The notes under the pieces are model-generated. The model did no database searches, was not told the origin of the DNA, and worked only from the letters and a program-made list of their open reading frames with translations. Positions 1-64,000 of a stretch of 64,000 nt of DNA are shown here, piece by piece (within the stretch, counting starts at the first letter, position 1; every line of letters starts with the position of its first letter). This stretch comes from Takakia lepidozioides. Lineage: Eukaryota; Plantae; Bryophyta. The translations under genes were made by a program, and so were the position numbers. The stretch is taken from the NCBI GenBank assembly GCA_030704615.1, contig CM060733.1, positions 57,102,001 through 57,166,000 on the forward strand, in the 5' to 3' direction.

Positions 1-539
1 TAATCCCCCTTTCCACAAGGTAACCGGGTAGAGAACCTATTGCGGCTTATGGCTTAGACTACTAGGTTCGTAACATAACCCTGCATCTGCATCCACCGCA
101 AACACTCATATGGTCTGCTGGTCATCAACCCAACCTCACCATAAGAGAAACAATGGTGGTCTGACTGGTCATCACCCCAGCCTCACCACCGACAGCATGC
201 TCTAGGATTGGCCGGTGATCAAATCCAGACCAACCTCCTATGAAAACAAGCGCCCACACAAAACTGACATGGCGCACAGTCAAGCATGCAGGTGTGGGGG
301 GGATCCAAACACAAGAAAATCAAGACAGTAACTCCCCCACACCAAAAAAAACACTCCATAGTGTCGCTCCTGCAAGGACACCCCAGCCCAAACCCGGACT
401 GACTCTTGCCTCCACCTACGGAAAGGTTTTGGCCTACATAGAGGGTGGAAGACTACGAGGAAGAGAGACTAAAGCAATTCCTAATCCCAGAATGCTCTCA
501 TCCCACTAGTCTCCCCCTATCTCTAAACGCTCTTGCTCA

Positions 540-792
540 TGACCAACAGACATAACTACCTTCCAGGGTCTCTCAAATAACTCTCCAAGAGCCCTCAAGA
601 TGTCTCTCAAACAGTGAGGGGTCCTCTGATGAATGGACGGACACAGTTGATAAAATTGTTCCTATAATTCAAAACAGCCCTGATGAACTGGAGTATATTT
701 CAATGGCTTATAACGCTCCCATTAGTTCTTTTGAGATTGTGGAAGCAATTGAACATTTAAACGGATATCAGCTGGTGGACCTGATGGCATAG
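540..792 (+). mobile_element. Degenerate LINE ORF2 fragment (region just upstream of the RT domain)
   Basis: Translates, with a frameshift, to ...APISSFEIVEAIEHLNG..GPDGI, matching the LINE EI..AI..L...KAPGPDG motif. It is cut off at 793 by an LTR-like repeat. Confidence 0.5.
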
Positions 793-2880
793 TGACGAGC
801 CCTGGTCGTGCGTGCCAGGGTGACGACATACTAGCCTAGGGGGTCGTGGCAAGTTGCGGTGTAGGTTGGGTTCAACGAACCGCCTACCCGGCTGCGGTAA
901 GTGCAGGGGTCCGTGGCAGCTATGGATGGATCTAAACAGTCTAACTTCCTACCGGCAGCAAAGCTTAACAACTCCATTTCACAGGGCGATTTGCGTTTCT
1001 TAGTCCTGCGTTTTGTTTATGGGTTTTCAACGTCTTTAATCGTAAGCGCCTTCCAAGTTTTTGTTTATTACTACTTCCTACATGCCTGGACTCCCAACAC
1101 GCTTATAGCCGGGACGAACCTTCAAATCCCTTCACAAAACGAATCCCGAGCCCAGGAAGACAGGGATCATCTATCTCCCGCCCAATGCCCCCCCTAAACC
1201 CCGAGGTGGATTAGTTTCCTACCTCCTAGGAAGGGACCGGATCCGTTTTCCCAAGTCAGTCTCCCCTGCTTAGAGCGATCTAAAGTTTCAACCTCAATGG
1301 TCAGTCCATTGGGTGAATTATGACAATTCAAACCTCTAGGTAATTCCCGAGATCTAGTAATACAATGGCCGTTCCTTGGCCCAAGGCCCCCCCCAACGGT
1401 CGGGTATTTGCCTTCCAATATCCTCGGTGGCTGGGGGCGATACCTCCATTAAAACATCCGTTTTAAAGTTAAGGGGGTCCGGATAAAATCCCTTATTAAA
1501 GGCGAATTACCCTGCTGAATAATAAAGAACAAATAATTAAAACCTTCCTACAAATGCATGAAATTTGTAGAAATAGAGAATTATCGTAGGATTCTGGAGC
1601 TAACCAAATTACCCTCAAGGTACCAAGGGAATGCCCTGGGAACGCCATTTATGTCGGGAGCATTAGGGAACCGTTCTCCACTTGGGAGCGCTCCTAAATT
1701 CCTATACCAAACCAATCAATAACGCATTAGCAACTTAAACAATCATCCGGCCAGGATGAATGAAATCTGTTGCCCATTAGTTTCTCATCCGATTGCTTGC
1801 ACCTTGCTGGTGTATAAACAATGATTAAACATTCAGTAGGTCCCATGGTCCTTTCCATGCGCCTCTTCCACCTACTTCCAATATAATCTGATTAATTTAT
1901 GCAATCAACCAACCTAGAACAAATTGGGAACATGTCATCTTCTACCTTGTGAAACCCCTACCAGGGATTCTCTCCTCCCTTGTCTCTGGGCTCTCTCTCT
2001 CTGCCTGTGGCATCCACCCGTGAGCCGTGCTTCCACAAGCCCCGGGATACATATCAAACTGATGGCCTCAATCTGGCCTATCCAATGGTACCAACCATGT
2101 CTTATCCTTTGCTAAAATACGCCTTCATTCCCATGCAAGAAGAACACCATGAATAGTGCACAAGAAATCAAAAGCATAGGGAGAAAACCCCCCTTAAAAT
2201 ACTCGTACCAGGGACCAACAGTCCCTGGCGGGGTCCGTCGCAATATCCAACGGTTAAAACCGATACCCAGCGGCCAACGCTACGTGGCGCGGCGTGACTG
2301 GCCCGCCGCCGGCGCGGGTCCAGTGGGTAATAGCAGGCTCCGTTGTCTCTGCCGCTCGTGTCGTACCTGCGCGGGCCCAACTATGGCGCCTGGTGCTGCC
2401 ATGCAGTGTACCAGCAACCCATACGTTGCTCCAGGGGTCAACTCCCCCCACGGGGGAAGGCCACGCTACCCGTGTTAGATGCGCATTTCCATGGCGATTC
2501 TAGGCAACCTCCTTGGTTGACCTCCAGCCTAGAGGCGCCTAAGGCGCCGACACTTTAGTGCTGGGCTCTGCCTTTTTTTGGCAGCTTTCTACAAAATAGC
2601 TTAACCACTTATAAAGCTAGTTAGCACTGCCTCCCATGGTCCTCTATGGCCAGGGGGCTTATGAACATAGATATGAACTTAACAATATGGAAATTTTGGC
2701 GATAGCTTTGCCGTCTCATGCAATATGGCCGTTGCCATTAAGCTAGAAAGAGAAATTTGACAAGAGCTTCGTCACTTCATGCAAGCTTACCCTCTCCTTA
2801 AACATAATAATGGACATCTACCCTCATTTCCATGACGTAATTGGGTTAGATTCCTAAGGCCCTGTCTCTTGGGGCTTCAC
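793..2880. mobile_element. LTR-like repeat (probable Gypsy LTR), related to 13069-14790
   Basis: Starts TG(acgagccc). 795-1200 aligns clearly with 13071-13460 (e.g. ggggtcgtggYaagttgcggtgtaggttggg). The right boundary is approximate and no TSD was found. Confidence 0.45.
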
Positions 2881-3533
2881 ACCTGTGCTCTTCACACATG
2901 CACATAGAGATGCACACACATCCTCTTTGAAAGAGGGTTAGTTTTTATAGATTTCTAGCAAGCAATGCTATAAGGTCCCTTCTTGGAACAAGTTTGAACA
3001 ACAAATGAAACAAATAAATTCAAAAGTCAAGATAATATGGTAAGTCACCCTCTGAAACAAGTGGTGCTTTGGATGCACTAAATCGCTCGGTAGAATGGTA
3101 CTCAAATCTGGTCCTCCTCCGGCCTCCTACTCGTCCTCAAGTCTCCCACTTCATGGAGCACTTCCTCTACTTCTCGCCTCAAATGGCCACAAGGCCTTGA
3201 GCTAGGACTATCCCGCTCTCACTACGCTTGCTTCCACTACTAGAGAGCCACAAGCTCAACCCTCTAGGATCTAATTCCCTCAAGCTCAAAACTAACTACA
3301 CAAGCAAGAGGCCAAAGCACAGAAATGAGACTAGATGAAGAACAAGAGGAGCCTGCTCTTCTTTTATTGTGTTTTTGGGGCCTCTTAAACTAGTGAAGGA
3401 TAGCCTTAAGCTATTATTTCCTACATGAGTCTATAATTTAAAAACAATAGAATACCATAAAATAATAACCATGGATGGAAAACCTTGGTGTTTTTGTTTC
3501 TTCTTTCCTGCGGAAGTCCCGGCCTCATTGTCA

Positions 3534-4821
3534 TCATTGCCGGCTGTCGACGACTTGCGTTTTCCTCTTCGGCTTTGATACTTCCTCTAGTGCTCGTTTC
3601 TTGCGAATGTCGTTCCCCATTGCGTGCAGAAGATCCAGAAAAATACTCCAGGCCCTCGACAAACCTACGTCTGTAAATACAGAGCCCTCGTCTAGAAATC
3701 TAAAACCCAGTGCAACGCATTCACTCATCAACGACTTGTTCAGACGACCCAGCTCCACTTTGAAACCAAACGTCCTGGGGGTTCTCGCATCCTCATGCAG
3801 GAACAAAGCCAACATCGGGTTTTCCTCTTCAGATTCAAGCTCTATATCGAGAGCTTCTGCATATTTTAAGTCTGTTATAACTCCAAGTTTTTTGTAATGA
3901 AAAGACAGTTTGTGATCAGGAGGTGTACCGACGATGCCCCAATCTGTCACCTCTGGGTTAAGCTCAAAAACAGCGGTATGCTCAGTTTTGAAATGTGAGG
4001 ACTTCCGGCATACGAATGCGCCGCAAATATCTCCAATCAATCCCGGGACGCAATTTGGTGGTGTAGGATGTCTTCTGTTACAACCAAACACAAATTTATT
4101 AGATAATCAAATAACAGGATCTCTCTTACTAGCATCCATCATTCCAAAAATGAAAACCTCCACTGGACAGTGGAGGTTCCTATGTACGAGTCTTTCTATA
4201 TGAAATGGGAAATCCTCCATTTTTTTTCAATAGTAGTTCCAGGACTCCCCCGCTCGTTTCAGTGTCCAGGAGGAAGTTTGGAGGATAATATCCTTCAGAA
4301 CCTGATGTGGATTCAGGAGATGCTGGATATCCAAAAACGGCCACTCGTATCGCCGCCAATGTGTCTGGGGAATAGTCTGAAGGGGTGTATGTCGGATAAT
4401 CTTGGGAGTGGGCAGGAGATCCGTTGATATCACTGTTTACATGAACGCTTTCTCTTATTTCCGCCAGGGTATCCTTACAGATGACTTCAGGTGTATTGCT
4501 CGGAGATTCGGCTGCGTTCCGCGGGGATTCTACAGTCACATTTTTGTCATTGACAGACACTTTGTTCGGCTCGGTAGACCCCCAACTGGATTTTTCATCT
4601 GGTTCCGAAACACCATGTTTTTGATCTAGACAGTCCGCTTCCATCACGTCTACCAAACACTGTCTCTTGCTCCAATTTAATCTGGCTGTCTTGTACTCAT
4701 CGTCAGACACCGGCTCCCCACCCTCGTTCCACTTTCTCATTCTGACATAAAAACTAATCAGAGTGTGTAACTGGCTGACCCAAAGAAATATCAAACTCCA
4801 CTGGGTAGTGGAGGTTCCCAA
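3534..4821 (-). pseudogene. Uncharacterised, probably TE-borne, two-block coding sequence
   Basis: Two long minus-strand ORFs (185 and 213 aa) with protein-like composition. An in-frame stop lies just upstream of 4091. No family recognised. Confidence 0.3.
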
Positions 4822-5019
4822 TTATCGTATCCCGGTCTCGTTGGAAAGTATGTGTCACACTTACAATGTTACACATTTGATTCCATCACTCGTTCCCACA
4901 TCGTCTCAAACTGATTTCAATTTTTCCGTAATTATCCGATTTCGTCCTTACTTTTAAAAAATGCCTTTCAGCTTCCGCATACAGAATTCACGCGAACCTC
5001 CACTGGGCAGTGGAGGTTC
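4155..5019. repeat. Three dispersed copies of palindrome AACCTCCACTG-NN-CAGTGGAGGTT
   Basis: Copies at 4155-4178 (perfect 11-bp arms), ~4793-4816 (imperfect) and 4994-5019 (12-bp arms). Confidence 0.85.
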
Positions 5020-6689
5020 CAGTTTCTGGTTGCTCATGTGCATGACATGGGTCTACGAATACTCTACTCTGGCTTGCACGAATATTGTTAGCATATGTCT
5101 ACTGTAGAATACAAGTAGACTAGGCTATCGTGGTTTTTCAGAATTGCCGAATTCGACATAATTGGATAAGAAATGAAAATTTCCATTCAGAATCGAATTT
5201 GAGTGGGAAGAAATGCATCAACTAACGCTGGATTTGGGGATCAAGAAAACGGTTGAGAAATAAACATCCGGGCATTTTCGAAACCACTGTCCTCAATAAA
5301 CCACCACAATGAACAAAACAAGCAATATAACCAGCACGGTAATCTCCCGCCACCCTAAACCATTACCCTAATCGACCAGAACAAGCACACACAAACCCAA
5401 TTGCACACAAAACCACCCTACAAACCATTGGTGAATTGAAGTTCCTCCACCAGTGTGCACAATACGAATCACTATATCTCTCGGCATACAATAGAAAGAC
5501 AGTGGATTCAAACCTGCAAGTGAGATGCGACCAAAGCTTTCTATACGTAACACCAAGTCACCTATGTCTGGCACTTACATTGTATATTAGTTCAACTTTT
5601 GCTCCACGAATGCACACACGTTTGGATAGATGACTGGATAGATGAATGAAAAAAGGACAAAATGATTGTAATGACGCCATTGGTCAGACTCTTTAAGATG
5701 AGTCCCTGGCAAGCGATTCCTTCCCTTGCTCTGCAATCCCACTTGGCATCCAGCAGCACCTAGACATCAGAATATTAAGTGGAAGCCCTCACCTCTGTCC
5801 GTCCCAAAAACAACCACAACGCATTGTGAGTTAGTGAGGATAAGCAAAACCAACAGAAAAAAAAACCTTTTTTACTGTTTGGGGGAGAGTCGTCATCTCT
5901 CCACAAGCCTAACCGTGCAGGGAGGACTCCGCCAGCACCACAACACTGCTACCTTAACCAAAGCAAGGTCTTGCCAAGCACAAGAAAAAAAGAGCTTGGT
6001 CTCAAAAGGTAGGGTTTATAAAGGGAGGGAGAGAGACTTCCTTGTGCCGCCATTCATCAAGGATCCAGAGGAGGGCTCCTAGGGAAACGTCATAGGCATG
6101 CAGGTGGTATCTCCGCCATCACTGCCGCGGTTCCCTTGTGCAGCAAAAAAAACAGACAACTGAGACAAGGAATCTTCCCTCATCTCTAAGCCACTGCCAT
6201 CGCCTTAAAGAGCCCGCCCAGGCATCGCTCACAGGAGCCATAAACACTCAGGGATTGGCAGCTCAAGGTATCTGCAGCACGAGCACCATCGCTCCTCACA
6301 AGCCGCCATTGCGCGCGCTCTTGAAGTGCAAAAAGAAAGACATTAGGGTTGCGCAGGGTTTTCCCCTGTCTGGCCCGTCATTCATCCTCCTCAGGATGAA
6401 AAACATCCGCTAGTCTGTCCGCCCGACGGACGTTGTCCGTTTCTCATCCATGGAAGATGAAAGACATCGTGCTTTCATCCTGTCTTGCACTCAACGGATG
6501 TAGTCCGTATTGGTTAGATGAAAAAACATGGGGGTTTTTTTTTACCTGTATTGCCCTGTATTTAGGTCCCGTCAGATGAAGTCCTTTTTTATCCAAGTTG
6601 GATTGAAAAAGTAGAAACTGACGGGAGTTTTGCAACTCACAGGTTTTTTAGTGAAAATATTTCACTAGGAATTTTTTTTTAAATTCATT

Positions 6690-9600
6690 TTAGATAAAAA
6701 AAACATCCAAAATTCCCTGCAACCCAATTTTGCAATTTGTTTTCCAATTTCTTAAAAAATGGAAGTTGGGACAACAATTCCATAAGCCCAGTGTCCAGAG
6801 GGAGAGAGAGGGAGAGAGAGGGAGAGAGAGATCAGGAAACCAAAAAAAAGAAAAATGGGGGGAGGGGGGAGTGACTGAGCCCGTGGTGCTTAGCAGCTGG
6901 TGGTGGTGCTCAGTCCCCCCCCCCCCCCCCACCTTTTTCTTTTCTTTGTTGCCCCCTCTCGAGACCCCGAGCACTTGCTGCTCTCAGCCCCCGACATGCT
7001 TGGTTTTTTTTGTTTTTGATCTGGAATGTAGAGGTTGTTTCCTAATGAGGCCAATTTGTGGGTTTGCATGACAGGTGCCAGCTTATGGGGAAAGAGAAGA
7101 AGTCCCCTGCCCCAAAGAAAGGGGCGGATAATCCGTTTGCTCTGCCGGCACGTGTGACGCACCAGGGCGTCTCACGGTTAACCAGCCCCGTCGATAGCCG
7201 CAGCCGGAGGGTTCGTCTGCCCCCCGAGGCCAATACCCCCCCTCTTGTCCACATCTTGGATGCGCCAGGGGCCGGCTCAGCCAGCTCTCCTATTCGGGAG
7301 GTTGTTGCTGAGCCCGATGCTCAGTTGAGCACACCCCCGGCCACCAAGGCGGGTGAAATGTACCTTGGCAAGCACATCACCCGTTCGGGGGCCCGGTATG
7401 GGCACCTTTTGGATGTCACCCCCATAGCGACCCCTTCCTCCGCAGCAAAGGCTGCACTTGCCAAGGCCCAACGTCAAGTTCAAGGGCCTTTGAAAGCCTC
7501 CATTGCCAGCCCATTGTTGTCGATGAGGGAGGAGGAGACGAGGAGGGCCAATGAAGTGGCCAAGATAGTGAAGCGCCTCGAAGAAGTCAAGCCGGGTGAG
7601 GGCTTCTACCCTGATACGCATTTGGGGGGGGGAGAGGAGGAGGTATGGCCGGTTCGGAGCAGCATAGCCGATCAGAGACACTGCCCCCTGAGCCTGAGCG
7701 GTCAGCAAAGAAGGGCCTGGACTACGGGGCGCCGCCGCCGGCTATGCTCCACATCTGGAATCTACTTCCAGTGGCGCTCCGGGAGGGGATAGAGCGGGCA
7801 CATCTAGCAACGGGGACTCCTCCCACATCGGGTGACACTGGAGGCGAGTTGGACAAGCTTGCAAAGGTACAACTGTCGCACCTTGTTCCATGATTTATCC
7901 TTTCCTTTGCATGCATGATTTTCTTTGTTGTTTGTTTCTTTTTTTGAATTTGGAGGGGTTATTTGTCTTCAGGAGGCAGCAACATGGCTGGCCTCATTGG
8001 TGCAGTCCAGTGGGGTTGCCAATGAGGGAGAGCATGTGGTGTTCATGAAGGACCCAAACACCAAAGGTAAGAAGAAGAGGCCTCGATCTCCCGAGATCCC
8101 TTTTACCATCAATGAAGGGGTTGCCGAGGAGAGAGAGAGAGAAGGGAGAGGGAGAAGGAGAGAGAGGAAGTAACGGGGAAGGGGAAGGAAAAGAAGAAGA
8201 AGAAAAAGAAGTCCCATGGAGAGGAAGGGGTGAGTGTGCATGCGGGGGAGGGCAGTGGGGTAACAAAGGAGTAGGGGAAGGAGGCTACAAAGAAGGGAGA
8301 GGGTGGGATGGCCTTGGCGATACAGGACGTGGAGTTGGCAAAGATTGTGGTGCCACTGGTGGAGGTGAATCGCCATGGTGACCCCTGCGGTGCGTTCTGG
8401 GAGGCTATGAAGAAGCCAGCCTTCGAACTCACATTGAGGTGGTTCCCTTTGCACATCGAGTGGGCTGATCAGTACTTTGGCGCGAAGCGGGCGTATGCCC
8501 GCGAGTTAGACCGCCGGTTTCCGGGCAATTGGAGTGACACAAGGGTGATGGAGATGGTGGGGCGAAATTTGAAGGACAGGATGTACCGTGCTAGATAGAT
8601 CATTCAGAGGGCAATGGAAAAGGGGGCCATACCCAAACCACCTTATGGAATTACACAAGTTGGCAAATCTTGAATCATGTCACCTTCCATTTGTCGCATG
8701 TGCATTAATGAGGTGGATTCGATGCAACTTATGTGTGTAATTCACTAATTGTTGGGGGGGGGGTGCATAGGTAGCGTGGGATGCACTTATTGCGGGAGAG
8801 ACTGATGCTGCAAACAAGGCCAAATTTGACCGGGCACGCGAAGCAACAACAGTTCGCCTTGACAAGCACGAATCCACATACAAGTGGGGCGCCGACGGAT
8901 CCAAGGGTTTTATCTTGCGATTTGTAAGTCGTACTTCCCTATGGATTTTGTTATGTCTTCTTTCTGGCTCCATCATCGCGAAGAACTGACTTTAATTTTG
9001 TGGCATGTGTAGCAACGTGCGTTTGAGAGGAAGCCATCTCCGGTAGAGTACAACTACGCCAAGGAGCATGGTTGGCAATCCCTCATGAAGAACATGGCCA
9101 ACACAGAGGGGATGAGTGCACTACAGGGCACTAGTATGGATGAGATCGAGGGTCATGGCCAGGGATTGGATGAGAGCTCTGTGGGACTTAAGGAAATGCC
9201 GCCTCATTTACGTGCTCTGACAAAGGGCGCGGAGTCATCAGGCTCATTGGATAGCTCTGAGTCCTCCACTGAGGATGAGGATGAGGATGACTAGTCCTAG
9301 TCCATGTAGGTCCCAGGGTCAGCCTACTAAACCCTTGTGAGCTTTTCAGCTCATTTCCTGCTAATATATTTCCATCTTTCCATCTTCCATCTTATTCATG
9401 TGTCGCACCGTCCTCACCCTTGATTCATGCTTGCTCAATTGTGTACTTGCTAAATCAGAGAAATGGAACGTGTTTTTGGGCGGGGGTTGCAAGCAACGAC
9501 AGTCGGGCGTCGCAAACCCCATTTGCGGGCGGCAACGCCCGACACCCCCTGCGACGTGTTTTTTTGGTCCGGGGGTCGCAAGCCGCGACGCCTTGGCGTC

Positions 9601-10141
9601 GCGGAGACCGCCACCCTGCCTGCGCCACATCTTTTTTTTTGATAAAATATAAAACAAAAGCGACGCCGGAGCATCGCAACAACCCACGCCCGGGCGTGGT
9701 GGAGACCGACTCCTGCTCCTGCTGTTTTTTTGCCACGCCCAATAGTCGCTTGGTGTACCACCCGGCTTATGCCACGTGTTTTTGGGTTTTAGGATGGGAC
9801 TCCTGGGCAGGTTAGGAAAAAAAAGGGATGCGACGCCGCGCCGGCGCCCCCACCAACGCCGTCGGCTGGAGGGCCGCGACGGCGAGACGTCGCTCAAAGA
9901 GGCCCCTGCCATCGGCGCGGACGGCCTGAAAAACCGATGTCCGGTAGTCGCGGGAGTTGGGGCGGGGGCTCGTGACCCCCATACGTTGCATTTTTGCAAC
10001 GTCATTTTGGCGACGCCCATGCGACTGCCGGACGACGGCCGGGCGTTGCAAATTCTGCGCCTGCCGCGTGTCCGAAAAGGGCGTTTTTCCGACACTGCGG
10101 CGTGGCGCGGGCGTCGTAAAGGCCCCCCTTTTCCTGTAGTG
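6690..10141 (+). mobile_element. CACTA (En/Spm) transposon, right part, with degenerate TnpA/Ptta-like multi-exon gene
   Basis: Terminal ttttcctgtagtg at 10129-10141 is the reverse complement of CACTACAGGAAAA. GCGACGCC/GGCGTCGC subterminal repeats lie at 9470-10120. Exons at 8308-9294 read W-D-A-L...K-A-K-F-D-R...KWGADG...F...R-K-P-S-P-VE, resembling Transposase_24. The left end was not found, so the start is approximate. Confidence 0.65.
9470..10141. repeat. CACTA subterminal repeat region and terminal inverted repeat
   Basis: Many GCGACGCC/GGCGTCGC-type motifs in both orientations, ending at the CACTA TIR. Confidence 0.75.
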
Positions 10142-11360
10142 GCCATCCCCCAATCGCATATCCCGATATACACATCTTCAGACCCTTGTGGAAAATGCAA
10201 CAAGATGTTGTCGGGGGGCATGTCGTTGTGCAAGAGGTGGTGATTATGGACGTTGAGCATGATGTGCAAAAACGCCCATGCCAATTGGGTGCGATTCTGT
10301 CGGAATCGGACCAGTCGGTTGACCTCCTGCATTTCCTGCTCCATCCCCCGTCGTTCCATTAACTCCATGTTATCTCGATCATTCCCCCATTTCCTGTCAA
10401 TACTCAACCATGATCGTATAGTCTCCCCATTCCACCAATGTGTGTAACCTTCATTTTGACGTGGATGCAATGCAAAATATTTTATGATGCCGAAATAATG
10501 GAACTTTACAGCCAACGCCTCATTGTCATGTTGGACTTTGGCAAGCTCAGCATTTGTTTCCCTGGGCGTTTTCCCTGCTAGCTCCTAGGATGGAGGAATG
10601 AATTGATCCCCAACAATTCTAACCCTCCGAATTGTACCATACCCTCCTTGTTTGGGCGCGTTGAGTTGTTGTACCTGTGCGTTTGTGGATATGTATCTCA
10701 CGTTCAATGCCGCATCCGTGGACAAGGACCCTGCCTTCCATGGGAGTGGTTTCGTACGTTGTTTGGCGTGGGCCTTTGCCATGTCAGACCACCAGTCCAT
10801 AAGCACAAACAACTCATCCTCCGAAGTTGGCATGCGACCTTCAGCTACAGGTGTTCTCGTAACAAACTTGTCCATGGTTTGCCTCAGATTCCATGTGGCA
10901 TCATGGGCCCTGTCCTCCATCCATTTTGTGAACTGGAACTTTGTCTGTCCTCCTCCCATGCATCCCCGGTCAAAGCCTCCCTCATTCTCATCTCCATATT
11001 GTGCTGGAATCTAAGAGCCCCTCATTCCCATGTCGGACATATAAAAGATTCAAACGCATTATGTCATTGTCCTTCAAATAATCCAGCACTACTTGCTTGA
11101 CCACCTTCGCGGCCTCTTTGCTTGGATAGTCTTTTTTCCTGACTATCCCGTTCATGTGCATGTTTACGCTTCCTACCTTTACGCCCACTTCCCGTGGAAC
11201 CCCCTGACACTGTGTTCAAAGCAATGTTTCCGGACATGATGAAAGTACTCTGCGGAATAGACGCGGCTTCGTATCGGAAAACTAGACCCAAACTATTCAT
11301 AACCTTATATACTAGCGGATCAATTTCCTTACCCTCTATTGGTATAGTACCCAAAGCAAA
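10142..11360 (-). pseudogene. Protein kinase pseudogene truncated by the CACTA insertion
   Basis: Same-frame ORFs 10585-10959 and 9361-10515 are separated by one TAG. Motifs: Gly-loop KQGGYGTIRRV, ELAGK (VAIK lysine), NEALA (alphaC), HNDMPPDNILL (catalytic loop) and DWG (DFG). The sequence switches to the CACTA TIR immediately after DWGMA. Confidence 0.8.
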
Positions 11361-11616
11361 TTGTCTCCCGCAGTCCCTAAAAAAAAAGGCAAAAACTCCT
11401 CCCCCACACAAATCCACTTCCCCTCCCCCCCACGGCTCAGTCCTGGCCACCGAAATTGAAACTCCAAGAAGCCCCAAAACCGCACTCACAGAGATGGAAA
11501 AAAATGGGTTGGGAATGGGGGGTAGGCCCTTATATACTGCCCGGAGAGGCCTACCTTGAGCGGCGCGCGACCGCCTTTGCTGCCCATTCGCGCCTCGCCA
11601 CGTGTCCAGGTAGCGG

Positions 11617-12122
11617 TCACACCTATGGGTGGTCGCAGCTAATAACAAAACAAAAAAACTACTGCGACCACCCCCTGCTGGTGGTCGCACCTTTTTTAAA
11701 AACTAAAAGAAAATGTGCGACCCCCCCTAAGCGGTCGCACCTAATAACAAAAAAGAAAAATTTTGCGACCACCATTGGCTGGTGATCGCACCCATTAGAC
11801 CTAGAAGTTCTGCCAAGGATATTGTAGTGGGTTTCAAAGGTTTTGACAATGTCAACCGATGAAGTTACCATTGCACCCTTAGTAGTCTTCAGCGCTTGTA
11901 CTTGAAGAAATTATACGGGACAAGTTATACAGTGAAATAAACTCAAACCACCATGGTGGTAATGACAAGAGATTTGGGTTGGTAATTAAAAATGTGCGGC
12001 CACCTCTGCTGGTGGTCGCACCTATTAAAAAAAAATGAAAATGTTGCGACCACCACCTGCTGGTGGTCGCACCCATTTAAAAATAAGTAAAAATGTGCGA
12101 TCACCCCCTTCTGGTGGTCGCA
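11617..12122 (-). repeat. Hairpin array TGCGACCACC-n6/7-GGTGGTCGCA with A-rich spacers (7 copies in two blocks)
   Basis: Copies near 11617, 11663, 11716, 11764, 11995, 12045 and 12096. It is an inverted relative of the array at 51605-52190. Confidence 0.85.
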
Positions 12123-12153
12123 CCTTTTTTTGGAAAGTATGGCCCTTCCATTG

Positions 12154-12392
12154 GGAACTGTCCTTGTCATGATTGCTGAAGATGAGACCGTGGTGAAACG
12201 ATTGGTTAGATGGGTTGCTCGGGATGATATTCTTTTGGGATTTTGCGGGGTTCGAGAAAATCATGCTTGTGCATCAAATTTTGTAGTTGAAATAGGAGAG
12301 GGTGAATGAGCTTTTGGCAAGATTGTAGATGTCTTCAAGGACAACACGATAGCTCATTATGCTAGAGTGTTGATAGCAAATCCTTTGCATGT
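12154..12392 (+). mobile_element. DDE transposase fragment, probably P-element-like
   Basis: Translates VMIAEDETVVKRLVRWVARDDILLGFCG..HAC...GE*AFGKIVDVF...ARVLIANPLH. The first-Asp DET..K plus D...GF.G pattern resembles P-type transposases. Confidence 0.4.
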
Positions 12393-12599
12393 TAGTTTTT
12401 CAGATAAATAATGAAGTCCACGTAATGAGGCCACATCGGTTGCCACGTTGGTTCTCATAGTAGATAATCAATAATCAAGTTAAAAAAAAACATAATTATG
12501 TACAGTAACGTCTGTTTTGGACGTGACATGACGCACGTCTGTCGCTGACGTCAGACGTGACGCTGACGCATCAACGCCACGTCACGTCCAAATTTGCAA

Positions 12600-14790
12600 C
12601 TAGGACCTCAAGGGCCGAATCAAAATGAATATACGCAAGAAAGGGTGGCTGACAACAGCCCGACCAACGAGTGTTGAACCGAAAAAAATGTAGCAATAGG
12701 GGCCGTCCGGGCTCCGGGGCCTCGGGGTCAGGTACGTCTCCAGTCTTGGTGCTGGAAATGATGCGGTAGAGTCCGATCACTTGGTATTCAAAGGAATGTT
12801 CCCGACGGAGTGCCAATGGTGCAGCCATACTGCCACTCAAAATTCTCCATGTGGTTAGCCCTGTACTTAACTCAAATGCGAGAAATCTATCTAAATGTAC
12901 CTAATGGTTCACTCGGTCTTTTCCTGTCCGAGTCAAAACATAAAACGTCAGGTAAAAATGAAAGAACAAAAATCCCAGAGGAGAATGACAAAGGTCCAAT
13001 TCTCCTTCTATTTGGAATACAAAGAGTCCTGACTATTTACTTACCTCCAGGCAGACGCACCATTTATATGATGAGCCCTGAGCGTGCGCGGTCAGGATGA
13101 CGGCATATTAGTCTAGGGGGGTCGTGGTAAGTTGCGGTGTAGGTTGGGCTCACTGAACTGCCTACCCAATTGCGGTTAGTGTAGGGGTACGTGTCATACA
13201 TGATGGCTATAATCACTATCTAAGTCCTACAGGCAAAAAGAAATCACGTACTCCTCTTCACATGACGAGTTTGCGTTTCTAAGTCCTATGGTATCCTACA
13301 ATCTACTCAATAACTGCCTTCCAAGTCTTTGTGTTTTATTGTCTAATTCCTACCACCTAGGCCCCCGAGCCGCCTATAGCCGGGACATGTTTTAATCCCT
13401 TCACAAGGCACCTGCCGAGCCTAGGAAGAAGAGGGAAAATCTTCCTCTCCCAATGCCCCTCCTTCACCGAGTGCTTAAGTTCAAGTCATCTCTGATGGAA
13501 GGGCCAACGCTTCCTACCCCAGTGCCTAAAATACTTTGACTTAGCAAAGGAGTGGCCAAAATACCTATCATAATCCAATAGGTTCACTAAGTTCAATAAG
13601 GTGGTTCTAAGCCCCTCAAATCAATAAGTTCAATCAGTTCAATCAACGCCCTTTAGGCTATAACGTGCACCACGTGCATCTATCCTATTCAAGCAATTTC
13701 GCAAATCAAAAATGCTATAAAATAAAAGAAATTAAAAAATCAGGGAAAATACCTCCCCTATGGGATATCATGTGGGAATCCAAAGATTCCCTTGGCGCCT
13801 AAAGATGCCCTTGGGAACCCCGTGGGAACCCAATGATAACCGAGGAACATCCGGGAACCGTTCCCTGCCACGGGGAACTGTCGCGGCCCTATGAATGAAT
13901 CTCGCTGAGAGCTCATCCCTGCCACTGCATTCGTTAGTCCACAACATGCATGCGTAAAGAATAAAATAACCACTGGTGGATCCAAGCCAGATTTCAACTT
14001 TTTACATTATTTTAAGGCGCTGGTGCGCTTTCCTTCCGTGGAAAAAGTCATCCTCTACCTTGGGCTCTGACATAAAGGTGCATTGTAGCCGAGTTTTTAG
14101 GACATAGTACTTTCTCTCCTCCCTTGTCTCTCGAGGTCTCCGCCTTTAGCTCGCTGCTCACAGACCCGCATGGCTCTCTCTTGGAGTCATAAGAACGCTC
14201 CCCTCCAAGGCTACGTCCTCCCAAAATCCTAGATTTTATCTACCACAGGCGCCTTAGATAATGGCTCCTAACCCTTAGAGGGGTATAAATTGAATCTAAT
14301 AGCTAAAGGTAATAATACCCCCCTTCAAGGGAATTTGTAGACGCATTGCCCGCTGGGTAAAACGCCCCCGCCATGTGGCGGGGCGCAGATCCGTGCGTAG
14401 CGGTCCAAGCTGTGAACCGCTGCGGTTAACGCCGGCGTTCGCCGGTCCGTCTCAGCTTTTGGTTATCCTACGGGTAAAGACCTGCCCCCTGCTCGCACGC
14501 TTCAGGGCCTCACGCCTGAGCCACGCGGCTGATGTACTTGATCTCAGTACGACTTAAGGTCAGCGCTGGGGCCCCGCTCCCCGTACGTTGTGGCTGGGCC
14601 ACGGCTGCCTCCACGCTTTTAGTAATCGAGTGCCTACTCTCTAGGCGCAGCACCCGGGCTGCTCGCGACTTCGGGGCAACTGCTGTCAAGCAAAATTAGC
14701 CCGCCCAAACCCCAAGACAAAAAAAATACAACCCACCCTCCCCTAGGCCTCCATGGCTTGCTAGTGGGGGAGGAAATTAGCACATAGTGG
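12600..14790 (-). mobile_element. Gypsy-like LTR (13069 to the gap) with adjacent internal sequence
   Basis: The LTR-like repeat starts tgatgagccc at 13069 and is homologous to 793 onward. On the minus strand it is followed by TGGTGCGTCTG (13052-13062), a PBS-like sequence. Confidence 0.45.
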
Positions 14791-15290
14791 NNNNNNNNNN
14801 NNNNNNNNNNNNNNNNNNNNNNNNNNNNNNNNNNNNNNNNNNNNNNNNNNNNNNNNNNNNNNNNNNNNNNNNNNNNNNNNNNNNNNNNNNNNNNNNNNNN
14901 NNNNNNNNNNNNNNNNNNNNNNNNNNNNNNNNNNNNNNNNNNNNNNNNNNNNNNNNNNNNNNNNNNNNNNNNNNNNNNNNNNNNNNNNNNNNNNNNNNNN
15001 NNNNNNNNNNNNNNNNNNNNNNNNNNNNNNNNNNNNNNNNNNNNNNNNNNNNNNNNNNNNNNNNNNNNNNNNNNNNNNNNNNNNNNNNNNNNNNNNNNNN
15101 NNNNNNNNNNNNNNNNNNNNNNNNNNNNNNNNNNNNNNNNNNNNNNNNNNNNNNNNNNNNNNNNNNNNNNNNNNNNNNNNNNNNNNNNNNNNNNNNNNNN
15201 NNNNNNNNNNNNNNNNNNNNNNNNNNNNNNNNNNNNNNNNNNNNNNNNNNNNNNNNNNNNNNNNNNNNNNNNNNNNNNNNNNNNNNNNNN
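14791..15290. other. Assembly gap (500 N)
   Basis: Run of n. Confidence 1.
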
Positions 15291-16506
15291 TGCTCGGGGG
15301 TCGACCATGGCTTTTCATCTTAACGTGCTCTTGAATCATGCTTGATGCATTTTTTCACGCCTCTCGTATTCCTCGCCCTTGGCACAATGGATGGTTATTA
15401 ACCCAACGTGAACTGCAACACGTGTATAATGTTGGAAAGGGAACTTGTGACATATACATTCTTGCCCCACAATGCGCCTCCAGAAAGTCTGCTTTGCGAA
15501 ACTACACTTGAACTGTTGAATGGAACTTGGGCGCCTGCAATGAACACTTGTCCTGATTGCCTCCCAATAGCGGTCATTCCGTTCTCCTTCTTTCTTGAGA
15601 GGGGCACGTGCATGCTGCTTAGACATAGCTTTTCCAACACAAAGAACCTTACTACATTTCACATGACTCTGGAACACCAAGACATATTGTAGGTTTGGTC
15701 TTGCACACAAGGTGACCATCAAACTTGTGGTCCATGCCTTGGAGGGACTGTGAACCACGGTCCGTACGTAGTTTTACCACGGGGGGGAGTTTAGTGGATC
15801 ACTTTTTTTCCATCAAAAGCTCGAGGAAGACAACCGAACCGATGCACTGGAATGTGACTATAGTCCAATGTAGAAAGCTCTCCTTTTGATCCATTCCTCC
15901 GAGCGTGGCCAAGATACTCAAAATGGACACCACCATAAGGAAATGCAGTGTAGCCCTCCTCTGCTAGTCGTGGAGATGAAGATAAACCCCTCGCAGTTTC
16001 CGCAACAATCAGACAGTGTGAGTTGTCCATGGAGTTTTTCCGAGGGCTTCATGTCGTGAAGCAAGACCGTATGAGCAGATGAGGAAGGTTGAGATCCACA
16101 AAATACACTCTTAGAAACCTCACACAATCGAATTATGAGACCCCAAGCTCGCCAATCTGCAACCTCCTCCTTTCAATTACACTCCATTTGTTGCACTTGA
16201 CGTTTTTTCTTGCAATAAAGTGTGCCTCTCATCATGATTGTGTTATAGCTCGTACCTGTGACACGGTACTTGGAGAAAGTGTCTGGAAACAACTCCCATT
16301 GCTTTTGGCGCGTCATTGAAAACTGGAAGCAACACTGTGGAGGCATCATCATCTCCATCATCCTCCAAAAAAACTGAACCCGGAACCAGTTTGAATCTAT
16401 TGCATAACCAAGGTTCTGGGATAATGCACTTGTTTCCATTGCAAGGATAACGAACCCCTTTTGCATCAGGTGGACATGAAAGCAATGCATATTTTGGTGT
16501 AGACAT
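15291..16506 (-). pseudogene. 5' half of the MULE-like transposase (copy 1), many frameshifts
   Basis: Homologous to 57420-58547. It retains ~100 nt (ELSTLDYSHIPVHRFGCLPRAFDGK, ~15788-15883) that copy 2 lacks. Confidence 0.8.
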
Positions 16507-17550
16507 TTGGCAATGCCTCAAAGTTTGAGAGAAGATGCAAAATGAATGAAGCGCACATCTTGCAAGACCTTTGCAAATACATTAAATGGCTCACATTACT
16601 TATGTGTATCATAATCCAGAATGTCCAAATTTTTTGAGGCATGTGCTCCATCCATATTATTTCTCCTGACAGAAACAACTAAATGGACTATCCCCTATTT
16701 TTTAAGACGACGGCGCCGTTGTTAATATCTTAGAATCCAATGTACTGCCTTCCTCAATGAGCATATGAAACATAAATGCTCTGCATGTTTCCATTTATTT
16801 TACAAACAATCGTTGATTAATCGTCAACTATGAACTGACACACTAGACGGCACAATTATTTACAATCAAATCCCATGACATGTATGTTGATTTGTTCTTT
16901 GATTACTCATGTATGAGTAATGAGTACAGTATTTGTGGCGACATTGACTCTAAAACCAATAAATTGATTAAGACACCCTTAACAAAATATTTAGTTACTT
17001 TATCACTCTTTATATTGTATTATGAAGGCGCCGCCACAAAGTACATGTCAATCGTACAACCATCTTCTGAGGATCCACGTGTAACCCATGTAGTCTAGAA
17101 AGCATTAACGCCAGAGTATATAAAAAGGTTCCATTTTCAATTTCAGATTTGCCTTTTTAAGGCCTTCGCCTTCGCCCAGCCCCCTTTCCCCCCGCTCTCC
17201 TTGGCGGGGGCAGGTTTGAACCCGCAACCTAGTGGAAAATACACCACAACTTTAACCAACAAACCATGCTCTATTCAATGAAACAACCTCTATTTTTTTG
17301 TTAATAAACTGTTTCTATTCAGTTAAACTTGTTGCCATTACTACATGACTACCCGGTCATTACTACACTAACGTAGTCTAGTATACTTGCACATTATCCC
17401 TTGCCACTCCCCCAAACAAACACACACAAACTACACAAGCACTTAACACGTCTCTAGTCTCTACACCCTACTCCCGTTGCGAAGAGGAGACGGAGGCGCG
17501 CATCTCGGCCTTATACTATACCACCTCGAGGCAACGAGTTGTTTGCGGCG

Positions 17551-20500
17551 ATGGGGAGGAAGAAGGATTCCCGAGAGGGAGGCGTTGCTGGTGGTGGTGG
17601 TGGTAGAGGCAAGCTGCGGACGGAGAAGGTAAGCTATAGTTTTTGTTTTTTTTTCATGACCTGCACTTAGGCATATACGCCATCGCATAAGCCCCACCAA
17701 GCTGCTCCTAATCTAGCACCTCCGCCGGCAACAGATGCCTAAGTCACTTCAACAACTCTCACAATTTGCGAATCTCCACACATATACACAACCGTCTCCG
17801 CCGGCGGAGACAGCTCATTCCCCTTGGTTTTTTTCTGATGCTTGGAAGGGCTGGGTTGCCACCTCCCCTCCGCCGGCGCATACCGTTGGAGCTGGGATGC
17901 TCACATGTTTCAGGAAGTGCTCCTCTACTCCCATCCCGTTTATTTTTTTTGCATGCTCATACATTGCTGATGCTCCGAGCGGGTTGGGCTGGCGTATCCG
18001 CCGGCGCGCATACCTGTGCAGCAGGGCTGCTCAAATGTTTCAGGAAGTTCTCCTCTTTTCCATCTCCTTTTTTTTTTCGCATGCTCAAAAGTTGCTGATG
18101 CTCCGAGTGGGCTGCGCTTTCATATCCGCCGGCGCATACCCATTGAGTACATTCTTTTTTGCTCAGTTCATAGGTTTCAGGAACCCCCTGCGGCTTGGAG
18201 CTTGGTTTTTTTTTGCATCTCCCTGTGTTTACGGAAGCTCCAAAGCGCCAAGACTGCCACCTCTGTCAACGCAGACCCGTGCAGCAGGGCTGCTCACATA
18301 TTTCAGAAGTTCTCCCCCCCCCCCCCCCCTTCCATCTCTTTTGTTTCTCCGCATTCTCATAAGTTGTTGATGCTCCGAGCGGGCTGGGCTGCCATATCCG
18401 CCGGCGCATACCCATTGAGCACAATCTTTTTTGCTTAGCTCCTAGGTTTCAAGAACCTCATGCAAGCATCTCCGCCGACAGAGATGCTTGGAGCTTGGTT
18501 TTTGTTGTATATTCCTTGTGTTACGTAAGCTCCAAAGTGTCGAGGCTACCACATCCGTCGGCGCAGCGCTTGGGGAACCTTCCCTATTTTGTTGATCACA
18601 GTATTCAAGTATCTCAAGCTTCTACGTTGCCACCTCCACAACTCCACAATTCCACATGCTTCCATAGGCCTAGTTTGATCTTTCAAGGTGCTCCTATATG
18701 TTTGGCTACAACCTCCCTTCCATGGTATGCGCCGGCGCATATGCTTGGAGCTCCTTGAGCAAAAATTTCTTCAAGGGCCTCAAATCTGTCAATTTTGAGT
18801 TGGTTGCACATATGTGTCATATACGACGCCCGCGTAGGTGGTCGGAGGTCCTCTGTCGGGATGCTCAGGCCTGTATTCTGCTCCAAGTTGTAAGCTTTGA
18901 AAGACAAGGATATTCATGGAATTAGTTGACTATCCAAATTCATTTGTTTTCTTCATGCAACCATGATACTGGAGTGCTCTTTTTACATTTATACATTCAT
19001 TCACACATGTGCTGTTCTCAAACACTAACATCTTGAACTGTTTTGGTCTATGGAATTAGGAAATTACTACTACAACTGAAGCTGTGGAGGCCGGGACGCT
19101 TGCATCATTATTGACGACATTGATGCAGGAATGGGGGGCAGATGAGTATGAAGAGGATACAACATCTAGTGATCCTCTTTCTCTAGATGCCAAACAGGCA
19201 ATTATTCTGGAAAAGAAACAAGATCTGAATGTAACTTTCAGGTCCCTCCTCATTGAGGATGGAGTTATGGACATTCCATTGTGTCGCATGATTTCTATGC
19301 AGGTTGTTAGGCCGCCCTTGCCAACACATCCTAAAGCTTAGAGGAGACTTCTATTATGGATACCATCCAGGAGCAGCCGTGTTCTATGTTTCTGTTGAGG
19401 GGATTGATGGATCTACTATAGATGTAGGTCCTGATATCATCTCTACATGGGATAGTCATTGGAAAACAGTCAATGATGAGTTTGAGAAGTATCTTGAGTC
19501 CAAGCCAAAGTTGCATCATCTTCGGGGGAAAATGTTTCATGTCTGGGATGGGAATCATAGGCTTCAAGCATGGTATCCCTATATCAATGAAGTTCATGGG
19601 GCCAACTTGTCAAGACATGTCTGTGTGACAAGTTGGGTGCTCAATGCGGACATTGAAAATCGTGGTTCCCTCAGGTCCATCATGGATGGAGTGAATGTGT
19701 GAGTTTCCTTTCTATTCTTCATTTACTTTCATGTTCAATGTTGTCATGTTCTTGCTCAATGGATGTACATATACACATCTTCTTTCTAATGATCATATTT
19801 TATATGTAAAGGGCAACAGAGAGGGCACATGTTACATCCAAATTTGTGCACTTGGTTTGCAAGGTCAATATGATTGGCCTTACACCTGTCTCTGAATGGA
19901 AGAATGTATTGAGGAAAGAGTAATACGACGAATGCATCAAGAAAGCAGGAAATACTTGGTATAACTTGACAGTCCATGCAATGACAGAGATTTTGTACAA
20001 GGTAACATCATGTCTTAACCAAGTTTCATTCTTTACATCCATAGACAAGATTCACCTCTGGTTCATGTTATGAACTGTTTTGGTTCTTTTGGCAGCATGA
20101 TATCGTTGAGGCCCAACGCATGGCGGGGGAAGCTTACAAACTTGCTGAGGGACCAAAGAGTCAAGAGGGCCTTGAAGATACAATGAGACAGGCTGGATTG
20201 AAAGCAAGGGAGCAACACAAGAGTCAGCTTGTGAAGTTGCTTCCTATTGCTGATCCAACCCTTGGAGAGGGGTTTCTCCAAGAACTTAAACTGCATTGGT
20301 CACGTGTAAAGGCAGGATCAGAGGAAATGACCCAAGAGAAAATGGTGAACATTGCTACCGCCCGGGTGGATCCTGAAGAAAAGGTGGAATGGCTACATAT
20401 ATGGAATGGAGACCAAACACTTCACAACCGTAATTTTTTTCCACCCGGGCCTATCAGTGGGCCAACACTTGATCCTTGGCTGAATAGAAGGACTTTTTGG

Positions 20501-23301
20501 TGGCAGGTACATATACAATCATTATCTTCTCAATGCAATTAATTCATTTTGTTGATGACACATTAACATAGTTATTTAACTGACTGTATTTTCTGGCAGC
20601 TTCGCAAGGTTGCCTTGGCTCAGTTTGCCTTGTACACCACTCAGCTTGGCCAATTTCATGTTGCCTTGGAGGAAGGAGAGAGTGAGAGTCTGGGAGAATA
20701 CATGGATACATGGAAGATGACTCATTTCAATGAGTTGTTTCATAGAGAGTTCTCATTGCCAAAGGGGCCATTCAGAGGCAATGATTGGGAACAACAAACA
20801 GGTGGGGAGAAGGTGGTGAGACGGATTTTATTCAAGTACCATCTTTCCATTGCATTGTACATGGATAGTGTATATACCTTGTAAGTCAAAAATGTCTATG
20901 CTTCAAGTATTTTTCTAGTACATTGGGAAATACATGTTTCTTAATGTGCTTGTTCAATTGTTGAACAGGTTGCATAAATATTTGTCTCCACAATAACTTT
21001 GAATGTGTTTGTATTTTAGGTACATGAGATTTGTGCTTGTACCGAGTGATCGACTTAAGGCTGAGCCCAAGTTTCTGATGGCCTGGAAGTTTGGTGCTCA
21101 ACAAGCTTCCATGTACACACCTGCAATTGAGGAAGATTAGGGTGTGGAACACCGGGAAGGGGGGGGGTTGGTATTTGGATATGCCCAAGGGTACTATCCC
21201 CTATGCAGAAATGGGACTTCATAAGGAATGTGTTCGCAGGCAGTCAGTGAGTGATGAAGGGGTCCTTGTTCTTGATCTAGAGCAAGCAGAACAGATTGCT
21301 ACACAGGCCGCTGACACTATAGCCCAAGTGGTCCCTGCCGTTGTGGGTGTACCAAAACGCAAATCACGAAAAAGAAAAGGTGCGGATGTCAATGCAGGTG
21401 TGGCTTCTATTGCTGGTCCTATTGGTAGTTCTTCACATCCTTCAAATCAGTTGGTTGTAGTGCCTGCACCTGCTACTCGAGGAAACAAGCCAAAGGCAGA
21501 CGAACATCCTTACAGTGCAGTGTCATTTTCTGGTGGTGCACCTAGCATGTATCGCATGAAGATCATGCCTACTCATTTCATTGATATGGTGGAGGTCTCA
21601 AGTACATCTCCTGATGCGACCTTGAAAGAGCTCATGGAATTCTTAAAAAATGTGAGTTTCCCCCAACAAACAAACTTGAATGTAAGGAATTCTTCAATGT
21701 TTTTATATCGTCATCTCCGGCTATTGACTCCTACATTTTCTGTATGTTGTTTGCAGTTGCCAGGAACTTGGTCTAGTGTTGTGGATGGAAAAAGCGTGCT
21801 TGTGGCTGTGGACATGATCATCGTGGACTACCCGACAGAAATGCCTGTACAGGGCTGTTTGGATGGTGTACAGGTTCCTCCCTGGAATGCTTTTGATAAA
21901 CGGTATTGGGAGTATGCATTCTCCATTGCTAATGACCTGTTGGATGACAATGGATGCGTGGTGTTCTTGCAGGGCTCCGATGATTCCTTTGCATTGGAGC
22001 TCTTTTCTTACTCCAGGGGCAGCTCTATTTCCGTATTATCAAGGAAATATACTTGCATCAATACCACCCCTCTACACACTCAGACAAGAAAGGTAAAAAT
22101 CATCCCTCTTCAATATCTCATTGTTTGATGTTTTATCTTCCTACTCTCATACATATTATTAAACCATCCGGGTGCACTGTTTTTGTGGAAATGGCACGTC
22201 TAACAGACCATGTTCTTCCACGCCCATGTCCTCACCAAGCAAGGAGGACTATTCAAACTGCGTGAGTCTGGCAAAGTTGTGGACCCCCTTGCAGACCCTG
22301 TTGAGTTGGATGCCAAATACAACCACATTCCAGATGTTGCACTACCCATGTAAACTCCTCAACAAGCCTGGAGGGGTGCGCGAGACCGTAGTCCCGCCTT
22401 CATGCAAGTGTTGTTGGAGACATGCTCACTTCCTGGTTCCCGCATTTTGGATCTCACAGCTGGCACATGTTTGCATTGGTCTCCATTTTGTAATTAAAAT
22501 CTTCTGAGCTAATTCATGATCATTAACTGCTATCCGATATAATATCATCATTGCATGTTTTTTTCCTACAGGTTCTACATTTATTGCTGCCCGCAAGTCT
22601 GGACGTCACGTATTTGGTCTTGAGGGGGACCAGACGTTGTATGCAGCACGTCTCTCTGCACTTCAAAATACTCAACCCGTTTTGGTTTCATCTGTGGGAA
22701 CTCCAACCATTCAACGTCCTGTGAGTTTGTTGGAACCCCCCGCTCCTAAGGTGGCGCGCAAGCTTGGTCTTCATCTTGGCAGTACTTCCTAGTGAGTATG
22801 TCTCGCCTCCATTCCCTTTGTTGCAATCTCTATATTATTTGCAAAGCAAACCATTCCCATTTGATTTGTTAACATAAGTATACATGTATGTGTGATGTAG
22901 TGATGGGATTGTGCGGACCATCTACGATAGTCTACCCCAAAGTCCTCTTTCATCGTTTTATCTACCTTCGTATGCCGAGTCCCAAGCTTTGCATTCAATA
23001 CATCAACAACGTGATGTAGGTCTTTCCAATGATGTGTTGTTTGACCGAAGAGCAGCTATTGTTGGACAATCCGTGGATAGGTTGCGTAGAGTTGAGGCTT
23101 TCATGGATGTGTATGCCTCTGAATCACAGGCTTATGACACGGATGATGAAGTATCAGCTGATGATGTTATGAAGGTAATTAGAAATTACATATACAGTAC
23201 ATTGTCCTCATTGTCAGTCCGAATTTTTGGTTATGTTTTATGATACATGTATTTCTCTCTAGCGTAAGGTAAAACAAATGGGGCAAATGACATGGTGTTG
23301 A
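17551..23301 (+). pseudogene. ParB/Srx-like domain + beta-class N6A/N4C DNA methyltransferase-fold fusion gene (copy 1; all exons present, disrupted)
   Basis: Predicted GT-AG exons: 17551-17628, 19060-19698, 19812-20001, 20096-20506, 20600-20880, 21020-21651, 21757-22092, 22207-22468, 22572-22791, 22901-23174, 23263-23301 (the last two less certain). Motifs: HVWDGNHRLQA (19547), VDMIIVDYPT (21826), GARDRSPAFMQVLLETCSLPGSRILDLTAGT/STFIAARKSGRHVFGLEGD (22370-22630). Stops at 19921, 21138 and 22351, plus frameshifts. Confidence 0.8.
17720..18745. repeat. Imperfect intronic repeats centred on CCGCCGGCGCATACC (copy 1)
   Basis: Motif near 17722, 17797, 17870, 17998, 18126, 18397 and 18728. Several copies sit within a longer unit, gatgctccgagYgggYtg.gct...tatccgccggcgcatacc. 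Confidence 0.8.
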
Positions 23302-24606
23302 AATCAGATTTCATGTTATCTTCCTGTCATTTGATTTATCTATGTAATAGTTTGTACATAGATCTCTACTGCATTTCATAGATCCCTTTACCTGAATGCA
23401 AGTTCGACATGCACTTCAGCACTATCAAATTTCATCATTAGTAAGATCAACCCTTATGAGTATTGTGGCATCTTATGTACACACACGGTGACTATCTTTA
23501 TCTCATTAGTGTTTCATTTCATTAGTGTTTCAAGTCTGAATGGGTAGTGTAGTGGTATGAACTAGGCTTGATACCTGATAGGTTGTGGGTTCTATCTCTG
23601 ATGGACATTATGTTTTTGTAAAATAAAAATGTTTCAGAAGATAGATATATAGATACTGCAAAACCTATGTAACAAGATTAAATGGGTGGTGGTTTGGTAA
23701 GGATTATGTTTTTTAAGTTATGAGATTGCGGGTTCGATTACCAATCAATAGTCTTTTTTGTAAAATTGAATTCCCTTGCGGGCCATCACCATTTACTACC
23801 CAAATGCGCAGGCGGACCATCTCCATCACATTGTCAAGCTCCCTAGCATTCCCTTAGCATTGCTCCATTCTGAACTTCAAACTAGACTCCCACCATTGGA
23901 AGAGCCCGTACCTTCACCATTTGTATCTAACAAGGAGCCGTGCCTCGTCACTTTTTAATTTTTTTGACCGTTTTTCTCATGTTGGAAAGCCATAAAAGCA
24001 ACATGTTCCTCTCCCATTCCTACACTCACCCATGTGGAATAATAATACAATGATATGGAATATTCTATATAGAATATTCTTATTCCATCCTTTGATATTT
24101 TGACTATGGACCCTAAGATTAGATGAATCACAATTGTTTTTTTTTTTTGGGTACCCTTATTTAAGTGTTGTGCATATAAAATTGTTCCTATGCATATCTA
24201 AAATTTGTATGCACGCATACATTCCTCCATATGCATGCATTTGTGTGCGCATATAGTATAGGCTACCTCTCCAAAGCCACACCACGAGAAACAAAGAAAC
24301 ATGTCTAAGTTTAAGATGCCGAACAAACTTGTGCACAGGGCTGCCCCTCTCGTCAAGCTCATTAAAATTTGTATTAACTTCCATCTTCAAGCTTTGGAGA
24401 AGCTCCACCACCCAAACCCATAATTAGGACAGCACTCTGATTTCCATCCACTATCAGCAGAATCAGTCAAAAATCACCCCTTCAATCAAGTGCAATTGTG
24501 GGCTCACTTCCCACCTATGCCGGGTAGACCCCACTATCAGGAAATGGTGGATGGTCTGAGTAGATACACAGATCAATGAATGAAGCGAGACACTTGCATC
24601 TTGCAC

Positions 24607-24954
24607 TCAACAGTACATGATGGTCAGTACTCTCAGGAAATGGTGGATGGTCTGAGTAGCTACACAGATCAATGAATGAATGCTCCCACATTTTGCATAC
24701 ATGTCCACGAGGGCATTGTTCAGAATCACATCTGGTACAATTCCAGCTTTGGCGATGCAACCATGCACCTCTTTGCCCTTTTCCAGGGCTGCCAGGCTTG
24801 CACATGCACTGCAAACGCACACAAACGTGATGTGGTCGGGCTTCCCCCCTTTCCCCATCATTTGCTCATAGGTCTCCAAGGCCTCCATCCCGCACCCCTG
24901 TTGTGCATATCCTGCAAGCATGGCATTCCAACACAACAAATCTCGTTCAGCCAT
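24607..24954 (-). pseudogene. PLS-class PPR fragment
   Basis: RDLLCWNAMLAGYAQQG...PDHITFVCVCSACASLAALEKGKEVH...NALVDMYAKCGS. Confidence 0.85.
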
Positions 24955-25329
24955 ATTGTTCCCAGCTCAAAATGTATAGTCAACAACAGTTCTCTACAAC
25001 TGTTGGCCAGGCTATCCACTTGATAGCAAAGTTCCTCCCACCCAGCACCAAAGGCAGTCATGGGATTTCCACAGACAAAGATATGAAATTCAGCCTGGAA
25101 CTTCCAGAGCTAACATTCAACAAGAGAGTGGTGATAGCATGCAACATGCAGCGCTATACCTGAAAGCACTAACTGTTAAAGATTTACACATCCGTCATAA
25201 TTCATGACTTCTCAAACTCTGAATTAGGGGAGAAACAGTCAAGAAAGGGAAAGTATGGCACCTGGTTATGAACCATGTAAAGGAGGAAGGGCATACAAGA
25301 GCCAGCCCCGTACTTGCATGTGGCAGATA

Positions 25330-25600
25330 TGCATTGGCATGTCATTGCACTCCATAAGACCACGTCTCGCTTAGCCATATTGTTGAACACTAGACAGGCC
25401 TCCCTTACACTCCCACATTTCGCATACATGTCTGCAACAAAGGCAGTCTCCATATTAATATATGACGGAATTCCAGCTTTGATAATGTCAGCATGGATCT
25501 CTTTGCCCTTCTCCAGGGCCACCATGCTGGCACAAGCATTGAGAACACAAATGAATATATGACCCTGTCGGGCATCCATGTGCTGGATTTGCTCCAGATA
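25330..25600 (-). pseudogene. PLS-class PPR fragment
   Basis: FICVLNACASMVALEKGKEIHADIIKAG...DMYAKCGSVREACLVFNNMAKRDVVLWSAM. Confidence 0.8.
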
Positions 25601-25924
25601 TATTGGTCTTGTTCTTTTGCCAACGCTCTGCAAAGCAGAGCATGGCGTCATATGCAATCACAGCAGCTGTTTCATCAATTGGTTGTGGTGATTGTAGCGC
25701 CTCGTTGCTCTAGGCGTGGTCGTTGTTCCTCATCGTGTAGAGCCCAATGGAGCCCAAAACAACTTGCATGAATGTTGTTGAAAGCTCACTAGCACCCCTC
25801 AGTAAAGGACCTTGTCAAAATGTTGATGCTGTCGGATTTTCGAGCAGAAACCTCTACCTTGGAGGACGGAGCAGAGCTGGCATGAGTTTTTTAAAGTTCC
25901 TTCCAGGGAGGGGGGGGGGGGGGG

Positions 25925-28676
25925 GGAGTGCTAATAAGCCCAAAAGCAATGGCCAGCCTTTCACTGTGGCGGTAGACTGCATGTTCCTTCGTTTGCTGAT
26001 CCACATAACGCAAAACAAGGCGTGTGTCAGGCAGGTATCCTGCCTCCTTCATCTTCCTAGTCAATTTTACCAACTCAGCATAGATCTCCTCCGTTTGTGG
26101 GTGTGATCTATCTTCTACAATGAAGGTATGTATCCAACTTTTTACCTCAATCTAGCTTCACGCTGTCTCCTTTTTCACACCCCTCCTCCATCGTTTTCTT
26201 ACTTTTGTTACATCATCCCACCTGCCAGCTAAAGCATAGACATTTGAAAGGAGCACATGCACTGCAGCATTTTTTGTTTCCAACTTCCAGACACATTCTG
26301 CGAAATGTTCTGCTAGCTCCACATTACCATGGATTCTGCAGGCACCAAGCAAGGCCCCCAACACTGAAGCCCCTGGTTCAAATGGAATTCTGTTCATAAA
26401 GTCCTTTGCCTGATCCAAGAGCCCAGCCCGGCCAAGAAGGTCTACCATGCAACCATAGTGCTTTTCTGTTGGTATGATGCAGTGATCTCTAGTCATAGAA
26501 AGGAAGTAATGATGGCCTTCATCCACTAGACCCACATGGCTGCATGCAAAGAGAACACCAATGAAGGTGATGCTGTCTGGCTTCACCCCTTCCCGTTGCA
26601 TCTGTTCAAAAAGTTGGAGCGCATCCTTGCCATGCCCATTCTGAGCACAACCCGTGATCATCGCAGTCCATGAGACTGTGCTATGCTCAAGAATATTGTC
26701 AAACACCCCCTTTGCATCTCGCAGACTCCCACACTTGGCATACATGTCAATCAGAGCAGTCCCCACACAGACATCTGATTCAGATCCAGATTTGAGGATA
26801 TTGTCATGAACCTTCTTGCCCTCCTCCAGAGCTGCCAGGTGGCCGCATGCATTGAGGATGAGAATAAAAGTGACCTTGTTAGGCTTCACGCCTTCTAGTC
26901 GCATTTGACCAAACAATTCAAATGACTCAACACCAAGCCCATGCTCATCAGATCCTGCAATCATCGAGTTCCAAGAGATGATATCACGTTCAGGCATTTT
27001 CAAGAACACTTGGCGTGCATCCAGTAGGCTCCCGCACTTGCAATACATGCTGACAAGGGCGTTCCCCACTCGAACATCCGCCTCAAATCCAGCTTTGATG
27101 ATGGCTTCATGGACCCACTTGCCCTGTTCGAGAGCTACTTGAGTGGCACATGCATTGAGGATGCTGATGAAAGTGACCTTGTTGGGCTTCATGCCTTCCT
27201 GTTGCATTTGCTGAAAACGGTCGAATGCCTCTTCAACATGCCCGGTATGAGCAAGTCCTGCAATCATTGCATTCCATGAGACCACATTTCGTTGAGGCAT
27301 TTTGAAGAGCACTTGGCATGCATCCACCACACTCCCGCATTTGCAATACATGCTGACAAGGGCAGTCCCCACTTGGATGTCGGACTCAAATCCAGCTTTG
27401 ATGATGCCTGCATGAAGCCGCTTTCCCTGTGGCAGAGCTGCTGGGGTGGTACATGCCTTTAGGATGCAGATGAAAGTGACCTTGTCTGCCTTAATGCCCT
27501 CTCTTTGCATTTGCCGAAAAATTTCGAAAGCCTCCCCAACATGACCGTGCTGGGCAAATCCTGCAATAATCGCAGTCCACGAGATCACATCTCGGTTGCG
27601 AATTCCGTCAAACACTGGGCGCGCATCCCGCACACTCCCGCACTTGCAATACATGCTCACAAGGGCATTCCCCACTCGAATATCAGACTCAAATCCAGCT
27701 TCGATGATGTCCGCATGGACCCACCTACCTTGCTCCAGAGCTGCTGGGATGGTACATGCATTGAGGATGCTAACGAAAGTGCCCTTGTTGGGCGTCATGC
27801 CTTCTAGTTGCATTTCCCAAAAGAGTTCAAAGGCCTCTTCAAATTTCCCTTTCTGAACAAGTCCTGCAATCATCGCATTCCATGAGACAACATTTCGATT
27901 ACTCATTTTGAAGAACACTTCGCGCGCATTCACCACACTTCCGCACTTGCAGTACATGCTGATGAGGGCAGTCCCTAATCGGACATCTGCCTCAAATCGC
28001 GCTTTGATGATCCCCGCATGGAGCCGCCTTCCATGATCTAGCTCTGCTGGGGTCCCACATGCGTTCAGAATGCTTATGAACGTGATCTTATTTGCCTTCA
28101 CCCCTTCTCGTTGCATTTGTTCAAAGAGTGCAAATGCTCCTTCCCCAGCGCCTTGTTGGGCTAATCCTGCAATCATCACATTCCAGGAGATCACATTCCG
28201 TTGAGGCATTTTGTCGAACACTTGGCGCGCATCCACAACATTCCCACACTTCACGTACATGCTGACAAGGGTATTTCCCAAGAAGATATCAGGCTTGAAT
28301 CCACTTTTGATGATATGAGCATGGATTTCCTTGCCATCTGCAAGGGATTTCGTCTCAGCACACTCTTGCAACAGACAAGCACAGGTATCAGAATATGCTG
28401 GAAAGCCTTGTTCCTCCAGCAAATTCAAGATGTCCACAACCTTCTTGTATCGTCCGTCCTTGCACAATCTGCTTATATACCCAAGAGCTCCACAATTTTG
28501 GGCTACTTCCCCCCTCGTCTGTGCCTTCGCCCAGAAGTCGTGATGATGGTGGCCGTGGCAACAGTGATGACCTTACCCCGACACCGACACCCAACAAGCA
28601 ACTCGGTCTGACTGCTGCAGAATTGGAACTCCACCACCTTGCTTGGTAACAAAATGTGTCTGGAGACCATTGTCAT
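25925..28676 (-). pseudogene. PLS-E/E+/DYW pentatricopeptide repeat RNA-editing factor, disrupted at both ends
   Basis: The 769-aa ORF at 26158-28467 has six L-S-P-type triplets plus L2-S2-E1-E2. In frame beyond it: KKETA*S*IEV..HTFIVEDRSHPQTEEIY..MKEAGYLPDT..HSERLAIAFGLISTPP, after which the DYW domain breaks off at a poly-C run with no CxxCH. A transit-peptide-like N-terminus from the ATG at 28676 joins via a frameshift in a G run near 28510. Confidence 0.9.
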
Positions 28677-28924
28677 GGGCTCCCAAGGAATCTGTGTCGG
28701 GAGGTAGTAGCTTCTCTTGTGGACATTGCAGTCAGATGCAATGTGTAGCGACCGTGTCCGTGTGATCACTTCAGAGAGATCCGTGTCTGTGGGAGCGACT
28801 CAGACTGTGAGGCCCATTACCAACATATCTCCATCTCCAGCTCTCCTGCTTTGGTGGGATATTGTCTACTACCGTAGTGGGAGGATCAAGAGAGGGAGTC
28901 CACAATACCTCTTCTGGCACTTCT

Positions 28925-29077
28925 GGGCATGTCAAGATGCTTTGTGAGGCAGGCAGACAAGAGGCTCTACAGACTTTAAACCAAGGAGGCATTTCAGCAG
29001 ATTCAGATACGTATGTCTGTCTCTTGCATAAGTGCATCAAGATGAAAGGCCTGGAAGCTGGAAAGCAGGTGATACAC
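28925..29077 (+). pseudogene. N-terminal fragment of a second, divergent PPR gene
   Basis: HVKMLCEAGRQEALQTLNQGGISADSDTYVCLLHKCIKMKGLEAGKQVIH (pre-PPR helix plus first L motif), followed by unrelated sequence. Confidence 0.7.
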
Positions 29078-29979
29078 TGTGAGGGGGTAAATTCCCAAAC
29101 ATGGTATATATAATTAAAACAGTACCATTCATGAATACTAAAACTTTATCACACTGACCATAACTACCCGACATCTTTCACAGAAGGCCCTGACTAGTTT
29201 ACAACACATAAGCCCTGAGTAAAAGAATGGTCCAACATATTAGTACCTTCTATGGTCTCTTTGTGATGCTCCCTGAAATTTTTACAAGACATAAACACTG
29301 CTTACCAATCAAAGGTGGATCTAATCAATGGGTTCAATAAGGTCATTTGAATCCTCAATATATGAATCCACCACCTGCTCTCCTGCGCCCTCATTGATTC
29401 GATCACTTATAACCTTCAGAATTGGTTTCCTCGTCAGGCTCTCATCCTTGTTATGCCTAAGATACTCATTGGCTTCCTCAGCAATTTCTAGTACAAGCCC
29501 AAACTTACTATTAGACTGCTCCAGTAAAATCTCAGCATCCACCAGGATCTGCTTGTTTGCCTCTAACCACATTCGCTCTTGTGTTTCCAGGAAGGGCAAC
29601 ATCTGTTCCTTCTCCTCTAATTTGGGATCTCTCCTTCCCTGATCACAACAAGAGAAGCAAATGTGCTATACAAATAAATTGGTTGTCAAAGTACCAGAGT
29701 CTCTCTCTCTCTCGCTCGTGTTTCCAGGAAGGGCAACGTCTGTTCCTTCTCCTCTAATTTGGGATCTTACCTACCCTGATCACAACAAGAGAAGCAAATG
29801 TGCTATACAAATAAATTGGTTGTCAATGAGTCTCTCTCTCTCTCTCTCTCTCTCGCTCTTGTGTTTCCAGGAAGGGCAACGTCTGTTCCTTCTCCTCTAA
29901 TTTGGGATCCTACCTACCCTGATCACAACAAGAGAAGCAAATGTGCTATACAAATAAATTGGTTGTCAAAGTACCATTG

Positions 29980-30013
<34 letters not shown>

Positions 30014-31260
30014 CTGTGTCACACACACCGCACACTCATATTTAAAGAGGAAGGAAAGAAGACCCAAATATTCGAGGGAGGTTGCCAGGTCTGATATACT
30101 ACAGCATTCAAGGGCTCACACTTTCTCAAAACCCCAACACTTCCAGTGATGTCGTTTTATACTCACCGATTGCCGACCCCTTCTTTTGCTCCCAATTCCT
30201 TCTCCACTTTTACATTCGATCCTCATTAGACCTCCAGCTCCAAAGCAATGGGAGGAGAGTAGGACCCTTGAACCAGTGCCTTTTGAAGCACGAGCAGGTG
30301 CCTCCAGCGCATTGTTGAAAGAAGGGATTGACAGCAGAGCTCCATTTCGCATAGCTGCCATTATGAGATCGAAAACTAAAACCCTGAGCCCTAATGCTTG
30401 ACCTGTTACTACCGGTAACGGAAGCAAATCCAGACGCAATGGTTCCTTTCCCTCTCTCAAGCACAGGTGAAGCTCTGCCTCAGCCGTAGGAGTTGTAAGC
30501 ACGATGGTGGAGAAGGGCATGAGGTGGTCACCCGCGAGTACACCATTAATCTTCACAAGAGACTACACTGCTGGTATTTTTTCTCTTTCCTCTTCACGCA
30601 ACCCCTTTGTGGGTTGCGGGTGACCTCTTAGTCACGGGAACTAGATAGTTTCTTTCTGCAATAAGAAAGGGGGGCTGGGAGGCTGGTGATACACTCGTAC
30701 TTCTTTCTCCGTAACGGATCCAAGAGACTCTGCATCATGCCGTGTGCATCTAATTGATGACTCGCTCATTGTAGGGCATGGTAGGGCAGGTGATTTGAGG
30801 ACCGTGGATAACATAAAGAATGAGTTCAAGCTGAATGATGTCTTCTAATAAGAATCCATGGAGTCTCCTACCTTTGATCTCTTAAATATCTCCGGCCGTC
30901 CTCCATTTAACCTCTGCCTGGTGTTTCACTCGTCCGTTGCTGTTCCAAATCTGAACCTGTATCTTTGTCCTTCTCTCGTTTCCTTCGTGGCTAATTACAC
31001 GAAGGCAAGCTTTCTATGTCCTGTCTGCTTATAATAGAAGCAGACTTCTTCACCCACGGGTCCTCGACCTGGTCTCTTCTTAGGGCTCTGTGTGTTCTGG
31101 CCTATTGTTTCTCTGGTAGTGATTCCGATCATGCTGGTAGTGATTCTTTTAGGAATGGTGGGTAGGCTTAAGAGCTTCCTACGGAGGATACCTGCATTAT
31201 GCAAATCTGCAGCCCGTTTCAATCCTGGATGGGGTTAGTTCATTGTGTTTAACTTTTCCG
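29078..31260 (-). mobile_element. Degenerate retroelement-like relic (gag zinc-knuckle and protease-like pieces)
   Basis: EEVCFYYKQTGHRKL (decayed CCHC knuckle) at ~31010-31050, followed by short ORFs. It interrupts the PPR fragment. Boundaries are approximate. Confidence 0.35.
29574..30010. repeat. Tandem repeat, 3 units of ~135-145 bp, each ending in (CT)n
   Basis: gtgtttccaggaagggcaac...cctgatcacaacaagagaagcaaatgtgctatacaaataaattggttgtcaa...ctctct, repeated three times. Confidence 0.9.
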
Positions 31261-31934
31261 TCTGCAATTGAGCACTCCAGGGCACTGCGACTTCCATTCA
31301 GAGAAGATGATAGTGAATGTCATGTCACATTTACATGCATTTTCCATCTCATCATATTCCTGATAGAAACATAATTCTTAAAAGCTATATATCAAATCAG
31401 CAGTAGGCATTGTTAGAGAGGGACATCCTCTTGGATGTGCCGGAGGGTGTTTTCGTGTTATCTAGGCGACATTTTTTGCCACCCTGTGGAGCTTGGATGC
31501 AGGTGACAAACCAAGTGTTCCGACATGCCAAGCACACTGGCGCAGGCTAGATCAATAAGCCAAAAATGAGGCACTATGTACACTGCTAGGCGCTGCATTG
31601 CCTGGACATGGAGCAGTCAAATGCCCTGAGGAAACTGTACAAGGAGCGGGGCAAGAATGTTGGGGCGTGGTGGCAGGCATGCTATTGGCCTCTAGTCAAT
31701 ATGGCTAGGGCCAATGGATGGGACATCGAAGGCCTATTTAATAGAAATGAGAAGCTCCGTATCTGGTATGTGCCAACCAAGCTCCGGCAATTGTGCCATG
31801 TAGAAAGAATCAAACTTGGAGAGTAGATGAAGTTTTGTAGTCAATTTTGGTAGGGGATAAGCTGCGGGCAAATCTGTACTCAGTTCATGAGGCAAATCGA
31901 ATGCTTTCCTTACCAGATTCTCTTTTCCTGCCAG

Positions 31935-32060
31935 GGAAAGATCTTGTCGACAAGGGACCTGTGCCACCCCACTCAAGTGCCATCTACATATGCAACCTGC
32001 CCCCCCGCACAGATGAAGCCTTGCTGGCTGACCACTTGGGGCAAAATTGGTGTCCTGAAG
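31935..32060 (+). pseudogene. TAF15: Isolated exon of a TAF15/FET-like RRM protein
   Basis: ag|GKDLVDKGPVPPHSSAIYICNLPPRTDEALLADHLG/KIGVLK|gt resembles the plant TAF15 RRM start (VYVxNLPxGTDExMLAxYFGTIGLLK). One frameshift. Confidence 0.55.
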
Positions 32061-33329
32061 GTGTTTTCTGTCAGCCCTCTTTCTGCTTGGAAAGAAGTCA
32101 TAGCCAGAGTCCTTTTGGTCATCTCTCTCTCGCTTTCTCAACTCTCTCTGAAGAGCTTCGACGAACTGAAATCTTTCATGGCTGAAGGCAACCCCCTACT
32201 ACTACAAGCCTTTGGCAATGATAGCAGCCTCAGTTCCTGTCCTTGCATTTGACCCAGACAGGGGCAATGGCCACAAGGCTTGACAGATATATTCTGGGGA
32301 AACGTCATCTCTCTTTCTCACTCATACATACACATAATCCTACTGGTAAAAAGTGATGCCACATGTCCTATGCGTGGAGTTGATTGTGAGGATACCAAAT
32401 TTTTTTTGGAAGTATCTGAATGATTACCCTGCCATCAATTGTCTGTTCCAAGGTAATTCATACTACCGGTGTCAGCCCCTGACAAAGGTAGTTTCTGTCC
32501 CTTTGTGTTCCACTAAAACTGACCGTGGGGTGGTCACAAGGCTACAGCAAACAATGTCTTATGAGTACATTCTCGAAATTTAAACTGAGGGCGGGGAGCC
32601 TACCTTGAACCAAAAAACAGATGCAGAGAGAAAAGGGAGATTGTAAATGTGTGAGCAGCCTGAAGACAATATCCACTTTTTCATCCATTGTCCAGGGTAT
32701 TCTCACCAGAGCCTAAAGCCCTGGCCCTGTTGTGGTCTAATTGCTTGTGTGCAGGGCTTTCTAGAGCATATCTGGAAAGCCGGAACTAATTGTTTATATC
32801 AAGGTAAGCGCCACCACCAGAGTGAGCCCCTCACAAAGGTATTTAATATGGGAAAATGCACATAAAATTAATAATAATAATCATATGGGAAATAATTCCC
32901 TTTAAAAAAAGAGAAATAGTATAACATATAATTATTATACTATATATAATACTAATTATAATAAAATTATTAATGTCATATGGGGAAATTATTTTAAAAA
33001 CTGCACCTGCTCACCGTAGCCAGCCACCCTGCATACCTTATGAATTCTGAATGATAATTTGGATGACCATTTGAAAAACGTGGATGAACAACCCTGAAAA
33101 GCTCGGTTATGTACGGTATTTCACCATGGCTCACCTGGCTGCGGGCTTCCACACTATCGTGTGCCACGCTACAGCCGTGGCCAGGCTCATCTTGGTGGAT
33201 ACCTAGTCCATAGTTATAACTTGCAAGGAGGTGGACGATCCTTGTGCGCGTTCACTTGTTTAGTCTATATAGACCACATATCTGTAGATGGGAATGGGAA
33301 TGCATCCAATATAGGGATGGACGGAGTAT

Positions 33330-33830
33330 AGTTAAACCAAAGCCGAAGCTGGGAGTTATTCACTCATCTCATCAGTCATTTGACACAGGAAAAAGTCTAA
33401 TTGGCCTGCCACCTGTGTATACGGGGCTTGGATGCTTCACAACTGACTTGGTGACTTGGTGTTATAGTGCGCTATCGCTTACCATAGCACATACTGTTGT
33501 TATAAACATGCCACGACCCAATTAATGTTTGGATGTTTTTCTTGCCAGTGCTGAATGCCCTCTTGATGCATTCAGTGCTGAATTCCCTCTTGTTTGGCCT
33601 CTAGTTCAGACCTACTTGAGTGTGTTGTCGTTGATGTGACTTACCCATTCACTTTTCCCTTGTATACTCATGACACATAACATAGACTGATGATCACTAA
33701 TTATGACTATGGGAGAGCCCATTTGGCGCTGCCTTCCCTGGCCACACAACGCATGTAGAATGCCACACTTCTTTGAGAAGTGCTGATTGCAACCATCACC
33801 AACGTCGCTGCCACACTGTCTGATTAAAAT
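33330..33830. repeat. Inverted duplicate of 44340-44700
   Basis: 33612-33830 reverse-complements to 44340-44550 (catagactgatgatcactaattatgactatg / catagtcataattagtgatcatcagtctatg). Confidence 0.8.
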
Positions 33831-34256
33831 ATTATATTTATAACAGTAGCTGACTAATTTAGCATTCACAATCTACACAATAGTATCAATTGGACGTGTA
33901 GCTCATTAATGGACATCAGATATGGATATGAATCTACCCATGAAATCTATAGAACAACATATTAAGCAAATTAGTGTGGTTCTAATAAACCTGCATGAGA
34001 CCTGAATCATACCTCATTCATTCTAGATATAACAGACTTGTTTTTAAAGTGAATATATGATGAGAGTCTGAACAAGTCTACAGTTAAATATTCAAACCCA
34101 CCATCAATATCACTCCCAAAACACACTCACCACATCAGGTCTGTCCGGCTTTTATAATTTGTCCCTGGGAACTCATTGATATCACCAGACGGCACATTGT
34201 GAGTAGCATGATGCTGAGCTGATGCTACAGCTAGGATGACGAGGTTGAGCCAAAAC

Positions 34257-34563
34257 TGTTGGAAGTAATTAAACATATCTAGAAGACTAAGAGTCTTGAA
34301 GGCCAAAGGTTTAGAAGTCTAAGAGACTATCTTGTTTAACTCACTTTTGGAAGGTGAATGGCTAGAAGGTGGATGGTCACCATAGTGGAAGTGGAAGTGA
34401 CCAAGTAGGACTTTCTAGAGACCTTCTTGTACAAGCTCGGGCGTGAAGCCACTAGTCTAAGTGTAAGAGTATGATGGTGGCTTCTATGGTTGGGAGGAGA
34501 GCTTTAGTTTTAGCTTTAGTCTAAGACTTTAGTTCTTGTTTATGTTCTTGCTCAATTCTAACA
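34257..34563 (+). repeat. Copia 5' LTR
   Basis: Matches 38658-38964, with 3 substitutions seen. Confidence 0.95.
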
Positions 34564-34575
34564 TGGTATCAGAGC
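34564..34575 (+). promoter_or_regulatory. Primer binding site, tRNA-iMet
   Basis: TGGTATCAGAGC directly after the LTR. Confidence 0.95.
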
Positions 34576-34624
34576 CATTCTTCTCTAGGTGAGAGTTGGT
34601 AGTTGAGATTGAGAGAACTTGATT

Positions 34625-37600
34625 ATGGCTGGAGCGTCATCTTCTAACAATCCTCCTTCTATGTCTATGACGAGTGCATTAGATGTGAGAGTGGAAGATC
34701 GATTCAATGGAGCTAACTATCAAACCTGGAAGTTTAGGATGGAAATGGTACTTCTAGACAAAGATCTATGGGGAGTGGTTGATGGATCAGTCCCAAGACC
34801 TGACACTATTGTTGGCCAAGCCATATGGGATAGGAAAGATCAGAAAGCAAGAGCTAGCATCATCACAAGCTTGAGAGACAATCAGTTGCATCTCATTATA
34901 AGTGCTAAGAATGCTAAGGATGTTTGGGACAAGCTAGCAAGCATATATGAGACGAAGGATGTCACATCGCAAGTGTATGCGACACAAAAGTTCTATGGTC
35001 TGAAGATGACCGAGTCAGACTCAGTTGAACAATACTTGAATTTGTTTTGTGTGTTGCGAGATCAACTAGTCTCTGTGGGAACTAATGTGACTGATGAACA
35101 CGTCGCAGTGGTGTTATTGGCAACCTTACCTGAATCCTATGATGGTTTTGTGGTGTCTCTAGCAGGACAAACCAACTTAACTATTGATGTTGTCATATGA
35201 CTTCTCCTCAAGGAGGAAACACGAAGAAAAGGTCAAGGTACGTCTACAGAGATAGACAGAGCTTTGTTCACAGGCAAGACTGGAGTAGTCTTGAATAGAA
35301 GACTCCCTTCACATATGTCTCAAAAGTCCCAGAGGTTTCAGAAATCTCAATCTAGCTCAAAGATCAAAAAGCCAAAGTAAGGTGCTTTTATTGCAAGAAA
35401 CTTGGTCACATGATCAAGGATTGTAGAAAGCGCATTGCAGATGAGCGCAGCAGAGATGGTCAAGGGAACATAGCTACTCATCAGAGGAACGTTATTCTAT
35501 TTGTTGTGTCTCTCTCAGCCACTACTAGACAGAAGCATGTGTGGTATGTTGATTCAGGAGCATCTCAACATATGAGTTCAGAGAGAGAGCATTTATTATC
35601 CTATAGATCTCTTTCACCTACACAATATGTTCTTTTGGGAGATGATAGCAAGCATGTCATTAGTGGGGAAGGCTCAGTCTCTCTTATGCTCAATGAAGGG
35701 GAAACCATAGAGGTGAAAAATGTCCTATATGTCTCTACTTTAACAAAGAACCTGCTGTCGGTAAGGCAAATTGTTGCAAAGGAATACAGAGTGGTATTCC
35801 AAGATGAGAGTTGTACTATCACAGATAGCTCAGGAGCTGTGGTAGCAAAAGTTATTCTTGATAATCGCTTGTATAGATTACAACATCATGTCTTTAGTGC
35901 TCTTACCACATTTTCACCACAGTTGGGATCTACATATGTTATGTCAGAAATAGAGTTGTGGCATAGAAGGTTAGGTCATGTGAGCATTAAGAAGTTGAGA
36001 CAGATGCAACTCTCAAGCCATCTTGTGGAAGGACTACCATTGAAGGAGATGAGCGATATGCGTCTATGCAAAGGTTGCTTGGAAGGGAAGCAACATCGAG
36101 GTCAATTTCCTAAGGATGGTGGACGAAGAGCCACAAATATATTAGAGATTGTACATTCTGATGTGTGCGGGCCAATGCAAACCACATCACTTGGAAGAGC
36201 AAGGTACTTTGTGACATTCATTGATGATTTGTCAAGGAGGATTGTGGTGAATCTCCTAAGGCAGAAAAGTCAAGTGCTAGAGAAATTCAAGGAGTTCAAA
36301 GTACTTGAAGAAAAACAAACTGGAAAGCCTCTTAAGATTTTGAGATCTGACAATGGTGGTGAGTACATCTCAAAGGCTTTCAATCAGTTTTGTCAAGAGA
36401 ATTGAATAGCTCGACAGCTTACTGTTCCATATACACCTAAGCATAATGGTGTAGCTGAGCGGATGAATAGATCACTACAAGAATCTGCAAGGAGTATGTT
36501 GAAAGAAGTGAATCTTTCAAATCGTTTTTGGGCAGAAGCTGTTGGCACTGCAGCATATCTTCACAACAGAATACCTACCAAATCAGTGTTGGGAAAAACA
36601 CCAGAAGAGGTATGGAGTGGTCAGAAGCCTAGTGTGGCTCATTGTAGGATTTTTGGATGTCATGCATATGTCCATATCCCTACTCAGAAGCGAAAGAAAC
36701 TTGACTCCAAATCAAAAGGATGCATCTTCATTGGCTACACAGAAGGTGTGAAGGGATATAAGTTGTTCAATAAGACAACTAAGGCTGTCAAACACAGTAG
36801 GGACGTAGTGTTTGATGAAGGCTTCATACCCTCTTTGGTAGTGGGAGAAGATGACATGGGAATGAGCTTAGAGCCATTACACCATTTCCAAGAGGAGTCT
36901 TATGAGGAGCCAATACAAGAGATGGCTGAAGCAAATGATGGAGGTGTTCAATTTGATGGAGTTGATCAAGGAGTCGAAGTTGGTGAACCACTTGTTGATA
37001 TGGGAGATGAAGTTGAAGATGTGCCAATTCTAAGGAGATCTCAGCGAGAAAGAAAAGCTCATAGTAGGCTGATTACATCTATGAGGAAGCGATGCGCTCT
37101 CTAGACAAACTACAATGGGAAGAAACAATCAACTCAGAGTTGGATTCATTGATGCAAAATAAAGCATGGACACTCACTAAGTTAGCAATTGGTTGCAAGT
37201 GGATCTTCAAGTTGAAGTACAAAGCTGATGGATCTATTTACCGGTACAAAGCTCGTCTTGTAGCTAAAGGCTATGCACAAATTCAAGGAGTGGATTACAA
37301 TGAAACTTTCTCACCAATGGTGAAGATTTCTTCTATCAGAGTGTTGTTAGCTCTTGCAGCTCAACGTGATCACGAAGTTTATCAAATGGATGTTAAGACG
37401 ATATTTCGAATGGAGAACTACAAGAAGAGATCTACATGAGACAACCTGAAGGGTTTGTACAACGAGGAAGTGATATTGTGTGTAAGCTGCAAAAGAGTTT
37501 GTATGGACTCAAACAAAGTCCTCGAGCTTGGTATGCCAGGATCGATGCTTACCTCTTAAAGGCAAGATTTGAGCGAAGCATTGCTGACACAAACATCTAT

Positions 37601-38636
37601 GTGAAAAAGATGGGCGAGCAATTTGTGGTCATAACTCTATATGTGGATGACACAATCATTGTCACCAACGATCATCAAAGGTTGTTGCTAGAAACCAAAG
37701 CATTGTTGAGTGCTGAGTTTGCCATGACTGACATGGGTGAGATTCGGTTCTGTCTTGGTATTCAAATCAGCAGAGATCGAGTGAACCATACAATATTCAT
37801 GCATCAACGACAATACATTGAGACAATTCTACAAAGGTTTAAGTTGGAGATGAGTAAGCCAACATCAACTCCTCTCGAAGTTGGTTTGAAACTTACGAAA
37901 GATATGACACCTAAGACTCAAGAAGAGCAAGAAGATATGAAGAAAACTCCTTATTAAAAGCGCAGTCGGCAATTTGATGTATTGCATGGTTTGTACTATG
38001 CCAGACATTGCACATTCAGTGGGAGTGGTCTCACAATTTCTTTCAAATCCCGGACAAACCCATTGGAAAGCAGTGAAGAGGATATTTCGATATCTAAGAG
38101 GAACATCAACCTCTGGTCTACTCTACAAGAGAGTGGAAGATCCAAGTTTGTTGGGGTTTGCTGATGCTGACTGGGCAGGAGACGTTGATAGTAAAAAATC
38201 AACTTCAGGCCATTGTTTTCTCATAGCAGGTGGAGCTGTATCTTGGTCTAGCAAACGACAAGTTGCAACAGCGTTGTCATCAACAGAAGCTGAATACATG
38301 TCCATTACACGAGCAGCAAAAAAGGCTATTTGGTTACGGAAGTTGCTTGGAGATTTGGATCATCTCCAATCACTACCTACGACTCTCTATTGTGACAATC
38401 AAAGTGCGATTGCACTAAGTCAGAATCCGAAGTATCATTCAAGGACGAAACACATTGAAGTGCAACATCACTACATACGGGAAGTTGTATGCAAAGGAGA
38501 GATCAAGGTGATCTATTGTGCTACATGAGATATGGTTGCGGATGTTTTGACGAAGAGTCTACCACAAACAAAACATATGAAATGTTCAGCCTTACTTGGT
38601 GTCTCTTCTCCAAAGACAAACGAAGTAGCTCAATGA
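34625..38636 (+). pseudogene. Copia gag-pol polyprotein with stops and frameshifts
   Basis: NYQTWKFRM (gag), WYVDSGASQHM (protease), LWHRRLGH...CKGC (GAG-pre-integrase), VHSDVCGP...LRSDNGGEY...GVAER (integrase), YKARLVAKG, LYGLKQSPR, LYVDD (RT), ADADWAG, SSTEAEY, CDNQSAI (RNase H). Confidence 0.95.
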
Positions 38637-38657
38637 TATGGTTTAATTGAGTGGGAG

Positions 38658-38964
38658 TGTTGGAAGTAATTAAACATATCTAGAAGACTAAGAGTCTTGA
38701 AGGCCAAAGGTTTAAAAGTCTAAGAGACTATCTTGTTTAACTCACTTTTGGAAGGTGAATGGCTAGAAGGTGGATGGTCACCATAGTGGAAGTGGAAGTG
38801 ACCAAGTAGGACTTTCTAGAGACCTTCTTGCACAAGCTCGGGGGTGAAGCCACTAGTCTAAGTGTAAGAGTATGATGGTGGCTTCTATGGTTGGGAGGAG
38901 AGCTTTAGTTTTAGCTTTAGTCTAAGACTTTAGTTCTTGTTTATGTTCTTGCTCAATTCTAACA
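38658..38964 (+). repeat. Copia 3' LTR
   Basis: Preceded by the PPT and followed by TSD AAAAC. Confidence 0.95.
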
Positions 38965-39619
38965 AAAACAATACCAACCATCAAAGGATGTTGCATTCGT
39001 TTCAAATTTTCCACAACCCACAATGAGGCCACAACAACTTACAAAATCCTCTTTGATCCTTGACGAAAGGGATTGTATAAGCTATTCATTGGACCACACA
39101 ACCATCAACAAGGCAAAGCATTTACGGTCCTGAAAACTGTGCCTAAAGCTAAGCATCATGTAGAGGCAGTCGTTGTGTGGCTTAGCCGTCTCCCTTCTTG
39201 CTCTAGTGATCTATGAGCGACAGGAGCTCATCATACGGGCTGCCCCTACATCAGCCACATGCCGGTCGGTTGAGAATTCTCCCTTCTTCCTTGAGGGCTG
39301 AAGTCTTGCTGAAGTCATGACATGTACACCTGGAGGCCGGTGCAGGAACCCCCTCCTCCCTGTTGAGAATGTGCACCGGTGGTGCCAGATGAAGCTAGGA
39401 CATTGCGATGAGATTAATACTATTAACGTCGTGTAGCTGGGACACCTCGATAGGAATATCAATCTGCGGCATAAAATAGGACAAGCACAGATTCAGATTC
39501 ACAGTGACAACATTGTGGAGATCACCCAAGTGACCATCTACCATAAACAAGTTCTCACCGTTTCTGGACATCTAGCTCACTTCTGTCTCTATCAATTTGT
39601 ACACAATAATAGACATCCA

Positions 39620-40330
39620 GCTAACCAGATTGATATTAAATAGATTGAACTGATCCGTGCAGACGTAGCTGCAGCCGCCTGCATCTCATTGTAGCAAAGG
39701 AGACGGGCAAATAGTGGTGGAGGGATGAGACACAGCGATGGGAGGGAAATGCTTAGAGTACTGTCATGTCCACCGCTGCTTTGACACTGCTTTGACAGCT
39801 CTGGTGTACCCTGAAAGTGTGCTCACCAGATTGATAATAATAGATTGAACTGATCTGTGTCGCTGCAGCAGCCTGCATCTCAATGGAGACGTGCAAATAG
39901 TGGTGGAGGGATGAGACACGTCGATGGGAGGGAAATGCTTAGAGTACTGTCATGTCCACGGCTGCTTTGACAGCTCTGGTGTAGCCTGAAAGTTTGCTCA
40001 CCAGATTGATATTAATAGATTGAACTGATCCGTGTCGTTGCAGCCGCCTGCATCTCAATGGAGACGTGCAATGGTGGAGGGATGAGACACGTCGATGGGA
40101 GGGAAATGCTTAGAGTACTGTCATTTCCACAGCTGCTTTGACAGCTCTGGTGTAGCCTGAAAGTGTGCTCACCAGATTGATATTAATAGATTGAACTGAT
40201 CTGTGTCGCTACAGCCGCCTGCATCTCAAAGGAGACGTGCAAATAGTGGTGGAGGGATGAGACACGGCGATGGTGCTTAGAGTACTGTCATGTCCACCGC
40301 TGCTTTTGAAAGCTCTGTTGTAGCCTGCAG
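39620..40330. repeat. Tandem array, 4 units of ~170-200 bp
   Basis: Unit ctcaccagattgatattaatagattgaactgat...ggagggatgagacacgtcgatgggagggaaatgcttagagtactgtcatgtccac...tagcctgaaagt. Confidence 0.9.
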
Positions 40331-43079
40331 GTCTGCGGCACCGACCAAGATGGTGACGTTCGGCAGAGCCACGATCAGCACCGCTGGTTTGTCGGTTAGC
40401 TGCTCGGTACTTGCTCATAGCACAATTCGCCATCGAATCCGCATATGCGAAGTTTCCCAGTCTTGCTCGGCTTCAGTTTCTGTTGGAATGGTAATTACAT
40501 ATCCTTAAAAGAAATCATCTGAATGAGCTTAAGATATATACCGTACAGAGATATGTAAGTTTGTTTTCAATGTGCAGTAAAGTAAGAATCAATGGGACTC
40601 ACATCCTGAGCCCCCTACAAAATCTGTGATATTTATGAATCTTAAGATAAATATGGAGAGTTCTACTTAAGATTAATAGCATCCATCGATTAAATTTGTT
40701 TTGAATAGCAATTGAGGTAAAGTGCAAACAAAATCTGTGTGTTCCTCATTGCTCAGGCTGCCAGCTCCCTGCCTTCTGTTTAATGGGCATCTAAAATATT
40801 TAGCACATGTTCCATGCACTGAGATCGAAAGAGGTTCTGGTTCCAGCAACTGCCTTATAAGGTACAGTTATTCACATCATAGAGGAGGGGCCATGAAGAA
40901 GCCAAAATGCCTAATTTGATTTCCCGTACAACAACGTTAACCTTAAGGTTCCTCATATAAGTTAAGAAGGATGTTAAAAAATATATTTTGCTCCAGACAG
41001 TGTCTTATTATAATTACTGGTCTAAAGATAGAATATGGGGTCCAACTAGCTAAAACTGGTAAGTTGGTCACAAACTAAATTAAATGAAGTAGAACAGGAA
41101 GGTTAGTAGTTTCTCCTGTAGCTAGTCACAGAGTGCCAGCTTCTCTGTCCCCATATAAGTTGATCTCTCGTTGAGGACACCGGAAGTGAGTGGGAGAAGG
41201 GAGGGGGCGCGTTCCACCAGGTGCGCACATGTCATGACTTGCCTGCATGACCAGCAGCTCTTCTCGCGGCTCTTTGATTTCAAGGAAGAAGGGAGAATAC
41301 TCAATTGAACGGTGTGCAGTGCTGATGACGTAGGGCGCACAGCCCGTATGACGAGTTCTTATCGCTCATGGACTTTAAGGAAGAAGGGAGACGGTTAAAC
41401 CACACAGCCACTGTCTCTAAATGATGCTTAGTTTTCCATAAATGCTTTCCTTGTTGATGGTTGTGTGGCTCAATCAATAGCTTGTAGTCCCTTTTGTCAA
41501 GGATCGCGAGCGCCTTTCTGGAGATTATGAATTCCCCGGACAACTTATAAGACTCTTATAAGTTGTCGCTGGAAATACGTAGTCTCCAGAAAGGAGCATA
41601 TTGACCCGGACAGATGAGGGACAGACCGGCTAATGTGTGGGTTTTGTGGGGGCGGTATTGATGGCGGGTTTGAATTAACTCTAGACTTGTCCACACTCTC
41701 ACAGGCTCAGTTTAGATACGTACAAGAATGTTATAGATCTAAATGAAAATGAATGATATGAGTGAAATCACATGCATGCTTATCGGAGCCACACTACATT
41801 TGCTTATCTTGTTCTAAAGATGTCACCGGTGGATCGATATTATCCCATTCATTTTCGTGTGACAGGGATATCCACTGAATTAGAGGGACATTTCAGTATA
41901 TTGAGGAGCGAGTCCCGATGCTAATCACTAGGAAAGCTATCCAGGTGCAGAAATTAGTTTGCTGGATGTTGAGGGTGTTGTGTGCACCGGTAGTGGACTC
42001 CAGATGAGGTTTAATGATGAGATTCGTCATCTCAGTGCAGCTTGAACGTCCTTACTCCCCTGACCTGTTCATTTCTAGCAAGTGAAGGGGCAGGTCTTCT
42101 AGTCTTGTTTGTAGAATCTCCTCTGCACAGCTTGTAAGCCTCATCAGATTGTGGAGAGTCCTGAGGCTTCCTGCAGGCCTAACAGTGACGACAACCACTT
42201 AATTAAGTAAGACACCTTAAGACGACAACCACCTTAAGCCTCCTGGCTCTGGCACATATACGCAGCTGGTGCTCTCTCCGCTGAGGATGGAATCCTGGGT
42301 ACGTCCATCGGTAATAAAACTCCCCATCCTACCTCTTTTGCTCATCGGTCCCGCTTTATGTCCCTGGATCTGTATGTGTTATATGTCACTCTGCTGGTCT
42401 GCTCTCCTCTGCCTGTCTTCATTCCGGCTGGTCTCCTCTTCTAATTTATTGTAGTGTCTTCCCTCGGGCCACAATAATTAAACTCTCAATCCTAGTACTA
42501 CCTATTTTTCTCCTACATCTCTCTCTATTTGTCCCTAGATCTGTATGTGTATGTAAGTATGCTCTTCCTCTGCCACCTTGCTCAATCCTGTTTATCTATA
42601 TGGATCAGTGAATTTGAGAAACTGATTGAACATCTCATGGTAGGTAAAGTTCACCCATCTACATTAATGGTGGAAGATGAAGAAAAAATGACTGACAGTA
42701 GGGAGCAGGGTACGTTCCCTCTTCCAGAACGCCACCGCCGCCTCACGTGTACACCACGACTACTTATGATTTGAGGGCACCCATTGATGACAAGGCTGAG
42801 GATGAAGATCTGCTGGCAGAGGAACCAGGCCATGCAGAAATGTGGAGAGCCAATTTGGAGATCAGCCCTGAGGATGAAGATCAGCTACTGGCAGAAAATG
42901 GAGAGGAGCTGGCAGCTAAGCCCAGAGATCATTGAGGCTAGCACTGAGGCTGCCACCCTGTTGGGACGAGAACCACCCCTTCTGGTAGGCAGTGGCACAC
43001 ACATGCATCCGAAATTCCGAAGTTACTTCTTTGGCTCATCGATCCAAGGATCCGTTTGTGTACATGCCGGTCTCCTTAG

Positions 43080-43380
43080 CTGCAACACTAGGGCGACGTG
43101 ATCAGTTCAACTTATTTCATATCAATCTGGTGAGCTGGATATCCATTGATGTGTGCAAATTGAAAGAGACAGAAGTGAGCTACATGTCCAGTGTGTGTAG
43201 ATTGGAAGAAACTCTGGGAATTTGGTTTTGGTAGATGTGACCTTCCCTTTTTGGTCCAAAATTGTGTCTTGCCGGAGCCTAGTTTGCATTTTCACATGTG
43301 ACATATTTTCCTGATACACGGGCTAGAGAAATATCCTCACGGTGTTCCTGCATGACTGAGGTGAGCTAAATGTCCAATTG
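43080..43380. repeat. Inverted copy of 44720-44990 (same repeat family)
   Basis: gatcagttcaac...atcaatctggtgagctggat...aaattgaaagagacagaagtgagctacat reverse-complements to 44886-44970. Confidence 0.75.
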
Positions 43381-44094
43381 ATGTACTGTTGTGTAGATTG
43401 TGAAGATTTACTGTATCTGTAAATCTTTGGTTTTGTAGTTGGTGGATGCTCCCAATTGTAGTGCAGTTACTGACATTCTACGCCCTTGTTATAATTTTGG
43501 ATTGCAGGAAAGATTGTTCTGTTCGTTTTCTCCCAGGTTTCGTTTTCCCCAAATGGAACCTTTGGGGGACTCAAATTTGATTGGATGATTATGATATGTA
43601 GACTCATGTACATATAAGCCGATTCTATATTTTTACATTAATATATTAGGTTGACATGATTCTTTTCACAATTGCTTCTCAATTTGGTTTTGATGCATCC
43701 AAGTATATTGGCTGGTTTTCCAGTCACAAGAAACAAGAAATGGAGGCAAACCAACAATTGTACTTGGATGCTTCAAAACTCACTTGAGAGACATATTGGA
43801 AGCTGTCCAATGGTTGGCTTGCTGGCCTTGGTTATTTGTTATCTCCTTAGGCTCAGTGTGGCTCTGTGGTTTGTCATCAATACAACCTCTCTGGGGGCTT
43901 CTTTTCTCCCTTTCTATATTAAAATTTGATTTTTTAATTTTGTTTCCAAGAAACACACCCCTGGCCCAGCAATGTGATTTTTTCTGTTTTGTTTTGAGGG
44001 AAAATAAACCCCTTTTCTAAGGAGAGCCTGCCATGGACCGAGGCATCTCAGGGGCAGAGCCCCAGACGCAAAGCAGAGAGACAGATGACAGGGG

Positions 44095-44150
44095 TTTGAA
44101 CCCCAGACCCACAGGCCAATACATGAGTGACTTACCACCGGCCCCCGGGG
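44095..44150 (-). other. tRNA-derived (SINE-like) remnant with Pol III A/B boxes
   Basis: The minus strand reads ggccggtggtaag...ggggttcaaacccc. Confidence 0.35.
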
Positions 44151-44719
44151 GCAAACTGATCTGTAATATGATTTGTTTTCCAAAATAGAAATAAAAATAA
44201 CACATTTTCTCTTATCTTACATAAATGTCTTACAATTAGTTGATGAAAACCTCTTTCAATCTGGATGGATCCAGCATGTCTTGATTGCAGTGGAAAGTGC
44301 TAAGTTAGTGAGCTACTTGAGTTAAAAACACAATCCTTTAATTAGACAGTGTGGTAGTGACGTTGGTGATGGTTGCAATCAGCACTTCTCAAAGATGTGT
44401 GGCATTCTACATGCGATGTGTGGTCAGCGAAGGCAGAGCCAATTGCAAATGGGCTCTCACATAGTCATAATTAGTGATCATCAGTCTATGTTCTGTGTCA
44501 TGAGTAGACAAGCAAAAAAGTGAATGGGAACAACAACAGCACACACTCAAGTATGTAGGCCTGCACTGCAAGTGCATCCCAGTGTGATAAGTACTAACTT
44601 AGCGCACTATAACAACAACGTCAGTTGTGATTAAGCGTCCAAGCTCCGTATACACAGGTACTGACTTATTAGATTTTTTTTTGTGTCAAATTTATGAGTG
44701 ACGATATGATGGATACACT

Positions 44720-47700
44720 ACTGGACATCTAGCTCACCTCAATATTCTGCACAAAGTAATTAAAATAGACATGTATCTAGACAATATCCAAGAAAAATGC
44801 ATGCAACTTTTGGACCAAAAAGTTAGACATCTACGTACCAAGAACAAATTTTCAGAGTTTCTTCTAAATCTACACACATTGGAAATGTAGCTCACTTCTG
44901 TCTCTTTCAATTTGTACACAATTATAGTCATCCAGCTCACCAGATTACGATTAAATTAGCTGAACTGATTCGTGCCCGATCCGTGCTGACGTCGCTCCAT
45001 CGGCATGCATCTCGTTGTAGCCAAGGAGACCTGCAAATAGTGGTATAGAGATGAGACACGTCGATAGGATGGAGATGTTTAGATCGAGTAGTGTCATGTC
45101 CACCGCTGCTTTGAGAGCTCTGGTAGCCAGCTGCAAGTTTGTGCACAACTGAGATGGCTACGTTCGCTATGCTGAGCCACTATATATATGTCAGCGCTAG
45201 TTTGTGCAACGTTTCCGTCTACAGATGCAGATACCTACATCACTCAGTGAACTCCTTGTGTATCTCGCTTCAGGTACCTAAGGCTATGCGCACTGCAAAT
45301 CTTGGCAATTTCTTCCAATCTACAAACAGTACCGGACATCTAGCTAGTACACCTCAGTCTCTTCCAATCTGCAAACATGATGGACCTCAGATCAACTTAT
45401 TAGTTGAATATCACCTGGTGCTTTTTACACCGTGCGGATGTTGCTCTCGCCCGTTCATCTGGAAAATATCTGAGGAAAACGCAAGGAAAATGCAAATTAT
45501 AGAGGCTCTGGAAGACACAATTTTCGAGCAAAAAGGGTAGTTCCTTCCAATCTACATGCAAAAAGGGTAGTTTCTTCCAATCTAGCCTGAACGTTTGCTC
45601 ACCAGATTGATATTAATAGATTGAACTGATCTGTGCAGACGTCGCTGCAGCCGCCTGCATCTCAAAGGAGACGTGTAAATAGTGGTGGAGGGATGAGACA
45701 CGTCGATGGGAGGGAGACGCCTAGAGTACTGTCATGTCCACCCGCTGCCTTGACAGCTCTGGTGTAGCCTGAAAGTTTGCTCACCAGATTGATATTAATA
45801 GATTGAACTGATCTGTGTCGCTGCAGCCGCCTGCATCTCAAAGGAGACGTGCAATAGTGGTGGAGGGATGAGACACGTCGATGGGAGGGAAATGCTTAGA
45901 GTACTGTCATGTCCACAGCTGCTTTGACAGCTCTGGTGTAGCCTGAAAGTTTGCTCACCAGATTGATATTAATAGATAGAACTGATCTGTGCAGACGTCG
46001 CTGCAGCCGCCTGCATCTCAAAGGAGACGTGAAAATAGTGGTGGAGGGATGAGACACGTCGATGGGAGGGAAATGCTTAGAGTACTGTCATTTCCACCAC
46101 TGCTTTGACAGCTCTGTTGTAGCCTGTAAGTTTGCGTACAACGACACACCGACCAAGATGGCGACGTTCGCTTTGCTGAGCCACGATCAGCAGCGGCTGG
46201 TTTGTTCGTTGTAGCTGCCCAGTAGCTGCTCACCACATGTTCTCCATCGAATAGCTGCATCGAATCTGCATAGGCGAAGTTCCCCGTCTTGCTCGGCTGC
46301 AGAATGGTCAATGGGCTTGATGTGGATCAATCCAACCGTTTTGTTGTTGTTGTTTTGTTTTGTTGCAAGTTCAGTAGTGAAAGCAACTAATTACATATCC
46401 TTCAAAAGAAAGTATTTGAATGAGCTTAAGATATATACCGTACAACACCAGCTGTAAGTTTGTTTTCAATGTGCAGTAAAAAGGATCCACCCTGAGTGGG
46501 GCTCACATCCTGAGTCCCACTACAAAATCTATGATATTATTTACATTTACTTTAATATTTCCAAACTGTTTTAGTTTGCTGAGCCATGATCAGCGCTGGT
46601 TTGTTGATTGTGTGATGTTTACATCTGTATCCCAGCACAGTTGTTTAATGTAAAGGACACTGGAATCAAACTTAGCCTCAACTTAGCACAATGCACGTGT
46701 GTTCCTTGCTCATTGCCGTTTGTATCAGAAGCCAGGATCTTCCCTTCGTTCTAGCTTGTTTATGAAGAATTCAAGTTGTGTGGTGTAATGTAACCCATAA
46801 ATTTATCATGAGTGCAGATTGGCAGACTAATTAGTGCTGATCAACCTCTACCACTGCGCCAAGATTATGAAACCCTCCGGACTAATTTAGCACAGGAAGT
46901 TACTGCAATCAAAAGCATGTTGAGATTGAAAGAGGTTCCAGTCAGCAACTGCCTTCAGAAGTTGGCCTTTACCTACACGCAGCATCACAGAGGATTGGCC
47001 ATGAAGAAGCCAAAAAGCCTAATTTTCTTTCCTGCAGATTACCTTAACAGCCCAGAAATTGTGGACTCTTGTGAAGCAAGAGTAACGGATGGTGTCACTT
47101 GAACCCCAAGGGCTACTGGTTATGTTACTTGGAACTTAACCTCATACAAGTTAACATGGAGATTAAGTCCACCATGTGTCTTTATATAATTACATGGTTC
47201 CAATGTTCTCTCATAGAAATGTTACTATGTGGGTTTCATGGCTTGGTATAAAACCAAATAAAAAAGATTTACGAAGTTGGTCACAAAATGGAGCAGAAGT
47301 ACAAGAAGGTTAGTAGACAGGCAAAACCTGCTGTACATTTTCCTTTGTGATTTTTTTGGGGCACTTTGAAGTAGAATTTACCCACTAGAGGCAGGAGCAT
47401 GGAACCCGAACCCTTGGTTCCAGTATTTTGCCATATAGGCCAATTTGTTGAACATGTTCTTGTCCCTTCGGTGAGATATCATCTAGGGTTGAAATGGAGC
47501 CAGGTAGTCATAGGGTGGAACCAGATGTTCCACGGGATGACAGCCTAGTGGAACCATGATTTGATTTGAGTAGATTGAGCAGATTTTTATTTAGCGCGGA
47601 CATGAACTTCCACAAACTTCCTACCTAGAAAGTTTCTGTAGTCAGTGCCTTCTCTGCTCCCATCCTGCAGGGACAGGGGAATGAGTATAAGAGAGGGAGA

Positions 47701-47830
47701 GGAGAAGGGAGGAGGGGGTTCCACCAGGTGTGTCATGACTTCAGCCACCATGACCAGCTCTTCTAGATAGCTATTATCTCGAGGAGGAAGGAAGAATGCT
47801 CAGTGAAACTAGTGAGGTTGTTGATGCAGG
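44720..47830. repeat. Diverged direct duplicate of ~39560-41340, including 3 more tandem units at 45596-46130
   Basis: Shared blocks include taattacatatcctt..gaatgagcttaagatata (40492/46389), ggccatgaagaagccaaaa (40889/46997) and gttccaccaggtg (41211/47718). Confidence 0.8.
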
Positions 47831-47838
47831 GGCACGCC

Positions 47839-49320
47839 GTTGAAATGCTACAAAGAATGATTAACAAAGGATGCACTCATATGCATGAGCTTTGTAGTTT
47901 GCTTAAGATCAGTCGTAGAAGCACACTAGTGCATTACATGTTCAACAAGAAGACAACATCACTACGCTAATCTATAGACTATGTAGATCCCACGAGCAGG
48001 AGCATGGAGGGAAAAATCCCCATTCAAAATAGTAGTCCAAGTGAAAGACAAATGTTACTAGCTAAGTCGTCTACTTGGACAGCCTGGACATATATCAAGA
48101 ATCAACTTGGCTACCAGGGAGTAAACACTAACACTAATCTTGAGATTAATCTACTTGAATATAACACTATGCTAGTGTATATTCTCAACACTCCCACTCA
48201 TTGGCTGCATGTGTTCATTGCTTGCAAGTAGAAATAATCTATCTCCTATACTCCCACTCAGTGTCTACAGACAATGTTCAAGAGGCTGCGAACGATGAAA
48301 CTTATCCGCTGGAAATGGTTTTGTAATAATATCGGCAAGTTGGTCAAGGGTATTGATATAGCTCATCTGAATGTCTCCTCGACCACGACGATGAAATTCA
48401 GGATTCTGCACAAGACGTATAACACTTTGATTGTCACTGTGCAACACCGTGGGGCTATCATGCTGATACCCGATGTCATGAAGAAGTCTACGAATCCAAA
48501 CAACCTCTTTGGCCGTTAAACAGGCTGCAACATACTTTGATTCGGTAGTGGATGATGTTTTATAAGCTTGCTTTATGCTAATCCAGGAAATTGGTCCATG
48601 GTTGAGAAAAATGAAGAGTATTTGATTCTTCTCCCCATGTATAACATAGTAGTTTGTAGAGCCTCGAAGGTATTTAAAAATATGCTTGACGGCTGTACAA
48701 TGAATCCGTATAGGATTTTATGCAAACTTTGCAATCGTACTGACTGCATAGGCTATGTTAGACCTCGATCCAAGCATGCATAGCAAACATCGGGCTACCA
48801 ACTACAGCTTGATAGGGAAAATCTTCTTCTCTCTCTGCAGCATCGTTGTCTCGGAGAAACTGTAAGTGCACATTAGGGTCAGCCGGTGTTGATACAAGAT
48901 ATGCATATGTAAAGCCGAACTTGGCTAAAATCTTTAGAATATAGTGTAGTTGATCGATGTAGATCATCCTCAGTTCCATGTTGCGTTTGATGTGAAGCCC
49001 AACGTAACAATTTGCATCTCCTGTTGTTACCTCAAAAACTTGGTTCAAGTAATCAACCATGTCTATGAGTTCATTTTTGTCTGTTGCACTCCCCAGCCCA
49101 TCATCTACAAACTATAAATATTGTTGTGACAAGCCTAGGAGGATTGGGACGACAGTAGATGCATGAATCGGTAGAACTTGCCTGTAATCCATATTTCACC
49201 AGGAAATTGTCAAACTTCGTATTCCACGCTCGAGATGCTTGCTTTAACCCATACAAACTCTTAAGTAACCTGCACACTTTAGTTTCCTGGCCAGGTACCA
49301 AGAATCCTTCAGGTTGCTCG
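47839..49320 (-). mobile_element. Truncated Copia: RT/RNase H fragments, PPT and 3' LTR
   Basis: QPEGF/VPGQETKVCRLLKSLYGLKQASRAWN, FPYQAVVGS, LHSDNQSVI..NPEFHRR, DQLADIITK. The minus-strand PPT tgagtgggag precedes TGTTGAG at 48190. Confidence 0.85.
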
Positions 49321-49657
49321 ACTTTGATGATTCCATGTCAGTAATCCAATTGAGAATTGGAAGCACAGACTTGAATGATGTACTGATAGATGGAGGCTTA
49401 GGAGTGAATATTATGACAGACCAATTAAGGCAGAAGCTTGGTCTAAGTAACATGAAACCAGCCCCATTCACAGTAACAATGGCAGATCAAAGGAGTGTAC
49501 AACCATTAGGCTTGATAAGAGGAGTAAAGATACAGATTCAGAAGATGATTTTTTAAGATCACAGTGACTGTGTTGAAAATGGATGATGTCATGGAAACTT
49601 ACTCCTTATTGCTGGGTCGACCATGGCTGAAACAGGCCAGGGTATTCCATGACTGGA
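49321..49657 (+). mobile_element. Gypsy-type aspartic protease fragment
   Basis: VLIDGGLGVNIM...PAPFTVTMADQRSVQPLGLI...YSLLLGRPWLKQARVFHDW. Confidence 0.8.
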
Positions 49658-50490
49658 TGTTAGAGGGTTGTTTGGGACTTAGACAATTTTACGGGTTCTG
49701 TGGGGTACCCTTAATTTTGCGCAGACCTACGGTGGTAGACTCAGACCAATACAGACCTTAGGGGTAACAGACACAGGCCTTAGGGGCGGTAGACAGGCTT
49801 ACACAGTCAGTCACAACCTTACACAGTTAGACACAGCTTGACACAGCCTGTCACAGTCAGTCACTGCCTTACACAGCCTATCACAGCCCGACACAGTTTG
49901 ACACGGCCAATCACAGCTAGAGAACGACATCTGCAGAGGGAACGTGCATTTTATCTTGGATCACAGTTAGTTAGTTAGGCGGTTAGAACAGCTTGTAGGT
50001 AGAATAGGCAGAGTAGCGACATGGAGGGGGTCACTTCTGAGATCACTTCTTGGACATCCCTTGAGGAGATCAAGCGGAGAGCATGATCTTGGAGCACAGG
50101 GATGGAGATTACACAGAGGAGGAGATACGACAAGATGATGCTTGATTCATGCAAGCTGTAGAAATGCACTGTAGAGCAGATTAGAGACACCATGGCTTCG
50201 GCTTGATACATGATAAATATTAATATGATTCATATTTCATATTCACGCCGTGTACAGAGATATGAGTGAAGTTGTGGAATGAATGCTTGAGTAGTTTAAA
50301 CATGGTAGATTGCAAAAGCAATCTGATACTTAATCATAGACAATAAGGTAAATTGCTAACATGAATGCGAGAAGGAATACAAATAGGAAGCACCCCCATG
50401 ATACACTAGTTGTAGGTCATAACTGATTGTCCTGAGCGGGCTCAGTACTTAGAGATTTCCAACTCTTCTATCTTGGAGTTTTCACCTCAG
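49658..50490. repeat. LTR-like segment with short ACACAG repeats
   Basis: Begins TGTTAG. acacag/tcacag motifs repeat at 49770-49916. No partner LTR or TSD seen. Confidence 0.35.
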
Positions 50491-51419
50491 ATAGCTAAGG
50501 GATGGGTGAGTAAAAGCTGCTCGACAACTTGGTCCAAACTCACCAGCCCTATAGGCGGCTATGTAAGAGGACCAAGCCGTAAAGCCGTCGAGGCCTCCAC
50601 GCCCTCGAAAGAGGCTGGGGATGAGCCTCCACTTGAGGGTGGTGCACCCAATGTTCAAGTGGACGCCACCCCACGGGCTGATGGAGGGCCCTGACTTTTA
50701 CGCGGGGAAGCGCATTCTCAGATCTGGCGCCATGTATGGGCAACTTGATCTTAGCCCCACCGCCAATGTCTTTTCCCCTTCTTCTGCAGCCAAGAGGGCT
50801 TATAAAGGGGGGGTTCAGAAGGGGGTGGGTTCCTCCTCACCTTGGGAGAAGAGGGAGGCTTCAAAGGAGGCCGCAATGAGGTGGAAGGAGGAGGAAAGGA
50901 AGAGGGAGAAAGATAAGAAGAGGGAAGAGGGAAATAAGGGGGCATGGGAAATGGAGGGGGAAGAGGAGAGGGCTACACTGGCTTTGGAGGGCCCCTTGCG
51001 AAGTCCGTCGCCAGAACGGTCAATGAAAAAGATCCTGGACCCTGGACTTTGGGGCGCCGCCTGCGAGCCTATTGGGTGCATGGGATAGGCTTCCACCCTT
51101 ATTCCGAGAGGGCGTTATGGGGGGTGCACCACAAGCGGGGATCGAGGGCAACATTGAGGTCATGGACGCAAAGGTGAGCCTCTTTCCTTCACCTTTTTTT
51201 CTTTCATTTGCCTTTCATTTTGTTTCTGATTTGTTTCTAATTTTGTGGGTTTTGTATTCAGGATCTTGGCGCATTCGTGGCTAAGCTTGTGGCAGGTAGT
51301 GGGATTGCCACCGACAAAGCAGGGGACAGTGATGGTGCCTACCCGTGGGGATGGTAAGAGGAAGAGGAAAAAATGTCGTGTCCCCGAGGTTCCCCTAATC
51401 ATCAAGGAGAGCAAGGTTG
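50491..51419 (+). mobile_element. Second fragment of the CACTA TnpA-like gene family seen at 7058-8120
   Basis: FYAGKRILRSGAMYG..SPSSAAKRA vs MYLGKHITRSGARYG..TPSSAAKAA; PERSMKKILD vs PERSAKKGLD; GKRKRKKCRVPEVPLIIKE vs GKKKRPRSPEIPFTINE. Confidence 0.65.
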
Positions 51420-51604
51420 CTCACGTCAATGACGTCACGTCAGTTTGCCGAAAAATCAGTAAAACATGAGTTAGGTGAAACATATGTCACGTAGGTGGAC
51501 ACGTTGTATTCCAAGCGACACCTTGGCAAGTGAATGAATTGTTTTATAAATTACTCCATCCGTCAATATTTGAGGTCATTTTTAAATCATTATTGTTAAA
51601 TTGG

Positions 51605-52190
51605 TGCGACCTCCAAATGGTGGTGGTCGCAGAATTTATCTTATTTTTTAATAGTTGCGACCACCAGCAGAGGGGTTGTCGCAGCATTTTTTGTTTTTTA
51701 AAAATAGATGCGACCACCAGCAGGGGTGGTCGCAATTTTTTTTTTCTTAAATAGTTGCGACCACCAACAGGGGTGGTCGCAATTTTTTTTTTCCTTAAAT
51801 AGTTGCGACCACTGCTACTGTTGGTCGCACAATTTTTATTTTATTTGTAATAGGTGCGACCACCATCAAAGGAGTGGTCGCAACATTTTTTTATTTTTTA
51901 ATATCTACGACCACCAGCATGGGGGTGGTCGCAACATTTTTCTGTTTTTTTAATAGGTGCGACCACCACCAGGGGGTGGTCGCAGCAATTTTTTTATTTT
52001 TTTTTTAAATAATCTTTGTGACCACGAGCATGGGGTGGTCGCAGCATTTTTTCTTTTTTTAATAGGTGCAACCACTAGCAGGGGGGTGGTCGCAGCAATT
52101 TTCTATTTTTTAATATCTGCAACCACCAGCATGAGGGTGGTCGCAGCAGTTTTTTTTTTAAAATAACATACGACCTGGAGCGGTCGCAGC
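51605..52190 (+). repeat. Hairpin array TGCGACCACC-n6/8-GGTGGTCGCA, 12 copies, ~51-bp period, T-rich spacers
   Basis: Copies start near 51605, 51656, 51709, 51756, 51804, 51855, 51906, 51958, 52017, 52067, 52118 and 52170. Confidence 0.9.
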
Positions 52191-52554
52191 ATTGGATTAT
52201 GATTCGTCGAGTGTGTGAGGCTTGGAAGCTGGAGGGTATATAAGGTGGTTCCATGCTCCTCACTTCTTTTGTGGCAAACACTTTTGTGGTGAGTGAATGT
52301 TCTCTATTCCTTAAGCAAGAGTGTAAGCCCAAGAGGAGGGTGCGGACCGTTTGCTGTTGTGGCTTCCACCAGAGCCACTGCAGCAAATTGTCGAAAAGCA
52401 CAATATTACATGGTGCATTGATCCACTTGGATTGATGACGTAGTGTTGGGCCATCGCATTCTGTTCTAATTTCTATTGCTCTTGACAAATCTACCAAGTA
52501 CACTAGTGTTCTTTGTTCAATCTTAAGTCTGTGGTTAGGGTTTTGGGTGTGAGG

Positions 52555-53250
52555 ATGAGGGAGGAGTGGATCCCTTGGTTCACCGTAGACCCGCACAAAA
52601 AAGACGGTGTTCAATGCAATCATTGAAGCTAGCGGGTCGCAAAGATCGCATGTTATATCACATCGGCTATAGAGATGGGAAGAATGCAAGGGTTAGTTTG
52701 TGCCCAAAAGCCTCCATGCGAGTGAAAGCCCACTCTGCCCAATGTGGAGGCAATATCCCACCGTCTCTTGATGTGGCCGCAGCTTCTGAGCCAAACACTC
52801 CAGGTTTGAATCAAAATGTCCCTCAGAGTTGTACCCAAGGGGATTCTTGCGAGGCGTCTGCTGTTCGTGGAGAAGCCGGTGGGTCAGGAGCAACACCCGA
52901 TTATACACCAGCACTTGTACGGACCAGACCATTGAAACAACAATCAATGCAAGAAGGCTTAAATTTGTCGCACATGAGGACTCTGGATAAGAAGTGGGCC
53001 CAATTTTTCTACGAGGCTAATATTCCGTTCAATGTCTCGAGGCTTCCTGCGTTTGTGGCTGCTGTCAAAAAGCCACGTCCGATTCCAAGTCCACATACAC
53101 ACACCTTCGAGTTATCGCGATCTCCGCACAGGATTGCTAGAAGATGCTATGTCTGACCTCACCCAAAAGGTGAATGAAAAGACAGGTGATTCTCTCCGGA
53201 AATATGGAAGCACTACATGTGCGGACGGTTGGAGTTCTGTTACTAACCAT
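52555..53250 (+). mobile_element. hAT transposase fragment (decayed BED finger + DUF659-like region)
   Basis: GVQCNH...RMLYHIG...LCPK; LDKKWAQFFYEANIPFNVSRLPAF; PSSYRDLRTGLL...YGSTTCADGWSSVTN (first catalytic Asp). Confidence 0.85.
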
Positions 53251-53439
53251 TTGGATGGGCAACCATCCGTTGGCCCATTGAACGAATTTCGATTGATCTT
53301 ATATTACGCTCGGGCCTCTTCCATGGTATATTGAATATACTGGTCAAGTCTCAAAGCAAACCAAAATCATTTGGAAGCAAATGATTTATTCGTCTGTTCA
53401 TTTATTTGTGATTAATCGTTAATGGTGAAAAGGATAAAC

Positions 53440-53810
53440 CAAAGGTTCCTTGATCAAAAAAAATTTGAATGATTTGAAATTTTGCCAGTATGTTCTACAT
53501 GCCTCTTACATGGACAGGACAAGTATGAGATTAATCAAAAATGGTTCATAGGAGAAACCATGGTTACTTGATGTGCCGATTTCTGAATGCTTTCAAACTT
53601 TGTCATTGCATTGTACATGCCCTCTTAAAGGTACCGGACAAGTATGAGTTTGATTTAAAATATTGCAATGGGTGAACCAATGGTATCTTCATTTAGCAAT
53701 TTTTGATTGTTTTGAAACTTTGCCAGTATATTGTACATGCCGTCAAACAGGTACCGAACAAGTATGAGGTCATTCAAAAATGGTTCAAAGGATGAACCTC
53801 GTATTTCCAA
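53440..53810. repeat. Three degenerate ~120-bp tandem units
   Basis: tttgaaaYtttgccagtat..tacatgcc...ggtaccggacaagtatgag...aaaatggttca repeated. Confidence 0.7.
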
Positions 53811-53909
53811 AAATTACGTAGACTATACAGTGGGTTGCACATTTAAGTTTTCGCAACTTGAGACCTTTGGCCTACTCCCTACGTTTCTAGCTTTTCCAGT
53901 CATCTTCAT

Positions 53910-55050
53910 CTAGATTTATTTCTTTATTGTCGTCATCTCCAGATGTTGATGAAGATGCTCCGGGTGTAAAAGACGTGCCTCCACCAGTACGGAGAACTCG
54001 AGCCTGGGCTCGAGTAGTCAAAGAGAGACTAGTGTTGTGTGGTCCACCCTTGCCATCATCCGTAGCGTTCTAGGAGAGTGCTGACTCTCTTCCACATTTG
54101 CCAGAGCCGGGTTTGTTGCTCTTGCTACGGCTTCATGCAATTTTTCAATTAAATCCGATATGTTTGGAAGTGACAAGAACATCCATGGAATAGGGGCAAC
54201 TTGGTCACGTCATGTGTTCTGCCAATACTTTACAACACTCGTGATGGTAGCCTTGAAATTGTCCAACACCTCCTCCTGCTGGGGGTCTCTGCGCAACTCT
54301 GGAAGAAATGGCCCTTCATCCCGACGAGGCACCCAATTCATATCTTCTTAACGGATGCTAGCGGCCTCCAACTCCTTTAGAAATAAGTCTCTCCCAATCG
54401 GTTCGCGATTGTATGGGTCGTTTTCCGCTGGCACCCATGGATCCTCAGGTAGTCGGAAGAATCTTTGTTTGGTACAGCTCCAATGCCCTCCCAAGTTCCG
54501 GTAAAAAAACTCCCTTTGGACTGGGTCTCGTATGTCTTTAGTGCGCATGGTTATTTCCCAGTTGGATGTCACCCAAAAGGTCACCAGATCTTTAACCCTA
54601 GTTAACGTCTTCGCATCCATGGCATGCATCTATTTTGGAGCATCCCATGTCATTGTCTCTCCCCAGTGCTGTCAATTTAAAAAATCGTAAGGCGATACAT
54701 CCAATGGCATGTTGTACCGGTTGTACTCGTATCCCGTGGGCATATTGTCTTGCAACCCAAACAACTCATAGAAACGTCGATGGATTGGTCCACGACAGTC
54801 AGGGCATTGGCTGGCTCGCATGGCTGCCGATATGAGACATGCGGGATGGAACAAATGGCCACATGAACCAAGCATATAACCTCAATCTGGTCCGTAAGGG
54901 TTTAGGCACATTGTACACACCGTACCGTCTGTTACCCATGACGCTGGATTGCTCCGTGGTATCCACGTCCGTTTATCCTCATAAATATTGGATGACATCC
55001 TCGGCCTGCTGTCCCAGTCCTCCTCTACTTCCAAATCTCAGTTTATGCTC
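53910..55050 (-). pseudogene. RING-H2 zinc-finger protein pseudogene
   Basis: CTMCLNPYGPD*GYMLGSCGHLFHPACLISAAMRASQCPDCR fits C-x2-C-x14-C-x-H-x2-H-x2-C-x10-C-x2-C. It has an in-frame TGA and downstream frameshifts. Confidence 0.75.
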
Positions 55051-55688
55051 TTATTGGTATCGGAGAGGGTTGCTATTCCATATGCACAGGTTGCGTGCAT
55101 GCATGCACAAAATCCCTTATTATATATGCATGTGACAAATTTGTATGCACACATTGTAGATTGTATGCAGTGGAGTTATATAACATAGAATACGACGTAT
55201 TTATTGCATATGCAAATGTTAAATCATATGTATATAGAAAAAATAAAAATAAAAAAAATAAAAAAAATCTTAGCTAACAAAATCAGTAGTCAATGGTCAA
55301 AGATGCATGTGACCCTTAACTCCACTAATGCACCACCTTAAACTGAAGAGAATACAAGATCCCTGGCCAAAGTAATAGTTTGCAAACTTGTATTCAAGGA
55401 AAACGGTTTCATATTAACCAAAATATGGACTTTTGTACTAACAAATGCATATGTGTTATGTTTGGAACCACCACATTGTATGTTTGTTTGTAATGCCAAG
55501 CAGTTCTATAATTTGAAAACTTGTATGACAGGTACACAAGTTCCATTTTAACCAAAATAGGAACTTTTGTACTAACAAATGTTATGTGTTATGTTTGGAA
55601 TAAAGTAGTAACAAGATAATTACATGTCACATGCATGAAAATGAACGGCACAAGTTAGAGGTTCTTTTTTTGTGCATTTCATGTGTCA

Positions 55689-58547
55689 CTAAGAAGTTGA
55701 ACTAGGGTCCTTCTTTAGCATAGCCCTAACCTCTAACTAGCTAAGGGAAGGTTGGTGGATCTCATAAGCCCCGGCGCATCCTAGATGCACGTTGTATATG
55801 AAGTACATGTGCTTACAAGGTAGATATGTTTGTTTTTTCTTCTTGACAGATAGCTCATCAAAGTCGGACAATCACAAGATGGAAACTGATCAATGTATAC
55901 ATTGTAAACCAATCCTGCTCTGGTAGATCCCTCTGTTTGTAGCTCGTAAATTCTCCCATAACCTGGCTGAGGCATGTTTCTGAATCCACGAACCTCAGCA
56001 ATAAGAGTCTTCGTTGACTCTTGGCGACTCAAGTGTCGAGGAGTCGGATCCCAACGCCGAATGCGCATCCCATAGCGTGTAGTGGGATATTTATCCACAG
56101 GAAGGACAACACCTTGATGAATATGTTGTTCCACTGGAAGTGGTCCCACAGGAAAGTGCGGATCAGGAACGTTGGGAGGATGGACTAGTCGAAAACCTGC
56201 AAGGGTCAAGTTGTCCACCTCTTCTTGTGTAAGGTTGGTTCCAACCTTCACAGGCCACACGTTAGGTATACCCGGTTTTCCCAAGCAATAGGATGGCACG
56301 GTCCCTCCAACACACGACAAAACATCTGTGGGGCAAAACCAAAAAACTTGCAGTTTTGGTTCTTTCATGTTCGGTGCTAGTAACTTGCCAGTGAAGCAAG
56401 GTGCAGGACTTCCTTTACCTTTCCTGATGAGCGCTTTGCATTTATCCTTGGAAACTCCAACCAAGGCAGAACAACGAACCATGGAAGCAGGACCTGTCCG
56501 CTGAATCCTGAACAATGCATCGGAAAAGTCTTGTGTCTCTCTCACTGGATTTCCCCATTGCATTGGCTGAGGAGGGATAGCAACATGTGGATTTGTCTCA
56601 CAGAAAGTCGAAGAACCAGAAGAGAGCCACCAAGCCCGAATTGCAATGTATGTGGTTGTAGCATCCTCCAAGGTAGCACTATCTTTCCATTCATAACAGA
56701 GCTGAGTGTGCCTTTCACAGAAGTCCTCCAAGATATAGTCGTTGGTGTGTCTTCGGAGGCTTTCAGCCCAATGATATAAACATGTTCTTTCTTTACCTTC
56801 CATTGGGACATTGGGATCAGATCCATAAACCCTTCGAACAGCAGCCCAATTCGCTCTTGTTGCATCCGCCATGAAGCCAACAAAATTTGGTTTGTTCAAA
56901 CCAGCAAGTTTTGCTTGTTCATTGATCATCTCCCAGAATAACACCTGAGCATCTGCATCCTGTGTTTTCATATCGCAAATGGCAATGGTCATCATTCGCT
57001 TGACATATGGTTCATAGACATGACACGCAAGAGTTGTCCAATCCTTGATGCGTTTGACATGGTCAAATACTACCCAACTTGTGCGTAGATCCCCCTCACT
57101 CATGCGACGCACAAGATCAACACCACTCCCGGGACCAGCAACAGACATCTTGAAAACATGGGGGAGATGAGAAGTATGCTGGCATGGAAGGAGATTGTTG
57201 TGAATGAAATGGTATGTACTCAGACGCTTCAACTCCAATATGGACATGATGGAATTGATACGTGCAGATGCGACCTTGTTTTTCACATTGGGGCTACAAA
57301 CATGGGCAAACTCTTCAAGAATATCTTCCAAAGCCTCTCCCTCAAGACGTACTGTCTCTGTGCCATCAGCCACAAGAACTCGATCAATCAAGAACTTCTG
57401 GGCCATTGACAAGGAAATAGCTCCCGGGGTCGACCATGGCTTCATCTTAACGTGCTCTTGAATCATGCTTGATGCATTTTCCGCAGCCTCTCTATTCTCG
57501 CCCTTGGCACATGGAGGGTTATGAAACCCAACGTGAACTGCAACACGTGTATATGTTGGAAGGGAACTTGTGACATAGTACATTCTTGCCCCACAATGCG
57601 CCTCACAGAAAGGTCTTGCTTTGCAGAAACTACACTTGAACTGGTTGAATGGAACTTGGGCTCCTGCAATGAACACCTTGTCTGCATTGCCTTCCCAATA
57701 GCGGTCATTCCGTTCTCCTTCTTTCTTGAAGAAGGGGCAAGTGCTGCTTTGACATATGAGCTTTCCAACACAAAGAACCTTACTGCATTTCACATGATCT
57801 GGAACACCAGACATATTGTAGGTATTGGTCTTGCACCAAGGATGACCATCAAACTTGTGGTCCATGCCTTGGAGGGACTGTGAACCACGGTCCGTACGTA
57901 GTTTGACCACGGGGGGCCTTTTGATCCATTCCTCCGAGCAGTGGCCAAGATACTCAAAATGGACAACACACCAGAAGGAAATGCAGATGTAGCCTCCTCT
58001 GCTAGTCGTGGAGATGAAGATAAACCCCTCGCAGTTTCGCAACAATCAGACATGGTGTTGTCCAATGGAGTTTTCCGAGGCTTCATGTCGTGAAGCAAGA
58101 CCGTATGAGCAGATGAGGAAGGTTGAGATCCACAAAATACACTCTTAGAAACCTCAACACAATCGGAATTATGAGACCCCAAGCTCGCCGAATCTGCAAC
58201 CTCCTCCTTCAATTTACAACTCCCATTTGTTGCAGCTTGATCGTTTTTTCTTGCAATAGAAGTGTTCCTCTCATCATGTGACTGTGTATAGCTCGTACCT
58301 GTGACACGGTACTTGGAGAAAGTGTCTGGAAACAACTCCCATTGCTTTTGGCCGTCATTGAAACTGGAAGCAACACTGTGGAGGCATCATCATCTCCATC
58401 ATCCTCCAAAAAAACTGAACCCGGAACAAGTTTGAATCTATTGCATAACCAAGGTTCTGGGATAATGCACTTGTTTCCATTGCAAGGATAACGAACCACT
58501 TTTGCATCAGGTGGACATGAAAGCAATGCATATTTTGGTGTAGACAT
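55689..58547 (-). pseudogene. MULE-like transposase with GCM/WRKY-like N-terminal zinc finger and C-terminal SWIM finger (copy 2)
   Basis: 754-aa ORF: C-rich ICQSSTCPFF..CSFCK..CGARMYY..HVGFH, VVFDHVKR (D1), GFMADATRANW (D2), CLYHW (MULE CxxH). The SWIM finger PSCDCP...YLPCKH is recovered across a 1-nt frameshift. The 5' part is frameshifted back to the ATG at 58547. Confidence 0.8.
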
Positions 58548-59598
58548 TTGGCAATGCCCTCAAAGTTTGAGAGAAGATGCAAAATGAATGAAAGCGCACA
58601 TCTTGCAAGACCTTATGCAAATACATTAAATGGCTCACATTACTTATGTGTATCATCAATCCAGAATGTCCAAATTTTTTGAGGCATGTGCTCCATCCAT
58701 ATTATTCTCTGACAGAAACAACTAAATGGACTATCCCCTATTTTTAAGACGACGGCGCCGTTGTTAAGATCTTAGAATCCAATGTACTGCCTTCTTCTAA
58801 TGAGCATATGAAACATAAATGCTCTGCATGTTTCCATTTATTTTACAACCAATCGTTGATTAATCGTCCAACTATGAACTGACACACTAGACGGCACAAT
58901 TTATTTACAATCAAATCCCATGACATGTATGTTGATTTGTTCTTTGATTACTCATGTATGAGTAATGAGTACAAGTATTTGTGGCGACAATTGACTCTAA
59001 AACCAATAAATTGATTAAGACACCCTTAACAAAATATTTAGTTACTTTATCACTTACTTTATATTGTATTATGAAGGCGCCGCCACAAAGTAACATGTCA
59101 ATCGTACAACCATCTTCTGAGGATCCACGTGTAACCCATGTAGTCCAGAAAGCACTAACGCCAGAGTATATAAAAAAGGTTCACATTTCAGATTTGGCCT
59201 TTTTAAGGCCTTCGCCTTCGCCCAAGCCCCCCTTTCCCCCCGCTCTCCTTGGCGGGGGCAGGTTTGAACCCGCAACCTAGTGGAAAATACACCACAACTT
59301 TACCAACAAACCATGCTCTATTCAATGAAACAACCTCTATTTTTGTTAATAAACTGTTTCTATTCAGTTAAACTTGTTGCCATTACTACATGACTAACCC
59401 GGTATCATTACTACACTAACGTAGTCTAGTATACTTGCACATTATCCCTTGCCACTCCCCCAAACAAACACACACAAACTACACAAGCACTTAACACGTC
59501 TCTAGTCTCTACACCCTACTCCCGTTGCGAAGAGGAGACGGAGGCGCCGCATCTCGGCCTTATACTATACCACCCCGAGGCAACGAGTTGTTGCGGCG

Positions 59599-62500
59599 AT
59601 GGGGAGGAAGAAGGATTCCCGAGGGGGAGGCGTTGCTGGTGGTGGTGGTGGTGGTAGAGGCAAGCTGCGGACGGAGAAGGTAAGCTATAGTTTTGTTTTT
59701 TTTTCATGACCTGCACTTAGGCATATACGCCATCGCATAAGCCCCACCAAGCTGCTCCTAATCTAGCACCTCCGCCGGCACAGATGCCTAAGTCACTTCA
59801 ACTCTCACAAGTTTGCGAATCCACACATACACACAACCGTCTCCGCCGGCGGAGACAGCTCATTCCCCTTGGTTTTTTCTGATGCTTGGAAGGGCTGGGC
59901 TGCCACCTCCGCCGGCGCATACCGTTGGAGCTGGGATGCTCACATGTTTCAGGAAGTGCTCCTCTACTCCCATCCCGTTTATTTTTTTGCATGCTCATAC
60001 ATTGCTGATGCTCCGAGCGGGTTGGGCTGGCGTATCCGCCGGCGCATACCTGTGCAGCAGGGCTGCTCAAATGTTTTTTCCGCATGCTCAAAAGTTGCTG
60101 ATGCTCCGAGTGGGCTGCGCTGGCATATCCGCCGGCGCATACCCATTGAGTACATTCTTTTTTGCTCAGTTCATAGGTTTCAGGAACCTCCTGCGGCTTG
60201 GAGCTTGGTTTTTTTTGCATACTCCCTGTGTTACGGAAGCTCCAAAGCGCCAAGACTGCCACCTCTGTCAACGCAGACCCGTGCAGCAGGGCTGCTCACA
60301 TATTTCAGGAAGTTCTCCCCCCCCCCCCTTCCATCTCTTTTGTTTCTCCGCATTCTCATAAGTTGTTGATGCTCCGAGCGGGCTGGGCTGCCATATCCGC
60401 CGGCGCATACCCATTGAGCACAATCTTTTTTTGCTTAGCTCCTAGGTTTCAAGAACCTCATGCAAGCATCTCCGCCGGCAGAGATGCTTGGAGCTTGGTT
60501 TTTTGTTGTATATTCCTTGTGTTACGTAAGCTCCAAAGTGTCGAGGCTACCACCTCCGTCGGCGCAGACGCTTGGGGAACCTTCCCTATTTTGGTTGATC
60601 ACAGTATTCAAGTATCTCAAAGCTTCTACGTTGCCACCTCCACAACTCCACATGCTTCCATAGGCCTAGTTTGATCTTTCAAGGTGCTCCTATATGTTTG
60701 GCTACAACCTCCCTTCCATGGTATGCGCCGGCGCATATGCTTGGAGCTCCTTGAGCAAAAATTTCTTCAAGGGCCTCAAATCTTGTCAAATTTTGAGTTG
60801 GTTGCACATATGTGTCATATACGCCGGCGTAGGTGGTCGGAGGTCCTCTGTCGGGATGCTCAGGCCTGTATTCTGCTCCAAGTTGTAAGCTTTGAAAGAC
60901 AAGGATATTCATGGAATTAGTTGACTATCCAAATTCATTTGTTTTCTTCATGCAACCATGACACTGAGTTGCTCTTTTTACATATTATACATTCACACAT
61001 GTGCTCTTCTCATACACTGACATCTTGAACTGTTTTGGTCTATGGAATTAGGAAATTACTACTACAACTGAAGCTGTGGAGGCCGGGACGCTTGCAATCA
61101 TTATTGACGACATTGATGCAGGGAATTGGGGGGCAGATGAGTATGAAGAGGATACAACATCTAGTGATCCTCTTTCTCTAGATGCCAAACAGGCAATTAT
61201 TCTGGAAAAGAAACAAGATCTGAATGTAACTTTCAGGTCCCTCCTCATTGAGGATGGAGTTATGGACATTCCATTGTGTCGCATGATTTCTATGCAGGTT
61301 GTTAGGCCCGCCCTTGCCAACAACATCCTAAAGCTTAGAGGAGACTTCTATTCTGGATACCATCCAGGAGCAGCCGTGTTCTATGTTTCTGTTGAGGGGA
61401 TTGATGGATCTACTATAGATGTAGGTCCTGATATCATCTCTACATGGGATAGTCATTGGAAAACAGTCAATGATGAGTTTGAGAAGTATCTTGAGTCCAA
61501 GCCAAAGTTGCATCATCTTCGGGGGAAGATGTTTCATGTCTGGGATGGGAATCATAGGCTTCAAGCATGGTATCCCTATATCAATGAAGTTCATGGGGCC
61601 AACTTGTCAAGACATGTCTGTGTGACAAGTTGGGTGCTCAATGCGGACATTGAAAATCGTGGTTCCCTCAGGTCCATCATGGATGGAGTGAATGTGTGAG
61701 TTTCCTTTCTATTCTTCATTTACTTTCATGTTCAATGTTGTCATGTTCTTGCTCAATGGATGTACATATACACATCTTCTTTCTAATGATCATATTTTAT
61801 ATGTGCAGGGCAACAGAGAGGGCACATGTTACATCCAAATTTGTGCACTTGGTTTGCAAGGTCAATATGATTGGCCTTACACCTGTCTCTGAATGGAAGA
61901 ATGTATTGAGGAAAGAGCAATACGACGAATGCATCAAGAAAGCAGGAAAGACTTGGTATAACTTGACAGTCCATGCAATGACAGAGATTTTGTACAAGGT
62001 AACATCATGTCTTAACCAAGTTTCATTCTTTGCATCCATAGACAAGATTCACCTCTGGTTCATGTTATGAACTGTTTTGGTTCTTTTGGCAGCATGATAT
62101 CGTTGAGGCCCAACGCATGGCGGGGGAAGCTTACAAACTTGCTGAGGGACCAAAGAGTCAAGAGGGCCTTGAAGATACAATGAGACAGGCTGGATTGAAA
62201 GCAAGGGAGCAACACAAGAGTCAGCTTGTGAAGTTGCTTCCTATTGCTGATCCAACCCTTGGAGAGGGGTTTCTCCAAGAACTTAAACTGCATTGGTCAC
62301 GTGTAAAGGCAGGATCAGAGGAAATGACCCAAGAGAAAATGGTGAACATTGCTACCGCCCGGGTGGATCCTGAAGAAAAGGTGGAATGGCTACATATATG
62401 GAATGGAGACCAAACACTTCACAACCGTAATTTTTTTCCACCCGGGCCTATCAGTGGGCCAACACTTGATCCTTGGCTGAATAGAAGGACTTTTTGGTGG

Positions 62501-64000
62501 CAGGTACATATACAATCATTATCTTCTCAATGCAATTAATTCATTTTGTTGATGACACATTAACATAGTTATTTAACTGACTGTATTTTCTGGCAGCTTC
62601 GCAAGGTTGCCTTGGCTCAGTTTGCCTTGTACACCACTCAGCTTGGCCAATTTCATGTTGCCTTGGAGGAAGGAGAGAGTGAGAGTCTGGGAGACTACAT
62701 GGATACATGGAAGATGACTCATTTCAATGAGTTGTTTCATAGAGAGTTCTCATTGCCAAAGGGGCCATTCAGAGGCAATGATTGGGAACAACAAACAGGT
62801 GGGGAGAAGGTGGTGAGACGGATTTTATTCAAGTACCATCTTTCCATTGCATTGTACATGGATAGTGTATACACCTTGTAAGTCAAAAATGTCTATGCTT
62901 CAAGTATTTTTCTAGTACATTGGGAAATACATGTTTCTTAATGTGCTTGTTCAATTGTTGAACAGGTTGCATAAATATTTGTCTCCACAATAACTTTGAA
63001 TGTGTTTGTATTTTAGGTACATGAGATTTGTGCTTGTACCGAGTGATCGACTTAAGGCTGAGCCCAAGTTTCTGATGGCCTGGAAGTTTGGTGCTCAACA
63101 AGCTTCCATGTACACACCTGCAATTGAGGAAGATTGGGGTGTGGAACACCGGGAAGGGGGGGGTTGGTATTTGGATATGCCCAAGGGTACTATCCCCTAT
63201 GCAGAAATGGGACTTCATAAGGAATGTGTTCGCAGGCAGTCAGTGAGTGATGAAGGGGTCCTTGTTCTTGATCTGGAGCAAGCAGAACAGATTGCTACAC
63301 AGGCCGCTGACACTGTAGCCCAAGTGGTCCCTGCCGTTGTGGGTGTACCAAAACGCAAATCACGAAAAAGAAAAGGTGCGGATGTCAATGCAGGTGTGGC
63401 TTCTATTGCTGGTCCTATTGGTAGTTCTTCACATCCTTCAAATCAGTTGGTTGTAGTGCCTGCACCTGCTACTCGAGGAAACAAGCCAAAGGCAGGCGAA
63501 CATCCTTACAGTGCAGTGTCATTTTCTGGTGGTGCACCTAGCATGTATCGCATGAAGATCATGCCTACTCATTTCATTGATATGGTGGAGGTCTCAAGTA
63601 CATCTCCTGATGCGACCTTGAAAGAGCTCATGGAGTTCTTAAAAAATGTGAGTTTCCCCCAACAAACAAACTTGAATGTAAGGAATTCTTCAATGTTTTT
63701 ATATCGTCATCTCCGGCTATTGACTCCTACATTTTCTGTATGTTGTTTGCAGTTGCCAGGAACTTGGTCTAGTGTTGTGGATGGAAAAAGCGTGCTTGTG
63801 GCTGTGGACATGATCATCGTGGACTACCCGACAGAAATGCCTGTACAGGGCTGTTTGGATGGTGTACAGGTTCCTCCCTGGAATGCTTTTGATAAACGGT
63901 ATTGGGAGTATGCATTCTCCATTGCTAATGACCTGTTGGATGACAATGGATGCGTGGTGTTCTTGCAGGGCTCCGATGATTCCTTTGCATTGGAGCTCTT
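59599..64000 (+). CDS. ParB/Srx-like + beta-class amino-methyltransferase fusion gene (copy 2; reading frame intact as far as visible)
   Basis: Exons 59599-59679 (MGRKKDSRGGG..RTEK), 61052-61695, 61809-61998, 62093-62503, 62597-62877, 63017-63647 and 63753->64000 splice in frame with GT-AG introns and no stop. DGNHR lies at 61544 and VDMIIVDYPT at ~63804-63833. Confidence 0.8.
59770..60830. repeat. Intronic CCGCCGGCGCATACC repeats (copy 2)
   Basis: About 9 CGCCGGC cores between 59772 and 60829. Confidence 0.8.

Follow-up and report, generated by a model that had tools for sequence, protein, structure and literature searches.

The window, i.e., the whole stretch of 64,000 nucleotides from Takakia lepidozioides that was analysed, contains two copies of a gene pair, a transposase gene and a divergent accessory gene. 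In copy 2, the transposase is a minus-strand open reading frame of 754 aa (55781–58045, from the ORF list), and the accessory gene has six visible plus-strand exons, all with AG/GT borders, which join to 801 aa without a stop. This agrees with the initial annotation, where a minus-strand transposase and a divergent plus-strand gene with exons in frame were described. However, the distance between the transposase ORF and the plus-strand gene is 3.0 kb, not the roughly 1 kb given there.

The copy 2 transposase combines a Cys/His-rich module at the N-terminus with a D...D...C-x-x-H core and, at the C-terminus, a degenerate SWIM-like region. It has 28 homologues at 35–44% identity, none of them with a Pfam domain, and its relatives map onto 57916–56606 and 56590–55814. 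At the C-terminus, CDC...NKH is followed by a frameshift and a stop, where the relative P0151 has CDC..19..CKH. The protein is a DDE-type transposase from a family outside Pfam coverage. The N-terminal Cys/His zinc module and the D...D...C-x-x-H core are shared with MULE transposases, as is the C-terminal CxC...CxH (SWIM-like) finger, seen in full-length P0151. However, the long TIRs and 8–11 bp TSDs of MULE elements were not found for the present element (window and fern loci), and the MULE, Transposase_mut, DBD_Tnp_Mut, FAR1 and SWIM profiles had no match at E<=1 among 21 members of the transposase family. The likeness to MULE is confined to architecture, and MULE membership is at best a candidate assignment. 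Sola, Kolobok, Zator and other superfamilies that Pfam does not see (PMC5751038) are also candidate homes.

In copy 2, exon A of the accessory gene (61052–61695 in the splice model) contains a ParB/Srx-fold domain, at approximately 61244–61693, with an invariant D-G-N-H-R motif. Exon A begins at an acceptor without an ATG, and at least one 5' exon is therefore absent from the gene model. Exons B (61809–61998), C (62093–62503), D (62597–62877) and E (63017–63647), all with GT-AG borders and an open frame, encode a middle region and a low-complexity, basic linker, for which a Pfam search gave no match. Exon F (63753–64000) is cut by the window end and contains the first half of the methyltransferase domain, with VDMIIVDYPTEMPVQG at the motif IV position.

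In copy 1, also on the plus strand, exons A–E (approximately 19060–19698, 19812–20001, 20096–20506, 20600–20880 and 21020–21651) are broken, as judged from split ORFs and the alignment of the copies. Exon F (21757–22092) encodes the N-terminal methyltransferase half, i.e., the motif IV position followed by a W-N ... D-N-G beta-strand region. In exon G (22207–22468), the motif X helix (RSPAFMQVLLE) precedes the first half of motif I (ILDLTAGT), and the exon ends in a phase-1 intron that is kept across the family. The remainder of motif I and the next strand (STFIAARKSGRHVFGLEGD) follow in exon H (22572–22791), and an acidic C-terminal tail, also kept in locus L002, in exon I (22901–23174); the gene end is uncertain, as the ORF extends to 23243. 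Within the window, the methyltransferase domain can be followed into its C-terminal half in copy 1 only. All the motifs quoted earlier were found (HVWDGNHRLQAW, VDMIIVDYP, GARDRSPAFMQVLLETCSLPGSRILDLTAGT and STFIAARKSGRHVFGLEGD). In the protein of about 1120 aa that had been assembled from copy 2 and copy 1 exons, copy 1 exon G has an in-frame TAA at 22351–22353, so the joined chimera reads through a stop. Taken together, the analyses show that the accessory protein, about 1100 aa long, carries a ParB/sulfiredoxin-fold domain at the N-terminus and, at the C-terminus, a beta-class (PF01555-like) amino-methyltransferase domain.

Using blastn, 57426–64000 matches 15297–22004 with 91–98% identity, copy 1 being located 42 kb upstream of copy 2. 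The reported recurrence of the unit at 15291–23301 is thus real, but that copy is not an intact one. In a pairwise alignment with copy 2, the copy 1 accessory gene has two nonsense changes (19921 and 21139) and five exonic indels, and it is clearly a pseudogene. The transposase side of copy 1 is more degraded (91.5% identity to 57426–57916, blastn). It is a gap-truncated, frameshifted remnant on the minus strand (15297–15933) with weak, fragmented tblastn matches, adjoining a 500-N assembly gap at 14791–15290. The right end of the duplication is undefinable because copy 2 extends past the window end. Both copies are decaying; in copy 2, the accessory gene is intact to the window end and the C-terminal zinc finger of the transposase is damaged.

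Neither TIRs nor TSDs were found in the window or the fern loci; the case for mobility is built on copy number, linkage and decay. The missing termini, the presence of two copies only in the window and the scaffold gap beside one of them would also fit a host gene pair copied by local segmental duplication, or one locus assembled twice, with no transposon at all. We find this highly improbable. The homologues number in the hundreds, with over 20 paralogues in a single fern genome and others on many metagenome contigs; linkage to the same transposase family is seen in divergent lineages; and the two window copies have diverged neutrally, nonsense mutations included.

The transposase is head-to-head with the accessory gene in 10 of 15 non-redundant loci, two fern loci included (L001, L003, L004-6, L010, L036, L064/65, L067, L092, L093 and the window), which supports the idea that the two genes travel as a unit. 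In five of the 15 informative loci, no transposase was present within 8–10 kb. Two other parts of the initial annotation fared worse. The accessory gene is multicopy, transposon-linked and decaying in the window, which does not fit a domesticated gene. As to a prokaryote-derived module, a search of IMG/VR and 185,579 prokaryotic genomes gave no close relative, viral or prokaryotic, of the plant accessory protein. A prokaryotic origin, if any, would be ancient, and is deduced solely from which organisms carry ParB and methyltransferase folds.

Sequence searches against Pfam, PHROGs and PDB gave no match for any part of either gene. Exon A has 472 homologues, and its AF2 model has a pLDDT of 86 and a pTM of 0.80. 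The top ~40 Foldseek matches in PDB are almost all sulfiredoxin, Noc, ParB, KorB, SbnI or PadC (probability up to 0.97), with weak E-values for ParB (0.007–1), and the named top matches in BFVD are mostly ParB/Spo0J, ParB-like nuclease and DndB-like proteins. The model therefore supports a ParB/Srx fold for the N-terminal domain, as had been proposed. TIGR03187 (DGQHR) is the sole NCBIfam model to match more than one family member, and its matches are weak.

A palindrome array (no strand assigned) is located between the two genes. In copy 2 (59763–60831) it consists of about 10 sites of 16–22 bp, with core CGCCGGCG and a spacing of 66–270 bp, for example GTCTCCGCCGGCGGAGAC at 59839–59856; the same sites are present in copy 1 (17721–18739). 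CGCCGGCG occurs 16 times in the whole window versus 0.06 expected, seven times in the copy 2 array and six in the copy 1 array. A degenerate 12-mer scan agrees, with nine matches in the copy 1 array, and repeat finding in the copy 2 array identified families D1, D3 and D5 and pairs I1–I13. L003 has nine palindrome sites of the CATATGCATCGATGCATATG type, L050 has TGAGCTCA four times versus 0.24 expected, and the fern locus L093 has seven palindromes of ~50 bp with the common core GCGCCGGCGC; L092 has an array too. In every element examined (the window, L003, L050, L092 and L093) the array is family-specific. By analogy, the palindromes are plausible candidate binding sites of the ParB-like domain, in a divergent promoter region.

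The structural neighbours, i.e., ParB-like nucleases, sulfiredoxin (an ATP-using enzyme) and DndB-like "sulfur modification" proteins, and the similarity of D-G-N-H-R to DGQHR could instead point to a nuclease, an NTPase or a DndB-like DNA-modification sensor that aids transposition and is not a sequence-specific tether. The palindromes would then be transposase or promoter sites. This seems unlikely to us, as arrays specific to each family adjoin the ParB gene in all elements examined, comparable to parS and ParB.

For the C-terminal domain, a family profile was built without the reference enzymes and aligned to eight PF01555-type enzymes using hhalign (164 columns, probability 97.4%, P=9e-12), in the order IV, X, I. 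The window sequence alone gives P=3e-7; for PrmA, an unrelated class-I methyltransferase, the value is P=2e-5, and for reversed and shuffled controls 0.03–0.97. Exon F matches the N-half HMM at 3e-30 and aligns with the DPPY region of PF01555 enzymes. In about 20 loci, the ParB domain is followed downstream by the methyltransferase halves. The AF2 model of the domain is poor (pLDDT 59), and on that weak model CcrM is second in Foldseek. The profile alignments support homology to beta-class (PF01555-type) amino-methyltransferases. The permuted order with motif IV before motif I, claimed at first, is retained, since the alignment is colinear and the controls fail.

The catalytic motifs in the window lineage are non-canonical. 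At the motif IV position the window has D-Y-P-T / E-M-P-V and close relatives N-L-P-V, without the aromatic residue of the canonical (D/N/S)-P-P-(Y/F/W), and motif I reads T-A-G-T-C or A-S-T-G/S, with the glycines replaced in part. Activity is therefore doubtful in this lineage. Fern members retain D-L-P-F and E-F-G-C-G-T (G-x-G-T), which are nearer canonical, and judged from these motifs they would be better candidates for activity. Given these departures from canonical catalytic and SAM-loop motifs in the window lineage, the domain may be a binding module and not an enzyme. It can thus be speculated, tentatively, that it is a pseudoenzyme in this lineage and that the protein serves the element as a ParB-type factor for DNA binding or bridging, which regulates the divergent promoter, or assembles or pairs element DNA, and writes no non-5mC mark. 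However, active enzymes include non-canonical motif IV variants, and the domain length and order are kept across the ferns and the window group, as are the better motifs in ferns. Inactive transposon-borne methyltransferase domains have, on the other hand, been published for the DIRS1 retrotransposon (PMC4738411).

ParB-methyltransferase transposon cargo is already published for three groups of algae, brown (Ectocarpus Sola1-1_Ec32), red (Plavaka elements) and green (PMC12477816; 10.1101/2025.02.11.637652); the present case is from a land plant. As described by Dinatale et al. 2025 (PMC12477816), Sola1-1_Ec32 has an opposite-strand gene for one 1104-aa protein with ParB-like and N4C/N6A-type DNA methyltransferase domains, similar by description to ours, and the function proposed there is binding and modifying its own element. 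It differs in its brown-algal host, its size of 21.5 kb and its Sola1 transposase, the present transposase being unclassified, and the parts of PMC12477816 drawn on here report no palindrome array for it. In the red-algal Plavaka elements (Petroll et al. 2025, 10.1101/2025.02.11.637652), the cargo is likewise a PF01555 methyltransferase (PAG2) and a ParB-like domain (PAG3), the PAG3 genes adjoin tandem inverted-repeat arrays, and cargo shifts between transposon superfamilies. However, each domain there has its own protein (methyltransferase + SET; ParB + 2OG oxygenase), the elements that carry them belong to CACTA/Plavaka, and InterPro detects PF01555 directly, while Pfam finds nothing in the present protein. 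Phage and plasmid ParB-Tls loci (Iyer et al. 2016, PMC4738411) are mobile-element loci that likewise join a ParB/Srx-fold module to an amino-methyltransferase with permuted motifs (IV before I), but they are prokaryotic and intron-less, with canonical DPPY and FxGxG motifs. VANC of the VANDAL elements, eudicot Mutator elements, is described as a transposon-encoded accessory protein proposed to bind repeated motifs of its own element and alter its epigenetic state (10.1101/2025.02.11.637652). It is an unrelated protein without a ParB or methyltransferase fold, which causes 5mC loss and writes no mark.

We suggest that the window region is probably part of a two-gene land-plant DNA transposon, composed of a DDE-type transposase and a divergent ParB-methyltransferase accessory gene with a palindrome array between them, in which the ParB-like part would tether the methyltransferase domain to its own element. 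The arrays between the two genes are a new observation beyond the initial annotation. By analogy with bacterial ParB–parS, the ParB-like part would recognise the palindrome array of its own element, and the methyltransferase domain could thereby be held at the bidirectional control region. There, it may mark or shield the element, for anti-silencing, self-recognition or copy-number control.

The accessory gene is a land-plant example of a recently recognised type of transposon cargo. To our knowledge, such ParB-methyltransferase cargo has been noted only recently, in algal giant transposons and without functional study. The observation made in the initial annotation is real and its domain calls are right: a ParB-like domain and an amino-methyltransferase domain are found in one accessory protein, by structure comparison and profile alignment, respectively. 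In copy 2, at the far end of the window, six plus-strand exons with AG/GT borders throughout (61052-61695, 61809-61998, 62093-62503, 62597-62877, 63017-63647 and 63753-64000) join into 801 codons without a stop. As exon A lacks a start codon and opens at an acceptor, the model must be short of one or more 5' exons. The downstream plus-strand exons are read from copy 1: F (21757-22092), G (22207-22468), H (22572-22791) and I (22901-23174). Together, the 801 aa of copy 2 and about 280 aa from exons F-I of copy 1 give a protein of approximately 1100 aa. The relatives in fern genomes are multi-exon genes annotated as "hypothetical protein".

Exon A has 472 relatives in a full HMMER scan of 1.8 billion representative proteins, for the most part short gene calls the size of an exon; those with a name come from two ferns, Adiantum nelumboides and A. 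capillus-veneris. Across 47 aligned members the family keeps the motifs I-P-L-C-R...V-R-P, F-Y-V, W...W...N..F-E and M-F-x-V-W-D-G-N-H-R-L-x-A-W. The Gly-x-x-Arg type motif (GERR / GCHR / DGQHR) at the strand-helix junction is present as W-D-G-N-H-R; G166 and N167 are invariant in the 47 sequences, and H168 and R169 nearly so. At the sequence level the ParB-like domain matches neither Pfam (ParBc PF02195 or relatives) nor PHROGs, and the family HMM finds no ParB among PDB sequences. TIGR03187 (the DGQHR domain, a branch of the ParB superfamily) is the only NCBIfam model matched by more than one member, weakly, in 3 of 47 with a best E of 0.001. Searches of PDB sequences by phmmer and hmmsearch with the transposase, P0184 (a fern accessory protein) and the ParB family profile were without relevant matches; a single match, to ribosomal eL24 (E=0.007), spans a short W..W..N..F stretch and is regarded as chance.

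The AlphaFold2 model built from the 47-member alignment has a pLDDT of 86 and a pTM of 0.80. Searched with Foldseek against PDB, almost all of the approximately 40 first ranks belong to the ParB/sulfiredoxin superfamily (sulfiredoxin, Noc, ParB, KorB, SbnI, PadC, Atu1540 and pNOB8 ParB-N; probability at most 0.97, E 0.04-1), the exception being the DotY effector at one rank. In the viral library (BFVD) the named top matches are mostly ParB/Spo0J, ParB-like nucleases and DndB-like "sulfur modification" proteins (E 0.007-0.2); they come from phages and giant viruses and stand among uncharacterised proteins and a few other names. Overall, probabilities reach 0.97-1.0 with TM scores of 0.24-0.61 and modest E-values (0.007-1). 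The predicted ParB/Srx fold of the N-terminal domain is supported by the confident model and by the agreement between the two structure libraries.

The methyltransferase domain is also hidden from domain databases. No window exon, nor the transposase, has a Pfam or PHROGs match. PF01555 is not found at the gathering threshold in the window exons or in the full-length fern accessory protein P0184 (832 aa), in which the entire methyltransferase domain lies within one annotated product; the only Pfam match of P0184 is Methyltransf_23 at E=0.18. A region-restricted homology search with its C-terminal domain returned P0184 itself only. A family profile was instead built by iterative HMM searches of six-frame translations of 80 metagenome loci, using P0184 and the window exons as seeds. 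Three parts were recovered: an N-terminal half around motif IV, a segment holding motif X together with the first half of motif I, and a post-intron segment. In about 20 loci the three are found downstream of the ParB exon.

The family alignment (13 rows, with exons joined per locus by script and no reference enzymes included) was compared in hhalign with eight aligned enzymes of the PF01555 type, namely YhdJ of E. coli and seven phage methyltransferases taken from annotated records. The two align over 164 columns with a probability of 97.4% (P=9e-12), while reversed or column-shuffled references give at most 1.8% (P 0.03-0.97). Without the ferns the probability is 95.5% (P=1.5e-8), and with the window sequence alone it is 93% (P=3e-7). 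The unrelated class-I methyltransferase PrmA gives 76.5% (P=2e-5). An earlier family alignment compared with YhdJ alone placed motif IV correctly, with a probability of just 9%. The alignment is colinear, in the order IV ... X ... I: the D-x-P region falls on the DPPY of the PF01555 enzymes, the R-S-P..L-L-E helix on Q-K-P..L.E..I, and I-L-D-L-T-A-G-T / S-T..A...G-R-H..G-L-E on V-L-D-P-F-a-G-S-G-T-T..A...R-k-f-I-G-i-E. The AlphaFold model of this domain is poor (pLDDT 59), because a correctly registered deep alignment was lacking as input; MAFFT stacked the C-terminal exon fragments onto the N-terminal half. Foldseek on this model ranks CcrM second and lists many METTL3 chains with E near 1, which is suggestive at most. 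From the profile test, rather than from structure, the C-terminal domain appears homologous to the beta-class amino-methyltransferases, with motif IV ahead of motif I as first proposed, and this permuted assignment is supported.

The catalytic motifs vary between lineages. At the motif IV position, the ferns have D-L-P-F-G-G, the closest relatives of the window D-I-P-E-N-L-P-V-P-G, and the window D-Y-P-T-E-M-P-V-Q-G. None matches the catalytic (D/N/S)-P-P-(Y/F/W), the fern D-L-P-F being near-canonical; outside the ferns the aromatic residue of the tetrapeptide is missing in either register. In motif I, the SAM loop (F-x-G-x-G), the ferns have E-F-G-C-G-T, the relatives A-S-T-G or A-S-I-S, and the pseudogene copy in the window T-A-G-T-C. 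A phase-1 intron splits this motif at the same codon in all relatives examined (L001, L008, L036, L049, L062, L067 and others among the fetched loci), with edges at 22466-22470 and 22570-22573 in the window. Most relatives have G|GN (Gly) as the interrupted codon and some have A|GC (Ser); the window pseudogene copy has T|GT, whose Cys is the last residue of T-A-G-T-C. Judged from these motifs, the fern proteins may plausibly methylate, and activity in the window lineage is doubtful.

Comparing the window with itself shows that 57426-64000 repeats 15297-22004. Copy 2 exceeds the window end, and copy 1 extends to approximately 23.2-23.3 kb, its other side being cut by a scaffold gap of exactly 500 N (14791-15290), the sole such gap in the window. 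The identity rises along the repeat, from 91.5% in the first 490 bp through 95.7% in the following 2.2 kb to 98.4% in the final 3.9 kb; the 91% of the 490 bp beside the gap may reflect assembly quality as much as divergence. Copy 1 differs from copy 2 by five exonic indels and two nonsense changes (19921 and 21139), and its exon G carries an in-frame TAA (22351-22353). Substitutions amount to 0.50% in exons and 0.55% in introns, with 5 synonymous and 7 non-synonymous changes. These equal rates and the near balance of the two kinds of change argue for neutral divergence of the copies since a recent duplication. Read from copy 2 to copy 1, 10 of the 12 exonic substitutions (19130-21639 versus 61123-63635), both nonsense changes included, are G>A or C>T, a bias consistent with methylated cytosines having been deaminated in a silenced copy.

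The surroundings are land-plant nuclear DNA with a G+C content of 41-54%. A PLS-class pentatricopeptide (PPR) gene with an E motif (769-aa ORF, 26158-28467, minus strand) has a 303-bp periodicity that accounts for two repeat families seen in the window, and a PPR fragment (24607-24954, minus strand) lies immediately downstream of copy 1. A copia-type ORF with GAG-pre-integrase and integrase domains (35410-36405) is bracketed by two 307-bp direct repeats (34257-34563 and 38658-38964), 99% identical and 4.4 kb apart, and the whole resembles a young LTR retrotransposon, complete or fragmentary. Satellite arrays with a unit of approximately 171-175 bp are found at 39620-40476 and 45583-46302 and are 84-90% alike across the sites; around them are further shared and inverted segments (33.4-33.9 kb versus 44.3-44.7 kb). 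Finally, arrays of 51-bp period lie at 51585-52159 and 11610-12136, 72-83% alike and in inverted relative orientation. Each is a few kb past the transposase side of one copy, and they could be subterminal repeats or part of the surroundings.

The minus-strand 754-aa transposase ORF (55781..58045) has 28 homologues at 35-44% identity, none with a precomputed Pfam domain. Three patterns are MULE-like by eye: a Cys/His-rich N-terminal module (D-G-H-x-W-C-K-T ... C..C ... H.H), a core with M-F-D-H ... F-M-A-D-S-A-Q-A-N-W-N-A-V-R ... C-x-F-H-W, and a C-terminal C-D-C..19..C-K-H in the full-length relative P0151, which follows the SWIM finger pattern CxCxnCxH. The MULE label of the initial annotation is not supported: none of 21 members matches MULE (PF10551), Transposase_mut, DBD_Tnp_Mut, FAR1, SWIM or any transposase profile at E<=1. 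The family profile also finds nothing among PDB sequences. Terminal inverted repeats were found neither between candidate element ends in the window nor around the fern loci. In the window the C-terminus reads CDC...NKH, with the third zinc ligand gone, and is followed by a frameshift; the conserved tail runs on in another frame and has a stop where the relatives carry Trp. No match to the approximately 200-residue N-terminal part of the relatives was detected in the window. This transposase looks damaged.

Sola1-3, Kolobok, Zator, Academ and other superfamilies are without Pfam coverage (PMC5751038) and the carrier in Ectocarpus is a Sola1 element, therefore we assign no superfamily to the transposase. 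Dinatale et al. describe in this carrier, the 21.5-kb Sola1-1_Ec32, an opposite-strand gene whose 1104-aa product combines ParB-like and N4C/N6A methyltransferase domains (PMC12477816). The window's candidate element is alike in having both domains in one protein of approximately 1100 aa on the strand opposite the transposase.

Linkage of the two genes was examined by tblastn, with the transposase and the accessory protein as queries on all fetched loci. In 10 of 15 non-redundant informative loci the transposase is found upstream of the accessory gene and on the other strand: L001, L003, L004-6, L010, L036, L064/65, L067, both fern loci examined (L092 and L093), and the window. L001 is a distant relative, with a ParB identity of only 25%, and still has the linked transposase. 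No transposase is found within 8-10 kb in L002, L023, L050/52, L055 and L059/60. The proportion fits a mixture of autonomous elements and transposase-less or decayed derivatives. A small inversion in L002, the closest relative without a transposase, again points to decay: one piece of the accessory gene, exon-sized (11753-12001), matches the opposite strand there. The head-to-head pairing noticed in the window recurs in the family, ferns included. The suggestion that the accessory gene has been domesticated is not supported.

The 3 kb separating the two genes holds an array of short palindromes, which the initial annotation did not mention. In the window about ten sites lie at 59763-60831 and recur as a set at 17721-18739; they include GTCTCCGCCGGCGGAGAC and TATGCGCCGGCGCATA and are spaced 66-270 bp apart. 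The 8-mer CGCCGGCG occurs 16 times in the window versus 0.06 expected, and 13 of the 16 are inside the two arrays. In all related elements examined an array takes this position, and the site sequences differ by family. Among the metagenome loci, L003 has nine CATATGCATCGATGCATATG-type sites with a period of 136 bp, and L050 has TGAGCTCA four times versus 0.24 expected, as well as TGAAGAAC...GTTCTTCA sites. The fern locus L093 (8085-9740) contains seven palindromes of approximately 50 bp centred on CCGCGCCGGCGCGG, and L092 contains about fifteen TGTGTGTGTCAACACACACACA-type sites. A core, GCGCCGGCGC, is common to the palindromes of approximately 50 bp in L093 and those of 16-22 bp in the window (59839-60740), the proteins being only about 30% identical; it may be a conserved recognition core or a coincidence.

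From the array position, the palindromes are circumstantial candidates for parS-like sites of the ParB-like domain. Petroll et al. describe the same arrangement beside the ParB-like PAG3 gene of red-algal Plavaka elements and propose self-binding there; in both cases the array adjoins the ParB-like gene (10.1101/2025.02.11.637652).

Pattern scans, which detect near-exact peptides and fairly close relatives only, found no relatives of the accessory gene in IMG/VR or in 185,579 prokaryotic species (one genome each), and tblastn of the methyltransferase domain against phages gave chance matches only. The case for a prokaryotic or phage origin comes from the known distribution of ParB and PF01555 (PMC4738411), no donor having been found here. 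If real, this origin would be ancient, since the gene is rich in introns, and one of these is conserved within motif I. In eukaryotes, Iyer et al. 2016 describe ParB-HTH-fused Dam-type enzymes in chlorophytes and chytrids and ParB-Tls-derived enzymes in haptophytes (PMC4738411). Full-text literature searches, which cannot prove absence, returned no report of such cargo in land plants. What is new here is the cargo in ferns and in this plant, with domains too diverged for Pfam, and the palindrome array between the genes, conserved in position and family-specific in sequence.

It is rare for a transposon-encoded protein to bind and modify the element it comes from, and the VANDAL anti-silencing factors are the textbook case of self-binding transposon proteins in land plants. 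It can be speculated, as a long shot, that transposons in ferns and in the lineage of the window carry a self-targeting epigenetic writer, which reads an array and deposits 6mA or 4mC. In such a scheme, (i) the ParB-like domain would read the family-specific palindrome array in the control region of its own element and (ii) the fused amino-methyltransferase would deposit 6mA or 4mC at the array. The element would then bear a private non-5mC mark, one that the C5-methylation silencing machinery of the host does not write, and protein and sites would evolve together, as ParB and parS do.

The accessory protein and its array form a candidate protein-site pair that is concrete and testable, and the near-canonical catalytic motifs of the ferns and the degenerate ones of the window lineage provide a natural contrast. 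The module, invisible to Pfam, also matters for annotation, its multi-exon genes in fern genomes being labelled "hypothetical protein" at present. If the fern proteins are active, land plants would have in them a source of non-5mC DNA methylation tied to mobile DNA.
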